This document shows positions 1-51,199 of a stretch of 51,199 nucleotides of DNA, one piece after another. Below the pieces are notes generated by a model that was given only the letters and a program-made list of their open reading frames with translations, was not told the origin of the DNA and made no database searches. The stretch is from assembly GCA_903911305.1 (NCBI GenBank), contig CAIWDB010000529.1, positions 1 through 51,199 of the forward strand, given 5' to 3'. Source of the DNA: an uncultured Methylococcaceae bacterium. GTDB lineage: Bacteria > Pseudomonadota > Gammaproteobacteria > Methylococcales > Methylococcaceae. A program made the translations under genes and the position numbers. Numbering within the stretch: position 1 is the first letter of the stretch; the number at the start of each line of letters is the position of its first letter.

Positions 1-17
1 ATGAATATATGCAACAT

Positions 18-98
18 GTAGGAGCGGGCCACGCCCGCGATAAATAGCCTATTTTTGAAGACTTGGCCCAAACAATCGCGGGCATGGCCCGCTCCTAC
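18..98. repeat. REP-like GC-rich palindrome: 24-nt arms at 18..41 and 75..98, 33-nt spacer, one mismatch
   Basis: Arm 1 is gtaggagcgggccacgcccgcgat. The reverse complement of arm 2 (atcgcgggcatggcccgctcctac) differs from it at one base. That mismatch becomes a G.U pair in the minus-strand (trmL-sense) transcript. The element lies 3' of trmL. Confidence 0.6.
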
Positions 99-213
99 GG
101 ATCAAATAAAGTAATCAATTGATATTGAAAACGCTGTAACTGACAAATCTATCCGTTTACAAGGTTTTGTCATTCAAGCTTTTGATCAAAAATAAAATAT
201 CATCCTACTAAAC

Positions 214-702
214 TTAAGGGCAAATAATTTCGCCCCTACTTCCTGCATATCCGCACTGCCGCCAAGCCTCGTACATCACCAAGGCCACGGCATTGGACAG
301 GTTGAGGCTGCGGCTTTCCGCCACCATGGGTACATAAAGCTGTTGTTCGGCAGGCAGCGACTCGCGCACAGCGATGGGCAAGCCTCGCGTCTCTGGCCCA
401 AATAGGAACGCATCGCCCGATGTGTATTCCGGCTGGTCGTAACGGCATCGCCCTTTGGTGGAAAGCGCAAAAAGGCGATTCGGTTGAACCAGGCTCAAGC
501 AATCGGTGAACGAGTCATGCACTTTGACATTCGCCCACTCGCGGTAATCCAAACCCGCACGGCGAAGCTTCTTGTCGTCCAAGTCGAAGCCCAAGGGTTT
601 GATCAGATGGAGGTTTGCGCCCATATTGGCGCACAAGCGGATGATATTGCCGGTATTCGGCGGGATTTCAGGCTCGTAAAGCAGGACGCTAAACATTGGC
701 AA
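214..702 (-). CDS. trmL: tRNA (cytidine/uridine-2'-O)-methyltransferase TrmL (SpoU/TrmH family)
   Basis: 162-aa ORF. The N-terminus [24 protein letters not shown] and the C-terminal [18 protein letters not shown] knot motif match the TrmL pattern as I recall it. The start could be Met1 or Met3. Confidence 0.85.
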
Positions 703-757
703 GTCTCAAGTGAAAACCGACCCGGTCTGGTGACCGAGTCGGTTTGCCGAATGGGGT

Positions 758-3277
758 TTATTTCCCCGGCAGAGCGGAAACTGTCTGCAATTTCCAAATG
801 TCGCGGTTGTATTCGCCGATCGTCCGATCAGTGGAAAACTTGCCGCTGGCCGCAGTGTTGAGGATGCTCATCTTCGTCCAAGCCTCTTGGTCGCGATATG
901 CCTCGGCGGCGACGCGCTGCGCCTTGACATAACTGTCAAAATCCGCTGCGGTCATCCATGGATCATGTGGGTTGCGAACTGACATGATAATAGGGTCAAA
1001 AATCCCCGGCTCAAATTTGTTGAAGTGGCTAATTTCCAAATAATGCATGACCTTCCTGAAGTCATCGTTGGCAGAAATGATGCCATTGGGGTCATAGTTG
1101 CCACGGGTGCGTTCCACTTCTTCCGCTGTCAGGCCGAATAAGAAGAAATTCTCATCGCCCACTTCCTCGCGAATCTCAATGTTGGCACCGTCCAAGGTTC
1201 CTATAGTCATCGCCCCGTTAATCATGAACTTCATGTTCCCAGTGCCAGACGCCTCCTTGCCAGCGGTGGAAATTTGTTCGGACAGGTCCGTGCCCGCACA
1301 AATGACTTCCATTGCGGAAACCCGGTAATTAGGCACAAAAACCACGCTCAACAAGCCATCAGCGGCTGGATCATTGTTGATGACCTTGGCGATATTGTTG
1401 ATGAGTTTGATGATGAGCTTGGCCATGAAATAGCCCGGAGCAGCCTTACCCCCAAACAACACACAACGAGGCGTCCAGTTGGCAGTATCTCCGCGCTTGA
1501 TCCGGTCATAGAGATGAATCACATGCAGCGCATTCAATAACTGCCGTTTGTATTCATGGATGCGTTTGACCTGCACATCGAACAACATATTCGGACTGAC
1601 CCGCTCAATGCCAAATTCATTTTTCTTATACTCCAACAAGCGCTCTTTGTTTTCTCGCTTGATCTGTCGCCAACGCGCACGAAATTTGGCATTCTCCGCG
1701 TAAGGTGCCAACTTGCTTAATTGGTCCAAATCAGTGACCCACCCGTCGCCTATGGTTTCGGTTATCAAGGCAGACAACTTGGGGTTACACCAAGCCAGCC
1801 AGCGACGAGGGGTGACGCCGTTGGTTTTATTGTTGAACTTCTGCGGCCACAATTCATAAAAATCACGGAACAAGCCTTGCTTCAACAAGTTCGAGTGCAA
1901 TTCAGCCACACCGTTGACGGAATAACTGCCGACAATAGCAAGAAATGCCATACGCACTTGCTGCTCCCATCCTTCTTCGATCAACGACATGCGAGCCATG
2001 CGGTCAAAGTCACCAGGCCAGCGGTTGGACACCTCACCCATGAAACGGGCATTGATGTCGAAGATAATTTCCAACAACCGGGGCAACAACTGCCTAAACA
2101 GACGCACCGACCAGCGCTCCAACGCTTCCGGTAACAGCGTGTGGTTGGTGTAGGCCATAGTCTTGCTGGTGATGGCCCAAGCCTCGTCCCATTGAATGTC
2201 ATGCTCATCAATCAAGATTCGCATCAATTCTGCAACGGCGATGCTGGGATGAGTGTCATTTAATTGGAAGCAATTTTTCTCGGCAAACTGATTAAAATTC
2301 TTGCCATATTTGCGTATCCACAACCGGATCGCATCTTGCAAACTGGCGGAGGCCAACAAATACTGCTGACGTAAACGCAGTTCCTTACCGTTTTCGCTGG
2401 CATCATTCGGATACAGCACCATGGTGATATTTTCAGCGGTGTTCTTTGCCGCCACAGATTCAGAATAACTGCCCGCATTGAACTCGCCTAGGTCGAATTC
2501 ATCGGTTGCGGCAGACTTCCACAAACGCAAGGTGTTGACTGTGCCATTCTGGAAACCAGGAACCGGAATGTCATAAGGAACCGCCAGCACATCATGAGTG
2601 TCCACCCAAACGACCCGTTTGACACGACCGGGGCCTTCTTGGACTTCGGTACGCCCACCAAAGCGAATGCGCTGGATTAATTCGGGGCGCTCGATTTCCC
2701 ATACATGACCGTTACGCAACCAATGGTCGGGCTCCTCGACTTGATTGCCGTCTTCGATGTTCTGGCGAAACATTCCATATTCATAGCGCAAGCCATAGCC
2801 CATCACCGGCAGTTGCAAGGTGGCGCAACTGTCAATAAAGCAAGCCGCCAACCGGCCCAAGCCGCCATTGCCCAAACCGGCATCAGGTTCGCTGTCAATC
2901 AACTCTTCCATGTCCAAACCCAAATCGTGCAATGCTTTATGCAAGGGGTTTTCCAATCCCAAGTTGAGCATGGCATTGCCTAGGGTTCGGCCCATCAGGA
3001 ACTCCAGCGACAAATAATAGGCGCGCTTGCTATCGCCTTCCTCGTAAGCATACGCGGTGTTTTTCCAGCGCTCCATCAAGCGGTCGCGCACCGCCAAAGC
3101 AAGTGCGGTATAGCTGTAATGGGCGGATTTGCAGTTTTTGTCGCGGCCTAAGGTGTAGTTGAAATGGCGGCTGATGTCTTCTGCCAAAGAACCGGCATCC
3201 ATCCCTAACGGTGGTTTTTCTGTCAAGGCAGGCGTTGGCGTGCTATTGATGAGCGATTTACTAATCATGGGTTGCAT
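758..3277 (-). CDS. glgP: glycogen/maltodextrin phosphorylase (GT35)
   Basis: 839-aa ORF with the PLP-lysine signature EASGTGNMKFMINGA. It also has the conserved LGNGGLGRLAACF and RxAYTNHTLLPEALE blocks typical of alpha-glucan phosphorylases. Confidence 0.92.
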   Translation of the reverse strand: MQPMISKSLINSTPTPALTEKPPLGMDAGSLAEDISRHFNYTLGRDKNCKSAHYSYTALALAVRDRLMERWKNTAYAYEEGDSKRAYYLSLEFLMGRTLGNAMLNLGLENPLHKALHDLGLDMEELIDSEPDAGLGNGGLGRLAACFIDSCATLQLPVMGYGLRYEYGMFRQNIEDGNQVEEPDHWLRNGHVWEIERPELIQRIRFGGRTEVQEGPGRVKRVVWVDTHDVLAVPYDIPVPGFQNGTVNTLRLWKSAATDEFDLGEFNAGSYSESVAAKNTAENITMVLYPNDASENGKELRLRQQYLLASASLQDAIRLWIRKYGKNFNQFAEKNCFQLNDTHPSIAVAELMRILIDEHDIQWDEAWAITSKTMAYTNHTLLPEALERWSVRLFRQLLPRLLEIIFDINARFMGEVSNRWPGDFDRMARMSLIEEGWEQQVRMAFLAIVGSYSVNGVAELHSNLLKQGLFRDFYELWPQKFNNKTNGVTPRRWLAWCNPKLSALITETIGDGWVTDLDQLSKLAPYAENAKFRARWRQIKRENKERLLEYKKNEFGIERVSPNMLFDVQVKRIHEYKRQLLNALHVIHLYDRIKRGDTANWTPRCVLFGGKAAPGYFMAKLIIKLINNIAKVINNDPAADGLLSVVFVPNYRVSAMEVICAGTDLSEQISTAGKEASGTGNMKFMINGAMTIGTLDGANIEIREEVGDENFFLFGLTAEEVERTRGNYDPNGIISANDDFRKVMHYLEISHFNKFEPGIFDPIIMSVRNPHDPWMTAADFDSYVKAQRVAAEAYRDQEAWTKMSILNTAASGKFSTDRTIGEYNRDIWKLQTVSALPGK

Positions 3278-3494
3278 ATACTACGATGCTAGGTTGAAAA
3301 TAGGGGTAAGGGTTGTATAAGCAAAAAACATTCCTCCTATGCAAATTGCTAGAAAAATGCTGGCTTCCCACCCTAACCGTTCAGAATAGTCGATATTATC
3401 TCACTAAAACGGTGCATTGTTGAACAGAAAGAGTGAAGAGCCGACATTCTAGTAAACCATACCCCTATAACACTTTATTTTTTCAGGTTTTAAT

Positions 3495-3511
3495 GATTGA
3501 TAAAATCAATC
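3495..3511. promoter_or_regulatory. perfect 17-nt palindrome GATTGATAAAATCAATC, a candidate regulator-binding site
   Basis: The 7-nt arms gattgat/atcaatc are exact reverse complements with a 3-nt spacer. The site lies about 170 nt upstream of the sigma-54-like -12 element at 3682, a usual distance for an enhancer-binding-protein UAS. A second imperfect inverted repeat, ttgaatgc-N10-gcaattcaa, lies at 3519..3545. Confidence 0.3.
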
Positions 3512-3668
3512 GTGTGACTTGAATGCGGTCTATGGTGCAATTCAACAGACTAAATGGTTTAAAAAAACCACTTCGTTTTGTGAGCGAGCGCATGCTTACC
3601 AGACAATAAACGTCAGACCGTTGATTTTGTTGCGAAAGTGAAAAGTTAACCAGATGGATCGACAAACA

Positions 3669-3684
3669 CGGCATAGATTCTGCA
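3669..3684 (+). promoter_or_regulatory. candidate sigma-54 (-24/-12) promoter for the SulP gene
   Basis: The sequence is cGGCAtagattcTGCA. The GG and GC dinucleotides are separated by exactly 10 nt, as in the TGGCAC-N5-TTGCW consensus. The GC lies 45 nt upstream of ATG 3728. A sigma-54 activator gene is encoded just downstream on the same strand. Confidence 0.4.
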
Positions 3685-3727
3685 CAGTATTTATTCTACT
3701 TATACACTCTTGAGTGACTTCATCCTT

Positions 3728-5389
3728 ATGGCAAACCCAATCATCGTCCCCGAAGCCCCTAAAACTGGCTTCGCCGGTTTAGTGCAGAATTGGCAATACG
3801 ATGCCATGTCTGGTTTTTTGGTCTTTCTGATTGCGCTACCTTTGTGCCTTGGCATTGCCATGGCATCAAACTTCCCACCCCAAGCCGGTATTATCACCGC
3901 CATCATAGGCGGCCTATTAGTGTCACGCATTAATGGGTCATTTGTCACCATCAACGGCCCTGCCGCAGGCTTGATCGTGGTGATTTTCGATTCCGTGCAG
4001 GAACTAGGGAAAGGCGACGCGATGGCCGGGTACAAATACACCTTGGCTGCCATCGTCTGTGCAAGTGTCATCCAAACCTTGATGGGTTATTTCAAAGCGG
4101 GAAAACTTAGTGCCTTCTTCCCTTCATCGGTTGTGCATGGCATGTTGGCCGCCATCGGCATCATCATTATGTCCAAGCAGATTCATACTCTGCTGGGCGT
4201 TAAACCCGATGCGAAAACACTTTTCGAAACCATAGGCCAGATTCCCCATAGCTTCATTGAGTTAAACCCCGAGGTGGCATTCATTGGAGGGGTGGGCCTT
4301 ATGATTTTGATTATCTGGTCATTTTTAAAGAACCGCTATTTGAAGATGATACCGGGTCCGTTGGTGGTAGTAGTGGTGGGCTTGGTGCTTGGGCAGTATT
4401 ACGATTTGGATCATGAGCATATTTATATGTTTTTGCATGACGATCCCATCCTGCCTCATCACGAATTCACCATTGGACCTAAATTCCTAGTGGCTATTCC
4501 TGAACATTTCATGGCTGGCTTCTCCTTCCCAGATTTCTCCTTGATTGGCACATTGGAATTCTGGGAACAAGTGATCACCATATGCCTAGTCGGCAGCTTG
4601 GAAAGCTTACTAAGTGCAGCGGCGGTGGACAAACTCGACACTTATAAACGCTATTCCGACCTCAATAGAGACTTGACAGCCGTTGGTATCGGCAACACCA
4701 TTTGCGGAATGGTGGGCGGCTTACCGATGATAGCAGAAATCGTCCGTAGTTCCGCCAATGTCAACAACGGTGGACGGACAGCGTGGGCAAACTTTTTCCA
4801 TGGGGCTTTCTTACTTGTTTTCGTGGCTTTGTTTCCTAGGCTGATCCACGAGATTCCGTTGGCATCACTGGCCGCTTTGCTGGTTTTCACCGGGTACAAA
4901 TTGGCATCGCCTCACGAATTCAAAAAGATTATGGAAGTTGGGTACGAACAATTAGTGGTGTTTGTGATCACTATCATCGGCGTGTTGGCAACCGACTTGC
5001 TAATTGGCGTGGCCATCGGAATGGTTGCCGAATTCATCGTTCACTTGTTGCGTAGTGTCAATTGGCGGGATGTTCTCAAGCTATATTTTGAAACCAAGGA
5101 AATTGAGCCAGGGGTATTCCGCATATCCATTGACGGTGCTGCCTTCTTTGCCAACTTCCTATCCCTGAAAAGCGAATTGTCAACTATGCCAGAAGGTAAA
5201 ACTCTGATTTTTGATTTTTCAGAAGCGGAAACGGTCGATCACACTGTCATGGAGTTTATCCATGACTTTTGTGAGGACTATGAGCGTCGTGGCGGGCATT
5301 TCCAAATTCGAGGCTTGGATCATCATATTGCATCTTCCGACCATCCTTTGGCTGCACGCAAACGCGCATCTGTGGCAGGACAGTTTTGA
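3728..5389 (+). CDS. SulP-family anion transporter with C-terminal STAS domain
   Basis: The ORF-track frame is 3710..5389. I prefer ATG 3728 (MANPIIVPEAPKTGFAGL...) over the TTG at 3710. The protein is multi-pass hydrophobic, with the SulP-like blocks LSGFLVFLIALPLCLGIAMAS and GGLPMIAEIVRSSANV. A soluble C-terminal domain of about 120 aa (VFRISIDGAAFFANF...TLIFDFSEAETVDHTVMEF) is typical of STAS. Confidence 0.85.
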   Translation: MANPIIVPEAPKTGFAGLVQNWQYDAMSGFLVFLIALPLCLGIAMASNFPPQAGIITAIIGGLLVSRINGSFVTINGPAAGLIVVIFDSVQELGKGDAMAGYKYTLAAIVCASVIQTLMGYFKAGKLSAFFPSSVVHGMLAAIGIIIMSKQIHTLLGVKPDAKTLFETIGQIPHSFIELNPEVAFIGGVGLMILIIWSFLKNRYLKMIPGPLVVVVVGLVLGQYYDLDHEHIYMFLHDDPILPHHEFTIGPKFLVAIPEHFMAGFSFPDFSLIGTLEFWEQVITICLVGSLESLLSAAAVDKLDTYKRYSDLNRDLTAVGIGNTICGMVGGLPMIAEIVRSSANVNNGGRTAWANFFHGAFLLVFVALFPRLIHEIPLASLAALLVFTGYKLASPHEFKKIMEVGYEQLVVFVITIIGVLATDLLIGVAIGMVAEFIVHLLRSVNWRDVLKLYFETKEIEPGVFRISIDGAAFFANFLSLKSELSTMPEGKTLIFDFSEAETVDHTVMEFIHDFCEDYERRGGHFQIRGLDHHIASSDHPLAARKRASVAGQF

Positions 5390-5437
5390 ACCATACCGCT
5401 ACCCGTAACCAGTTTTCTGTCGAGCTTATTCCTACCA

Positions 5438-6973
5438 ATGCAAAGCTCTGACATTTTCACTGAACACACAGTCGGATTATCTTCCAGGCCAGATTCACCG
5501 TTGTTGTATAATCCGACCATGCCACTTTCCAAACGCAACGCAAAAAACTTGCTGGATCGCCCTGCGCGTCTCAGGGCTCTGGCCCTACTGGCCCTGCTAT
5601 CTTCGGTACTGGCCATACTGGTCGGCATGATCTGGCGCAACCATTTGCGCCTGGACAAGGTGCAAGTCTATGTAGGCTATTCGCACAGTATTCAAGATGC
5701 CGGTTTGAACCTCCAGCAAGCGTTGATGGATGTAATGTCTGGGGGGGCGATTGGATTGGAGCAATTAGAAACCATATCCGCGAAAATACTTAGCCTGTCT
5801 AAGAAACAAGCCCATCTTTCACCGAATACCCCAGACATGCTTCGCCGGGTCAATGCCTCACTAGCCAAAGTCGATGAGGAATCACCTGACCAAGGCAGGG
5901 CCGAATTGTTTGAGGCATTACGGGAAATGCACGAAATCCTCGACACCGAAACCGAGCAACGAGAAAGATTAATGGTGAAGGTGAGCCGGGAAGCGTTAAT
6001 CGAATTGGCGTTAGCAACGTTGATCTTGCCCGTGATACTGCTGTTGACGTGGCTGTTCCTGCGCCGACGCATACTCAATCCTTTGCATGATTTGCGGCAT
6101 TTGCTGCTCAAATTGGCAAAGGAAGAATTCACCCCGATAGTGACCGACCATCTCGACCCTTTGTTGCTGCCTGTGTTCAACAGCTATAACTATATGGTCA
6201 TCCATTTAAGCGAGTTGGAGGAAATCAAACGGATGCATGCGCAATCCTTGGAAGCTGAAATCCGCTCGGCCACTCAAGCCCTATTGGAACAACAGCGCAG
6301 CCTAGCCAATGCTGAAAAGTTGGCGGTTGTAGGGGAATTGGCCGCCAGCCTTGCCCATGAACTACGAAATCCTCTGGCCGGCATACAAATGAGCTGTGCC
6401 AACTTGCGAAAAGAAATCAACGATAAAGATCAGTGTGACCGGCTGGATCTGATTGGTGCGGAACTAAAGCGCATGGCCCGCTTGCTCAATGAGTTGTTAG
6501 ACCAGGGCAAGCAAACACCTCTCGCTTCGACGCGTTTCAACCTTGCCATCTTGGTGAAAGAATTATTGGCTTTGACCCGATATCAGATCACTCCCGAAAT
6601 TGAATTATTGTATGATATTCCTAATAATCTTGAATGTTACCTACCCAGCGGTGGTTTGCAACAGGCAATGCTCAATTTGGTACTCAACGCTGCTCAAGCC
6701 ATGGACAAAAAATCCGGCAAAGTGCAAATTAATGCTCACTGCGAGGAAAGCAATCTCATAATTGACGTTTCCGACGACGGCCCCGGCTTTAGTGAAGAAA
6801 TACTGAACCATGGCATTCGCGCCTTCAGCACCAGCCGCATTCGCGGAACTGGTTTAGGCTTGGCGATGGTTCAACGCTTTGCCCGCGATTTGGGCGGACG
6901 AATCGAGCTATCTAATCTTCTCCCTTACGGCGCCAGAGTAAGGGTGATCCTCCCCTGCAATAAAATCCTATGA
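5438..6973 (+). CDS. membrane sensor histidine kinase (HisKA + HATPase_c)
   Basis: It has the H-box SLAHELRNPLAGI, N-box LNLVLNAAQAM, G1 DDGPGF and G2 GTGLGLAM. Two predicted TM segments flank an extracytoplasmic region of about 125 aa. The stop overlaps the next gene's start (ATGA). The true start may be the internal Met at 5519. Confidence 0.85.
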   Translation: MQSSDIFTEHTVGLSSRPDSPLLYNPTMPLSKRNAKNLLDRPARLRALALLALLSSVLAILVGMIWRNHLRLDKVQVYVGYSHSIQDAGLNLQQALMDVMSGGAIGLEQLETISAKILSLSKKQAHLSPNTPDMLRRVNASLAKVDEESPDQGRAELFEALREMHEILDTETEQRERLMVKVSREALIELALATLILPVILLLTWLFLRRRILNPLHDLRHLLLKLAKEEFTPIVTDHLDPLLLPVFNSYNYMVIHLSELEEIKRMHAQSLEAEIRSATQALLEQQRSLANAEKLAVVGELAASLAHELRNPLAGIQMSCANLRKEINDKDQCDRLDLIGAELKRMARLLNELLDQGKQTPLASTRFNLAILVKELLALTRYQITPEIELLYDIPNNLECYLPSGGLQQAMLNLVLNAAQAMDKKSGKVQINAHCEESNLIIDVSDDGPGFSEEILNHGIRAFSTSRIRGTGLGLAMVQRFARDLGGRIELSNLLPYGARVRVILPCNKIL

Positions 6974-8370
6974 ATACAGGCAGTTTACTCGTTATCGAAG
7001 ACGAACCGCTGTTGGGTGCGGAAATCAACCGTCATTATCGAAAGGGCGGTTGGGAAGTAGAATGGGCCACTAGCATTGAGCAGGCGAGAAAACTCCTGCT
7101 AAGGGAGGGCTTCGATCCCTTGTTAGTGCTATCCGATATGAATTTGCCTGATGGAAATGCGCTAGATTTAATGGAAGACGTGCGCCTAAAACAAGCCTAT
7201 GCAGAATGGATATTCCTTACCGGATATGGCAGCGTTCCCGACTCGGTGCGGGCACTGCGCCTTGGGGCATATGACTTTTTGGAAAAACCCTGCGACCTTG
7301 AACGCTTGGACATGGTCGTCGCCAGTGCGGGAAGAAGTGCCAGTGCCCAGCGCCGCCTGATCGAACACGCCCAGCAGCGACACAAGCGTTATACCCCCAA
7401 TGCATTTGTCGGTCAAAGCAAGGCCGCCCAAAATGTCCGTGCATTGTTGGAACGTTTAACCCAAGTTCCATTTAGCGCCTTGGTCATCGGAGGGGAAACC
7501 GGGACAGGCAAAGGCTTGGTCACTAGAATTTTGCACTATGCCGGGCCCCACTCGCAAAATCCATTGATTGAATTGAATTGCGCGGCATTGCCTAGGGAAT
7601 TGTTGGAGTCAGAACTGTTTGGTCACGAGGCGGGTGCTTTCACAGGAGCGACGGGGCGGCATCGTGGGCTGATTGAACAGGCCGACGGCGGGACTCTGTT
7701 CTTGGATGAAATTGGCGAAATGCCTTTAGATTTGCAGGCCAAGTTGCTGAAAGCCATCGAAGATCGCAAGATTCGAAGACTGGGTAGCGAGCGTGAAATT
7801 TCAGTTGGCGTGCAAATTGTCGCCGCCAGCAACCGTGACCTGGAAAAAATGTCGCGCGATGGGGAGTTTCGCTCGGATTTATATCATCGCCTCTGCGTAT
7901 TCCGTCTTAATCTGCCGCCCCTGCGTGACATCAAGGAGGATTTGGAGCAACTGTTGCCCCTTTTGGTGGCCGAATTTAACGCTAAGTCAGGCAGACAGGT
8001 CCGTCACATCAGCGATGAAGTCTGGAATGAATTGCGTAACCACGACTGGCCTGGCAATGTGCGCGAACTGCGCAATGTTGTGGAGCGATGTGTATTGTTT
8101 TCGGAAGGGTCAAATTTTCCAGTGCAATGGCTACAACTTCCCGGGCATCAGAATAGAGCACCCAAGCCAATAGAGGATGACGAGCGTGATGTCATTTCCA
8201 TTCCGTTGGATGGCAGCATGAACTTGGACGATATGGACCGCCATATCATTGAATTTGCGCTGGAGCGCACTAAGCACAATACCGTGGCGGCGGCCCGCGC
8301 TTTGGGTACATCCCGCGAGACGCTGCGTTACCGCATTAGAAAATACGGCATCAAAACACCAGACCGGTGA
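6970..8370 (+). CDS. sigma-54-dependent response regulator (NtrC family enhancer-binding protein)
   Basis: The receiver domain carries the phospho-acceptor context LVLSDMNLPDG. The AAA+ domain has Walker A GETGTGKG, the sigma-54 contact loop GAFTGA and Walker B LFLDEIGEM. The C-terminal Fis-type HTH reads AAARALGTSRETLRYRIRKYGI. Confidence 0.92.
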   Translation: MNTGSLLVIEDEPLLGAEINRHYRKGGWEVEWATSIEQARKLLLREGFDPLLVLSDMNLPDGNALDLMEDVRLKQAYAEWIFLTGYGSVPDSVRALRLGAYDFLEKPCDLERLDMVVASAGRSASAQRRLIEHAQQRHKRYTPNAFVGQSKAAQNVRALLERLTQVPFSALVIGGETGTGKGLVTRILHYAGPHSQNPLIELNCAALPRELLESELFGHEAGAFTGATGRHRGLIEQADGGTLFLDEIGEMPLDLQAKLLKAIEDRKIRRLGSEREISVGVQIVAASNRDLEKMSRDGEFRSDLYHRLCVFRLNLPPLRDIKEDLEQLLPLLVAEFNAKSGRQVRHISDEVWNELRNHDWPGNVRELRNVVERCVLFSEGSNFPVQWLQLPGHQNRAPKPIEDDERDVISIPLDGSMNLDDMDRHIIEFALERTKHNTVAAARALGTSRETLRYRIRKYGIKTPDR

Positions 8371-8375
8371 TAAGA

Positions 8376-8693
8376 TTAACAACTGGCGGAGAAATAACCC
8401 AGTGGCCGCACAAATGTATAGGCATAGGGAATGCCGACCAAAACCTTGCCCACCCTGTCAAACGCATTATGAGGCTCGGGGATGTTGGCGATGGCGGTGA
8501 ATGGAGACAAGCCTATGAACAATGCGCCACCGGCAATCGTTCCCGCAAGGCCCACTGGCCGAATGACAATCACATCGGTCAACAAATTAAGGGCTTCATT
8601 TTTCGGTTTGCAACCATTGCCATATTCCGCCTTCGCTTGCAAGGAAGCCAATGCCAGCAGGACTATCAGTAACACCGACTTTGAACGTTTCAA
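8376..8693 (-). CDS. small conserved exported/membrane protein of unknown function
   Basis: 105 aa. The N-terminal signal peptide is MKRSKSVLLIVLLALASLQAKA. A hydrophobic stretch IRPVGLAGTIAGGALFIGLSPF and a C-terminal YTFVRPLG follow. This resembles a recurrent ~100-aa proteobacterial family that I cannot name. Confidence 0.5.
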   Translation of the reverse strand: MKRSKSVLLIVLLALASLQAKAEYGNGCKPKNEALNLLTDVIVIRPVGLAGTIAGGALFIGLSPFTAIANIPEPHNAFDRVGKVLVGIPYAYTFVRPLGYFSASC

Positions 8694-8922
8694 CGTTAAC
8701 TCTCCACTTCTAAGGATTAAGTAATGGGTTTAATTGTAACGTGTGGCAGACCGAGTGGTGAAAAAAAATCAAACTTAGGGCTTACAGCAGGATAATGATG
8801 GGGCATAAAAGCAAGCCATTACGTGACAGCCTTTACCGAGGTTTAACATCAGTAAGTAAACAAGGCATTGCCAAAGCGTTACAATATAGGCTTAAACATT
8901 CACCCATCCATTGAGGACCCCG

Positions 8923-9588
8923 ATGCCAAGGCTAGTTGTATTGACTTGTTTACTGTTGCTTATTCTGACTGGTTGTGGGCAGGATTTACATTTCAAAATC
9001 AACTACGACAAAATTGACGGGTTGTCTGAAGGCGCTCCGGTAGTGCTTGACGAACAAGCCATAGGCAAAGTCACCGGATTGGAGCAAACCAAATACGGCG
9101 GACACCTTGTTGAAGTGTCCATCCCCCTAGAATCTGCCGCATCCGCCACGAGTGAGGCAAGCTTCATTCTCGCCCCTGACCCAGACAATCCAAAACAATC
9201 GCGCATAGAGATAGTCTTAAACAGCCCTGGTGGCAAACCCATTAATGAAGGGCAAGAAGTGCGGGGTTCTTATCCTACCCCGGTGGGATCAATTTTCCCA
9301 TTTGGGGAATTATTGCGCGAAATTGGCGGCGCACTTGGTCAATTGCGTAGTCAAGCCGAGCGATTCAGGGAGGAATTTCAAAAACTTCCCAACTCGCCTG
9401 AGGCGCAACAGTTGCAGGATGAATGGCACAAGCTGATGGATGAAATTGCCAAAACCCAAAACGAGGCGGGCTATGCGATGAAGAAGGAAATCATGCCCAA
9501 ATTGGAAAAGGAAATGGAAGATTTGCGCAAACGCATGGAAGCAATGCAAAAATCCCAGCCTCAAAAAGGCAAGGATTTGCAAACGTAG
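8923..9588 (+). CDS. lipoprotein with an MlaD/MCE-like N-terminal domain and a coiled-coil C-terminus
   Basis: I prefer ATG 8923 over the TTG at 8911. The lipobox is LILTGC. The pattern F-x4-GL-x2-GAPV-x6-IGKV-x-G...VEVSI...S-x-F-ILAP fits the MCE/MlaD fold. The C-terminal ~90 aa are charged and heptad-like (EEFQKL...EKEMEDLRKRMEAMQK). Confidence 0.55.
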   Translation: MPRLVVLTCLLLLILTGCGQDLHFKINYDKIDGLSEGAPVVLDEQAIGKVTGLEQTKYGGHLVEVSIPLESAASATSEASFILAPDPDNPKQSRIEIVLNSPGGKPINEGQEVRGSYPTPVGSIFPFGELLREIGGALGQLRSQAERFREEFQKLPNSPEAQQLQDEWHKLMDEIAKTQNEAGYAMKKEIMPKLEKEMEDLRKRMEAMQKSQPQKGKDLQT

Positions 9589-9717
9589 TTTCTGCGTTTC
9601 CATGCAAGCATTCGCATCGAATCAATAAAAATAGTATAGTTTCGACGCACAGAAGTCCGTGCTTGCGCAGTATCGGCTGCGGGCTTGACAACATTCACTT
9701 TTCAATAGGATTCATTT

Positions 9718-9993
9718 ATGAGCAGCATCATCATCGAACACAACCCCAGCGAAGAAAAATTGAAAGAACTGGGAGTCTCCAAATGGCCGACTTGGGAAAA
9801 GGAGGTTTCCAAATTCCCCATAGATTTCGACGGGACGGAAACCGCCTACGTGTTGGAAGGCGAAATCATCGTCAAAGCAGAAGGCGAAGAACCTGTGAGA
9901 ATTGTCCCCGGCGATTTAGTGGTTTTCCCTGACGGATTGTCCACCCAGTGGGAAGTAGTCAAACCATTGCGTAAGCACTACCACTACGACTAA
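9718..9993 (+). CDS. small cupin-domain protein (DUF861-like)
   Basis: 91 aa. ERLKELGV-type N-terminus (EEKLKELGVSKWPTWEKEVSKFP), then ETAYVLEGEIIVKAEGEEPVRIVPGDLVVFPDGLSTQWEV. This matches the ~90-aa single-domain cupin family as I remember it. Confidence 0.75.
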   Translation: MSSIIIEHNPSEEKLKELGVSKWPTWEKEVSKFPIDFDGTETAYVLEGEIIVKAEGEEPVRIVPGDLVVFPDGLSTQWEVVKPLRKHYHYD

Positions 9994-10030
9994 GGCTCTA
10001 TAGCTGATCGCCTTAGGAGTCACATGAATT

Positions 10031-10062
10031 TGCCGACCCTGACAAGTCGGCATTTCTCTGTT
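10031..10062 (+). terminator. candidate intrinsic terminator after the cupin gene
   Basis: 7-bp stem tgccgac/gtcggca, 8-nt loop, then the T-rich tail tttctctgtt. Confidence 0.45.
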
Positions 10063-10135
10063 GGCTTTGGGCGATTATCGAAACAAACTTCCTTAAAAAA
10101 ATAAGATTTTATAATTTGGCGCGAGTGAAAACCCC

Positions 10136-10966
10136 ATGGGACCTTTTAACAACATCAGCACACTTATCATCGACATGGATGGCGTTTTATGGCATGGCGA
10201 CCAGCCCATTCCAGGCTTGATAGAATTCTTCCAAGTCCTGCGCGAACGCCAAATTCGATTTATACTCGCCACCAACAATGCCAGCCAAACGGCCGGGCAA
10301 TACGTCAACAAACTTGCGCGCATGGGCGTGACGGTTGAAAGTGGCGAAATTCTGACCTCTGCCATGGCGACGGCATTATACCTAGCCCAACGTGCCGACC
10401 CGGCCTCGACCCGCGTGTTTGTCATTGGCGAGAAAGGTGCCACGGAACCGCTGATTCAGCAAGGATTCACCTTGACTGGGATTTACGAAGTGGACAAACC
10501 CGGCGAAAGCGAACCGAAAGTTGGAGCCGATTATGTCGTCTGCGGCATGGACAAGGAATTGACTTGGCATAAGCTGGCGACGGCTTCATTGAATATTAAC
10601 AATGGTGCGATTTTCATTGGCACCAATCCTGACACATCGCTACCCACTGAACTGGGCTTCACCCATGGCAATGGGTCTATTTTAGCCGCATTGCAAGCCG
10701 CCACCGGGGTTGCTCCCATCATCATTGGCAAACCGGAACCGTTGATGTACCAACAAGCCATCTCCATACTTGGCGTTGACCCTTCAGAAACGATGGCAAT
10801 CGGCGACCGCTTGGAAACCGACATCCTCGGTGCAGTCCGTGCCAATATGCGCAGCCTGATGGTATTGACTGGCGTGTCCAGCGAGGAAGATTTGAAAACC
10901 TCCGATTATCAACCCGACTGGGTCATGCAAGACATACGCGCCGTGACGGAGGCGTTGAAGGGGTAA
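10136..10966 (+). CDS. HAD-IIA family phosphatase (NagD/PNPase-like)
   Basis: Motif I is LIIDMDGVLWHG. It also has ATNNAS, motif III GKPEP and motif IV AIGDRLETDILGA. At 276 aa the size is typical of HAD subfamily IIA. Confidence 0.8.
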   Translation: MGPFNNISTLIIDMDGVLWHGDQPIPGLIEFFQVLRERQIRFILATNNASQTAGQYVNKLARMGVTVESGEILTSAMATALYLAQRADPASTRVFVIGEKGATEPLIQQGFTLTGIYEVDKPGESEPKVGADYVVCGMDKELTWHKLATASLNINNGAIFIGTNPDTSLPTELGFTHGNGSILAALQAATGVAPIIIGKPEPLMYQQAISILGVDPSETMAIGDRLETDILGAVRANMRSLMVLTGVSSEEDLKTSDYQPDWVMQDIRAVTEALKG

Positions 10967-11045
10967 TTGGACGGGGTTAGGCAAGCATCGGCCGGATGGC
11001 ACAACTGCACACCCGTCAAAAGTTTTCGACAAGTTCGGTTGAACC

Positions 11046-11342
11046 TCACTCTTTGATTAATTGCTTTCTCAAGATATTTTCAGGATAGACAAAAGTTTTT
11101 GTCCCGAATGCAAGCCACTCTTTATCTTCAAGTACGATAACATCGTAGGTGAGATCATGATATCTATAGTTTATTTCCGTTATCCTACATAACACTTCTT
11201 CGACTCCATAAATGGCCGATCTAAATTTCACCACAACCCGTGAACCCTCGGGGTATTCGGGTTGTTTTTTTAATATCATCCATCTTACATGGGATTCAGC
11301 CGCAAGAAATTTCCTGTAATACCAAATGAAGTATCGTTTCAT
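11046..11342 (-). CDS. hypothetical protein (orphan, AT-rich)
   Basis: 98-aa ORF in a visibly AT-richer patch. I recognise no motif. It is the only long ORF in the 880-nt stretch 11046..11927. Confidence 0.4.
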   Translation of the reverse strand: MKRYFIWYYRKFLAAESHVRWMILKKQPEYPEGSRVVVKFRSAIYGVEEVLCRITEINYRYHDLTYDVIVLEDKEWLAFGTKTFVYPENILRKQLIKE

Positions 11343-11733
11343 GGCTCACCTCAAGTTATCAATAAATTTAGCATACGGTTAGGTAAAGAAAGAAAACGCA
11401 CGCTGCTGAAATTAGATGTATATGTTTTATTTTCAGCACAAAATATTAGAGGTATTCCATGAGTGAACAGAATCCAAATGGGTAAGCAACTTTGCAAACT
11501 TAAACCCGAGGTTCATTGTTCAAACTATCACTTTTTCCGGGTTTTAATTAATTGACAAAGCCATGAAAGCGAAGTTCCGAAACAACGCCATCGTGACCGA
11601 CCTCTTGCCCATTTATAACAACGATCCAGTCGGTAGAACGAATTTCTCCTACACACGGATTGTTGATGCCTTGCAGCAATCGAGATTATGGCTAACAATC
11701 TCAATATGGGAGAAATCTAGTGGCTGATGTCGG

Positions 11734-11786
11734 TGTATGATATTAGCCACTGATGTTACGCAGCGGCCTAAGATTTGGAGCGTCAA
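11734..11786 (+). repeat. copy A of a short dispersed repeat (core ctgatgttacgcaGcggcctaAgAtttggagcgtcaa)
   Basis: The 37-nt core at 11750..11786 matches 40806..40841 in the same orientation, with 3 substitutions and 1 indel. Weaker similarity extends upstream (tgtatga...actgatgtt). Confidence 0.55.
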
Positions 11787-11927
11787 GGGTTGATGACAGA
11801 GCGAACACGAAATTAAATTGCAACAGATGTATGGTTTTCCATAGGCGAGGAAAGGTACAACAGGCTGGGTGGGCCGGGTGATAGCGGTTTCCCCATGTTT
11901 CCACATTAAATATTTTGTCTAAGGTTC

Positions 11928-14900
11928 ATGAAAAAACTTCCTCCTCTGGCATCGCTGTTAAAGAATCCTTGGCTGTTGACGGGCGCAGGGATATTAGTAA
12001 CCTATGCCTTGCTTGGGTTTTTTCTCATCCCCTTTTTGGTCGAGCATTACACGCCATCCATTGTCAATGAGAAGATAAAAAGGCAGGCATCCATGGGTGC
12101 AGCGCATTTCAATCCCTTTTTATTTAAATTTGAGGTGGATGACTTTGCGCTAAAAGAGCTTGATGGCCAACCAATCCTAGCATTGAGCCATTTATTGGTC
12201 GATTTCGAATTGGAGAGCCTATTCCAGCGTGCTTGGGTGTTCGGCGACCTCAGCTTGGAAGGGCCTAAGGTGGATTTAATCGTAGACAAAGAGGGCAAAC
12301 TCAACCTCGCCAGTATCGCTGACTCCTTGCCAAAATCGGAAGAACCACCGCCACCTCCTAGCCCTCCCCCTCGATTCTTGTTGAAACATTTGGCACTGAA
12401 AGACGGAATAGTCACCTATACCCGCCAAGGCGGTACAAAGACCTTAAGCCCGCTTAATCTGGAATTGGGCGAAGTCTCGACGCTGCCGCAAACCAATGGC
12501 ACCAATAAATTGGATGCCGAATTAGATGATGGAGGCATGATTCACTGGAAGGGTCAGTTCTCTTTGGACCCCATTTTTGCCGATGGCGAGTTCCGGCTGG
12601 AGGGATTCAAATTGGGTTCGGCATGGAAACTGATTCATGACTGGCTCAATTTATCTGAGTTAAGCGGCGCATTGTCCTTGTCTGCCAACTATCACTTTAG
12701 TCAGCAAAAGGACAAGACGGAACTGAGTATTAAAGAGATAGGCTTCTCTCTCGCCAAACTTCACATGGCATTGGCCGACGAGGCACAACCCATGCTGGAT
12801 TTGGACGCCATTCAACTTGACAAAGCGGAATTTGACTTGGCGACCCACAATGTCAAACTACCCTCTTTTACAATTCAAACCGGTCAGGTCAAAGCCGCTA
12901 TTGATAAGCAAGGTTCCATGAATTGGCAGCGCATCATGAAACCCGAAGACCAAACCCCTCAGCCACCCATTGCCTCCTCGCCACCGACCACACCCGAGCC
13001 TAAGGACGAAGCGACCCCTTGGAAGGTGGAATTAGGGGCTTTTAAGCTAGCAAATATTGGGCTCGCGTATGACGATACCAGCAGCCAAGTTCCGTTTGCC
13101 GCAACCATAGGCAATGTAGGGCTAGACTTGGGGGCCACAGCAGAAGTCGGCGTGGGCGACCCCAAAGTGGGTGTGCATGGCATTAAATTAATTTTAAAGG
13201 ATATCAACATAGCCGAGACTGGCCCAAAAGCCGACCCCAACCCCTTGTTTAAGTTGGGCAATATCCAATTGGATGGGGCAGAGTTTGACCTAGCCACACG
13301 TAGTGTCAAACTGCCCAATTTGGCACTTCAAACCGGCCACATCAAAGCCGCTGTCGATGGGCAGGGAGACATGAATTGGCAAGGCATCATGAAACACAAC
13401 GTCCAAGGTAATCAACAGCCGGCATCCCCTGCCCCGCCGACTCCACCTTCCGATCCTGCAACCAAGGATGCCCCCCCCCCTTGGCGGCTAGAACTTGGAA
13501 CACTCAAATTGTCCGAGCTTGGCATTGACTACACCGTTGCCAGCAGTCAAGTTCCTTTCGCCGCCAGCATAGGCGATATAGGCTTGGACTTGTCCGCCAC
13601 GGCGGAAGTCGGCGCTGGCGAGCCTAACGTCACCGCCCACGGTATCAAACTGACTTTAAAAGACACCAAAGTCACCGAAACCAGGCCCAACTCAGTTCCC
13701 GAGCCCATGCTTTCCTTGGATAACTTCAAATTGGAGGGGGCAGAGTTAGATTTGGCCCAACACAGTGTGAAGCTACCCTCTTGGGTCATCGAAAAGGGGA
13801 TGCTGCAAGTGTCGGTCGATGCCGAGGAAAGGCTCAACTGGCAACAACTTTCCAAGCCAGTGAAAGCCAATGTACAAGTCCCCACGCCGATTAAATCAGC
13901 GGCAAAGGCTGTGGTAAAGGCTGCGGAGAAGAACGAGGCTAAGCCAGCGCCTTGGAGACTGGAACTTGGAGCGTTCAAATTGGCAGAACTGGGCATTCGT
14001 TATGCCGACGACAGTCGCAAGCGGCCTTATCTCGCCTCAATTGGTGGCCTTGGGCTGAATTTCGCCGCCACAGCGGTCGTCGGCGAAGGCGAGCCTAAAG
14101 CTCAGGTGAATGGGGTAAACCTCTCCGTTAAAGACATCAAATTGAATGAAAAGGGAAAAGCCGTCCCGCTGATGGGCTTGGATAATCTGGAAGTAGCCCA
14201 AGGCCGGCTGAATTTAGACAAGCATGACGTAGCCATTGATAAAATCACCCTCAAAGGCGGTGGCGTACAAATCCAGCGCAATGCCGATGGCACGATCAGC
14301 TTGGCTGAAGCCTTTGCCCCCAAAGCCCAAACAACCCAAGCAGCCACTGAGCCTCCCGCCGCCAAAGGGACAACCCCTGCCGCTCCATGGCATGTTGCCC
14401 TTAAATCGTTTGGCTTGCAGGGATTCCGTCTGGCTTACACCGATGACACGTTTTCCTCACCCATAGCATACGATGTCAATAACATCGACGTGAACGTAAA
14501 CAACGTCAATTATCCCGGCAAAAGCCCACTCAGTTACAATGCCAAGCTTAAGCTTAAACAAGGCGGATCGCTGTCTGTCACGGGTAAAGCTTCCTCCACA
14601 GCCGATAGTGCAGATACCAAAGTGGTTGCCGACCGCTTGAATCTTGTACCGTTACAGCCAGTGGTCGCCAAGTTCGCCAAACTTAACTTGGATAGCGCAG
14701 ATTTTTCCACTAACCTACAGGTGGGTTTCCGCCAGATCGACGCAGGTTCATCCATCAAGGCGACCGGCACCCTAGACGTAGGCCGTCTACTGCTAAAGGA
14801 GGCAATAGGCGGTCAGCGCCTGCTGTCTTGGAAAAACTTGGCAGTGAAAGGCATCGACTTCGGACTGGTGCCGGATCACCTCAATATCAAAGAAGTCCAT

Positions 14901-16328
14901 GTCCTTGAGCCGGGAGTCAAGGTTGCCATTGCCAAAGACAAATCCAACAACTTTGCCACCGCCCTCAAACCCCAACGGGCCACCGTACCCACACCAGCGC
15001 CAGCAAAGCTTGAAGAAGTTGCCACATCGGATAAAAAACCAAAGCCGGGGAAAACTGCCACCCCTGCTTCAAAACCTTTTCCGGTCAAGGTTGAGCGCGT
15101 TCGCCTGGACGATGGCATCATCGACTTTAGCGATTTGAGCTTGGTGATTCCTTTCGCCACCCGTGTGCATGACTTCGATGGAATGGCGACCGACATATCC
15201 ACCGCGCCCAATAGTCGCACCACGCTCAAATTTGCCGGGCGAGTGGAGGAGTTTGGCGAGGCCAAAGTGGATGGAACGCTGGTCCCATCTTCTTTCAAAA
15301 CCTTTAGCGATGTCAAAGTGATTTTCCGCAACGTTGAAATGTCCTCGCTTTCCCCCTATAGCGCCACTTTCGCAGGCCGCAAAATCACCTCTGGCAAGCT
15401 AAGTTTGGACTTATTGTACAAAATCGAAAACAGCAAACTAAAAAGCGAAAACAAAATTCTGTTGGATCAATTCACCTTGGGCGAGCAAGTGGAAAGCCCT
15501 GGCGCCACGTCCCTGCCACTCGATTTGGCCATTGCCATACTGAAGGACGGCGATGGCAAAATCAGCGCAACCGTGCCGATAGAAGGCGATGTTGACAACC
15601 CACAATTTGCCTATGGTTCGGTGGTTTGGGATGCTTTTGTCACCTTGATTAAAACGGCGGTGACCGCCCCATTCCGAGCCATGGGTTCATTGCTGGGAAT
15701 TGAAGCAGGCGAAGATCTAGGCGCAATAATGTTCCCCCCCGGAACCGATAAGGTCACACCCCCGGAACGGGAGAAAATCCAGAAAGTTGCTAAAGCCCTG
15801 GCACAGCGTCCCAAGGTCAAATTATCCTTGCGAGGCGGCTTTGACACCAAGCTGGATGGCGAGGCATTAAAGTCCTTGCGGATTCGACAGGCCGTGGACC
15901 ATAAGTTGGGTAATGATAGCAGCGACGGGGCAGAACCACTGTCCTTCAGCGATGGAAAAACCCAAAAGGCATTGGAAGACTTGGCTAAAGAGCGCGGAGA
16001 GGGTTTTCTCGATCCCGTCCAAGCTGATTTCGAAAAGTCTGCCGGCAGAAAACCGTCCAGAATTGTGGGCATGTCTTCACTATTGGGCCGGGCCAGCGAA
16101 GATCAAGCATTCTATGAGAAAGCCTTCCAACAATTGGTGGAGGCAGAGCCATTGCCAGCCAATGAACTGGAAAACTTAGCTGACCGGCGCATGAAGGCGG
16201 TGCTTAAAGAACTCACTGACCAATCGGGATTCGATAAAGGCCGAGTGGCTTTAGGCAAGGTTGAGTCTGTTTCCGACGGCAAAGACGGCAATGTGCCAAC
16301 CAAAATGGAATTGGGGACGCAGGAATAA
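11928..16328 (+). CDS. giant DUF748-family (AsmA-like clan) envelope protein with an N-terminal membrane anchor
   Basis: 1466 aa. The N-terminal TM segment is LLTGAGILVTYALLGFFLIPFLV. It is followed by FNPFLFKFEVDDFALKE...LVDFELESLFQRAWVFGDLSLEGPKVDLIV. The C-terminal block is LSPYSATFAGRKITSGKLSLDLLYKI...LPLDLAIAILKDGDGKISATVPIEGDVDNPQF. Both match the DUF748 pattern as I recall it. Confidence 0.8.
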   Translation: MKKLPPLASLLKNPWLLTGAGILVTYALLGFFLIPFLVEHYTPSIVNEKIKRQASMGAAHFNPFLFKFEVDDFALKELDGQPILALSHLLVDFELESLFQRAWVFGDLSLEGPKVDLIVDKEGKLNLASIADSLPKSEEPPPPPSPPPRFLLKHLALKDGIVTYTRQGGTKTLSPLNLELGEVSTLPQTNGTNKLDAELDDGGMIHWKGQFSLDPIFADGEFRLEGFKLGSAWKLIHDWLNLSELSGALSLSANYHFSQQKDKTELSIKEIGFSLAKLHMALADEAQPMLDLDAIQLDKAEFDLATHNVKLPSFTIQTGQVKAAIDKQGSMNWQRIMKPEDQTPQPPIASSPPTTPEPKDEATPWKVELGAFKLANIGLAYDDTSSQVPFAATIGNVGLDLGATAEVGVGDPKVGVHGIKLILKDINIAETGPKADPNPLFKLGNIQLDGAEFDLATRSVKLPNLALQTGHIKAAVDGQGDMNWQGIMKHNVQGNQQPASPAPPTPPSDPATKDAPPPWRLELGTLKLSELGIDYTVASSQVPFAASIGDIGLDLSATAEVGAGEPNVTAHGIKLTLKDTKVTETRPNSVPEPMLSLDNFKLEGAELDLAQHSVKLPSWVIEKGMLQVSVDAEERLNWQQLSKPVKANVQVPTPIKSAAKAVVKAAEKNEAKPAPWRLELGAFKLAELGIRYADDSRKRPYLASIGGLGLNFAATAVVGEGEPKAQVNGVNLSVKDIKLNEKGKAVPLMGLDNLEVAQGRLNLDKHDVAIDKITLKGGGVQIQRNADGTISLAEAFAPKAQTTQAATEPPAAKGTTPAAPWHVALKSFGLQGFRLAYTDDTFSSPIAYDVNNIDVNVNNVNYPGKSPLSYNAKLKLKQGGSLSVTGKASSTADSADTKVVADRLNLVPLQPVVAKFAKLNLDSADFSTNLQVGFRQIDAGSSIKATGTLDVGRLLLKEAIGGQRLLSWKNLAVKGIDFGLVPDHLNIKEVHVLEPGVKVAIAKDKSNNFATALKPQRATVPTPAPAKLEEVATSDKKPKPGKTATPASKPFPVKVERVRLDDGIIDFSDLSLVIPFATRVHDFDGMATDISTAPNSRTTLKFAGRVEEFGEAKVDGTLVPSSFKTFSDVKVIFRNVEMSSLSPYSATFAGRKITSGKLSLDLLYKIENSKLKSENKILLDQFTLGEQVESPGATSLPLDLAIAILKDGDGKISATVPIEGDVDNPQFAYGSVVWDAFVTLIKTAVTAPFRAMGSLLGIEAGEDLGAIMFPPGTDKVTPPEREKIQKVAKALAQRPKVKLSLRGGFDTKLDGEALKSLRIRQAVDHKLGNDSSDGAEPLSFSDGKTQKALEDLAKERGEGFLDPVQADFEKSAGRKPSRIVGMSSLLGRASEDQAFYEKAFQQLVEAEPLPANELENLADRRMKAVLKELTDQSGFDKGRVALGKVESVSDGKDGNVPTKMELGTQE
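12794..14500 (+). repeat. four tandem ~150-aa (~450-nt) modules inside the DUF748 gene
   Basis: Module starts are LDLDAIQLDKAEFDLATHNVKLP, FKLGNIQLDGAEFDLATRSVKLP, LSLDNFKLEGAELDLAQHSVKLP and MGLDNLEVAQGRLNLDKHDVAID. Each module continues through a Pro-rich linker and PW(K/R)(V/L)ELG...SSQVPFAA(T/S)IG...GLDL.ATAEVG. Boundaries are approximate. Confidence 0.65.
13471..13480 (+). repeat. C10 homopolymer inside the DUF748 coding sequence
   Basis: gat gcc ccc ccc cct tgg encodes DAPPPW at about codon 515. It is the longest homopolymer I found in the window. Confidence 0.9.
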
Positions 16329-16363
16329 AAGGCTACATGACATCTCCATGAAACGCCACGGGG

Positions 16364-16387
16364 AGTGCCGAACAGACGCTCGGCACT
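16364..16387. terminator. hairpin between the convergent DUF748 and flotillin genes
   Basis: 8-bp stem agtgccga/tcggcact with an 8-nt loop. There is no clear U-tract on either strand, so terminator function is uncertain. Confidence 0.35.
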
Positions 16388-16412
16388 GACAGCTTCAACG
16401 ATGAGTGGCACC

Positions 16413-18092
16413 TTACTTGGTTTCAGAATGGCTGGCCGCCACACTTGATGCAGAAGAGAGGTTTTCCTTGCTCAACGCCCCCACCATGGCCTGCAAATCG
16501 CCCCCTTTCATGCCGATTTCATTCAATACCGCATCAATGATCGGTTGCTGTGCGCGGTAGGCCAATGCCGCCGATACGGCTTGTTCGGCCAGATTGCTGC
16601 TGGCAGCATGGGCATTCCCGGTTTCGGAAACACCAGCCGAAGGACTGCGATTTAAGCCATCCACTTGCACGATTTTGATGCTGTCGATGTGTTCCATCGG
16701 CTTGACCGAGGCTTCAATGATGGATGGCAAGGCTTCCATGAGTTTCATTTTGATCTGCATCGCGATTTGCTCCGCACCCAGTGTGTTTAATGCGGCATTG
16801 CGCATTTCGATGCCTTTGGCGTCCACTTGATATTGCACTTGTTGCGCATCCGCCTTGATTTTGATGGCGGCAGCGTGGTTGTTCGCCGCGTCTTTTTCGG
16901 CTTCGGCGGCCACGCGGACACCAATGGCTTGCTTCTGCGCCTCTTGCTCGGCAGCGACCAAGGCGATTTGCTTGTCACGCTCGGCAATGGCGACATCTCT
17001 CGCCGTTTTCACCTGTTCTTCGGCACGGGCAGACAAGGCACGAGCTTCGTTGGCTTGTTTTTCCGCTTCGGATTGCGCCTTGGATTTTTCCGCAATCGAA
17101 ATTGCCTTTTCCTGACTGGCTAGGGTCGTGCGTTTTTCTTGTTCAATCTTGGCAACCTGCACGGAAAGATCCGCTTCGATCTGGCGTTGGCGGATGGCGC
17201 GATCCTTTTCCACTTCGGCCTCTTGCACCAAACGCTCGGCGTCGATCTTGGCTTGCTTGGCCTCGCGTTCGCGCTGCGCGGTGATGCTGGCAACCTCGGC
17301 TTTTTGCTGCACATCGCGGGTGGAGACTTCTTGTTGCTGTTGCAAGGTGGCAAAGGTCTGGTCTTTTTCGATGGTGAGCTTGAGTTGGTTGGCTTCGAAA
17401 TTCTTTTTGGCGATGGCAACCGAAGTATCCTGTTCGATTTCATTGCGCTCCCTAGACCGCTGCTGAGTCTGTTGGGTCAGTTTGGTCAAGCCCTCGGCGT
17501 CAAAGGCATTTTGCGGATCGAAAAACTTGATCGGGGTTTGGTCAAGCCGGGTCAAACTGACCGATTCCAGTTCCAGCCCATTTTTCAGCAAATCTTCCGA
17601 TACGGCATTTTGCACCGCTTGAATGAAATCGGCGCGCTTGTCCAGCAGTTGGTGCATACCCATGGAAACCGCCGCAGCACGCAAGGCATCCACAAATTTG
17701 TCTTCCACCAATTCTTTTAGCGAATCCGGGTGCAAAGTCCGCTGGCCCAAGGTTTGTGCCGCATTGGCAACCCCTTCCACGCTAGGAATCACTCGCACAA
17801 AGAATGCCGCCACCGCATCGACGCGCAGACGGTCCAGCGTAATCAAGCTGTCGTTGCCGGAACGCGACACTTCCAGCTTCAGCGTGTTCATATTGATGCT
17901 GACATATTCATGGAACACCGGCAGCATGATCGCGCCACCGTCCATGACGACTTTTTGCCCCCCCAATCCCGTTCGTACAAACGCCAGTTCTTTTGATGAC
18001 CGCCGGTACAGACGGGCGAACACTAAACCGATGACGGCGAAACCGATCAGCAGTACGAAGGCCATTTGCCCTAAACCAAATAAATGTTCCAT
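16413..18092 (-). CDS. yqiK: flotillin-like SPFH/band-7 protein (YqiK type)
   Basis: 559 aa. An N-terminal TM segment and an SPFH core (RRSSKELAFVRTGLGGQKVVMDGGAIMLPVFHEY...) are followed by a long Ala/Glu/Lys/Gln-rich coiled coil (EAKQAKIDAERLVQEAEVEK...), as in flotillins. Confidence 0.85.
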   Translation of the reverse strand: MEHLFGLGQMAFVLLIGFAVIGLVFARLYRRSSKELAFVRTGLGGQKVVMDGGAIMLPVFHEYVSINMNTLKLEVSRSGNDSLITLDRLRVDAVAAFFVRVIPSVEGVANAAQTLGQRTLHPDSLKELVEDKFVDALRAAAVSMGMHQLLDKRADFIQAVQNAVSEDLLKNGLELESVSLTRLDQTPIKFFDPQNAFDAEGLTKLTQQTQQRSRERNEIEQDTSVAIAKKNFEANQLKLTIEKDQTFATLQQQQEVSTRDVQQKAEVASITAQREREAKQAKIDAERLVQEAEVEKDRAIRQRQIEADLSVQVAKIEQEKRTTLASQEKAISIAEKSKAQSEAEKQANEARALSARAEEQVKTARDVAIAERDKQIALVAAEQEAQKQAIGVRVAAEAEKDAANNHAAAIKIKADAQQVQYQVDAKGIEMRNAALNTLGAEQIAMQIKMKLMEALPSIIEASVKPMEHIDSIKIVQVDGLNRSPSAGVSETGNAHAASSNLAEQAVSAALAYRAQQPIIDAVLNEIGMKGGDLQAMVGALSKENLSSASSVAASHSETK

Positions 18093-18141
18093 GAGTCACT
18101 CCCCTTAGTTTGCTTTTAGATAATCTGTGTCATTACCCAGA

Positions 18142-18172
18142 GTGGAAAACTTGCTTTGCCTGCCAAAGCAAG
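18142..18172 (-). terminator. intercistronic stem-loop with U-tract between yqiJ and yqiK (possible attenuator or partial terminator)
   Basis: 9-bp perfect stem cttgctttg/caaagcaag with a 5-nt loop. On the minus (sense) strand it is followed directly by TTTT. Confidence 0.45.
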
Positions 18173-18197
18173 CTTTGGCGCTCCTGTCCTGGGTCGC

Positions 18198-18824
18198 TTA
18201 AAGTAAGTCCGGGCGTGGATTGGCAATTGCCAAGAATCTTGAGCCGGAAATTTGTTTAACCAACAAAACCGAATCGCCAGTGACAAACTCGACGTTGTCG
18301 CCTTCAGGCTCTATATGAATATAAAATGTCTGTCCCTGTTCGCTTTTTACCCGCGCCTGTGCCGGATAATGCATTCTCGCCGTACCGTTAATCACTAGAG
18401 CCACATGCCCCACCAAGGTTTCTAGTAAAACTGCCGAAGTTTCGTCTTTGGGTATCAGCCTGGCAATGAGCTTGCCGGATATCCTAACCATCGGCAATGC
18501 AACGATAAAGGCAACCCCGGAAGACAAAACTGGATTCGGAAACACGCCCAAAAAACCATGGAAGACTAGGTTGAAAGCAAACCCGGCCAAGGCAAATGCA
18601 GTGAGCATGAGGATCAACAGAACCAACATCGGCACTTTGCCAAAGTGCAGCCAACCAAGCCAAGAATCCGGCAATCCGTCATAATGGATCAGGGCTATAT
18701 GGTCGATTGCGCCTGATAGGCTAGCCCCAACAAGCAGTGTGAGGATTTCGACAAGCCCAATTAACACCACCAGAATGACTGCAAAGGTAAAGGGCCAAGA
18801 CTCAGGTGCGATGAATAACTCCAT
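18198..18824 (-). CDS. yqiJ: YqiJ-like membrane protein (DUF1449, NfeD-like C-terminal OB fold)
   Basis: 208 aa. Several TM segments are followed by a soluble C-terminus (GTARMHYPAQARVKSEQGQTFYIHIEPEGDNVEFVTGDSVLLV). It sits immediately upstream of the flotillin gene, as in the yqiJK pair. Confidence 0.7.
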   Translation of the reverse strand: MELFIAPESWPFTFAVILVVLIGLVEILTLLVGASLSGAIDHIALIHYDGLPDSWLGWLHFGKVPMLVLLILMLTAFALAGFAFNLVFHGFLGVFPNPVLSSGVAFIVALPMVRISGKLIARLIPKDETSAVLLETLVGHVALVINGTARMHYPAQARVKSEQGQTFYIHIEPEGDNVEFVTGDSVLLVKQISGSRFLAIANPRPDLL

Positions 18825-18835
18825 GGGTTGTATTC

Positions 18836-19513
18836 TCAGCCGTTGTTTTGACCATTAGCCGCTTTTAGCGCCGCAAGACGTTCAGCGATGCGCTTGTTTC
18901 TTTGCAATTCGGCCAGTTCCTTGATCTTAGCCGCATCTTCCACACCGTTTAAACTCAACCCGGAAACGCCCAATTGCCTAGCGAGAACCCGACCGAAAGC
19001 CGCTTCGGCATCTTCGACACGCGAGCGGCGGTCAGACTCGCCATTGGTCTTTACCATCTCGGGCCGGAGAGATTTATTCGCCTGATATTCAACCAAAATC
19101 TGCTCCAATTCCCGCTTTTTGGCAAGCAGGGCCACCATATAACTCACCAACTCCTCGGCTTTTTGATTTTGTTCATCCAGCGACTTCCGCAAAACCGGAA
19201 GATAATCCTCAATATCGGCTTGCCTGCCTATCGCAGCCGAGGCTAAGTCGTCGCGCTGTTCGCTAACGGCAATGTCGATCTGCCCTTTCAATTTGTCATG
19301 CTCATCACTCAATTTGGCTATCTGGGTGGTGACCAAATGTTTGGCCGCCTCGGCTTTTCCAAGATCAACGCGAACTTCGCTGGCGACTTGTTCGATATCG
19401 CGTATGGATTGCGCCATGACAGTGTCAGGGGCAAGTGTTTCGGCTTTGTCGAGGAGTGCGTAAGTGCCTCCGGCAATGATACGAGCCACTCGGGTGGCGA
19501 TGGAGTCTGACAT
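18836..19513 (-). CDS. pspA: PspA/IM30 family protein
   Basis: I prefer Met16 of the track ORF (MSDSIATRVARIIAGGTYALLDKAE...). This removes the overlap with the upstream gene. The protein is an all-helical coiled coil of about 225 aa with the PspA-like N-terminal amphipathic helix. Confidence 0.8.
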   Translation of the reverse strand: MSDSIATRVARIIAGGTYALLDKAETLAPDTVMAQSIRDIEQVASEVRVDLGKAEAAKHLVTTQIAKLSDEHDKLKGQIDIAVSEQRDDLASAAIGRQADIEDYLPVLRKSLDEQNQKAEELVSYMVALLAKKRELEQILVEYQANKSLRPEMVKTNGESDRRSRVEDAEAAFGRVLARQLGVSGLSLNGVEDAAKIKELAELQRNKRIAERLAALKAANGQNNG

Positions 19514-19535
19514 GTTTATCCCCTTATAGGCTGGC

Positions 19536-19898
19536 TTATTTGCGAAAGCCGTATTCAAGCGTAAAAAACTGTGGGCTTAAATCCGCCAAAGGCCCGCGCA
19601 ACTTGTTTAGTTGATCCTCGCTGCCATGAATTTCCAAGCGGGTGAGTTCCGCAATTTTCAATGCCTCCTGCAACAAAGCCCCGACATTGTCCAAATGGGC
19701 CAAAGCCCCTTCGGCATCGGTGTAGCCTTCCCGGCAATGGACAATTTCGCCGTCAAAGCTAAAGCCATAATACAAAGCCTTGGGTTCGATTTTGGTTTTT
19801 TCGACAAATTGCTCGCATAACGCTTTGAATGCCGGTAGTTTGCCTTCATTAACCTTGAAGTAGGGTACGATACTGACGCAAGTGTCTTCAGTGGCCAT
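19536..19898 (-). CDS. ABM-fold (antibiotic-biosynthesis-monooxygenase-like) small protein
   Basis: 120 aa. The pattern VSIVPYFKVNEGKLPAFKALCEQFVEKTKIEPKALYYGFSFDGEIVHCREGYTDAEGALAHL fits the ferredoxin-like ABM/Dabb pattern. It is the first gene of the pspA-yqiJK transcription unit. Confidence 0.55.
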   Translation of the reverse strand: MATEDTCVSIVPYFKVNEGKLPAFKALCEQFVEKTKIEPKALYYGFSFDGEIVHCREGYTDAEGALAHLDNVGALLQEALKIAELTRLEIHGSEDQLNKLRGPLADLSPQFFTLEYGFRK

Positions 19899-20063
19899 AT
19901 TTGCTTACCTTCTGATTGTCTGTTTTGCCATAGGGCATGAGTGCATGAGGCAACGCACATCCTCACGCCTTCATTGAGGGGTTATAATGGGCAAATTATA
20001 CGCCGTGGCGAGCAATGGTCTAGTGATTCGCAAGGATAGTTTTTCCGATATGAAAATAAAACC

Positions 20064-20897
20064 ATGAATTCTTTTCTAATTACGTTAATTGTTTTCCTAT
20101 GCTGCACATGTGGCATTCTGTTAGGCACTTACATCCGAGTGCAATTGCCAGCACACCATCTAAGTGAAGAGTCCAAGGACATCGTCAAACTTAGCACTGG
20201 CCTGATAGCAACTCTAACCGCCCTGATTCTCGGTCTTTTAGTGGCATCAGCCAATGATACATTCCAATCATTCAATGATGGTTTGGATAAGATTGGCGCC
20301 GATTTGCTTATCATGGATAGGAGTTTGGCCTTTTATGGTCCCGAAGCCAAATTGACTCGGGACGCATTGCGCAAACTGACGGTTGTTGTCTTGATGAACA
20401 ACTGGCCTGATGACCAAGACCAAACGGAAACTCACTTGACCCACGAAGAGTTGGCTGGGTTACCAAACTATTCACAGACAAAACAGTTTGTCCATGGTGG
20501 TGCTTCAGAGGCATTGCGTGGCGCGGACGCTCTCTCGAATATTCAAAACATGCTGCTTAGACTCGAACCAAAAGACAATGCGCAACGCTGGAGGCAAGCA
20601 AGGGCTTTGGAAGTCAGCGGGAGCTTGGCGGAAAAACGCTGGCTGATGGTTGAGCAGTCTCAAAACAACCTTCCAACCCCGTTTTTGGTGGTATTGGTGA
20701 TTTGGCTAGTCATTTTGTTCGTCACCTTTAGCGTGTTTGCGCCTCGTAATAAAACAGTTAGAACGGTATTATTTCTCTGCGCTTTGTCCGTTTCAGGCTC
20801 GGTTTTTCTGATTTTGGAATTGAACAAACCAACCAGCGGACTATTGAAAATTTCTAGTGCGCCCTTGATGAAGGCACTTGATTTGATAGGCAAGTAA
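20064..20897 (+). CDS. DUF4239-like membrane protein
   Basis: 277 aa. The N-terminal TM segment is followed by LSEESKDIVKLSTGLIATLTALILGLLVASANDTF. Two C-terminal TM segments follow. This is the layout I associate with DUF4239. Confidence 0.55.
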   Translation: MNSFLITLIVFLCCTCGILLGTYIRVQLPAHHLSEESKDIVKLSTGLIATLTALILGLLVASANDTFQSFNDGLDKIGADLLIMDRSLAFYGPEAKLTRDALRKLTVVVLMNNWPDDQDQTETHLTHEELAGLPNYSQTKQFVHGGASEALRGADALSNIQNMLLRLEPKDNAQRWRQARALEVSGSLAEKRWLMVEQSQNNLPTPFLVVLVIWLVILFVTFSVFAPRNKTVRTVLFLCALSVSGSVFLILELNKPTSGLLKISSAPLMKALDLIGK

Positions 20898-21186
20898 AAC
20901 CAAATAGCGAGTGTCGGAGTGCAAGGCTTGCCTTGCCTTTAGGACTTTGTTAGTCGTATGACGGCTGATTTAGCTCACACCTTTCACTCTTCCTCCACGA
21001 AAATTCTGTTAGCCACAGCACGGGGATAAACAGAGTCAACGGGTGATAAAAACCACCCAAGCACACGCATAACCACTCTCGACTAAATACTGCGCTGTTG
21101 TGGTTCAACTATGGTTCATTTCGACCAACAACCAAAGATGCAGGCAATGATATTTTGCAAAACATGGATTATTATGATAAATTTTT

Positions 21187-21202
21187 ATGGCATTAAATAT
21201 GC
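21187..21202 (+). promoter_or_regulatory. candidate sigma-54 (-24/-12) promoter in the leader of the hyf-like operon
   Basis: The sequence is TGGCAttaaataTGCt, with GG and GC separated by exactly 10 nt. It sits in a 640-nt AT-rich intergenic region, 138 nt upstream of the small ORF at 21339 and 340 nt upstream of ATG 21541. Confidence 0.35.
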
Positions 21203-21338
21203 TTTTATTATTCAATCCAAGAAAAATAGACAAATAATTAACTTACATCTTGCCTAATCGCCGTTTTACCAATCCTTCGGCTATTATGCTTTCTTGATTT
21301 CTCGCCTTAATTTATGACAACTATTCACTAGGATTACA

Positions 21339-21458
21339 ATGAAATTTATTGACATGCTTTTAAAAAGCGCATCCAACGACCCGGATTTTCTGGAAGGGTT
21401 TTCAACAGTGGTTTTAACAGGGTTTATGGCGTTGTTGGTAATCATTTTGTTCATTTGA
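21339..21458 (+). CDS. possible 39-aa single-TM peptide upstream of the hyf-like operon
   Basis: My own translation is MKFIDMLLKSASNDPDFLEGFSTVVLTGFMALLVIILFI*. It has a polar N-terminus and a hydrophobic C-terminal helix. It is below the ORF-track length cut-off and has no strong RBS, so the call is speculative. Confidence 0.25.
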   Translation: MKFIDMLLKSASNDPDFLEGFSTVVLTGFMALLVIILFI

Positions 21459-21540
21459 TTTAGATATTTTTAGGATTTTATTGCGCCCTACCAGACCAAA
21501 GCACGACTGGTAGAGTCGCATTACTCGTTTAGGAACTTCG

Positions 21541-23655
21541 ATGTCATTGTTTTTTGCATACTTGTCCGTGGCCGCCTCTTTGGCGTCTGGAGTGGCGGCT
21601 TTGGCTACCGATCATCGTGTGATGCTTGATCGTTTTGCAGATTTGATATTGCGGCGATGGCCAAGGCAACAAGATCAAGCGGGGGTTCTCTTTTCCGAGC
21701 GTCAGTTTGCCGAAAGCCATCGCAACAGCTTGTTCGTCTTACTGGGTATTTCTGGAGTTTTTGCGATACTGGCAGGCGCTACGGCAATGCTCAACGGTTC
21801 GGTGACTACCGACACTTTGCCATTAGGACTGCCTTGGCTGCATTGGCATATTCGCTTCGACGCACTTTCGGGCTTCTTTTTTATGATTATCGGCATGCCA
21901 CTTTGTGCCGTCAGCCTATTCGGGCCGGGTTATGTTCAAGAATTTGAGCATGGCAAGCATTCACTCACCGTGCTAGGTCTATTCACTGGCCTTTTCGTGG
22001 CTGGCATGGAATTGGTTTTGCTTGCCGATGATGCTTTTTTCTTCGTCATCGCTTGGGAATTAATGTCGGTCTCAAGTTACTTTCTAGTGGCTTTCCAACA
22101 CGAGCAAGCCAGCAACCGTCGAGCGGCCTTTTTGTATCTGCTGATGGCAGTGATCGGAGCCATGGCGATCATCCTCGCCTTTGGTGTGTTGGCGGGATTC
22201 AGCGGTGGATTGCTGTTTGATGATTTTCGTTCCGTCAAATTAAGCCCAGTCTGGGCCAGCGTGGCATTTGTGCTAGGACTGTTTGGCTTTGGAATGAAGG
22301 CGGGCTTAGTGCCGTTACATGCGTGGCTGCCCGAAGCCCATCCAGCAGCACCCGCCCATGTCTCCGCACTCATGAGCGGGGTCATGTTGAAAGTCGCCGT
22401 TTATGGTTTCATCCGTTTCACCTTCGACCTTCTTGATCAAGTGATGTGGGAATGGGGAGGTGTGGTGTTGGTGATTGGGGCTGGTTCGACCCTGTTAGGT
22501 GTGTTATATGCGATGATGCAGCATGACATAAAACGCTTGCTCGCCTATCACTCCGTGGAAAATATCGGCATCATTTTCATAGGCCTGGGTTTATGTATAA
22601 TCTATGTGAGTGAAGGGAAAAGCCAAATCGCCGCCCTAGCCATGGTGGCAGCCTTATTCCACTGCTTAAACCATGCCCTGTTTAAAAGCCTGCTATTCCT
22701 TGGCGCTGGCTCGATCATTCACCAAACTCACGAGCAGAACATTGAACACTTGGGGGGCTTGATCCACCGGTTGCCAAAGTTGTCGGTCGTGTTTTTGATC
22801 GGCACCTTGAGTATTGCCGCCTTACCGCCCTTTAACGGATTTGTCTCGGAATGGCTGACTTTTCAGGCAGCGCTCCAAGCGGGGGGGATTCATAGCGGCG
22901 TATTACGCAGCTTAGTTCCCGCCAGTGCATCCTTGCTGGCCTTGGCTGGCGCTTTGACGGCCACCTGCTTTGTCAAATTGTACGGCGTGGTTTTCTTAGG
23001 CCTACCCCGCACCCGCCATGCCGCCAACTGCCATGAATCCCCTCATCGCGGTATGCTGGCCGGACCTGCCATGCTCGCCGGACTTTGTGTCTTACTAGGC
23101 ATTTTTCCAACACCTATGATTGAAAGTTTGAACATTGTCACGGGACAACTGTTGGGCGATGCTTTGCCGGGCGCTTCCGCATTAGGCTGGTTGTGGCTAA
23201 CGCCAGTCGCACCTGAAGTGGCATCCTATTCCCCATCACTAGTGCTGGTGGGCATCCTGCTGACTGGCTGGCTTTGCTATCGACTCATTTACCGACGTGG
23301 TGGATTGGAAGCCCGACGGGCAGAACCTTGGGATTGCGGATTCGGTGGATTGAATTCGCACATGCAATATACCGCCACCGCCTTTAGCATGCCCATCCGC
23401 CGTATTTTTGAACCCGTCTTTGTCGTTGAAGAAACCATTTCGGAACAAAAGTCCGGACCAGATGGGTTCAACACCGATACCCTTCATTACCAATTACGAG
23501 TGTCCGACCTTTCTTGGGGCTATGTTTATCAACCGGTGGCCCAATTGGTCATCACCCTCAGCCGCTGGGTGAGCAGGATACAAACCGGCAACATAAGAAC
23601 CTACATCGCCTATTCGTTCTTTACCTTGCTCATTTTGCTTTGGGGTATTAGTTAA
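21541..23655 (+). CDS. HyfB/HycC-like, NuoL-type antiporter-like membrane subunit
   Basis: 704 aa, polytopic. It has AWELMSVSSYFLVAF (TM5 Glu), GFGMKAGLVPLHAWLPEAHPAAPAHVSALMSGVMLK (TM7 Lys) and the C-terminal EPWDCGFGG block seen in HyfB/HycC. An AGGA RBS lies 7 nt upstream. Confidence 0.88.
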   Translation: MSLFFAYLSVAASLASGVAALATDHRVMLDRFADLILRRWPRQQDQAGVLFSERQFAESHRNSLFVLLGISGVFAILAGATAMLNGSVTTDTLPLGLPWLHWHIRFDALSGFFFMIIGMPLCAVSLFGPGYVQEFEHGKHSLTVLGLFTGLFVAGMELVLLADDAFFFVIAWELMSVSSYFLVAFQHEQASNRRAAFLYLLMAVIGAMAIILAFGVLAGFSGGLLFDDFRSVKLSPVWASVAFVLGLFGFGMKAGLVPLHAWLPEAHPAAPAHVSALMSGVMLKVAVYGFIRFTFDLLDQVMWEWGGVVLVIGAGSTLLGVLYAMMQHDIKRLLAYHSVENIGIIFIGLGLCIIYVSEGKSQIAALAMVAALFHCLNHALFKSLLFLGAGSIIHQTHEQNIEHLGGLIHRLPKLSVVFLIGTLSIAALPPFNGFVSEWLTFQAALQAGGIHSGVLRSLVPASASLLALAGALTATCFVKLYGVVFLGLPRTRHAANCHESPHRGMLAGPAMLAGLCVLLGIFPTPMIESLNIVTGQLLGDALPGASALGWLWLTPVAPEVASYSPSLVLVGILLTGWLCYRLIYRRGGLEARRAEPWDCGFGGLNSHMQYTATAFSMPIRRIFEPVFVVEETISEQKSGPDGFNTDTLHYQLRVSDLSWGYVYQPVAQLVITLSRWVSRIQTGNIRTYIAYSFFTLLILLWGIS

Positions 23656-24599
23656 TGGCTTGGTTACTCGCACTTCTGCAAACCTTATTATTCATTAGTA
23701 GTGCCCCGCTATTGGCTGGATGGCTAAAAAAAGTCAAATGCCGCCTGCAAAATCGCCGGGCACCTTCGATATTTCAACCTTACCGTGACTTGCGCAAATT
23801 GTGGAAGAAAGAACCCATTATTGCGCATCCTGCCTCTTGGATATTCAAGGCCGCACCTTATGTGGTGTTATCGACCACTGTATTGACCGCTTCCATCATC
23901 CCGTTGATCGCGGTCAACCTACCCACAGCGAAAATAGCCGATGTGGTGGTATTGATTGGTTTCTTTGCCTTAGGCCGGTTTTTTCTGGCACTGGCAGGCA
24001 TGGACATAGGCACGGCCTTTGGCGGTATGGGTTCTTCGCGGGAAATGACGGTTTCATCATTGGCCGAACCCGCGATGTTGATGGCAGTGTTCACGCTGGC
24101 AATGAGTGCTTCCACCACAAACCTTTCGGAGGCGATGAAATATGTGCTGGACACTGGCTTAGTACTGCGCCCTTCTTTTATTTTCGCCATGCTCGGCCTA
24201 ATGCTGGTGGCGGTGGCGGAAACCGGACGGATACCCGTGGACAATCCGACCACTCACCTTGAATTGACCATGATCCACGAAGCGATGATCTTGGAATATA
24301 GCGGTCGTTATCTCGGCATGATCGAATGGGCCAGCCAGATTAAACTGATGATATACGGCGTGTTAATTGCCAATATTTTCTTTCCTTGGGGCATCGCACA
24401 AGAATTTACTTTGGAAGCCTTAGGGGTAGGGGCGATGGCCTTGACATTTAAGCTAGTCGTCTTGACCGTATTGCTGAGTTTGACAGAAGTGATATTTGCC
24501 AAAATGCGGGTGTTTCGGGTGCAGGAATATCTTAGTTTTGCTTATCTACTCACCCTTTTGGGAATGTTGAGCCACATTATTTTGGAGGTGCAACACTGA
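23655..24599 (+). CDS. HyfC/HycD-like, NuoH-type membrane subunit
   Basis: 314 aa. It has LQNRRAPSIFQPYRDLRKLWKKE (compare HyfC RRGPGIWQDYRDIHKLFKR) and the TEL...HEAMILEYSG block. Its start overlaps the previous stop (TAATG). Confidence 0.88.
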   Translation: MAWLLALLQTLLFISSAPLLAGWLKKVKCRLQNRRAPSIFQPYRDLRKLWKKEPIIAHPASWIFKAAPYVVLSTTVLTASIIPLIAVNLPTAKIADVVVLIGFFALGRFFLALAGMDIGTAFGGMGSSREMTVSSLAEPAMLMAVFTLAMSASTTNLSEAMKYVLDTGLVLRPSFIFAMLGLMLVAVAETGRIPVDNPTTHLELTMIHEAMILEYSGRYLGMIEWASQIKLMIYGVLIANIFFPWGIAQEFTLEALGVGAMALTFKLVVLTVLLSLTEVIFAKMRVFRVQEYLSFAYLLTLLGMLSHIILEVQH

Positions 24600-25276
24600 T
24601 GGACATTACCCAATTAAGCCATTACCAACAGGCGATCATGCTACTTGCCGCGATGATCGTGCTAACTTCATTCTTGATGTTGGGGCAGTCGCGTTTATTA
24701 CGCCTAGTGTCAATTTTTTCCGTGCAAGGTGTGTTATTGGCGATTACCACGGCACTGGCTGCCGATGTTTTGAATTCCCCGCATCTTTATATATCAGCCT
24801 TATTGACGTTGAGCCTGAAAGGTATATTCATTCCCTTCATGTTGCATCGTTTAGTCGTCAACATGGGCTTGCATCGGGATATGGAAACCTTGAAAAACCC
24901 TGCACGGGTGATGATGGGTGGCACGGGCTTGGTGGTGTTTAGTTATTACGTTTGCCTACCCATCATCAAACTGTCACCGCTGATCACCTTGAACACCATC
25001 GCCATCAGTATGGCCGTGGTGTTGTTGGGCATGTTGCTGATGATTACCCGTCGGCAAGCGGTGGCCCATGTGGTGGGTTTTATGTCCATCGAAAACGGGT
25101 TGTTCTTCGCCGCAGTGGTATCCACCTACGGTATGCCAATGGTGGTTGAATTGGGCATTGCTTTTGACGTGCTGGTGGCTGCCATATTGTTTGGGGTGTT
25201 TTTCTTTCATATTCGCACAAGCATCGACTCCTTGGATGTAGATCAACTTAACCGCTTAAGCGAGGTGGAAAAATGA
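24599..25276 (+). CDS. HyfE-like small membrane subunit
   Basis: 225 aa. The block VGFMSIENGLFFAA...VVELGIAFDVLVAAILFGVFF...LDVDQLNRLSE parallels the HyfE C-terminal region (MENG...ELVEIGIATD...LDVNNLTALKG). It overlaps the previous gene by TGATG. Confidence 0.78.
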   Translation: MDITQLSHYQQAIMLLAAMIVLTSFLMLGQSRLLRLVSIFSVQGVLLAITTALAADVLNSPHLYISALLTLSLKGIFIPFMLHRLVVNMGLHRDMETLKNPARVMMGGTGLVVFSYYVCLPIIKLSPLITLNTIAISMAVVLLGMLLMITRRQAVAHVVGFMSIENGLFFAAVVSTYGMPMVVELGIAFDVLVAAILFGVFFFHIRTSIDSLDVDQLNRLSEVEK

Positions 25277-26739
25277 TTGCCGCCTACCTATTACTGTTTA
25301 TACCTTTGGCGGGTATGTTGATCTTGTCTTGGGTCAATGATAGCCATCAAGCCGGGCGCATCAACATACGTTTCAATACTGTGGCTCTAATTGCCTCGCT
25401 TTGGTTGGCGGTCAATGTGTTACTGCAAGGGCCAATCTTGTCGAATACCCAGATGATTTACATAGACTCATTCAATGTCTATCTGATCGCCTTGACTGCT
25501 TTCGTGGGATTGACCACTTCGATATTCTCTGGACCCTACATGGCCCACGAGCAGGAATTGGGCAAAGTCGGGAAAAAACGGCTACGCCTTTACTACACCA
25601 TGTATCAAGGCTTCATGCTGGCAATGTACTTGGTTTTGACGACCAACAACATGGGCGTGATGTGGGTGGCGATGGAAGGGGCGACGCTTGCCACGGTGTT
25701 GCTAGTTAGCCTTTACCGCACACCGGAATCGGTTGAAGCCGCTTGGAAGTATTTTATCCTCTGTGGTGTCGGCATTGCCCAAGCCTTGTTCGGAACGGTG
25801 TTGCTGTACTTTGCCTCGGAGCAAATTCAAGGCATCCAAGAAAACGCTTTGCTTTGGACGGTTCTTTACAAGAATGCCAATCTGCTCAATCCGAGTGTCA
25901 TGAGTATCGCCTTTGTGTTTTTATTGGTCGGCTACGGCACAAAAATTGGGCTTGTCCCCCTGCATAATTGGTTGCCCGATGCCCACTCCGAAGGACCAAC
26001 CCCGATGTCGGCCATTCTGTCCGGGCTGTTGCTCAATGATGCCCTCTACGCGGTAGTGCGTTGCAAAATGTTAGTGGACGGTTCTTTAGGCAACCATCAG
26101 GCCGGCAATTTGATGATGGGGTTTGGGCTGCTGTCCTTCCTTGTGGCGGTGCTGTTCCTGCACAGGCAACACGACATTAAACGTCTGTTCAGTTATTCCT
26201 CCATTGAACATATGGGGCTAATGACGTTCGCCTTCGGCATCGGCAGCCCTTGGGCCACCTTTGCCGCATTATTTCACATGACGACTCATTCGCTGACCAA
26301 ATCGGCGATTTTCGTCACCGTAGGTTATGCCTCACAATTGGCAAAAACCCAGCGGATGGAAAAAATCCGCGGACTTATTCATACCCAACCTGCCATTGGT
26401 TGGGGTTTGCTGATGGGGACTGTCGCTATTGCAGGATTCCCTCCTTTTGGCGTGTTCGCCAGTGAATTCCTTGTGCTTATCGCCACGATGGACGACTACC
26501 CTTGGCTGACTCCGTTGCTGTTACTCGGGATTGGCATTGCTTTTGCCGGATTGTTTCGTCAAATACAGCCGATGGTATACGGAGATGTGCCACAAGGACA
26601 ATTGCCCATCAAGGCAAACTTATGGCCTGTGATGATTCATCTAGGCATCGTGTTATGCCTAGGGTTGGCCATCCCTTCTTTTTTGGGCAATTGGTTTAAT
26701 CAGGCAACCCAACTCATCTCGGGAAAGCTGCCGTTATGA
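25273..26739 (+). CDS. HyfF-like, NuoM/N-type antiporter-like membrane subunit
   Basis: 488 aa. It has WVAMEGATLATVLLVS (TM5 Glu) and GYGTKIGLVPLHNWLPDAHSEGPTPMSAILSG (TM7 Lys). ATGA overlaps are present at both ends. Confidence 0.88.
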   Translation: MIAAYLLLFIPLAGMLILSWVNDSHQAGRINIRFNTVALIASLWLAVNVLLQGPILSNTQMIYIDSFNVYLIALTAFVGLTTSIFSGPYMAHEQELGKVGKKRLRLYYTMYQGFMLAMYLVLTTNNMGVMWVAMEGATLATVLLVSLYRTPESVEAAWKYFILCGVGIAQALFGTVLLYFASEQIQGIQENALLWTVLYKNANLLNPSVMSIAFVFLLVGYGTKIGLVPLHNWLPDAHSEGPTPMSAILSGLLLNDALYAVVRCKMLVDGSLGNHQAGNLMMGFGLLSFLVAVLFLHRQHDIKRLFSYSSIEHMGLMTFAFGIGSPWATFAALFHMTTHSLTKSAIFVTVGYASQLAKTQRMEKIRGLIHTQPAIGWGLLMGTVAIAGFPPFGVFASEFLVLIATMDDYPWLTPLLLLGIGIAFAGLFRQIQPMVYGDVPQGQLPIKANLWPVMIHLGIVLCLGLAIPSFLGNWFNQATQLISGKLPL

Positions 26740-28355
26740 AAGAGACCAACAAACCATTCGAAGATGAAAAAGATCGCCCTGGCCCTCTGTGGCGGTTTTT
26801 CTTGGAACTCTCCACGATTGGGCTTGATGCTCAGCCCGTAGAGCCTAGCCCTTTGTCACCCGCGCATTTGATGGACATTAAACCCAAGGACTGGGGCAGA
26901 GCGGCAGAATTGGCGAGGGGGCAGTCATGGCGATGGGTGGCGGGTTGGGCTGAAGACGAAGACAGCATGGTTTCCGTTAGCGTCTGCGTTGAACGGCAAG
27001 GCTGCTACATGGTGCTAAGAACGCGGACAAACAGTCAGTCTCCCTCCATACTCTCACATACGCCTTATTTTGCATCGGCCAACCGACCTGAACGGCACAT
27101 GCATGATTTGTTTGGCATTGAGTTTGTCAACCATACCCATCCACAACGGTGGACCCGGCATCAAGCGTGGGACAATGAAACAGCTCCTCTGCGCCATACA
27201 TTCCCCAAGGAAGGCCATCCGCCAAAACAAACACCCCCTGATAAAGACTATCCATTTTTCAAAGCCGAAGGCCACGGTGTTTACGAAATCCCAGTTGGGC
27301 CTGTTCATGCCGGGATCATTGAGCCGGGGCATTTTCGGTTTCATGCCGTAGGCGAGACTTTGCTGCACTTGGAGGAACGTTTGGGTTATGTGCATAAGGG
27401 AATGGAAAAAATTGCCGAAGGTCGGACAGCGGACTCTTTGGCGAGACTGGCCGGTCGGGTTTCAGGTGACACCACAGTGGGTCATGCCTTTGCCGCTTGT
27501 TTGGCGATGGAACGCGCTGCGAATATCGAAGTGCCGCTGCGAGCCTCTTTTATTCGCGGTTTAATGGCCGAACGGGAGCGGGTTGCCAATCATTTGTGGG
27601 ACATGGGGATGATTTGCAACGATGTTGGCTTTGCCTTCGCCTATTACCAGTTTGGTCGGCTTAGGGAGTTATGGCTGCGAGACAATCAAGCCCTATTCGG
27701 ACACAGGCTGCTGATGGACAGGATCATCCCCGGCGGTGTCAAATTCGATGTGTCAACCGAGGCGGTAAATCGCATGAAGGATTCTTTCAAGGGATTGCGA
27801 CGTGAACTGGATCAACTCATCACCATCATCGACCAAAATTCGTCACTTGAAGATCGCCTGGTCACCACCGGACATTTGACACTGGCAGATGCGCAAACAC
27901 TGGGGGTACTTGGGTATGTCGGCCGGTCTAGCGGGCAGACCTTTGACGTGCGCCACGATGCGCCCTATCCACCTTACGACCAATTGGAGGTCAAAGTGCC
28001 AGTGGAAGAACAGGGCGATGTGGCATCCCGCTTTTGGGTCCGTTACAAGGAAACGCGGGTGGCTTTGAAACTGATGGAAAAGCTGCTCGACAAGTTGCCA
28101 GAAGGGGATATTGCCATTGCATGGGTAAATCCGAAAACGGGAGCCGAAGGCTTTGGGGTGGTTGAAGGTTGGCGAGGGGAAATTCTCAGTTATGTGCGAT
28201 TTGGCGAAAACGGTTGCATCAGCCGCTATTACCCACGAGACCCCAGCATAGTCAATTGGCCTGCCTTAGAAAAACTTGTCCTAGGCAATATCGTCCCCGA
28301 CTTTCCCGTTTGCAACAAATCGGTCAATGGATCTTACTCGGGCAACGACTTATAG
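26736..28355 (+). CDS. HyfG/HycE-like fused NuoC-NuoD-type subunit lacking all four [NiFe] cysteine ligands
   Basis: 539 aa. A NuoC-like N-terminal domain is followed by the core IPVGPVHAGIIEPGHFRFHAVGETLLHLEERLGYVHKGMEK. The L1 position reads RVSGDTTVGH (27456..27485) instead of RxCGxCxxxH. The C-terminus reads DFPVCNKSVNGSYSGNDL (28299..28352) instead of D(I/F)P...DPCxxCxDR. Confidence 0.88.
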   Translation: MKETNKPFEDEKDRPGPLWRFFLELSTIGLDAQPVEPSPLSPAHLMDIKPKDWGRAAELARGQSWRWVAGWAEDEDSMVSVSVCVERQGCYMVLRTRTNSQSPSILSHTPYFASANRPERHMHDLFGIEFVNHTHPQRWTRHQAWDNETAPLRHTFPKEGHPPKQTPPDKDYPFFKAEGHGVYEIPVGPVHAGIIEPGHFRFHAVGETLLHLEERLGYVHKGMEKIAEGRTADSLARLAGRVSGDTTVGHAFAACLAMERAANIEVPLRASFIRGLMAERERVANHLWDMGMICNDVGFAFAYYQFGRLRELWLRDNQALFGHRLLMDRIIPGGVKFDVSTEAVNRMKDSFKGLRRELDQLITIIDQNSSLEDRLVTTGHLTLADAQTLGVLGYVGRSSGQTFDVRHDAPYPPYDQLEVKVPVEEQGDVASRFWVRYKETRVALKLMEKLLDKLPEGDIAIAWVNPKTGAEGFGVVEGWRGEILSYVRFGENGCISRYYPRDPSIVNWPALEKLVLGNIVPDFPVCNKSVNGSYSGNDL

Positions 28356-28365
28356 AGGTAATGGG

Positions 28366-28911
28366 ATGTTAGGCATTTATCGAAAAATCTTAACCACGGG
28401 CATGTTGACGGAAAAGTTTGCCAGACACATAAAGAAACCGAAACAGTCCGCCATAGAAATTCGCGAACCGGAAATTGATGCGCTTGGCAATACATTGAAA
28501 TCCACCATTGACAGACGTTTTGCGGGTAGTCTGCATATTCGCCAAGTGGATGCCGGTTCCTGCAATGGGTGCGAGTTGGAAATACATGCACTCAACAATG
28601 TCTATTATGACATTGAGCGTTTCGGTGTACATTTTGTGGCATCGCCCCGCCATGCCGATGTGTTGTTGGTGACTGGGCCGGTTTCCCGCAACATGGAGGA
28701 GGCATTGCGTAGAACCTATGAAGCAACCGCCAATCCGAAATGGGTGATTGCCGTGGGCGACTGCGGGGCATGTGGCGGTGAGTTTGGCGTGTCCTATGCC
28801 AGTTGCGGCGCGGTTTCCAACGTCATCCCAGTCGATGCCGTCATACCCGGATGTCCACCGACACCAGTGGATTTAATGCGGGGCATTTTAGATTTATTCG
28901 CAAAACATTAG
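28366..28911 (+). CDS. HyfI/HycG-like, NuoB-type [4Fe-4S] subunit
   Basis: I prefer ATG 28366 (GAGG RBS, after the upstream stop) over the track start at 28327. The cysteine motifs SCNGCELE, AVGDCGACGG and IPGCPP are retained. Confidence 0.88.
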   Translation: MLGIYRKILTTGMLTEKFARHIKKPKQSAIEIREPEIDALGNTLKSTIDRRFAGSLHIRQVDAGSCNGCELEIHALNNVYYDIERFGVHFVASPRHADVLLVTGPVSRNMEEALRRTYEATANPKWVIAVGDCGACGGEFGVSYASCGAVSNVIPVDAVIPGCPPTPVDLMRGILDLFAKH

Positions 28912-28932
28912 GGTATCTCGAAAAACCCCGCA

Positions 28933-29001
28933 CTTCGACAAGTTCAGTGCGGACGGTTTCAGTAAAATCAATCTCTTCCGTTCGTGCTGAGCCTGTCGAA
29001 G
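28933..29001 (+). repeat. REP-like long hairpin immediately 3' of the hyf-like operon
   Basis: The 24-nt arms are 28933..28956 and 28978..29001, with a 21-nt loop. There are 19 Watson-Crick pairs plus 4 positions that are G.U only in the plus-strand RNA, and 1 A.C mismatch. A 12-nt arm core (ttcgacaagttc) recurs at 11025..11036. Confidence 0.55.
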
Positions 29002-29535
29002 CATGAACATAAGCAGTTTTTCGAGGTTCCCCTTAGATTTGGCTGGCGACACCTTCTTGCCATTAAAGCGCTTGCCTGTCGTGAAATAGCGACACCTATT
29101 TTTAAGTTTTTGGTTGGATTCAAATATTCCTGTTGATTTATAACGTATTTTCTGCCCGCCCACTTTGTCGCCGAGTCAATATCTGCCAAAATACAGTCTC
29201 TCACATAAAGTATTTCGTCACCTAGAACCCCCCAATATGGATCATCACTTCCTCTAATTGCTTATTTCAAGATTAATCGCCAAATATTGGCATATATTCC
29301 CTAGCATCCTTATTCAAGATGTCTAGTCTAATTCCGGAACAACTCCTTAACTAATGGCATCCATTTTGCCTACTTGCTGTGGGATTGGGGCCATCGGTTT
29401 GCATCTGCCTTTACTCTCAGAAAGATTTGGAAACAACCGTGCGCGCCCCATTGCTATGGCCCAATCAAACTAGGGCAACGGTATAAGCCTTGGCTTAAAG
29501 GGTTCTGAGTTTTTCTGATGAGTGAGGAGATCGCC

Positions 29536-31518
29536 ATGAATAGTAATATTAGTCGAGCAATTTTAATTTTGTGCGCCAGCACAATCGCCGCCCCCGCTTG
29601 GGTAGAGGCTGATCCGGTATTTAAAGCGCGAAATCGGATTCCCAACCAATATATTGTGGTGTTTAACGGCAATGCCGCCACGACGGATTATTTTACAGGG
29701 CAAACTGCGGTCGATGTCGATGCCAAGGCAGATGAGATGGCCTATAAACATCGTTTCTCTGTGGATCGTAGATGGAAACATGCCATCAAGGGCATGGTGG
29801 CACGCATGACACCGGCGCAGGCGGAAGCCCTTGCCAAAGACCCTGATGTGGCCCTAGTGGAAGAAGACGGTGTGATGAGCATCAACACAACACAATCGGG
29901 TGCCACTTGGGGGATAGACCGCATCGATCAACGCAATTTACCCCTTGGAAGCACCTATGCATACACGCCGACCGGTAGCGGTGTCACCGCGTATGTGATT
30001 GATACGGGCATATTGAGGACTCATGCAGAATTTGGCAGCCGGGCCGTTGGCGGTTTCACGGCCATATCCGATGCATACGGCACCAGTGATTGTAACGGAC
30101 ACGGGACTCATGTCGCAGGCACTATCGGCAGCAACACGTATGGTGTCGCCAAATCTGTCAAACTTGTCGCAGTCCGTGTACTGGATTGCAGCGGATCAGG
30201 CACCACATCAGGTGTCATTTCAGGAGTTGAATGGGTGACGAAAAATAGGGTTTTGCCAGCGGTAGCCAATATGAGCCTTGGTGGGGGTGCTTCGGCCGCT
30301 TTGGATACGGCAGTCAAAACCTCGATTGCGGCAGGGGTGACTTATGCCATAGCCGCCGGGAATTCAACAGCCGATGCATGTTCGGGTTCTCCTTCTCGGG
30401 TGACAGAAGCCATCACCGTGGGCGCCACTGACAATACTGACACTAAACCATCATGGTCGAATTACGGCAGTTGTCTGGATATTTTTGCGCCAGGTGTCAA
30501 CATTACCTCAACTTGGGCAACCAGTGCCACGGCGACAAACACCATCAGCGGCACGTCGATGGCCACACCGCATGTGGCTGGCGCGGCAGCACTTTACCTT
30601 TCAACTCTGCCCGGAGCTACCCCGGCACAAGTTGCAACGGCTTTGACTGGCAATTCCACCTTAAACAAAGTCGTCAGCCCGGGAACTGGGTCAGTCAATA
30701 AATTACTTTACACCGGATTCATCGCACCACCAGTGCCTGATACCGCCCCACCGACGGCAAGCTTGACTTCGCCAACGGCAAACCAGACTTTGACCGGCAG
30801 TATCGTGCTAAAGGCTAATTCCACTGATGATGTGGGTGTCGCAAAGGTCGAGTTTTTTGTAAATGGCACAACTTTGCTAGGAACTGCAACAAGCTCCCCT
30901 TATCAATTGACTTGGAATTCGGCCTCTTTACTCAACGGTAAATACAGCTTCACCGCCAAGGCGACTGACACGGCTGGTAAAAGTACCACTTCAGCAGGAA
31001 TTTCAGCCACTATTGCAAACCCGGTTGCTCCGCCAGCTTGCTCCACCTCCAGCCAATTGCTTGTCAATTCTGGTTTTGAATCGGGCGCATCTAGTTGGAC
31101 GGCAACCACCGGTGTCGTCACCAACAGTTCGGCTTATGCCTCTCACGCCGGGACTTGGAAAGCCAAGCTAAATGGGTATGGTACGTCGCGCAGTGATTAT
31201 GCCTACCAGCAAGTCAGCATTCCCGTCAACGCTTGCACGGCTAATCTAAATTTCTGGTTGTCTATCACTACAAAAGAAACAACGACCGTCACGGCTTACG
31301 ACAAGATGTACGCTTTAGTGGTGGACACCAATGGTTATATTCTAGGAACTCTTGCGACCTATTCCAATGTGAACAAGACCAAGGGGTTTGTCCAGAAATC
31401 ATTTGATTTGAAAGCTTACAAGGGCAAGACAGTGCGTATTTATTTCCTTGGCATTGAAGATAGCATCTTGGCCACCAGTTTCGTCATTGACGATGTGACT
31501 TTGAATGTCACACAATAA
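29536..31518 (+). CDS. secreted S8 (subtilisin/proteinase-K-like) serine peptidase with I9 propeptide and C-terminal accessory domains
   Basis: I prefer ATG 29536 (GAGGAG RBS 6 nt upstream). The signal peptide is MNSNISRAILILCASTIAAPAWVEA. The catalytic triad motifs are AYVIDTGI, HGTHVAGT and GTSMATPHVAG. An Ig-like module (VAKVEFFVNGTTLLGTATSSPYQLTWNS) and a ~165-aa beta-rich C-terminal domain follow. Confidence 0.9.
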   Translation: MNSNISRAILILCASTIAAPAWVEADPVFKARNRIPNQYIVVFNGNAATTDYFTGQTAVDVDAKADEMAYKHRFSVDRRWKHAIKGMVARMTPAQAEALAKDPDVALVEEDGVMSINTTQSGATWGIDRIDQRNLPLGSTYAYTPTGSGVTAYVIDTGILRTHAEFGSRAVGGFTAISDAYGTSDCNGHGTHVAGTIGSNTYGVAKSVKLVAVRVLDCSGSGTTSGVISGVEWVTKNRVLPAVANMSLGGGASAALDTAVKTSIAAGVTYAIAAGNSTADACSGSPSRVTEAITVGATDNTDTKPSWSNYGSCLDIFAPGVNITSTWATSATATNTISGTSMATPHVAGAAALYLSTLPGATPAQVATALTGNSTLNKVVSPGTGSVNKLLYTGFIAPPVPDTAPPTASLTSPTANQTLTGSIVLKANSTDDVGVAKVEFFVNGTTLLGTATSSPYQLTWNSASLLNGKYSFTAKATDTAGKSTTSAGISATIANPVAPPACSTSSQLLVNSGFESGASSWTATTGVVTNSSAYASHAGTWKAKLNGYGTSRSDYAYQQVSIPVNACTANLNFWLSITTKETTTVTAYDKMYALVVDTNGYILGTLATYSNVNKTKGFVQKSFDLKAYKGKTVRIYFLGIEDSILATSFVIDDVTLNVTQ

Positions 31519-31547
31519 AGCCAGCGTTTAAAGCCTCAAAATAACTC

Positions 31548-31588
31548 AAGCCCGGCTCGGTAAGTAAACCGAGCCGGGCTTTCTTCGT
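31548..31588. terminator. strong intrinsic terminator between the convergent S8 and ygjP-like genes
   Basis: Perfect 13-bp stem aagcccggctcgg/ccgagccgggctt with an 8-nt loop, followed by tcttcgtt on the plus strand. Confidence 0.75.
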
Positions 31589-32329
31589 TCAAATATTGAA
31601 CCGTCGCATCAAATCCCCCCCGTGAAATTTGAGCCAGCGTCGTTCCTCAGCGTATTTGGGGTAGTGCTTGCCCACTAATGACCAAAAGGCAGGGGAATGG
31701 TTACGTTCGGCGATATGGCATAATTCATGAATCACCACATATTCCAACACTGATTCCGGGGCAAGCGCCAGCAGCCAATTGATATTGATGTCATTGCGCG
31801 GCCCGCAACTGCCCCATCGGGTCTTCATGTGTTTGATGCGGATTTCACGATGGTGAAGATTGCAGCGTAGGGCATGACGCTCTGCAAGCAAAGCCACGCG
31901 CACCCGCAACCAACGGCACACCCAAGCGTAGAATGCTCTCAGGGCCACCTCGTCACGTGCTTCCCCCAAGCCCTGCGGAAGCATGATCTGAACCGTTTCG
32001 TCCACGGTGATTTTTACCCTACCCCTCGAACCCTCCTGGACGAAAAGAGGTATATCTTTGCCCCGCCAAGGGATAGTCGGGCAAGCGGTGAAACTTTCCA
32101 CTGGACGAACCCGGCTAAGCTTGTCATTCAATTCCAGCAATTTTCCTTCCGCCCAAGCCTTGTGCTTGTCTAAAAATGCCAAGGCATGGGATTCTGCCAT
32201 CCCTCTCGGAACCACCAGTTCAATAAGCCCTGGCTTCACTGCCAGGCGTAAACGCTTGGCTTTGGCACTGCGTCGAATTTGTATGGCGTCTGATGAAGAT
32301 TTGGCCGACTGAGTGGAATTGGCTTCCAT
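31589..32329 (-). CDS. YgjP-like zinc metallohydrolase (DUF45 / M48-like, HExxH)
   Basis: 246 aa. It has RWGSCGPRNDININWLL followed by LEYVVIHELCHIAERNHSPAFW, which is characteristic of the DUF45/YgjP family. Confidence 0.75.
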   Translation of the reverse strand: MEANSTQSAKSSSDAIQIRRSAKAKRLRLAVKPGLIELVVPRGMAESHALAFLDKHKAWAEGKLLELNDKLSRVRPVESFTACPTIPWRGKDIPLFVQEGSRGRVKITVDETVQIMLPQGLGEARDEVALRAFYAWVCRWLRVRVALLAERHALRCNLHHREIRIKHMKTRWGSCGPRNDININWLLALAPESVLEYVVIHELCHIAERNHSPAFWSLVGKHYPKYAEERRWLKFHGGDLMRRFNI

Positions 32330-32332
32330 AAG

Positions 32333-32836
32333 CTAAACCACACCCTTGCGGATTGAGTTCACTGTAAGTTCAAGATCACCCGCTGGACGCCGCCAGACCA
32401 CGCTGTCGTCGATTTGAGCATCCATCAATGCGCGGGCTAAAGGCGATACCCAACTGATTTTTCCAGAAGCAACATCGGCCTCGTCTTCCCCGACGATTGA
32501 AAAACATAAGATGCTGCCTTCAGTGTCAACCACCTCAACCGTGGAACCAAAATGCACATGCCCGTCCGATTGGGTAGCGGGGTTCAACAGCACGGCGGTC
32601 CTTACACGCTCGTCGTAATAGCGTAAATCCCGCTCCACAGACTTCAGTCGTTGCCGGTTGCCAATATCTTCACTCCCGACCAATTCGTTGCGTAAGGCTT
32701 GCAGTTCGCGCAGCTTATCATGCAGCATTCGCGCACCCTCTGGTGTGACATAGTTTGGGTGGGGGCTGACAGGTCGTGCGGGTAATTCTTCATACGCTTG
32801 GTCCCCGTCGGTCTCTTTCATGAATGCTCGGCTCAT
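32333..32836 (-). CDS. GreA/GreB-family protein (short 'MSRAFxKE' paralogue class)
   Basis: 167 aa. The C-terminal domain VHFGSTVEVVDTEGSILCFSIVGEDEADVASGKISWVSPLARALMDAQIDDSVVWRRPAG matches the Gre C-terminal fold. The N-terminal coiled coil is short and divergent. Confidence 0.75.
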   Translation of the reverse strand: MSRAFMKETDGDQAYEELPARPVSPHPNYVTPEGARMLHDKLRELQALRNELVGSEDIGNRQRLKSVERDLRYYDERVRTAVLLNPATQSDGHVHFGSTVEVVDTEGSILCFSIVGEDEADVASGKISWVSPLARALMDAQIDDSVVWRRPAGDLELTVNSIRKGVV

Positions 32837-33042
32837 AATTGGATTTTCATAGGATAGGTGGATTTTTCCAAGATTTATTGTCAGTACAGATCAGGGCGGT
32901 TTGGATAAGGTCAGGAATTTTATACAAGGTGAATATGAGTTTAATAGGGGATATTGTATTTTCCAAATTTAACGCCACAGGACATCCTCGATATTGATAC
33001 AGTAGTAATCCACAATTCGGATATCCATTCGCTTTTCAGCCT

Positions 33043-35019
33043 ATGCTTAGATTTTTTGCCACTCACCAAAGCCTGTTGTTACTTGTCCACTTGCTGTTTG
33101 CCACTCAAGAATCCATAAGTGCGTCCATGGTGCAACAAAGGGAGGCTTTTTTGCAAGCCGAACTGGCAATCAAGCAAGGCCGGCCAAACGATGCTGATGC
33201 AATCATGGGTGAACTGAAAGATTACCCATTATTCCCTTACCTGCTTTATCAGAAGCTCTTACTGGAATTGGATAAAACGTCCGTGGTAAAGGATTACCTC
33301 AATCATTACGGGCAGTACAGGGAAGCTATTTTACTACGCCAACGCTGGTTGGAACATCTGGCAAAGCAAAACGAATGGTCGGCTTATTCAACCCATTACC
33401 ATGAAACCGACAATATCAATCTGCAATGCAACTATTTTTTCTCCTTATCCCAGCTAAGTCGTGAAAAAGAAGCCTGGGCTGGCGCAGAAAGACTTTGGCA
33501 AACGGGGAGTTCACTACCCGAAAGTTGTAACCGATTGTTTGACTTGTGGCGGGCAAGTCCACATTTTACCATCGACCATGTTTGGAGGCGGTTTGGTTTG
33601 GCAATGCAAGCTGACAATCTATCTTTAGCCGACAATTTGCAGGCTATGTTGCCACAGGAATTGATGAAGCAAGCCGAGCTATGGAGGCATGTTCATGCGA
33701 ACCCTCGACTTATCCTATCCTGCGAGACGTTAAATCCGCAAGCACCCGTCTCCGCTCAAATATTTTCGCACGGTATAGACCGATTGGCAGCGGATGAACC
33801 CTTGTCGGCACAAATTGCCTGGCTGTCGCACAAAAACCGCTTCGATATTAACCATTTAGAAATTGCACGCTTGGACCGGCGCACAGCTTTGGCATTGGCG
33901 GGTCAGCGGTTGCCTCAGGCGGGTGCTTATTTGCAAGACATCCCGCATGACAACGCCGATGTGCAAACCCGAGCCTGGCAAGTTCGTGCGGCCTTGTCAT
34001 GGCAAGACTGGCCGGGCGTGCTTAAGGCCATAGAACGATTGCCACCTGAAGAAAGAAAATCAGATCAGTGGACTTATTGGAAAGCCCGCTCACTTGAAAG
34101 CCTCGGTGACGAAGAAGGTGCGAAGGAAAATTACCAAATCGCTTCGAAGGTGATGGATTATTTTGGCTTTAACGCTGCCGACCAACTGGGTATGGAGTAT
34201 GCCATTGTCTCAAAGCCGGCAAGAATCGACGAGGTGGAATTGACCCAACTGGCCGAAACCGCCCCATTTCCGGCAATTCGAGAACTTCTCACGCTCAATC
34301 GCGAAGGATGGGCCCGTAGCGAATGGTTTCACGCCATCAAATCACTGTCCTCCGATAGACTGCTTACCGCTGCAAAATTGGCCCAAGGCTGGGGCCAGGA
34401 CAACCTTGCATTGCACACTGCCTCGAAAGCGGGTGCTGGAGATGATTTGTCTTTGCGTTTCCCCCTTGGTTTCAAATCCATACTACTGGAAACTGCCCAG
34501 TTACGTGCTGCCGACCCTTCGATAGTCTATGCCATGGTTCGCAGGGAAAGTGCTTTCGATTCCAATGCTGGCTCCACTGCCGGCGCTAGGGGGCTGATGC
34601 AACTCATGCCATCTACAGGCGAATTGATGGCTCGGCATTTGGGTGAAATGCCGCCCTCTGCGAATTCTCTATTGGAACCCGAGCGGAATTTGCGTTACGG
34701 GATATCCTATTTGAAGGAATTGCTGGATAAGTTCGGCAATCATTTCGCGTTGGCCATAGCCGCCTACAATGCCGGACCTACGCGGGTTGAACGTTGGCTT
34801 CCCGCCGAACACCCACTCCCGGCTGACCTATGGGTTGAAACGATTCCGATCATTGAGACTCGGCAGTATGTCGCAGCGGTATTGTCCTATGCCATAATTT
34901 ACCAAGCCCAATTAAGCCAACCATGGAGAAGGATTCGTGAGTTTCTGCCTGTCGTACCGCCAGGGTCGAAGTCTGCCGCCAAACCTGACCGCTCAGTTTC
35001 GGTTCAGGTTTGCGACTAA
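33043..35019 (+). CDS. slt: soluble lytic murein transglycosylase (Slt70-like)
   Basis: 658 aa. A long superhelical N-terminal region is followed by the catalytic domain with VRRESAFDSNAGSTAGARGLMQLMPSTG and AIAAYNAGPTRV. Confidence 0.85.
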   Translation: MLRFFATHQSLLLLVHLLFATQESISASMVQQREAFLQAELAIKQGRPNDADAIMGELKDYPLFPYLLYQKLLLELDKTSVVKDYLNHYGQYREAILLRQRWLEHLAKQNEWSAYSTHYHETDNINLQCNYFFSLSQLSREKEAWAGAERLWQTGSSLPESCNRLFDLWRASPHFTIDHVWRRFGLAMQADNLSLADNLQAMLPQELMKQAELWRHVHANPRLILSCETLNPQAPVSAQIFSHGIDRLAADEPLSAQIAWLSHKNRFDINHLEIARLDRRTALALAGQRLPQAGAYLQDIPHDNADVQTRAWQVRAALSWQDWPGVLKAIERLPPEERKSDQWTYWKARSLESLGDEEGAKENYQIASKVMDYFGFNAADQLGMEYAIVSKPARIDEVELTQLAETAPFPAIRELLTLNREGWARSEWFHAIKSLSSDRLLTAAKLAQGWGQDNLALHTASKAGAGDDLSLRFPLGFKSILLETAQLRAADPSIVYAMVRRESAFDSNAGSTAGARGLMQLMPSTGELMARHLGEMPPSANSLLEPERNLRYGISYLKELLDKFGNHFALAIAAYNAGPTRVERWLPAEHPLPADLWVETIPIIETRQYVAAVLSYAIIYQAQLSQPWRRIREFLPVVPPGSKSAAKPDRSVSVQVCD

Positions 35020-35071
35020 GCAACGAGTGCATAAGCGATCTAAAATGGTTTTTTTGATTGACGAAGTAAAT

Positions 35072-35110
35072 TTCAGCAGTTTTTTTCTTCCGACTGCTGA
35101 ATTTATTTTT
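35072..35110 (+). terminator. candidate intrinsic terminator after slt
   Basis: 8-bp stem ttcagcag/ctgctgaa with a 14-nt loop, followed by tttattttt. Confidence 0.5.
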
Positions 35111-35169
35111 CAACTGAGCGATAATACGAGCCTTTTTCGAGATCGCTGGTATTAGGAACAATTATAAAA

Positions 35170-35688
35170 ATGCACACTCAGCAAAACAGTTACACGTTGG
35201 AGGAATTGCTTAAATGCGGTCGAGGAGAGTTGTTTGGACCCGGCAACGCGGAGTTACCCCTTCCGCCTATGCTGATGTTCGACCGTATCACCCAAATCAG
35301 CTCAGAAGGTGGCAACCATGACAAAGGCTTGATCGTCGCCGAATTGGACGTAAGGCCGGATTTGTGGTTTTTCGACTGCCATTTTCAAAATGATCCGGTA
35401 ATGCCGGGTTGCCTGGGTTTGGATGCCATGTGGCAGATGGTGGGATTTTATCTTGGTTGGATGGGCGGGCCCGGGCGTGGACGCGCATTGGGTGTGGGCG
35501 AGGTAAAATTCCGGGGGCAGGTATTGCCGCATAATAAGCTGGTAACCTATCGCATTAACTTAAAGCGTGTGATTATGCGAAAGCTAGTCATGGGTATCGC
35601 TGATGCCGAGATGGAATGCGATGGGAAAACCATTTATGAAGCCACCGACCTACGAGTCGGTTTATTCACTTCCACAGACGATTTCTGA
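35170..35688 (+). CDS. fabA: 3-hydroxydecanoyl-ACP dehydratase/isomerase
   Basis: 172 aa. [54 protein letters not shown] is nearly identical to the E. coli FabA active-site region as I recall it. Confidence 0.95.
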
Positions 35689-35702
35689 GGGAGCTAAAAG
35701 GT

Positions 35703-36920
35703 ATGAGACGAGTAGTAGTAACCGGTATTGGGATTGTATCAAGCCTTGGCAATAATAAAGCTGAGGTTAATGCTTCCTTATTCGACGGAATATCTGGAAT
35801 CTGTTTGAGCGAGGAATATCGTGACATTGGCTTTCGTAGTCATGTGCATGGCCCTATTCGATTAAATCCTGATGAATTGATTGACCGGAAGATCCGCCGT
35901 TTCATGGGTGAAGGGGCCGCGTATAATTACCTAGCCATGGTGGAGGCCATTGCCGATTCTGGTTTGGAAGAAAACTTGGTATCCAATCCGCGAACCGGTC
36001 TAGTCATGGGTTCGGGAGGGCCTTCCACTGCGAATTTGTTATTGGCCGCCGATACATTCCGTGAAAAAGGGGTTAAGAAAGTCGGGCCTTACATGGTTCC
36101 TCGCACCATGAGCAACACCAATTCGGCTTGTCTGGCGACCCCGTTCAAAATCAAAGGCATTAATTACTCCATCAGTTCCGCCTGCGCAACCAGCGCCCAT
36201 TGCATAGGCAATAGCGCGGAACAAATTCAACTTGGCAAGCAGGACATTGTGTTTGCCGGGGGTGGCGAGGAACTGCATTGGACCCTATCTGTGTTGTTCG
36301 ATGCCATGGGTGCGCTGTCATCCAAATACAATGACACCCCGAACACGGCCTCCCGACCTTACGACGAAACCCGGGATGGTTTTGTGATTTCCGGCGGGGG
36401 CGGTGTGTTGGTGCTGGAAGAACTCGGACACGCCAAGGCCCGAGGTGCAAAAATCTATGGTGAATTAGTGGGTTATGGCGCAACATCGGATGGTTATGAT
36501 ATGGTGCAACCATCAGGGGAAGGTGCTGCACGATGCATGAAGCAAGCCATGTCCACCATCCACGAGCCTATCGACTACATCAATGCTCATGGGACTAGCA
36601 CACCGGTCGGCGATGTGAAGGAATTGCAAGCAGTTAAAGATGTTTTTGGCGACCATGTACCGCCGCTGGCTTCAACCAAGTCCCTTTCTGGTCATGCTTT
36701 GGGTGCCGCAGGGGTTCACGAGGCTATTTATTCACTGTTGATGATGCAAGGGAATTTTATCAGTGCATCGGCCAATATCACTCAGCTTGACCCAGGTGCC
36801 GATGGGGTTCCGGTTGTGCTTAACCGGATTGACAATGCCAACTTAAACACAGTGATGTCCAATAGCTTTGGTTTTGGTGGCACGAACGCAACTTTGATTT
36901 TTCAGCGGTATGTCGGATAA
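35703..36920 (+). CDS. fabB: beta-ketoacyl-ACP synthase I
   Basis: 405 aa. It has the active-site Cys block [34 protein letters not shown], the His blocks [12 protein letters not shown] and [12 protein letters not shown], and the C-terminal [11 protein letters not shown]. Confidence 0.95.
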
Positions 36921-37785
36921 GCAAGCCGCAGTCCTGCCGCTATCCGAAAAGCAGCGTTTTGAATTCAATAAACTAAAAAAACGATTGCGGCGGCAGGTTG
37001 GCGAAGCCATTGCCGATTACGGAATGATCGAACAAGGAGACAAGGTAATGGTGTGCCTGTCCGGCGGCAAGGACTCTTTCACCCTGCTTGACATTCTACT
37101 AAGCCTCAAACTCAATGCCCCGATCCAATTTGATATTGTCGCAGTCAACTTGGACCAAAAGCAGCCCGGCTTTCCCGAGCATGTTCTGCCGCAATACTTA
37201 ACCGAATGCGGCGTTCCTTTCCACATCATCGAGCAAGACACCTACAGCGTCGTCAAGCGAGTCGTGCCGGAAGGCCAGACCACTTGCGGATTATGCTCAA
37301 GGTTGAGGCGTGGCGCACTCTACCGCTATGCCAGCGACAATGGAATCACCAAAATCGCCTTGGGTCATCATCGGGACGACATTTTGGAAACGTTTTTTCT
37401 AAACCTCTTCCACGGCGGCACACTGAAAGCCATGCCACCCAAATTGCTGAGCGACAACAGCAAGCACATTGTCATTCGTCCATTGGCGTATTGCAAAGAA
37501 AGGGACATCACGGAATACGCACGTCTGCGTGATTTTCCGATCATCCCCTGCAATCTTTGCGGTTCGCAGGAAAATCTGCAACGTCAAGCGATGAAAGAGA
37601 TGCTCAAAGAGTGGGATAAACGCTTTCCAGGGCGACGGGACACTATCTTTGGTGCATTGAAAAATGTCGCGCCCTCGCATCTGGCTGACCCAAACGTGTT
37701 CGACTTCACCAATCTGGAGTCCTTACGCAATAGCCACCGGTGCGAAACCGATAACGACGAAGGCTTGGATATTTTGTCGATGTGA
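36910..37785 (+). CDS. ttcA: tRNA 2-thiocytidine(32) synthetase
   Basis: 291 aa. It has [37 protein letters not shown] (PP-loop), [10 protein letters not shown] and [14 protein letters not shown]. It is collinear with E. coli TtcA. The start overlaps the fabB stop by 11 nt. Confidence 0.9.
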
Positions 37786-37901
37786 GCGGCCCTGCGTTTC
37801 GATTGGAAGTGCGAAAGCTTAAACTGACATTCAGTGCACCAGGCGACATGGCATCTTTTGCTTAGCCGCCAGCTACACCCAATCCAAACTCAAAACCACG
37901 C

Positions 37902-39878
37902 TTATCTAACCACCATATTAACCGCCTCAATGGATTCGCGTAGCTTTGACGAAGCCAGCCGATAACGTCGATCAGCCACTGAACACAATCCGCCCGTCAT
38001 CATCAGCAACCCACCCAACCAAATCCAACGTATGAACGGTTTGACGTAAACGCGGACGGTCCAAGCCCCTTTGTCCATGGGTTCGCCCAAGGCAACATAT
38101 AAATCGCGGAATAAGCCCGGATCAATCGCCGCTTCGGTCATGGTATTGCGTTGCACTTTATAGACTCGCTTCTGCGGTTTGAGATCAGTGACTGGCTTGT
38201 CGTTTTTGGAGACTTCAAAATTACCTTCTTTGGCCCGGTAATTAGGCCCAGAAACATCGGTCACACCCAAAAATTTGAAATTATACCCGCCTATTTCAGT
38301 GGATTCGTTGGGGGCAAGTCGGACTATTTTCTCCACACTATATTGGTTGGACAGCACTGCGCCGACTAAAAACACCGCCGCACCCAAATGTGCGAACGTC
38401 ATCCCGTAAATGCTAGGTGACTGGCTACGCAAACCTTCCCAAACATTGGCCCTAAGACTAATTCGGGCATACAGCGACATTAAAGCACCGGCAGCCAACC
38501 AAATCGCCATACCCAGACCCGCCATGGCTTTAATGTCATCAGCTTTGAAAAATATCGCAACCAAACCTATGCCGATTACCCAAGAAGCCACAAAAACCGG
38601 CCACATCCGTTTGACAATGCGGTTGGCATCGGCTTGTCGCCACGCAAACATCGGTGCAATTCCAGCCAGTAGGAACATTGGAGCCATCACGGGTGCGAAC
38701 ACGGCAGTGAAATAGGGTGAGCCGACCGAGATTTTCCCTAGGCTCAGCGCATCCAGCACCAGCGGATACAGCGTTCCCAATAAAATGCTCGCCGCAGCCG
38801 TCACCAACAGAATGTTATTCAACAGCAACAAGTTTTCTTTGGAAACGAAGGCATAACTCGCATTATCCTTCACCATCGGTGCGCGAATCGCATACAGCAA
38901 CAGCGAACCGCCGACCACCACGCCCAAAAACACCAAGATGAACAAGCCGCGAGTGGGATCGGACGCGAAAGCATGTACCGAGGTTAACACACCGGAACGC
39001 ACGAGGAAAGTGCCCAACAAGCTTAACGAGAACGCAAACAAGGCCAGCAATACCGTCCATGCCTTGAACGCGCCGCGTTTCTCGGTGACTGCCAATGAAT
39101 GCAGCAAGGCCGTTGCCACCAACCACGGCATGAACGAAGCGTTCTCCACTGGGTCCCAAAACCACCAACCGCCCCAACCAAGTTCATAATAAGCCCACCA
39201 AGACCCTAGCGTTATACCGAAGGTCAAGAAAATCCAAGCCACTAAGGTCCAAGGCCGCGACCACCGCGCCCAAGCCGAATCCAAAGACCCCCCCAATAAA
39301 GCCGCTATGGCAAAACTGAACGCCACACTCAACCCCACATAGCCCATGTAAAGCATCGGCGGGTGAATGGTCATGCCGAAATCTTGCAATAGCGGGTTCA
39401 TGTCATTGCCATCCGCAGGCGATGGCACGATACGGTCAAATGGGTTGGACGTAAACAGGATGAATAATTCGATGCCAATGCTGGTCAATGCCATCACACC
39501 CAAGACACGAGCCAACATTTCTTCATTCAAACTGCGACTGAACAGTGTCACCGCGAATGTCCAAAGCCCTAATATGAACGCCCATAACAACATCGAGCCT
39601 TCATGCGCCCCCCACACTGCCGTGATGCGGTAATACAAAGGCAAGGAGCTATTGGAATGTTCGGCAACATATAGCACCGAAAAATCATTGCTGACAAACG
39701 CAATCGCAAGGCAGACAAAAGCGGTCAGCAAAAACAAAAAATGTGAACGGGCCGCCGGTTTGGCGACTGCCATCCACAACGCAATGCCGCTTTGTGCGCC
39801 CCACAGTGGGAATAGGGCTTGGATGACTGCCATCATCAGCGCCATCACTAAAGCAAAATGTCCGAGTTCGGCGATCAT
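37902..39878 (-). CDS. ccmF: cytochrome c-type biogenesis heme lyase subunit CcmF
   Basis: 658 aa, polytopic, with the WWD-type motif GWGGWWFWDPVENASFMPWL. Confidence 0.92.
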   Translation of the reverse strand: MIAELGHFALVMALMMAVIQALFPLWGAQSGIALWMAVAKPAARSHFLFLLTAFVCLAIAFVSNDFSVLYVAEHSNSSLPLYYRITAVWGAHEGSMLLWAFILGLWTFAVTLFSRSLNEEMLARVLGVMALTSIGIELFILFTSNPFDRIVPSPADGNDMNPLLQDFGMTIHPPMLYMGYVGLSVAFSFAIAALLGGSLDSAWARWSRPWTLVAWIFLTFGITLGSWWAYYELGWGGWWFWDPVENASFMPWLVATALLHSLAVTEKRGAFKAWTVLLALFAFSLSLLGTFLVRSGVLTSVHAFASDPTRGLFILVFLGVVVGGSLLLYAIRAPMVKDNASYAFVSKENLLLLNNILLVTAAASILLGTLYPLVLDALSLGKISVGSPYFTAVFAPVMAPMFLLAGIAPMFAWRQADANRIVKRMWPVFVASWVIGIGLVAIFFKADDIKAMAGLGMAIWLAAGALMSLYARISLRANVWEGLRSQSPSIYGMTFAHLGAAVFLVGAVLSNQYSVEKIVRLAPNESTEIGGYNFKFLGVTDVSGPNYRAKEGNFEVSKNDKPVTDLKPQKRVYKVQRNTMTEAAIDPGLFRDLYVALGEPMDKGAWTVRVYVKPFIRWIWLGGLLMMTGGLCSVADRRYRLASSKLRESIEAVNMVVR

Positions 39879-40330
39879 TTTTGATAATCCTTGTAAGCTT
39901 CAGGCGGCAGTTGCCCGCTTTTCTTCAGGGCATCGCCCACTTCCGGCGGCATGTAGTTTTCATCATGCTTGGCAAGCACCTCAGACGCTTCAAAAATTCC
40001 CTGCCCGTTCAATTTGCCAATGGAGATGATGCCTTGCCCCTCTCGGAACAAATCAGGCAAAATCCCAGTAAACACCACTGGCACAGTGGCTACGCCGTCG
40101 GTCACATCAAAACGCACCGTGACCCCTTCTGAACGTTTGACGCTGCCTTTAACGACCAAGCCGCCAACGCGGAAAGTGTAATCCTTCGGCGCCTCGCCCG
40201 AAGTCACTTGGCTAGGCGTATAAAAATACAGCAGATTCTTTTGGAAAGCGGTCAGTGCTAAAAACACTGCACCCGCCACACCGGCCAAGATCAGCCCAAC
40301 TAAAACCATGCGTTTTTGACGAGGGGTCAT
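39875..40330 (-). CDS. ccmE: cytochrome c-type biogenesis heme chaperone CcmE
   Basis: 151 aa. It has an N-terminal anchor, an OB-fold core and the heme-binding His context VLAKHDENYMPPEV. It has ATGA overlaps with both ccmF and ccmD. Confidence 0.92.
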   Translation of the reverse strand: MTPRQKRMVLVGLILAGVAGAVFLALTAFQKNLLYFYTPSQVTSGEAPKDYTFRVGGLVVKGSVKRSEGVTVRFDVTDGVATVPVVFTGILPDLFREGQGIISIGKLNGQGIFEASEVLAKHDENYMPPEVGDALKKSGQLPPEAYKDYQK

Positions 40331-40497
40331 GGTCTGGGCCTCTCTAGCTTGAATAAGCGTTCAATGCTCTTGCGCACCTCGGCATTACGCCGATAGGTTA
40401 AAAACAAATTGAAAACTAAGACGGCAGTGGCAACGCCGTAAGCCGTCCAAACGTAAAAGGCGTAACCGCCCATGGCAAAAAACTGTTCAAGATTCAT
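40327..40497 (-). CDS. ccmD: heme exporter protein CcmD
   Basis: I prefer the internal Met (MNLEQFFAMGGYAFYVWTAYGVATAVLVFNLFLTYRR...), giving about 56 aa. It has a single TM segment, as typical for CcmD. Confidence 0.7.
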   Translation of the reverse strand: MNLEQFFAMGGYAFYVWTAYGVATAVLVFNLFLTYRRNAEVRKSIERLFKLERPRP

Positions 40498-40794
40498 AGC
40501 ATAGATAACGGGTTTAGGTAAATTACGGACGGCATTATGCAAGTCACTTCGGGTATTCCCAATAGATGGTTTCTACCAATTTGAGATGAGTTCATCGCAA
40601 GGGCCTACTCCGAGACAGTGCAAAACCAGTTTCCAAGCAAAAGTGTGGAAAGCAGAATGGGATATGGTAACTTGATTTAGCAAAGTTGGACGGTTATGAC
40701 ATTTTAACTAATTTTATGTCGCATCGTCGCTTTGTTGCCGGGTTTTTTCCTAATTAATGCAATCGTCATGTCCGAAAATTCAAAGAATCCAGCC

Positions 40795-40841
40795 TGTATG
40801 AATAACTGATGTTACGCAACGGCCTAGGGTTGGAGCGTCAA
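40795..40841 (+). repeat. copy B of the short dispersed repeat (core ctgatgttacgcaAcggcctaGgGttggagcgtcaa)
   Basis: It matches 11750..11786 in direct orientation. It lies just 3' of the outer-membrane protein gene, whose stop is at 40855. Confidence 0.55.
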
Positions 40842-40854
40842 AGCCTGTCCTGAC

Positions 40855-41754
40855 TTAAAACTCCACGAACACACGCCAGACCCAATAATCAAACGCAGGC
40901 CGCCCAACCACTTCGAATTCGTGCAACCATTTGACCGACATGGTCACATCACGCCCGCCCCAAACCGGTGTGTACATTAAAGCCGGGCCTATTGTGGAGG
41001 CTTCGATTCGTGGATACAGATACGTGTCCGCCGGCGCGGAATCGGCGGTCATTTGCCGGTAATAACTGCCCGTCACCCCGATGGCGAAATGGTCATGCAG
41101 ATAATGGGCAACCGTATAATCAAAATGGAACTCATCGCCACTTTTATAATCAGTGGAATGATTGACTAGATTGTTCATATAGCCGAAAACCAAATTCAAT
41201 TCATTATGTCCAGGCAGGTTCCACGTCAATTCGGCCAGATGGTCGAAGGTCCAGATGTTTCTGGCCAAATTCAATTCGCCTTTTTGATAATAACCGGTTG
41301 GCGCAACAATGCCTTCAAAAACCAACACCGTCACGTCCGTCCATTTCCAGTTAAGCCCGAATGGTACAAGATAAAAGTCCGCCAGTCCAAACCGTCCTAC
41401 ATTATTGGTGCCGCTATTGTCCCAAGCGCCCATCACGCCTGGATAGACACCCAGCAAATAGTGTCCGCCTAAGATATCCCATTCGGTCACATGGATAATG
41501 CCCGGCATTTCCAAAACCGATCCTGTTTTCCCACTGGTGTCTGCGTAGGTCGCAAAAAAATTATTGAAAAATGTGCCTTTGTCCGGCAACACTGCCACGG
41601 CAAAGTCGCCGTAAAATCCCGGCAAATAATTTGAGCCACCTCCCTCAGTGGCCATCACACTCTGCATCAATAAAAGACCCATGCATGCACAGGACAATTT
41701 TGGCAAAAGACCACCAAGCATATGAAAATTCAATATTTTATTATTCATAACCAT
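40855..41754 (-). CDS. outer-membrane beta-barrel protein of the 'MetA-pathway of phenol degradation' transporter family
   Basis: 299 aa. It has a signal peptide, then EGGGSNYLPGFYGDFAVAV, alternating beta-strand patterns and a C-terminal aromatic residue (VFVEF). This fits the family as I recall it. Confidence 0.65.
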   Translation of the reverse strand: MVMNNKILNFHMLGGLLPKLSCACMGLLLMQSVMATEGGGSNYLPGFYGDFAVAVLPDKGTFFNNFFATYADTSGKTGSVLEMPGIIHVTEWDILGGHYLLGVYPGVMGAWDNSGTNNVGRFGLADFYLVPFGLNWKWTDVTVLVFEGIVAPTGYYQKGELNLARNIWTFDHLAELTWNLPGHNELNLVFGYMNNLVNHSTDYKSGDEFHFDYTVAHYLHDHFAIGVTGSYYRQMTADSAPADTYLYPRIEASTIGPALMYTPVWGGRDVTMSVKWLHEFEVVGRPAFDYWVWRVFVEF

Positions 41755-41941
41755 AAAACGGGTTGAAGTTGTTTACAAAAAGAAACCATTACATTCACCC
41801 CAACAGTAAAATACTCATAGTGAACAACCATTAACCAACGATAGAATATGGGTTATTTTCTTTGAAATTATACGCCAACAATTGCCGGAATCAGTGATTG
41901 ATTAACCAAACCAAGTCCATGACCATTGATAAAACCATATT

Positions 41942-44548
41942 ATGCCACTAGCATTTTTTAGGCTTAAACAACCCGTCAAATTGGAGCAAAAACGCGAGGT
42001 TTTGCTCCATTCATGGATATGGCATGCTTATGTGCGGGCTGCACTGATTCCTTTGCTGATCGTCGAAATGGCCTTGTTGGGTGTCTACCTGTATTCGCAC
42101 GATTGGGCACGTCAAGAGAACATCGCCACCGTCAAAACATTGGCTGAGGAAGAATTAGTGCGCATGGTTGAAAATCAAGCGGAATCGATCACTCAGCAAC
42201 TTGCCGCCGTGTCGCAACTGACGGAACTGTTTCGCTTGGAAACACAAGAGGCTCTGGCACGGTCTTCCACGCCCGGAAATGAAGACCCATCCCGCTATGC
42301 CCTAAGCCCGGAAGGCGTGTTGCATACCAAACAAAAGGATGGCAGGGCCGCTCTCTACTATAGCGGCATAGTGAAAGTAGGGCCATCCGAAAGGGAAAAA
42401 GTTGCCCGTAGCGCACGCATTGATGCGACTATGCAGCGAATCACACGGGTCAATCCGTTGGCGGTGCAAGCCTATTTGAACACCCACGACTCCATGAATC
42501 GGATTTGGCCGTTCATCGACGTACTGTCGCAGTACACACCCAAGATGGATATTCCCTCATTCAATTTTTATTACGAAGCAGACGCAGCCCACAACCCACA
42601 GCGACGCACGGTGTGGACCGATGCCTATCTAGACCCGGCGGGACTGGGTTGGATGGTATCATCCATCTCACCCGTTTATAACGGCAACTTTCTGGAAGGC
42701 GTGGTCGGACTAGACATCACCTTGGATGCCATTATCAAGCAAGTCTTGGCTTTGCCTATCCCTTGGCAAGGTTTCGCGGTGTTGGTTAGCAAGGAAGGGG
42801 TTTTATTGGCGCTGCCTAAAAAGGGTGAAGCCGTGCTTGGGCTGAAGGAGTTGCTGACCCACGATTACACAGAAGCCATACGTGAAGAACAATTCAAACC
42901 TGACGAATTTAATATCTTCCGCCGAAAAGACATGGGCATGCTGGGCATGGCATTGTCAGAACGGGAAAAAGGCTTCGCCCCCATACACTTTGCCGAGCCT
43001 TATCTGGTAGCGTGGAAAACGCTGCCCGCCACCGGATGGCGACTGGTGGTGTTTGCCCCCGAAAACGAGATTTTCAAACCGGCCCGACATTTGGCAGACC
43101 GATTGACAAAAGTGGGTTGGTGGCTGCTGGGGGGGTTGATAGTATTCTATGCGGTATTTTTCTGTTTCCTGTACTGGCGGGCAATACGGGTTAGTAGAGA
43201 CATTGCCGACCCACTGATGGGTATTGAAGAAATGGCTAAACGGATCGGTGAAGGCGACTTTGCCCCCGAACCCCCTCGGTTTAAAGTTCGAGAATTTCAA
43301 AATACTGTCCATCAAATGTTGCTGACTGGCGAAAAGCTAGGCATTGCAGAACATCAACTTCGAGAAGCCACAAAGCTTGCCGAAAATGCAAACCGCGCCA
43401 AAAGCGAATTTCTCGCCAACATGTCTCATGAGATACGCACCCCGATGAATGGCATCATCGGTCTGTCACAACTGGCGTTAAATCAAGATGTCAACCTCGA
43501 AACGAGGGATTTTTTATCTAACATTCTTGTATCATCACAAAATCTATTGGGCATTCTGAACGACATTTTAGACATATCCAAAATTGAGGCCGGTCGCATG
43601 GCCTTGGAAAAAACACCATTTGAGTGGGACATTGTGCTGTATTCCCTTCGCAGCCTGTTTGAGGAACCTGCTCGAAGCAAAGGTTTGGATTTTCAAATTC
43701 AGGCAGACAGTAACATACCGCCATGGCTGAATGGTGACTCCCTGCGCCTACGACAAATCCTCGCCAATTTGCTCGGCAATGCGATCAAATTCACTGAGCA
43801 AGGGAGCATCACCTTGAAAGTCACATTGAAACAATGCAAAGGCTCGAAAGCACGGCTGAATTTCAGCGTGACAGACACCGGGATCGGAATCAGCGAAGAG
43901 GACCAACACAAATTGTTCAAACCTTTTAGCCAAGTGGACGGTAGCATCACCCGACGCTTTGGCGGATCAGGATTGGGGTTGGCCATCAGCCATAAGCTTT
44001 TGCAGTTGATGGGCAGCTCATTTACAGTCAATAGCCAACAGGGATTGGGTACGACATTCGATTTTGAACTAGAGATAGAGATAGCCCACAAACCCTATAT
44101 GGCTACCCCAAGTCAAAAAAACCAACCCACTGAACCCGGCAAACTTGCTCAAACCCTTGCTGAAAAGGCCGCCAAACTAGCAGGTGTGCGAATCCTAGTG
44201 GCGGAAGACAATTTGGTCAACCAAAAGGTCGCTATGAAGTTCTTACAACTATCTGGGCTGAAGGTGGAGGCGGTCGTTAACGGAGAACAGGCACTTGCCA
44301 TTCTTGAGGAGCAGGAGTTTGAGGCCATACTGATGGATGTGCATATGCCTATCATGGACGGAATGGAAGCCACGCGCCGCATTCGAGCCAGTTCGTCACC
44401 TTATAGTGACATACCTATCATCGCCTTATCCGCCGGGGTGACTTTGGAAGAGCAGTCAAAATGCCTTGAATCCGGCATGAACGACTTTTGTGGCAAACCC
44501 TTCACCCCAGACGATTTGATCAAAACAATCAACCGGTGGGTCAGGTGA
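41942..44548 (+). CDS. hybrid sensor histidine kinase/response regulator with an extracytoplasmic Cache-like domain
   Basis: 868 aa. A ~330-aa region lies between TM1 and TM2, with [22 protein letters not shown] (Cache-like). Then come a HAMP domain, the H-box [29 protein letters not shown] and GSGLGLAIS. The C-terminal receiver has [11 protein letters not shown] and [12 protein letters not shown]. Confidence 0.9.
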
Positions 44549-44556
44549 AAATCAAA

Positions 44557-45210
44557 CTATCCAGGCATGATTTCCCGAAAATCATCCACTGCCATGAATT
44601 CGCTAATGAGGCGGGCTGGGCGAGTTGAATCATGCTTGCGAACAGCAACAAGGTGGCGTATGCCAAAGGTTCGTGCGGAACGCAGCACTGGCAAGCTATC
44701 GTCCACCAACAGGGTGCGTCCGCAAGAAAATGCCTGCACATTTCTCAAGCCACCCCAAAAACTGGGGTCTTCCTTGGGTTTTCCGAGTTCGTGGGAACTC
44801 ACAATGGCATCAAAAAAAAACCTCAGATGGGTTTTGTCCATTTTCAGGCCCAGACTCATGGGATGGGCATTGGTGACCAGCACCAAACATTTGCCAATGG
44901 CGCGGACTGCATCAAGAAATTCCGTCACATGGGGCAATACAGCGATAAGCCCGGAAATCTCCTGTTTCAAGGCAGGAAGATCCAAATCAAGCTGTGCGCT
45001 CCAGTAATCCAAACAATACCATTCAAGCCGTCCTTCCATGGCCTTGAACTTCGGCAACAATATGAGATTTGCTTCACCTTCAGACAAACCATGCCGTTGC
45101 GCATAGTGCTGCGGGACAAATTCAAGCCAGAACCGATTATCGAAATTCAGGTCAAGCAAGGTTCCGTCCATATCAAGAAACACGGTGTCAATGTCATCCC
45201 AATCAATCAT
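44557..45210 (-). CDS. HAD-family hydrolase (YrfG-like GMP/IMP nucleotidase type)
   Basis: 217 aa. It has motif I VFLDMDGTLLDLNFDNRFWLEFVP, a VTNAHP block and LLVDDSLPVL. It contains a T9 run (44812..44820) encoding FFF. Confidence 0.72.
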   Translation of the reverse strand: MIDWDDIDTVFLDMDGTLLDLNFDNRFWLEFVPQHYAQRHGLSEGEANLILLPKFKAMEGRLEWYCLDYWSAQLDLDLPALKQEISGLIAVLPHVTEFLDAVRAIGKCLVLVTNAHPMSLGLKMDKTHLRFFFDAIVSSHELGKPKEDPSFWGGLRNVQAFSCGRTLLVDDSLPVLRSARTFGIRHLVAVRKHDSTRPARLISEFMAVDDFREIMPG

Positions 45211-45273
45211 GAGTTAATATTACTTTCAATGTTCGTTACACCCGACCAACCATCTCAATTGCATTAGAGTCAA

Positions 45274-46962
45274 ATGAGCAGCAGCCAAGGAAATTTTTCG
45301 ACCCCCATTATGAAGGCACCTTCCCGTTTTTTGGAAGCTGTGCTGGCCTTGGCGATCAAGTCAGGTGAAAAAGTCCTTGAAATCTATGGATCGAATTTCC
45401 AGGTGGCACAACTGCCGGATCAAACCACGCTGACCGACGCGAATCTGGTTTCACACCATTTCCTAACCGAAGCATTGCAAGCCCTGAGTGGCGGGTTCCC
45501 CGTATTATCGCAATTTTCCTCCATTCCTCCTTTTGACGAGCGTAGGGAATGGGAAACCTATTGGCTCATTGGCCCACTTGACGGTACGCTGGAATTCACC
45601 CGGCACATAGACGAATTTACCATCAATATTGCCCTGATCCACCAACACAAACCCGTGCTAGGGATCGTCTATGCACCGGCATTGCAAACTTGCTATTTTG
45701 CCGCAGAGGGTTGCGGGGCGTTCAAGAAAGTTGGCGATACGGAACCACAACAAATACAGGTGCGTATGCAAGCTCCGACTCAGCCTTTTGTCGTTGGCAG
45801 CCGACTGCACCCCAATCCAGGCATTGAGTTTTACCTAAAACAGCTTGGCGAACATCATTTTAACCCGATGGGCAGTGCATTGAAATTCTGCCAAGTGGCA
45901 GAAGGGGAAGCCGACCTCTATCCTCGCATCGGACTCACCAGCGAATGGGATACCGCTGCGGCCCAGTGCATTGTCGAAACTGCGGGCGGGGCAATCACCG
46001 ATCTCCAAGGTAAACCGTTGCTTTACAACGCCAAGGCTTCCATGGTGAATCCCTTTTTTCTAGCTTACGGCGATAAAACCAAACCCTGGACCCGCTTTGC
46101 CGAAGGCATCACGGGTTCGCCAAGTTCCGCCCCGCCGCCGCCCTCACCCTTGCTGAAAGCGGTAGTGGAATTAGTCATGGAAGCGGGAAAACGGGTGATG
46201 GCGATTTACTCGACGGATTTTCGTGTGGGCACAAAAGCCGACGGTTCCCCATACACTGCCGCCGACTTGGTGTCCCATCATTATCTGACGGAACAGTTGG
46301 AGACCTTGCAAGGCCATTTTCCTGTCCTATCCGGGGAATCATTTGCCGTGCCTTTCGAGGAACGCAGTTCGTGGGAAAGCTATTGGCTGGTCGATCCTAT
46401 GAATGGTGCTGAGGAATTTATCAAACGCAATGGTGAATTTACCGTCAACGTTGCGCTGATCCATCGCAACAAGCCAGTGTTGGGGGTAGTCTATGCACCA
46501 TCGCAGCAGACCTGTTATTTTTCCGCCGACGGGTGTGGGGTTTTTAAATGCGTAGGCGAATCGCCTCAAGTGGAAATCCGTCCAAGGGTTCATGCATTGC
46601 AAAAGCCGGTCATAGTTGCCAGTGACTCGGAACTGAACCCAAAATTGAAGGCTTATTTGAACAACTGGAACGATTGCGAAGTAAAAACTATCGGAAGTTC
46701 GCTCAAACTTTGCAAAATTGCAGAAGGTGAGGCTGATTTTTATCCCTGTCTTTCCGCCTCCTACGAATGGGACACGGCAGCCCCCCATTACCTAGTCGAG
46801 TCTGTTGGCGGCAAGGTGGTTGACTTGCACGGCGACGCTTTGCGCTACAACGCCAAAGCATCGCTACTCAACCCCTATTTTTTTGTTTATGTCGATTCAT
46901 CGCGGGATTGGAAGTTTGATGCCATGGACTTGCAGACTTTGGAAAAGCTATTGGCTGCCTGA
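45274..46962 (+). CDS. tandem-duplicated CysQ/inositol-monophosphatase-family protein (two full domains joined by a Pro-rich linker)
   Basis: 562 aa. Residues ~18-270 and ~292-545 are mutually similar and each is collinear with CysQ (YWL..P..G..EF...EFT.N.ALI...KPVLG.VYAP and EWDTAA). The linker GSPSSAPPPPSP is at about 46108..46149. Confidence 0.8.
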   Translation: MSSSQGNFSTPIMKAPSRFLEAVLALAIKSGEKVLEIYGSNFQVAQLPDQTTLTDANLVSHHFLTEALQALSGGFPVLSQFSSIPPFDERREWETYWLIGPLDGTLEFTRHIDEFTINIALIHQHKPVLGIVYAPALQTCYFAAEGCGAFKKVGDTEPQQIQVRMQAPTQPFVVGSRLHPNPGIEFYLKQLGEHHFNPMGSALKFCQVAEGEADLYPRIGLTSEWDTAAAQCIVETAGGAITDLQGKPLLYNAKASMVNPFFLAYGDKTKPWTRFAEGITGSPSSAPPPPSPLLKAVVELVMEAGKRVMAIYSTDFRVGTKADGSPYTAADLVSHHYLTEQLETLQGHFPVLSGESFAVPFEERSSWESYWLVDPMNGAEEFIKRNGEFTVNVALIHRNKPVLGVVYAPSQQTCYFSADGCGVFKCVGESPQVEIRPRVHALQKPVIVASDSELNPKLKAYLNNWNDCEVKTIGSSLKLCKIAEGEADFYPCLSASYEWDTAAPHYLVESVGGKVVDLHGDALRYNAKASLLNPYFFVYVDSSRDWKFDAMDLQTLEKLLAA

Positions 46963-47098
46963 AGCCATTCAACCTTACAGCTTACGCTATTGACTGAACA
47001 AGCGTTTACGAGTAGTTTTAACGGTTTATTTGATTTGATTGTTTACATTTTGACGGGCGATCAAAAACGCCCCAATTCATTATACAGAGGGTAATAAA

Positions 47099-48829
47099 GT
47101 GGAGCTCAGCGGTGGGGAAATTTTAGTCCAATGCCTGATTGACGAAGGCGTTGAATACATATTCGGCTATCCAGGCGGTGCAGTGTTGCACATTTATGAT
47201 GCCTTGTTCAAACAGGACAAGGTCAAGCATATCCTGGTTCGCCACGAACAAGGTGCGACTCATGCAGCCGACGGCTATGCCCGTTCCTCGGGTAAACCGG
47301 GGGTCGTGTTGGTGACTTCAGGTCCCGGCGCGACCAATGCCGTCACTGGCATCGCCACCGCTTACATGGACTCCATACCCATGGTCATACTCAGCGGACA
47401 GGTTCCCATGGCGGTGATTGGCAGTGATGCCTTCCAAGAAGCCGATATTTCCGGCATCACCCGCCCCTGTGTGAAACACAATTTCTTGGTCAAAGATGTC
47501 ACTAAGCTGGCATCAACCATCAAGAAAGCCTTTTATCTTGCCACGACAGGCAGGCCCGGACCCGTATTGGTCGATATTCCCAAAAACTTGACCGACCCTA
47601 GGGTCAAAGTTCCTTACGAATATCCCAAAACCATGACCTTGCGTTCTTATAATCCGCATGTCAAAGGCCATCGTTGGCAGATGAAAAAAGCTGTCGATTG
47701 TCTGCTGGAAGCCAAGCGACCGATGATTTACACGGGTGGCGGCATTATTTTGGGCGAAGCCTCTGCCGAACTGACGGAACTGACCAGATTATTGGGTTAT
47801 CCAATCACCAACACGCTAATGGGCTTGGGCGCTTACCCCGGCACGGATAAACAGTTTGTCGGCATGTTGGGTATGCACGGAACCTATGAAGCCAACATGG
47901 CAATGCACGAATGCGATGTGTTGTTTGCTGCCGGGGCGCGTTTCGATGACCGCATCACCGGCATCATCGCCGAGTTTTGCCCTCATGCCAAAATCATCCA
48001 CATAGACATTGACCCCTCTTCGATTTCTAAAAACGTTAGGGTTGACATACCCGTTGTCGGCGAATTGAAACCCGTTCTGACGGAAATGATTGAACTGGTC
48101 AAGTCCAGCGACAGGAAACCAGACCCGGTCGCATTGACTAACTGGTGGAAGCAAATTGACGGTTGGCGCTCACTTGACAGCTTAGGCTTTGACCGAGACG
48201 CTGATGTGATCAAACCTCAATACGTGGTAGAGCAGTTATGGGAAATGACCCATGGCGATGCGTATATCACCTCCGACGTGGGCCAGCACCAGATGTTTGC
48301 CGCACAATTTTATAAATTCGACAAACCGCGTCGTTGGATCAACTCCGGCGGCTTAGGCACGATGGGCTTCGGAATGCCGGCTGCCATCGGAACCAAACTC
48401 GCGTTCCCCGATGCGGATGTCTACTGCATCACGGGTGAGGCCAGCATCCAAATGTGCATACAGGAATTGGCGACAGCCCGCCAATACCGGACTGCCATCA
48501 AGCTTGTGAACCTCAATAACGGTTACATGGGCATGGTCAGGCAATGGCAGGAATTCAGCTATGGAAGCCGCTATTCGCAAACTTATTTGGAAGCGCTGCC
48601 GGATTTCGTCAAACTGGCGGAAAGCTATGGTCACTTGGGCTTGCGCATCGACAAAAAAGCCGATGTGCGACCAGCGCTTGAGGAAGCCCAAAGGCAAAAA
48701 GACCGGACGATATTCCTCGACTTCCACATTGACCCGACTGAGAACGTCTATCCTATGATTGAAGCCGGCAAGGCCCACAATGACATGCGCCTCGCCCCCG
48801 GCGTGAACCCCGACGCGGAGCTTGCCTAA
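47099..48829 (+). CDS. ilvI: acetolactate synthase (biosynthetic), large subunit
   Basis: 576 aa from a GTG start (VELSGGEILVQCLIDEGVEYIFGYPGGAVL). The ThDP motif is GGLGTMGFGMPAAIGTKLAFPDADVYCITGEASIQM...NLNNGYMGMV. Confidence 0.92.
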   Translation: MELSGGEILVQCLIDEGVEYIFGYPGGAVLHIYDALFKQDKVKHILVRHEQGATHAADGYARSSGKPGVVLVTSGPGATNAVTGIATAYMDSIPMVILSGQVPMAVIGSDAFQEADISGITRPCVKHNFLVKDVTKLASTIKKAFYLATTGRPGPVLVDIPKNLTDPRVKVPYEYPKTMTLRSYNPHVKGHRWQMKKAVDCLLEAKRPMIYTGGGIILGEASAELTELTRLLGYPITNTLMGLGAYPGTDKQFVGMLGMHGTYEANMAMHECDVLFAAGARFDDRITGIIAEFCPHAKIIHIDIDPSSISKNVRVDIPVVGELKPVLTEMIELVKSSDRKPDPVALTNWWKQIDGWRSLDSLGFDRDADVIKPQYVVEQLWEMTHGDAYITSDVGQHQMFAAQFYKFDKPRRWINSGGLGTMGFGMPAAIGTKLAFPDADVYCITGEASIQMCIQELATARQYRTAIKLVNLNNGYMGMVRQWQEFSYGSRYSQTYLEALPDFVKLAESYGHLGLRIDKKADVRPALEEAQRQKDRTIFLDFHIDPTENVYPMIEAGKAHNDMRLAPGVNPDAELA

Positions 48830-48831
48830 CC

Positions 48832-49323
48832 ATGAGTCATATAATCTCCATTCTGATTGAAAACGAATCGGGCGCCTTGGCCCGTGTGGCTGGTTTGTTC
48901 TCCGCCCGTGGCTACAACATCGAATCCTTGACCGTTGCACCGACCCAAGACCCTACGCTATCGCGCATGACCTTGGTCACCACCGGAAACCCGGAAATCA
49001 TCGAGCAAATCACCAAGCAACTGAATAAGTTGATTGATGTGGTTAAGCTGATTGACATTTCCGAATCCACCCACATCGAGCGTGAGTTGATGATGGTGAA
49101 GGCTCGCGCAGTGAACGGTGGGCGTGAAGAAATCATGCGGCTGACCGAAATCTTCCGGGGCAACATCCTTGACGTGACTCCCACCACGTACATCATCGAA
49201 ATCACTGGCGAGAAATCCAAGCTGGATGCGTTCTTGAACACCGTGGGCGAAGATAACATCATTGAAGTCGTCCGCTCTGGCACGACTGGCATTTTGCGCG
49301 GTGAACGCGGGTTGATCGTTTAA
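48832..49323 (+). CDS. ilvH: acetolactate synthase small (regulatory) subunit
   Basis: 163 aa. The ACT domain HIISILIENESGALARVAGLFSARGYNIESLTVAPT is present. The gene starts 2 nt after the ilvI stop. Confidence 0.92.
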   Translation: MSHIISILIENESGALARVAGLFSARGYNIESLTVAPTQDPTLSRMTLVTTGNPEIIEQITKQLNKLIDVVKLIDISESTHIERELMMVKARAVNGGREEIMRLTEIFRGNILDVTPTTYIIEITGEKSKLDAFLNTVGEDNIIEVVRSGTTGILRGERGLIV

Positions 49324-49335
49324 TTCGCTGTAAAT

Positions 49336-49362
49336 AAACCCTCTCCCTTCGGGGGAGGGTTT
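49336..49362 (+). terminator. hairpin after ilvH
   Basis: aaaccctctccc / gggggagggttt forms a ~12-bp stem (one G.U) with a 3-4-nt loop, followed only by ttt. Confidence 0.5.
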
Positions 49363-49432
49363 AGATGAAGGTAGCCTATAATCTTGCTTGGTCGGCAAAA
49401 ATCCTTACTCTGACATTACCCGAGGTGACATT

Positions 49433-49912
49433 ATGGAATGGGCTGAGGTTTGCATTGATCCCAATCTGAAAGGTCTACCCTACAAGATAGAACTCGACCA
49501 ATGGGGTCAGATCGTCATGAGTCCCGCCACCGTTCACCATGTCTTATTGCAAAATGCCATCGCCGACTGGCTAAAAGCACTCTCTTCAAACGGTAAAGCC
49601 TTGCTGGAACTCCCCATCCAAACCGCCGAAAACGTCAAAGTCCCTGACGTGGTTTGGCTATCGCCTGAACGTTATGAACTCATCAAAAACAGTGCCGTCA
49701 GTCCGATGGCGCCAGAAATCTGCATCGAAGTCCAATCCCCCGGCAATACCCTTGCCCAAATGATGCATAAAAAAGATTTATTCTTGGCTGCAGGGGCTTT
49801 GGAATTTTGGCTGTGCGATGACAAGGGGAAATTGTCGTTTTATGATGCTAAGGGGATTATTGAAAATTCACGTTTGGTGACGGGGATGCCATGCAGCATT
49901 ATGCTGGAATAA
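49433..49912 (+). CDS. Uma2-family (DUF820) PD-(D/E)xK endonuclease-like protein
   Basis: I prefer ATG 49433 (GAGGTG RBS). The pattern KIELDQWGQIVMSPATVHH...VKVPDVVWLS...APEICIEVQSPGNT...K..LFLAAGALEFWLCD follows the Uma2 pattern (PD...EV.S...K, EYW). Confidence 0.75.
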   Translation: MEWAEVCIDPNLKGLPYKIELDQWGQIVMSPATVHHVLLQNAIADWLKALSSNGKALLELPIQTAENVKVPDVVWLSPERYELIKNSAVSPMAPEICIEVQSPGNTLAQMMHKKDLFLAAGALEFWLCDDKGKLSFYDAKGIIENSRLVTGMPCSIMLE

Positions 49913-49973
49913 TTTAATAAAATTACCTACTGTAAATACAATCTTTTAACCCTTTACTTATTAGGAGAGCATT

Positions 49974-50195
49974 ATGATTACAACTACAGCCAAAGTCCTA
50001 CGTTCGACCGCTAACGGTGTTGCCTATGTATCCGTTATTTCCAACAATGAGGTAGCCGCATTTTCATTCGACAAAATAAAAGGTTACAAAGGCGAGACAG
50101 CAAACGAACTCGGTCTGTCGGATGGAAAATTAGTGACAGTTGAATATAGCGACGATTCACATGAAATCCAATCAGTAGTAATTCAGACACAATAA
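49974..50195 (+). CDS. hypothetical 73-aa protein
   Basis: It has a strong RBS (AGGAGAGCATT-ATG). I recognise no motif. The predicted sequence is beta-rich and the context is AT-rich. Confidence 0.5.
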   Translation: MITTTAKVLRSTANGVAYVSVISNNEVAAFSFDKIKGYKGETANELGLSDGKLVTVEYSDDSHEIQSVVIQTQ

Positions 50196-50200
50196 AAGAT

Positions 50201-50572
50201 ATGAAATGTTATCTTGACCCATCGGAAGCTCACCTAGCAACAAAAACATGGAAACCTGACGGGCCTATACCTCTTAAAATAAGGAACTTTGGGTATTGTG
50301 CGGATTTATCCACTTGGCTTCCCGGTGATTTAATCCTGGTTAGTTCCAATAAGCCTAGCTTAATCCAGAATGCCATACGCAAAGTACAAGGGCAAGGTTA
50401 TCCAAACGAGCATGCCCGATGGGAACATGCGGCTGTTTATATTGGTGAAGCAGCACTGTGCGAAGCCACAATGATGGGAGTGTGTGTTAGCAACGTCTAT
50501 CAATATGTTGGAAATCATTTAATCAAAATCCGAAGCTTGGAAACGCTTCCTTTACGGATTTCCAATCATTAA
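50201..50572 (+). CDS. hypothetical 123-aa protein, possibly the N-terminal part of a permuted papain-like (YiiX/NlpC-P60-type) fold
   Basis: It starts 5 nt after the previous stop. WLPGDLILVSS...ARWEHAAVYIGEAALCEAT..GV resembles the GD(L/I)(L/I)...sH.gi...EA..GV half of YiiX-type amidases. The region that would carry the C-terminal catalytic Cys is absent. Confidence 0.4.
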   Translation: MKCYLDPSEAHLATKTWKPDGPIPLKIRNFGYCADLSTWLPGDLILVSSNKPSLIQNAIRKVQGQGYPNEHARWEHAAVYIGEAALCEATMMGVCVSNVYQYVGNHLIKIRSLETLPLRISNH

Positions 50573-50578
50573 CTCAGT

Positions 50579-51199
50579 ATGAGCCACATCCAAACCTACC
50601 GCCGTGAATTGGACGACTATCGCCGCATTGCCGGGTCTTGGAATGAAGGCACGGTATCTCAAGCCTTCGCCAGTCTGTTGAAAGCCGAAGGCGCAGAACA
50701 CAAACTGATTTTCACCCAACAACATGCGTTCAAGTCTAGGGACGGCGCGTCTTTGCGGGCTGACGGCGCATTAGTGGACCGCTTGCGGCTGGTGCATGGG
50801 TTTTGGGAAGCAAAAGACAGCAAGGACGATTTGGACAAGGAAATTGCCGCCAAACTCGCTAAAGGCTACCCCTCCGACAATTTGATTTTTGAAGACACCA
50901 TCAACGCCGTGTTGTATCAACATGGCGATGAAGTGTTGCGCGTCCCGCTGTCCGACGATGCCTCGCTACAAAAACTACTAGACCGTTTCTTCGGCTATCT
51001 GCCTAGGGATGTGGTCGATTTCCAAATTGCCAAGGACAAGTTTCTCGCCGAACTGCCGCAGGTTGCCAAGGCACTGAGCGACATGTTGGCTAAAGCTTAT
51101 GACGAAAACAAGGATTTCAACACCAAATCGGCGGAGTTTTTGGATTTGTGCAAACGCGCCATCGGCGAGCGTGTCACTCAAAAGCACATCGACGAGATG
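50579..51199 (+). CDS. 5' part (207 codons, runs off the window) of a large restriction-modification-type protein with a PD-(D/E)xK-like N-terminal domain
   Basis: My own translation runs from ATG 50579 with no stop to the window end: MSHIQTYRRELDDYRRIAGSWNEGTVSQAFASLLKAEG...SLRADGALVDRLRLVHGFWEAKDSKDDLDKEIAAKLAKGYPSDNLIFEDT.... The D-x(n)-E-A-K-D plus DLDKEI..K...GYP layout recalls the N-termini of type IIG/ISP-like enzymes. Confidence 0.4.
   Translation, partial: MSHIQTYRRELDDYRRIAGSWNEGTVSQAFASLLKAEGAEHKLIFTQQHAFKSRDGASLRADGALVDRLRLVHGFWEAKDSKDDLDKEIAAKLAKGYPSDNLIFEDTINAVLYQHGDEVLRVPLSDDASLQKLLDRFFGYLPRDVVDFQIAKDKFLAELPQVAKALSDMLAKAYDENKDFNTKSAEFLDLCKRAIGERVTQKHIDEM

Follow-up and report, generated by a model that had tools for sequence, protein, structure and literature searches.

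Which function can be assigned to a complex I-like operon whose large subunit has no NiFe ligands and whose gene set has no electron-input subunit? Such an operon, comprising six translationally coupled genes with intact frames, was found at positions 21541-28911 of the forward strand in the whole 51-kb stretch analysed here (the window).

The operon and its membrane arm

The operon consists of the following genes:

21541..23655, +, HyfB/NuoL-like antiporter-type subunit, 704 aa (NCBIfam NF005086, 826 bits, above cut-off)
23655..24599, +, HyfC/NuoH-like subunit, 314 aa (PF00146)
24599..25276, +, HyfE-like small membrane subunit, 225 aa, about 7 helices (assigned by hhalign to E. coli HyfE)
25273..26739, +, HyfF/NuoM-N-like antiporter-type subunit, 488 aa (NCBIfam NF005045, 777 bits, above cut-off)
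26736..28355, +, fused NuoC+NuoD/HycE-like large subunit, 539 aa (Pfam PF00329, PF00346, PF00374)
28366..28911, +, NuoB/HyfI-like small subunit, 181 aa (PF01058)

Coordinates and lengths of these ORFs are as the initial annotation gave them, and its five junctions match the sequence exactly. The first two are 1-nt overlaps (TAATG at 23655, TGATG at 24599), the next two are ATGA overlaps at 25273 and 26736, and the last is a 10-nt gap followed by the ATG at 28366. An alternative NuoB-like ORF starts at 28327 (194 aa); the 181-aa version is preferred because a GAGG Shine-Dalgarno box lies 7 nt upstream of 28366. The best E. coli Hyf match of each protein is the subunit with the same letter (identity to HyfB 37%, HyfC 31%, HyfE 23%, HyfF 39%, HyfG 31%, HyfI 40%). 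This comparison, Pfam and NCBIfam agree with the subunit assignments proposed earlier.

The arm formed by the HyfB-, HyfC-, HyfE- and HyfF-like subunits keeps all charged residues through which complex I, MBH and FHL translocate ions. In the HyfB-like subunit (best PDB match HycC, 7z0s_C, 9e-68), conservation among 62 homologues is 90% or more at the TM5 Glu, TM7 Lys, TM8 Lys, TM11 His/Lys and TM12 Glu. The HyfC-like subunit matches HycD best (7z0s_D, 1.5e-43) and retains the SRE, AEP, ETGR.P.D and EYSG motifs. The best PDB matches of the HyfF-like subunit are the antiporter-like subunits of MBS and MBH. Its charged residues are conserved, and an Asn at the TM8 Lys position occurs in E. coli HyfF as well. 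For the HyfE-like subunit, sequence search gave no homologue of solved structure, and a relation to NuoK was not demonstrable by comparison. It aligns with E. coli HyfE over 204 columns (hhalign, probability 97.6%) and contains two invariant intramembrane glutamates, E165 and E184.

The former NiFe pocket and the Ehr class

All four NiFe cysteines are replaced in the alignment of the large subunit with E. coli HycE (RVCGICGFAH reads RVSGDTTVGH, DPCYSCTD reads NGSYSGND). The replacement pocket Ser/Asp/Ser/Tyr/Asp (SGD...NSYGD) adjoins an unchanged beta1-beta2 loop, GPVHAGIIEPGHFRF, which is of the hydrogenase type and retains the proton-relay Glu. None of 118 Methylococcales homologues deviates at the pocket residues. 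The signature also occurs in about 125 of the 150 closest cluster representatives (50% identity) and across phyla, and is near-invariant across a very large family. The quinone-site Tyr of complex I is absent, the position of the quinone-binding Tyr of NuoD being occupied by Gly. The C-terminus coincides with the cleavage position of mature NiFe large subunits, without an extension for HycI processing. The small subunit has four cysteines for one [4Fe-4S] cluster; its CNGCE, GDCGACGG and GCPP motifs have counterparts in the alignment with HycG and MbhJ, and their conservation among 68 homologues is 90% or more.

The large subunit belongs to a clade that is almost entirely Cys-less and does not include E. 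coli HyfG. Its AlphaFold model (pLDDT 82) has HycE as the best fold match (TM 0.83), and by sequence it matches HycE (2e-62) better than the MBS large subunit (1e-24). Gene set and clade both fit the Ehr class to which the operon had been assigned, and the locus, which comes from a Methylumidiphilus-like methanotroph, is a typical member of this known class. Ehr (energy-converting hydrogenase-related) complexes were reportedly defined by Marreiros et al. in 2013. They have been reported in M. tuberculosis (Rv0081-Rv0087), Nitrospira, Methylacidiphilum and candidate phyla, and share with the window operon the set of NuoB-, NuoC/D-, NuoH-, HyfE- and NuoL/M/N-like subunits, the absence of the NiFe cysteines and the absence of an NADH module. 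A Binatia locus (L094) has a NuoB-first gene order behind an ArsR-type regulator, which we take to be the arrangement of the M. tuberculosis operon. The function of the class is still called unknown in the literature (PMC6349859; PMC10284858; PMC6728331).

The six subunits correspond one-to-one, in identical gene order, to HyfB, C, E, F, G and I of hydrogenase-4 (formate hydrogenlyase-2) of E. coli and Pectobacterium, and the closest solved structures are HycE, HycC, HycD and HycG of E. coli FHL-1 (PDB 7Z0S). In contrast to Hyf and FHL, the window complex has no NiFe ligands, HyfA, HyfD, HyfH, HyfJ, FdhF, FocB or C-terminal processing extension. With complex I and photosynthetic NDH-1 it shares the modular L-shaped core, the NuoB cluster (N2 position), NuoD, NuoH and antiporter-like subunits with conserved Glu/Lys chains. 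However, NuoI, NuoA, NuoJ and NuoEFG of complex I are missing, and Gly instead of the NuoD quinone Tyr and the hydrogenase-type beta1-beta2 loop are further differences. Among Cys-less relatives of group-4 hydrogenases, MBS/Mbx of Pyrococcus (PDB 6U8Y) is to our knowledge the only one whose activity has been assigned, namely sulfane sulfur reduction. It is likewise hydrogenase-derived without a NiFe site, and its antiporter-like subunits match the HyfF-like subunit best, but it has 13 subunits, including the NuoI-like MbsN and Mrp-type small subunits, and another pocket signature.

No matches to HyfA, HyfH, HyfJ or FocB were observed by tblastn of the 51-kb window, and HyfD matched solely the HyfB- and HyfF-like genes. 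The ferredoxin motif CxxCxxCxxxC[PGAS] does not occur in the six frames of the window, and no hyp, hycI or formate dehydrogenase genes were found by Pfam among its other ORFs of at least 120 aa. The absence of HyfA/HyfH, HyfD, formate dehydrogenase, HycI and hyp from the window, noted earlier, was thus upheld, as was the absence of electron-transfer and maturation genes from the transcription unit of the operon (the search being confined to the window). The claimed absence of an FhlA/HyfR-type regulator did not hold, as a sigma-54 activator and a kinase are encoded at 5438-8370. Candidate electron-transfer genes accompany some related operons. Methanoperedens-type loci contain a gene for a 112-aa 2x[4Fe-4S] HyfH-like ferredoxin between the large and small subunits, related locus L003 has pyruvate:ferredoxin oxidoreductase and a GltD-like Fe-S flavoprotein directly downstream of the operon, and in Nitrospira NDH-2 is next downstream.

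SulP permease, regulators and promoter region

The following features bear on regulation and possible partners:

3710..5389, +, SulP/SLC26 anion permease with a STAS domain (PF00916, PF01740)
5438..6973, +, membrane sensor histidine kinase (HisKA, HATPase_c)
6970..8370, +, NtrC-type sigma-54-dependent response regulator (Response_reg, Sigma54_activat, HTH_8)
21102..21118, +, upstream activator site, two GGTKCA hexamers 11 bp apart, GGTTCAactatGGTTCA (clade conservation)
21188..21203, +, sigma-54 (-24/-12) promoter motif, TGGCATtaaatATGCT (GG and GC correctly spaced)
21339..21458, +, hydrophobic small ORF, 39 aa, expression uncertain (translation; in a leader of about 325 nt)

The operon had been read as having no partner genes. 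However, the trio at 3710-8370 is orthologous to the SulP, kinase and activator genes flanking the operon in other Methylococcales. The window SulP shares 63-67% identity with the SulP next to the operon in about 40 loci and, by sequence, is the displaced orthologue of the permease directly upstream of the Ehr operon in other Methylococcales; it belongs to none of the equivalog families of BicA, DauA or sulfate permeases. Of 60 loci, 38 have SulP adjacent to the operon and on the same strand; the gap measures -4 to 342 nt, and a sigma-54 motif lies upstream of SulP. Most Methylococcales genomes have one or two SulP genes in the transcription unit of the operon, followed downstream by DUF2490 and the two-component system. 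In the window these partners are displaced by 13 kb, the DUF2490 putative porin is absent, and the promoter motif of SulP itself is weak (8/11) and lacks the clade-specific activator site. A verrucomicrobial locus likewise has SulP beside an Ehr-type operon. The association is lineage-specific (1 of 10 distant loci). No mention of the SulP/sigma-54/DUF2490 context of Ehr operons was found in the literature. The sigma-54 regulon, mostly in one transcription unit with SulP, distinguishes the Methylococcales version.

The sensor kinase has two TM helices around a periplasmic loop of about 125 aa and is 46-58% identical to operon-adjoining kinases of other loci. The response regulator, with 66-74% identity to its operon-adjoining counterparts in other Methylococcales, is probably the activator of the Ehr operon. 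A kinase and a sigma-54 activator are also found upstream of the Nitrospira operon. Transcription of E. coli hyf is sigma-54-dependent, and the AAA+ domain of HyfR matches the window regulator. However, the latter is a two-component response regulator, unlike the formate-sensing FhlA/HyfR.

A sigma-54 motif (at least 9/11) was found at the cluster head, that is, upstream of the first SulP or of a HyfB-like gene without adjacent SulP, in 36 of 62 scanned loci, against a background of 409 matches in 2.77 Mb (1 per 6.8 kb). The evidence is comparative, since a consensus scan of this window alone was not above chance. The activator site is located 86 nt upstream of the motif. Its exact pattern GGTKCANNNNNGGTTCA occurs once in the window and three times in 94 loci, each time at the corresponding position ahead of the HyfB-like gene (L003, L004, L005). 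A related inverted repeat, GGTGCAAAACAACC...GGTTGTTTTGCACC, occupies positions -120 to -80 in Methylobacter-type loci. By this comparison, the upstream spacer is predicted to hold a regulated sigma-54 promoter whose activator site is conserved in the clade. A counterpart of the small ORF with 79% identity is found at this position in L004; most other loci lack it.

Possible functions

The locus encodes a six-subunit Ehr-type complex of Hyf/Hyc-type group-4 hydrogenase descent that is itself no hydrogenase. We tentatively suggest, from sequence comparison, that it may act as a signal-induced, redox-coupled H+ or Na+ pump, with the gradient serving anion transport by SulP. An extracytoplasmic signal read by the sensor kinase would switch on the operon. 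A low-potential soluble donor would pass electrons straight to the [4Fe-4S] cluster of the small subunit, a step proposed in view of archaeal relatives that still use a HyfH-like ferredoxin subunit for electron delivery. The cluster would reduce and protonate a small acceptor bound where NuoD, NuoB and NuoH meet, in the remodelled pocket. Quinone is assumed by default, as a guess, since the pocket is devoid of the quinone-site Tyr. This reaction would drive export of H+ or Na+ via the antiporter-like subunits, as in complex I. In Methylococcales, the gradient would be spent locally on anion uptake by the co-expressed SulP permease(s), possibly assisted by the DUF2490 porin where present; bicarbonate and formate are candidate anions. 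Against the pump stands the lack of a NuoI/HyfH subunit to carry electrons to the cluster. Against the role of SulP stand its lineage-specific association, its distance from the operon in the window and its weak promoter motif.

There are parallels to this proposal. In Synechocystis, regulation is shared between an Mrp-like NDH-type complex and a Na+/HCO3- symporter (PMC4390856). The cyanobacterial Mnh/Mrp-like complex with SbtA and DAB/MpsAB link an antiporter-type module genetically to a transporter of anions or inorganic carbon, the proposed task of the module being to provide the ion gradient. However, a NuoB/NuoD redox stub is lacking in all of them, DAB includes a carbonic-anhydrase-like subunit, and the partner in the present case is a SulP. 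The likeness concerns a possible way of working, not membership. The acid-induced Cys-less complex of Methylocystis, described next, also speaks for the proposal.

A rather unlikely alternative, overlapping in part with the redox-driven pump and differing in physiological purpose, is pH homeostasis: a stress-induced device extruding or consuming protons, with SulP providing counter-ions or buffer anions only. The 'group 4f' complex of Methylocystis sumavensis, whose AARVS motif has the same Cys-to-Ser change, is induced at pH 5 (log2FC +4.2 to +4.5, about 20-fold) with no H2 detected (bioRxiv 10.1101/2025.08.29.672306). The kinase would sense something outside the cytoplasm, and the window operon adjoins a PspA/YqiJ/flotillin membrane-stress cluster. 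However, the expression data come from an alphaproteobacterium, another lineage, the stress genes are not kept near the operon in other loci, and the sequence carries nothing that specifies pH.

Less probable still is non-redox vectorial chemistry modelled on DAB and cyanobacterial NDH-1MS, in which the proton or sodium motive force would drive a pocket reaction such as CO2 hydration or anion conversion, the Fe-S cluster being structural only. The invariant Ser, Asp, Ser, Tyr, Asp and His of the pocket, the retained proton-relay Glu, the link to SLC26/SulP (some members carry bicarbonate) and the lack of an electron-input subunit in operon and window would suit such a reaction. On the other hand, neither operon nor window encodes a DabA/CupA-type carbonic-anhydrase-like subunit, the four cluster cysteines are strictly conserved, the ferredoxin-type subunit of archaeal relatives argues for electron transfer, and the family extends beyond autotrophs.

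A true hydrogenase or formate hydrogenlyase, with non-canonical ligands or with partners encoded elsewhere in the genome, is close to refuted, in line with the initial annotation. NCBIfam equivalogs 'hydrogenase 4 subunit B/F' score above cut-offs, HycE is the best match by sequence and fold, NCBI labels relatives 'formate hydrogenlyase', and MCA1137-1142 were annotated as such (Ward et al. 2004, PMC517821). However, the four NiFe cysteines have invariant replacements, HyfH/HycF, HyfA/HycB and FdhF are missing from the window, the large subunit has no C-terminal extension for HycI and belongs to the Cys-less clade, and the related Methylocystis complex gave no detectable H2 (bioRxiv 10.1101/2025.08.29.672306). 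The formate hydrogenlyase labels of the Methylococcales orthologues are misannotations.

An evolutionary relic, a hydrogenase operon in decay that no longer serves a function, as the lost ligands and electron-input subunits might suggest, is contradicted by six intact coupled frames, membrane subunits 85-93% identical to their closest relatives, functional residues (Fe-S cysteines and antiporter residues at least 90% conserved) and a new pocket near-invariant across hundreds of lineages, a dedicated conserved promoter with its activator site, and strong induction of the Methylocystis relative.

The operon had also been taken for a lateral acquisition, bracketed by unusually long AT-rich spacers of 640 and 600 nt, the downstream one with broken reading frames. 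The lengths are about right (643 nt, GC 0.39; 606 nt, GC 0.44), but seven intergenic regions of the window longer than 400 nt are equally AT-rich (GC 0.38-0.47). The broken reading frames were not confirmed either, as no gene of 80 related loci is homologous to the spacer. In GC, GC3 and codon usage the operon is within the range of other window genes, and it is found across Methylococcales with identity tracking taxonomy. Lateral acquisition is not supported by these data. The hairpin reported downstream of the operon was recovered:

28933..29001, no strand, REP-like inverted repeat, 24-nt arms (28933-28956, 28978-29001), 79% complementary

Its right arm recurs in L004, L015 and L008, and it is a dispersed repeat, presumably no part of the Ehr system.

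Gene content and class of the operon

All six plus-strand genes of the initial annotation were recovered as it had described them, at 21541-23655, 23655-24599, 24599-25276, 25273-26739, 26736-28355 and 28327/28366-28911, with the same junctions (in order TAATG, TGATG and twice ATGA, then a gap of 10 nt). The start at ATG 28366, and hence the 181-aa small subunit, is favoured by a Shine-Dalgarno box, GAGG, 7 nt ahead of it. Pfam and NCBIfam searches of the operon gave Proton_antipo_M (twice), NADHdh, Complex1_30kDa with Complex1_49kDa and a fragment of NiFeSe_Hases, and Oxidored_q6. The HyfB- and HyfF-like proteins score above the NCBIfam equivalog cut-offs for 'hydrogenase 4 subunit B/F'. For each of the six proteins the best match in the hyf operon of E. 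coli is the subunit of the same letter (23-40% identity). By all three comparisons (Pfam, NCBIfam, E. coli Hyf), NuoB, NuoC/NuoD and NuoH genes are clustered with at least one gene for a NuoL/M/N-type antiporter subunit, which is the gene set of Ehr (energy-converting hydrogenase related) complexes.

Genes for electron input, maturation and formate dehydrogenase had been reported as missing, and they are indeed absent from the window. HyfA, HyfH, HyfJ and FocB had no tblastn match in it, the ferredoxin-type motif CxxCxxCxxxC does not occur in any of its six frames, and no hyp, hycI or formate dehydrogenase genes were found among the other annotated ORFs of the 51 kb. This distinguishes the operon from group 4 [NiFe]-hydrogenases, where a 2x[4Fe-4S] subunit of the HyfH/HycF/EchF type links the proximal cluster to the donor; none is encoded in the window. 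Complex I (NDH-1) is characterized by the quinone-site Tyr in NuoD together with NuoI, NuoA, NuoJ and NuoK, a combination that the operon lacks.

The relatives of the large subunit at 60-79% identity all belong to Methylococcales (Methylumidiphilus, Methylogaea, Methylocaldum, Methylococcus, Methylomonas, Methylobacter), and proteins from Candidatus Methylumidiphilus share 92-94% identity with the HyfE-like protein. A DNA search of the window against E. coli genomes gave no match. An exhaustive search of representative sequences with the large subunit produced 7200 clusters at E < 1e-3 and 939 at E < 1e-30. The signature [SA]-G-D...N-S-Y-G-D is present in approximately 125 of the 150 closest cluster representatives; approximately 22 are genuine CGxC...CxxC proteins, with 33-40% identity. 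A rough distance tree was built by neighbour joining, with E. coli NuoCD as the root and without bootstrap. In it the window large subunit belongs to a purely Cys-less clade of 49 sequences (that is, lacking the NiFe-binding cysteines). This clade is part of a larger one of 97 sequences, 98% of them Cys-less, from which E. coli HyfG is excluded. Two representative proteins with all four NiFe cysteines, P0153 and P0236, nest in the otherwise Cys-less clade, reflecting either a tree artefact or repeated ligand loss.

The initial reading of an Ehr-type complex that is not a hydrogenase is therefore borne out by the gene set, by the replacement of the four cysteines and by the Cys-less clade. The initial annotation had suggested a phylogeny as a check; the rough neighbour-joining tree grouped the large subunit with Cys-less sequences and not with E. 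coli HyfG. The operon is a member of the known Ehr class and does not form a new one; what it adds is the regulatory and syntenic context and the conserved replacement pocket. Ehr complexes are defined by their relation to group 4 hydrogenases and the missing Ni/Fe ligands, and their function has repeatedly been called unknown (PMC6349859, PMC10284858, PMC6728331). We found no function assigned to the six-subunit type in the Ehr literature. Members were noted in the verrucomicrobial methanotroph Methylacidiphilum (PMC6688271). In evolutionary terms the class stands where hydrogenases and complex I meet, and it is widespread, with representatives in methanotrophs, nitrifiers, ANME archaea and M. 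tuberculosis.

Ehr proteins are systematically misannotated as hydrogenases in public genomes, a possible source of error when the H2 metabolism of methanotrophs is deduced from gene names. For MCA1137-1142, the counterpart in M. capsulatus Bath, the annotation given in 2004 was formate hydrogenlyase (PMC517821). NCBI names for the relatives are 'formate hydrogenlyase' or 'NADH-quinone oxidoreductase subunit C', and 'hydrogenase 4' is also used in public genomes; at least one recent study has 'group 4f hydrogenase'. Our literature search for Methylumidiphilus and other Methylococcales found nothing on the Ehr locus beyond the 2004 annotation.

Catalytic subunits and membrane arm

In the alignment of the large subunit with HycE of the E. 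coli formate hydrogenlyase (7z0s_E, E = 2e-62), RVCGICGFAH is replaced by RVSGDTTVGH and DPCYSCTD by NGSYSGND, and therefore all four NiFe cysteines are lost. Neither the L1 motif RxCGxCxxxH nor the L2 motif DPCxxCxx(H/R) of group 4 is present. In the alignment with Aquifex NuoCD, a Gly stands opposite the quinone-site Tyr of R-x-D-Y. The C-terminus, ...SGNDL, lies one residue past the motif, with no C-terminal extension. Since this is the C-terminus position of mature NiFe large subunits, HycI-type cleavage would not be needed.

The residues R241, S243, G244, D245, C526-N-K-S, N531, S533, Y534, G536, D538 and L539 show no variation among 118 homologues, and the same holds for the hydrogenase-type beta1-beta2 loop GPVHAGIIEPGHFRF, barring V/I at position 190 and two single substitutions. 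As the residues replacing the cysteines are themselves invariant, the replacements are not decay; the alignments show the former NiFe pocket to be remodelled and conserved, not lost. The fold nearest to the AlphaFold model of the large subunit (pLDDT 82, pTM 0.85) is that of HycE, with TM 0.83, compared to approximately 0.78 for E. coli NuoCD. The small subunit retains the four cluster cysteines (CNGCE, GDCGACGG, GCPP), aligned with those of HycG and MbhJ and at least 90% conserved in 68 homologues.

The best alignments of the membrane subunits are with HycC for the HyfB-like protein, HycD for the NuoH-like protein, and MBS/MBH antiporter-like subunits for the HyfF-like protein. Both the HyfB-like and the HyfF-like subunit keep the TM5 Glu, TM7 Lys, TM11 His/Lys and TM12 Glu. 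The latter has an Asn at the TM8 Lys position, as does E. coli HyfF. With an hhalign probability of 97.6%, the HyfE-like protein is a genuine homologue of HyfE, and two of its intramembrane glutamates are invariant. Its hhalign comparisons with E. coli NuoK and NuoJ were not significant, and the sole hint of a relation to NuoK is a weak PF00420 match on record for two distant HyfE homologues. The AlphaFold model of this subunit is poor (pLDDT 52), too low for a fold search. Given the conserved residues of the membrane arm, the machinery by which a reaction at the NuoD/NuoB/NuoH interface would drive ion translocation looks intact, and so, judging from the alignments, does the ion-translocating arm as a whole.

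Genomic neighbours and candidate regulation in Methylococcales

We fetched 80 related loci and surveyed them with a simple ORF caller and BLASTP. One or two SulP-family permeases (PF00916) are encoded directly upstream of the operon on the same strand in 38 of the 60 loci with enough upstream sequence. The gaps between SulP and the operon in these loci range from -4 to 342 nt; by the gene calls of Methylococcus geothermalis, SulP lies 25 nt upstream of the HyfB-like gene. Downstream of the operon, 17 of 48 loci have a gene for a DUF2490 protein, a putative porin family (TC 1.B.81; PMC4827864). Genes for a histidine kinase and an NtrC-type sigma-54 activator often adjoin the operon. The same trio occurs in the window:

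3710-8370, contiguous SulP-kinase-activator block (SulP 3710-5389; histidine kinase 5438-6973, after a 48-nt gap; NtrC-type activator 6970-8370, after a 4-nt overlap)

Its products are similar to those of the operon-adjacent copies (identity 63-67% for SulP, 46-58% for the kinase, 66-74% for the activator). The block thus resembles the usual flanks of the operon, as if the latter had been excised from between them and moved 13 kb in the downstream direction. The kinase comprises a periplasmic loop of approximately 125 residues between two transmembrane helices, and thus its signal is predicted to be extracytoplasmic. Assignment of a substrate to the window SulP was attempted and rejected: the protein scores below every NCBIfam equivalog cut-off, and its PDB matches are generic SLC26 transporters.

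The 13-kb stretch between the block and the operon contains a 1466-aa protein of the DUF748/AsmA family (11928-16328, plus strand), probably a lipid-transport bridge. Just upstream of the operon are minus-strand membrane-stress genes encoding flotillin (16413-18092), YqiJ (18198-18824) and PspA/IM30 (18836-19558), as well as a plus-strand gene for a bestrophin-like protein of the anion-channel type (20064-20897). None of these four genes lies beside the operon in any other locus, and the bestrophin-like protein was rejected as a partner for this reason.

A -24/-12 sigma-54 motif (score at least 9 of 11) heads the cluster in 36 of the 62 scanned loci, the background being 409 such motifs in 2.77 Mb. 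Where SulP is adjacent to the operon, the motif lies approximately 40-60 nt ahead of the first SulP gene; in the other loci it directly precedes the HyfB-like gene. In Methylobacter-type loci, the inverted repeat GGTGCAAAACAACC...GGTTGTTTTGCACC precedes the promoter. With a half-site matrix derived from it, no inverted pair in the window reached significance (the best scored 6.0, compared to up to 21 in shuffled sequences), and therefore the canonical Methylobacter-type activator site is absent there. The following candidate elements precede the window operon:

21102-21118, plus strand, variant activator site GGTKCA-N5-GGTTCA, 86 nt upstream of the sigma-54 motif, occurring once in 51 kb
21188-21203, plus strand, sigma-54 motif with GG/GC at correct spacing, of the type that is overrepresented in front of the cluster in related loci
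21339-21458, plus strand, hydrophobic small ORF of 39 aa, MKFIDMLLKSASNDPDFLEGFSTVVLTGFMALLVIILFI, in the leader that follows the sigma-54 promoter and precedes the HyfB-like gene

The variant site, which belongs to the window's own clade, has only three occurrences in 94 fetched loci, at the equivalent position in the Methylococcales loci L003, L004 and L005. No copy was found at the SulP promoter of the window. A weak sigma-54-like motif, CGGCATagattCTGCA, is seen ahead of that SulP gene at 3669-3684. The small ORF is 79% identical to one at the same position in L004; L005 and one further locus, L006, contain weak matches to it 3' of the operon. Simple scans for sigma-70 promoters and terminators performed at chance level, and Rfam had no match in the window.

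Given the sigma-54 motif and the activator site, the 643-nt upstream spacer is likely a regulated promoter region with a leader of approximately 325 nt. The operon is predicted to be sigma-54-dependent, with a candidate promoter, a candidate activator site and an orthologous AAA+ activator (6970-8370). The initial annotation had counted an FhlA/HyfR regulator among the genes missing from the window and had named no partner; this has to be revised in view of the promoter, the activator site and the SulP-kinase-activator trio.

The long AT-rich spacers, a hairpin and broken reading frames downstream had also been considered consistent with lateral acquisition. Neither the broken frames nor the acquisition was borne out. 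The GC content (0.48-0.53), GC3 (0.53-0.62) and codon-usage distance of the operon are within the range of other window genes, and the seven long intergenic regions in the window all share a high AT content (GC 0.38-0.47). The 28933-29001 hairpin is an inverted repeat of the REP-like kind, its arms 24 nt long. As its right arm recurs upstream of the operon in L004 (100% over 29 nt) and also in two other related loci, L015 and L008, it is a dispersed repeat of Methylococcales genomes. The downstream spacer contains no remnant of DUF2490 and resembles none of the genes in the related loci, and thus broken reading frames are unsupported. Synteny with the closest relatives is restricted to the operon. 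The position of the operon appears to be fluid, and nothing in its sequence points to a foreign origin.

Possible function and distribution

We tentatively propose, with somewhat less than even confidence, that the complex is a redox-coupled H+ or Na+ pump whose gradient serves SulP-mediated anion transport in Methylococcales. The proposal builds on the apparently intact membrane arm, the single predicted [4Fe-4S] site, the remodelled pocket, the candidate sigma-54 promoter and activator site, the orthologous sensor system and the operonic link to SulP. A low-potential donor would reduce the [4Fe-4S] cluster directly, and the cluster would reduce and protonate a small acceptor in the remodelled pocket. 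By default this acceptor would be a quinone, though the Tyr of complex I is missing. The pocket reaction would drive the export of H+ or Na+, and in Methylococcales the ion gradient would energize anion transport by SulP. In L003, a close relative, the NuoB-like gene is followed directly by genes (10861-16107) for a 547-aa GltD-like NAD(P)H Fe-S flavoprotein and a 1199-aa pyruvate:ferredoxin oxidoreductase; as the pair is present in 1 of 80 loci, it is a hint of a ferredoxin-level partner.

In a more specific and less probable version, the Ehr complex, the SulP permease or permeases and the putative DUF2490 porin would constitute one sigma-54-controlled machine, a complex-I-like primary pump dedicated to powering SLC26 uptake of a small anion, bicarbonate or formate, through the inner and outer membranes. 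The mnh operon of Synechocystis offers a partial precedent. It encodes an 'MRP-like NDH-type' complex co-regulated with SbtA, for which Na+ extrusion for bicarbonate uptake was tentatively proposed (PMC4390856). No paper tying Ehr to SulP was found in the literature search.

A 2025-26 preprint on Methylocystis sumavensis describes a 'group 4f hydrogenase' whose catalytic subunit has a conserved ...AARVS motif (10.1101/2025.08.29.672306). Because of this motif we take the complex to be Cys-less, probably of the same type as considered here. The whole complex is induced at pH 5 (log2FC +4.2 to +4.5), and H2 was not detectable (10.1101/2025.08.29.672306). A proton pump acting in acid stress is thus one rival to the anion-transport proposal, although in our opinion an unlikely one. 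Non-redox vectorial chemistry of the DAB/NDH-1MS kind seems more doubtful: those systems combine a NuoL-type subunit with a carbonic-anhydrase-like subunit (DabA, CupA/B), and the latter is absent from the operon and from the annotated ORFs of the window. That the complex is a true hydrogenase is highly improbable, given that all four NiFe cysteines are replaced and that H2 could not be detected from the related Methylocystis complex, and a relic operon is hardly credible, given the invariance of the replacement pocket in 118 homologues.

If the version with one sigma-54-controlled machine is correct, it would be a new way to energize SLC26 transport and the first physiological role assigned to a bacterial Ehr complex. 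The SulP-operon link recurs in a group to which the methanotrophs Methylococcus and Methylotuvimicrobium belong, both of them genetically tractable. The sensor, activator, promoter, activator site, pocket and SulP link make the question of Ehr function more testable in cultivable methanotrophs.

A profile of diverse Cys-less large subunits retrieved members from Methanoperedens/ANME-2, Nitrospira, Binatia, Verrucomicrobia, Acidobacteriota and others, and ten distant gene contexts were inspected. In loci of the Nitrospira type, the same six genes are accompanied by those for a kinase, a sigma-54 activator and a type II NADH dehydrogenase. In the verrucomicrobial locus, a SulP-STAS gene lies upstream of the operon. 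The Binatia locus has a NuoB-first order behind an ArsR-type regulator, presumably the arrangement of Rv0081-Rv0087 of M. tuberculosis. In Methanoperedens-type loci, which share these genes, one more gene, for a 112-aa 2x[4Fe-4S] HyfH-like protein, lies between the large and small subunit genes, and a Usp gene follows:

L085, 10572-10910, HyfH-like gene, 112 aa
L087, 10587-10925, HyfH-like gene, 112 aa
L093, 10683-11021, HyfH-like gene, 112 aa

The inspected bacterial Ehr loci do not have this gene. Among the ten distant contexts and the Methylococcales loci, the ferredoxin-type input subunit is kept only in archaea. SulP, found in 1 of 10 distant loci, is a lineage-specific partner. The ten contexts therefore indicate that the Ehr core is a self-contained unit of six or seven genes. 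The M. tuberculosis genes Rv0081-Rv0087 have been treated as Ehr (PMC6728331). In two bacterial loci, L086 and L088, the NuoB-like protein is longer, and in L088 there are faint Fer4 matches.

Follow-up and report, generated by a model that had tools for sequence, protein, structure and literature searches.

Does a large subunit that is built like those of group-4 [NiFe] hydrogenases, but reads other residues at the cysteine positions of the metal site, still belong to a hydrogenase, and if not, what could the complex around it do? This question was raised by an operon in the window studied here, which is a stretch of 51,199 nucleotides analysed over its whole length.

Organization of the operon

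The window contains a six-gene operon (21541..28911, +) encoding HyfB-, NuoH-, HyfE- and HyfF-like subunits, a NuoC-NuoD fusion and a NuoB-like subunit. None of the six ORFs is disrupted, and the stop of one and the start of the next overlap or lie close together.

21541..23655, +, EhrA/HyqB, NuoL/HyfB-like antiporter-like membrane subunit, 704 aa (Pfam Proton_antipo_M, E=4e-60)
23655..24599, +, EhrB/HyqC, NuoH/HycD-like membrane anchor, 314 aa (Pfam NADHdh, E=6.5e-38)
24599..25276, +, EhrC/HyqE, HyfE-like membrane subunit, 225 aa (NCBIfam 'hydrogenase 4 membrane subunit', E=1.5e-20, under the cut-off)
25273..26739, +, EhrD/HyqF, NuoM/N/HyfF-like antiporter-like subunit, 488 aa (Pfam Proton_antipo_M, E=3e-54)
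26736..28355, +, EhrL/HyqG, NuoC-NuoD fusion 'large subunit' without the [NiFe] cysteines, 539 aa
28366..28911, +, EhrS/HyqI, NuoB/HycG-like small subunit (Pfam Oxidored_q6, E=3e-31)

EhrA and EhrD exceeded the cut-offs of the NCBIfam models 'hydrogenase 4 subunit B' (826 bits) and 'hydrogenase 4 subunit F' (777 bits), respectively, and the Glu/Lys pumping residues were kept in both of these antiporter-like subunits. Glu173 (TM5), Lys253 (TM7), Lys284 (TM8) and Glu437 (TM12) of EhrA align with the proton-pumping residues of NuoM, while Glu135, Lys224, Asn255 and Glu398 of EhrD represent the HyfF pattern. EhrB, whose start overlaps the ehrA stop, could be aligned over its full length with HycD, HyfC and NuoH. 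An EhrC-like gene was found at the equivalent position in about 80 related loci.

The ORF of ehrS opens at 28327, but its start is probably at 28366, after AGAGGT. Four cysteines of EhrS (Cys66, 69, 133 and 163), arranged as CxxC...C...C with the hydrogenase-type spacing, were kept by 77-78 of 78 homologues, and in the alignment they correspond to the [4Fe-4S] ligands of HycG, HyfI and NuoB. The first pair reads C-N-G-C as in HycG and HyfI, and the tandem CC of cluster N2 in NuoB, a known point of distinction (PMC7684303, PMC9474812), is absent. The operon encodes no NuoI/HycF-like Fe-S relay subunit, and none was found in the remainder of the 51-kb window, which likewise showed no hyp, nif or fdh genes.

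Loss of the four metal-ligand cysteines

EhrL matches the Pfam domains Complex1_30kDa, NiFeSe_Hases (N-terminal part only) and Complex1_49kDa, and none of the NCBIfam models attained its cut-off on this protein. The remnants of the two metal-binding motifs were located as follows.

27456..27485, +, remnant of the L1 motif RxCGxCxxxH, reading RVSGDTTVGH (R241 to H250), with Cys replaced by Ser243 and by Thr246, and with the family-specific Asp245
28299..28352, +, remnant of the L2 motif DPCxxCxxR, reading DFPVCNKSVNGSYSGNDL (residues 522-539, then stop), with Cys replaced by Ser533 and by Gly536

In the second remnant, which reads NGSYSGNDL directly before the stop codon, the canopy Asp (D529 in HycE; PMC9474812) is replaced by Asn531 and the terminal Arg by Leu539. 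The C-terminal maturation extension is absent.

The best solved relative of EhrL was E. coli HycE (7z0s_E, HMMER E=1.8e-62). From residue 232 onwards the alignment runs without a gap up to the C-terminus, and it is anchored by R241, G244 and H250 on one side and by S529, Y534, S535 and D538 on the other, so that RVCGICGFAH of HycE pairs with RVSGDTTVGH, and SLDPCYSCTD with SVNGSYSGND. The match to P. furiosus MbhL (E=1.2e-38) gave the same register for the first motif, and the match to MbsL (E=1.2e-24) was weaker than those to HycE or NuoD. A MAFFT alignment of E. coli HycE, HyfG and NuoCD with 183 relatives placed S243, T246, S533 and G536 in the four Cys columns, in the same register as HMMER. 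Moreover, the flanks (DFPLINKSFELCYAC.DR) are shared by sister sequences that keep all four cysteines (CCCC sisters), and this sets the register.

The original prediction that all four [NiFe]-ligand cysteines are replaced, by Ser and Thr in the first motif and by Ser and Gly in the C-terminal one, was therefore borne out by HMMER and MAFFT alignments to HycE and HyfG, and its coordinates and translations for both motifs were exact. Its placing of the lone Cys of DFPVC off the ligand positions also held, since this residue, C526, comes seven positions before the first C-terminal column. A mis-registered indel had been named there as a way in which cysteines could be restored, and neither HMMER nor MAFFT gave such an indel.

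By Foldseek, the closest fold was that of HycE (TM-score 0.81 to 7z0s_E), followed by NuoCD. Two AlphaFold2 monomer models, built with 47 and 81 sequences, had mean pLDDT of 75 and 81, respectively, but in both of them pLDDT dropped below 50 over residues 172-220 and 517-539, where the strands of the pocket and the tail lie.

Residues of the former metal site

Around the lost metal site, three further residues deserve attention.

27321..27323, +, Glu196, proton-relay glutamate of the beta1-beta2 loop, kept (aligns with MbhL E21 and HycE E193)
28173..28175, +, Arg480, canopy arginine, kept (HycE R478 in the gap-free alignment)
27621..27623, +, Asp296, family-specific gain in a loop of the four-helix bundle (aligns with a conserved Asp of NuoD/NDUFS2)

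The relay Glu has a described role in hydrogenases (PMC7684303, PMC9474812), as has R478 of HycE as the canopy Arg (PMC9474812). Glu196 and Arg480 were each conserved at 95% or more in both the Cys-less and the CCCC groups. R501 was also considered as the canopy Arg and was ruled out, as the gap-free HycE alignment gives R480. The proton path His286/Glu439/Arg397 is likewise kept in EhrL.

Asp296, which we take to be the Nqo4 D139-type residue, corresponds to Asp in E. coli NuoCD, Aquifex NuoCD2 and plant NDUS2. This position is Asp in 94% of the Cys-less relatives but Gly in 82% of the CCCC relatives. Three aspartates (245, 296 and 502), placed by homology, are fixed in the family around the former metal site. 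As the models are unreliable exactly at the pocket, we infer the spatial clustering of D245, D296 and D502 from homology only.

The columns of the Tyr and His that bind the quinone headgroup in complex I (Nqo4 Y87 and H38; PMC7684303) hold Gly244 and Ile195 in EhrL, so any quinone binding must differ from that of complex I. The earlier statement that the quinone Tyr is missing was right in that no Tyr is present, but the Tyr column is that of Gly244, one residue after the first Cys position. The related view of a pocket like neither a hydrogenase nor a quinone site held only in part. The ligand cysteines and the quinone Tyr and His are gone, whereas the relay Glu, the canopy Arg and the proton path are kept and a complex-I-type Asp has been acquired.

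Conservation and selection

Of the 120 nearest homologues (identity of 59% or more), 115 fit R-x-x-G-x5-H; every one of the 115 has Ser in place of the first Cys, and in 73 the sequence is RVSGDTTVGH without change. The C-terminus is N-x-S-Y-[SA]-G-x-D-L in all 120. In 143 more distant Cys-less relatives, S243 was conserved at 90%, D245 at 97%, S533 at 99% and G536 at 100%, while the 17 CCCC sister sequences have Cys at position 243 and Val, Ala or Thr at position 245. Of the four replacements, whose conservation the original prediction had proposed to check, only T246 proved variable: position 246 is T, S, N, E or A within the family, which makes this residue unlikely to be a ligand of anything. 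The dN/dS ratio against a 77%-identical orthologue was about 0.12. The cysteine replacements are conserved in more than 140 relatives under purifying selection and are not due to chance or decay. The Ehr family is close to Cys-containing group-4f-like sequences.

Membership of the Ehr/Hyq family

The complex of the window almost certainly belongs to the Ehr/Hyq family, i.e. the "energy-converting hydrogenase-related" (or Ech hydrogenase-related) complex (Ehr), which is named Hyq in Azorhizobium. The cysteine loss is a known hallmark of this family and not a new discovery. The loss of both CxxC motifs has been on record since 2005-2013 according to papers that cite the original reports (Coppi 2005; Marreiros et al. 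2013), and the missing Ni/Fe CxxC motifs are a defining statement in PMC3357923, PMC6349859 and PMC10284858, with Sprecher et al. also cited. Several genomic papers (including PMC10284858, PMC6349859 and PMC12342949) describe Ehr as group-4-like, without [NiFe] ligands and of unknown function, and it has been suspected of coupling cytoplasmic redox reactions to charge translocation (PMC6349859, PMC12342949).

The subunit set of the window is that of G. sulfurreducens Ehr (EhrA-D, EhrL and EhrS; subunit names from PMC7894505), whose large subunit is also group-4-hydrogenase-like without the Ni/Fe-binding cysteines. Nitrospirota loci with the same operon (L035-L045), from a group termed Ehr in PMC10284858 and PMC12342949, showed identical gene order and 44-50% identity to the window protein. 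Between the window and Ehr there is no difference of kind; the window adds a new member, from an uncultured Methylococcales-like gammaproteobacterium. No discussion of Ehr in methanotrophs was found in the searchable open-access literature.

Hyq of Azorhizobium caulinodans (HyqBCEFGI) likewise has six structural genes in the order found here. HyqG is a NuoC::NuoD fusion without both CxxC motifs, like EhrL, and HyqI has the CxxC...C...C [4Fe-4S] site, like EhrS (PMC2650096, PMC3357923). The Hyq orthologues of Xanthobacter and Azospirillum were 47-49% identical to the window protein and have in common with it the C-terminal motif NKSFN.SYSG.DL; the relatedness to G. sulfurreducens EhrL and A. 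caulinodans HyqG was seen only by way of such relatives, namely Xanthobacter flavus, Azospirillum and Nitrospirota MAGs. In Xanthobacter and Azospirillum, the sequences close with ...PLCNKSFNCSYSG.DL, where the cysteines are at the positions of Cys-491 and Cys-497 of the 504-aa A. caulinodans HyqG, and the alphaproteobacterial proteins have Cys where the window has G532. The equivalents of Cys-491/497 are Cys/Gly in the window and Ile/Leu in betaproteobacteria. Since they vary, these cysteines are not family-wide.

Comparison with hydrogenases, complex I and MBS

Like the large subunits of group-4 [NiFe] hydrogenases (HycE, HyfG and MbhL), EhrL has an N-terminal NuoC-like fusion, a relay Glu, a canopy Arg and the His/Glu/Arg of a proton path, and the CxxC spacing of EhrS is that of the hydrogenase small subunit. 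However, the window lacks the four Ni-Fe cysteines, the C-terminal extension for proteolytic maturation, HycF/HycB-type Fe-S subunits and nearby hyp genes, and it has Asn531 for HycE D529.

Complex I (NuoD/Nqo4/NDUFS2) has also lost all four hydrogenase cysteines, has Asp at the D296 position and is built on the same Q-module/P-module architecture. It differs from the window in its quinone Tyr and His (Gly244 and Ile195 here), in the NuoB tandem CC (CxxC here), and in NuoI, NuoA, NuoJ/K as such and the NADH module, all of which the window lacks.

The MBS/MBX sulfane-sulfur reductase of P. furiosus is hydrogenase-derived, and its scaffold was reused after the Ni-Fe site had been lost (PMC7684303). 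The comparison with it in the original prediction was apt to the extent that a scaffold is kept for another purpose, but the analogy is loose. MbsL keeps two of four Cys and has no relay Glu, its pocket is hydrophobic, its proximal cluster has three Cys and a NuoI-like MbsN is present (PMC7684303), whereas the window has none of the four Cys, Glu196, polar and acidic pocket residues, a four-Cys cluster and no NuoI-like subunit.

Distribution and gene neighbourhood

Ehr/Hyq operons are very common. At least 597 of the 600 matches listed from a genome collection with one genome per species encode a relative, and the hosts include methanotrophs, nitrifiers, and sulfur and iron oxidizers. The order A-B-C-D-L-S was found in essentially all of 80 genome loci from at least five bacterial classes, and it recurs in methanotrophs, sulfur oxidizers, Nitrospirota, Zetaproteobacteria, and alpha- and betaproteobacteria.

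No conserved redox-partner gene was found in the flanking ORFs of these 80 loci, where the only recurring genes were those for regulators, a small HTH protein and, in a single order, SulP. Without a conserved adjacent oxidoreductase gene, both donor and acceptor are guesses. In the closest named relative (L085), genes for PFOR and a GltD-like Fe-S flavoprotein lie directly 3' of the operon, which is a ferredoxin-linked neighbourhood.

For a sigma-54/NifA-type promoter as in hyq there was a single match, at 21188. One such match is what chance predicts for the window, and it is not conserved, as 60 other loci had none upstream of ehrA. A hyqR-like regulator was not evident in the window. Neither Rfam nor tRNA scans, which covered the leader region and the complete window, gave a match, and scans for promoter and terminator consensus sequences gave background level.

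Proposed function

On the whole, we favour an Ehr/Hyq-type redox-coupled ion-translocating module of group-4-hydrogenase descent that no longer has the Ni-Fe site (probability about 0.55). That the complex is not a Ni-Fe hydrogenase is very probable, the odds on redox-coupled ion translocation are about even, and any specific substrate pair is doubtful.

In such a module, the single [4Fe-4S] cluster of EhrS would pass electrons between a cytoplasmic partner and a substrate in the pocket. The partner would dock at the usual NuoI site, and a ferredoxin- or flavodoxin-type carrier seems the most plausible. The substrate would be a protonatable compound in the remodelled polar pocket, most plausibly a quinone or quinol. 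The redox chemistry would be linked to the passage of H+ or Na+ across EhrA and EhrD, either conserving energy or, in the reverse direction, spending proton-motive force to make a low-potential reductant.

Against this module stands that the solved structures offer no precedent for direct reduction of the proximal cluster where a NuoI-like subunit is lacking. The genetics of A. caulinodans Hyq also count against it, as they report H2-related phenotypes (PMC2650096, PMC3357923). The higher abundance of Geobacter Ehr subunits on formate (PMC7894505) was likewise counted against it.

The cysteine-less status also bears on annotation. Pipelines routinely label Ehr/Hyq genes as 'Ni,Fe-hydrogenase III large subunit', 'hydrogenase 4 subunit B/F' or 'NADH-quinone oxidoreductase subunit C', and spotting the missing cysteines averts false inference of H2 metabolism in genome-based ecology. 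The window itself brings no new kind of system, but Ehr/Hyq function bears on how complex I evolved from hydrogenases, and the residue pattern (Glu and Arg kept, three Asp gained, canopy Asp to Asn, one four-Cys cluster, no NuoI) provides targets for mutagenesis and structure determination.

Alternative explanations

The complex might instead support anion or inorganic-carbon transport, making or drawing on a local H+/Na+ gradient for a neighbouring SulP-type (BicA-like) transporter or bestrophin-like channel, with redox chemistry secondary or absent; the analogy would be with the cyanobacterial NDH-1/Cup or DAB systems. A SulP gene lies directly upstream of the operon, on the same strand, in 12 Methylococcales-type loci, and only 25 bp upstream in Methylococcus geothermalis (L089), and in Methylomonas AM2-LC (L090) DabB-DabA and the same SulP come after the operon. 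In the window, the orthologous SulP (55-66% identity) is 16 kb upstream and a gene for a bestrophin-like anion channel is immediately upstream, and the antiporter residues are intact. However, the SulP association is absent from the Nitrospirota and the alpha- and betaproteobacterial loci, and being confined to one order it could be inherited synteny. The strictly conserved [4Fe-4S] ligands favour electron transfer. We consider a transport role of this kind unlikely.

It is improbable that the complex is a genuine H2-converting 'endo-hydrogenase' with a non-canonical catalytic site, as has been proposed for A. caulinodans Hyq. Many Methylococcales fix N2, which was counted in its favour together with the relay Glu196, canopy Arg480 and proton path of the window protein. 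Deletion of the A. caulinodans hyq operon, which is NifA-dependent, slowed diazotrophic growth and altered H2 recycling and evolution (PMC2650096, PMC3357923). But these phenotypes could equally be explained by the supply of reductant to nitrogenase, itself an H2 maker. The protein of the window has no Cys at any of the four ligand columns, the second of which varies, and no C-terminal extension, the window has no hyp genes, and the extra HyqG cysteines are not shared by the family. Many hosts, such as Polaromonas and Variovorax, are non-diazotrophs. The Hyq authors themselves judged the Ni,Fe site uncertain, even unlikely (PMC3357923), and in N. moscoviensis H2 did not raise Ehr expression (PMC12342949).

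Very improbable as well is that H2 is activated or made, as the Azorhizobium genetics had been taken to suggest, without a Cys-ligated Ni-Fe centre, for example at or near the proximal [4Fe-4S] cluster or at a metal site lined by carboxylates and serine (Asp245, Asp296, Asp502 and Glu196). If this were true, it would amount to a new hydrogenase class, spread over hundreds of species of aerobic bacteria, methanotrophs among them.

That the operon is a group-4 hydrogenase relic in decay and without function, as the loss of all catalytic cysteines and the lack of nearby accessory genes could suggest, is effectively refuted by the conservation data, with replacement residues that are 90-100% conserved across phyla. 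The six ORFs are also intact, dN/dS is low, and peptides of the Geobacter homologues have been found by proteomics (PMC7894505). An alignment artefact, in which a correctly placed indel would bring C526 to the first C-terminal column or C255, nine residues after the second N-terminal column, to a ligand position, has next to no probability, given the anchored gap-free HMMER alignment, its agreement with MAFFT and the Ile, Val or Thr found for C526 in many relatives.

A small ORF upstream of ehrA

One more ORF lies 5' of ehrA, and its membership in the complex is uncertain.

21339..21458, +, small ORF, 39 aa, with one predicted TM helix

Just 3' of ehrS in a 73%-identical relative (L087/L088) there is a peptide 44% identical to it (tblastn E=5e-4), and the rest of the loci gave no homologue of it.

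Replacement of the metal-ligand cysteines in the large subunit

The large-subunit gene and the remnants of its two metal-binding motifs are as follows:

26736..28355, + strand: large-subunit ORF (EhrL), 539 aa
27456..27485, + strand: L1-motif remnant RVSGDTTVGH (R241-H250), from translation
28299..28352, + strand: C-terminal L2-motif remnant DFPVCNKSVNGSYSGNDL, from translation, followed by the stop codon

When EhrL was used as a phmmer query against all PDB chains, E. coli HycE (7z0s_E) was the top match (E=1.8e-62). The alignment was gap-free from EhrL residue 232 to the C-terminus and placed HycE RVCGICGFAH opposite RVSGDTTVGH, and HycE SLDPCYSCTD opposite SVNGSYSGND. The four Ni-Fe cysteine columns are S243, T246, S533, and G536 in EhrL, and the register was the same in a MAFFT alignment with E. 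coli HycE, HyfG, and NuoCD (MG1655 genome) and 183 relatives. The replacement of all four ligand cysteines, as originally predicted, was thereby confirmed, and no mis-registered cysteine was found at a ligand position. The prediction had also noted that the first cysteine position does not hold the quinone-binding Tyr of NuoD. No Tyr is indeed present, but the Tyr column of NuoD aligns one residue later, with Gly244, and its quinone His column with Ile195. The interpretation of the pocket as neither a hydrogenase nor a canonical quinone site was essentially right.

The replacements are conserved among orthologues. Among the 120 closest database homologues (59–79% identity, mostly Methylococcales), R-x-x-G-x5-H was found in the region in 115, all of them with Ser at the first cysteine position; the exact RVSGDTTVGH occurs in 73, and the C-terminal end N-x-S-Y-[SA]-G-x-D-L in all 120. 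A broader set comprised 150 representatives of 50%-identity clusters and 80 genome loci, and 143 of its sequences were Cys-less. Among these, S243 (90%), S533 (99%), and G536 (100%) are conserved, while the second cysteine column (T246) is variable (T/S/N/E/A). Comparison with a 77%-identical orthologue gives a dN/dS of about 0.12. The loss of the cysteines is neither chance nor decay.

A remodelled active site

Comparison of the 143 Cys-less sequences with 17 sister sequences keeping all four cysteines showed several positions that switch along with them.

Positions switching between Cys-bearing sister sequences and Cys-less sequences (EhrL numbering)
243: Cys to Ser
245: Val/Ala/Thr to Asp (97%)
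296: Gly to Asp (94%)
502-503: Ser-Ala to Asp-Pro
533: Cys to Ser
536: Cys to Gly
539: Arg to Leu

Asp296 aligns with a conserved Asp of NuoD, which we take to be the one that partners the quinone-site His in complex I. Other residue roles were assigned from published FHL and MBS structures (PMC9474812, PMC7684303). The proton-relay Glu of the beta1-beta2 loop (HycE E193, MbhL E21; PMC9474812, PMC7684303) is kept as Glu196, the canopy Arg (HycE R478; PMC9474812) as Arg480, and the HycE proton path S283/H284/E437/R395 is matched by Asn285/His286, Glu439, and Arg397. In contrast, the canopy Asp (HycE D529, NDUFS2 D458), described as invariant in hydrogenases and complex I alike (PMC9474812), is Asn531 in EhrL (28326..28328); the Cys-less family has Asn in this column, and the sister group with cysteines has either Glu or Asn. 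With the Glu, the Arg, and the path kept, Asp296 gained, and the ligands lost, the pocket thus reads, from its sequence, as a mosaic: proton delivery of the hydrogenase type remains, a single residue of the complex I type has come in, further carboxylates have appeared, and no metal ligand is left.

Two AlphaFold2 monomer models of EhrL had a mean pLDDT of 75 and 81, but neither was reliable in the elements that wrap the former metal site (residues 172-220 and 517-539). Foldseek ranked HycE first (TM-score 0.81), followed by NuoCD chains. Among solved structures, HycE comes nearest to EhrL whether judged by sequence or by fold (structural alignment, 26% identity), and no Ehr/Hyq structure was among the phmmer and Foldseek PDB matches.

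The operon and its family

The EhrL gene is the fifth of six in a tightly packed operon (21541..28911, + strand), whose neighbouring starts and stops overlap or are closely spaced:

Gene 1, 21541..23655: EhrA, HyfB/NuoL-like, 704 aa
Gene 2: EhrB, NuoH/HycD-like, 314 aa
Gene 3: EhrC, HyfE-like, 225 aa
Gene 4, 25273..26739: EhrD, HyfF/NuoM-like, 488 aa
Gene 5, 26736..28355: EhrL, NuoC-NuoD fusion, 539 aa
Gene 6, probable start 28366 (longest ORF from 28327): EhrS, NuoB/HycG-like small subunit, 181 aa

The longest EhrS ORF overlaps the end of the EhrL gene by 29 nt. An AGAGGT lies 6 nt 5′ of the ATG at 28366, and ehrS starts about 10 nt past the large-subunit stop in relatives; the true start is probably 28366. 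The four [4Fe-4S] ligand cysteines of EhrS, with hydrogenase-type CxxC spacing, are kept in 77-78 of 78 homologues. The TM5 Glu, TM7 Lys, and TM12 Glu are kept in both antiporter-like subunits, and the TM8 Lys also in EhrA. The six-gene operon contains no NuoI/HycF-like gene.

The subunit names fit those of Geobacter Ehr (EhrA NuoL-like, EhrC HyfE-like, EhrL large, EhrS small subunit; PMC7894505), and Hyq of Azorhizobium caulinodans (hyqBCEFGI; PMC3357923) has the same architecture. Sprecher et al. (2012) described HyqG proteins as having neither CxxC motif and called a Ni,Fe site "uncertain, if not unlikely" (PMC3357923). HyqG (504 aa) has cysteines reported at 491 and 497 (PMC3357923), and the Xanthobacter and Azospirillum loci have cysteines exactly there (...PLCNKSFNCSYSG.DL), which ties the EhrL family of the window to Hyq. 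In a rough neighbour-joining tree, EhrL falls within a clade of 124 sequences, all Cys-less; the adjoining clade includes the 17 Cys-bearing sequences with identical flanks (DFPLINKSFELCYAC.DR), which agrees with the published placement of Ehr as neighbour of group 4f (PMC10284858). The shared cysteine loss, subunit names, and architecture therefore indicate a new member of a known family, and we put the probability that the operon belongs to Ehr/Hyq at about 0.95. The Cys-less EhrL is an already known signature of this family, not peculiar to the window and no surprise to a specialist.

A scan of one genome per species gave at least 597 matching stretches. The order A-B-C-D-L-S is found in almost all of the best 80, whose hosts include Methylococcales, Chromatiales and Thio* sulfur oxidisers, Nitrospirota, Zetaproteobacteria, alphaproteobacteria (Xanthobacter, Azospirillum, Mesorhizobium), and betaproteobacteria (Methylibium, Thiomonas). 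Further betaproteobacterial hosts, from a second protein search, are Polaromonas, Variovorax, and Rhodoferax. A further, divergent operon of Ehr type adjoins the first in some genomes, those of a zetaproteobacterium, a Nitrospirota MAG, and Methylibium (L040 12090..16831; L042 89..4491; L055 4..2959). Its identity is 26–41% in membrane subunits, 32–36% in the large subunit, and 47–60% in the small subunit, and its large subunit is likewise Cys-less (e.g. RVSGTSSFAH ... NKSFNLSYSGTDM).

Hydrogenase chemistry and possible function

In NCBIfam, EhrA passes the curated cut-off of the equivalog "hydrogenase 4 subunit B", and EhrD passes that of "hydrogenase 4 subunit F". Database names for the large subunit are "Ni,Fe-hydrogenase III large subunit", "hydrogenase large subunit", and "NADH-quinone oxidoreductase subunit C". 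Such automated annotation is misleading, and H2 metabolism could therefore be wrongly inferred in genome surveys. The missing cysteines, maturation extension, and hyp genes argue against Ni-Fe hydrogenase chemistry, as does expression in N. moscoviensis, where H2 reportedly did not raise that of Ehr; the complex very likely lacks this chemistry. No hyp, nif, or formate dehydrogenase gene lies anywhere in the 51-kb window.

Taken with the strong purifying selection, the kept cluster, proton path, and pumping residues favour a redox-coupled ion-translocating module over a transporter or a relic, a reading to which we give even odds. Tentatively, the complex would couple a ferredoxin/flavodoxin-to-quinone reaction, or its reverse, to H+/Na+ movement. 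By our own reasoning, the Azorhizobium Hyq phenotypes could reflect supply of reductant to nitrogenase by the complex.

Genomic neighbourhoods

No partner gene is conserved beside the operon across the 80 loci; suggestive neighbours (PFOR/GltD-like, SulP, DabAB with SulP) are lineage-restricted. In the closest named relative (L085, GCA_026399135.1; EhrL 77% identical), genes for a GltD-like Fe-S flavoprotein, a 1199-aa pyruvate:ferredoxin oxidoreductase, and a DHO_dh-family protein lie 3′ of the operon on the same strand (12791..19050), and NnrS lies upstream. No such ferredoxin-linked neighbourhood was seen in the window. Many Methylococcales have a SulP-family anion transporter directly 5′ of ehrA on the same strand (12 loci counted; e.g. 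L089 1147..2781), and Methylomonas AM2-LC has DabB-DabA and the same SulP downstream of the operon (L090 10405..16926). In the window there are:

3710..5389: orthologous SulP (55–66% identity), 16 kb upstream of the operon; genes for a histidine kinase and a sigma-54 response regulator come after it
20064..20897: bestrophin-like anion-channel gene, immediately upstream of the operon

These neighbours may indicate a link to inorganic carbon or anion transport.

Rfam and tRNA scans gave no matches. The TGGCATTAAATATGCT at 21188..21203, about 350 nt 5′ of ehrA, resembles a sigma-54 -24/-12 promoter and was of interest because hyq is NifA/sigma-54 dependent (PMC2650096, PMC3357923); it was rejected, as such matches are about as frequent in the window as expected by chance, and the regions 5′ of ehrA in 60 related loci contain none. 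Also upstream of ehrA is a short ORF (21339..21458, + strand; 39 aa, MKFIDMLLKSASNDPDFLEGFSTVVLTGFMALLVIILFI) whose product has one predicted TM helix. A 44%-identical peptide is encoded just 3′ of ehrS in a 73%-identical relative (L087/L088 12364..12498), and no counterpart was found in other loci; the ORF may encode a small accessory subunit, or the resemblance may be coincidental. Downstream of the operon is a non-coding stretch of about 600 bp (28911..29518), with no Rfam, tRNA, or terminator assignment and with an inverted repeat, CCGCACT...AGTGCGG, lacking a T-run (~28930..28955). Upstream of the bestrophin-like gene, 11928..16328 and 16413..19898 hold a gene for an AsmA/DUF748-family protein of 1466 aa and, on the minus strand, clustered genes for flotillin (SPFH), YqiJ-like, and PspA/IM30-like proteins. 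Neither is related to the EhrL finding; the cluster looks like a membrane-stress module.
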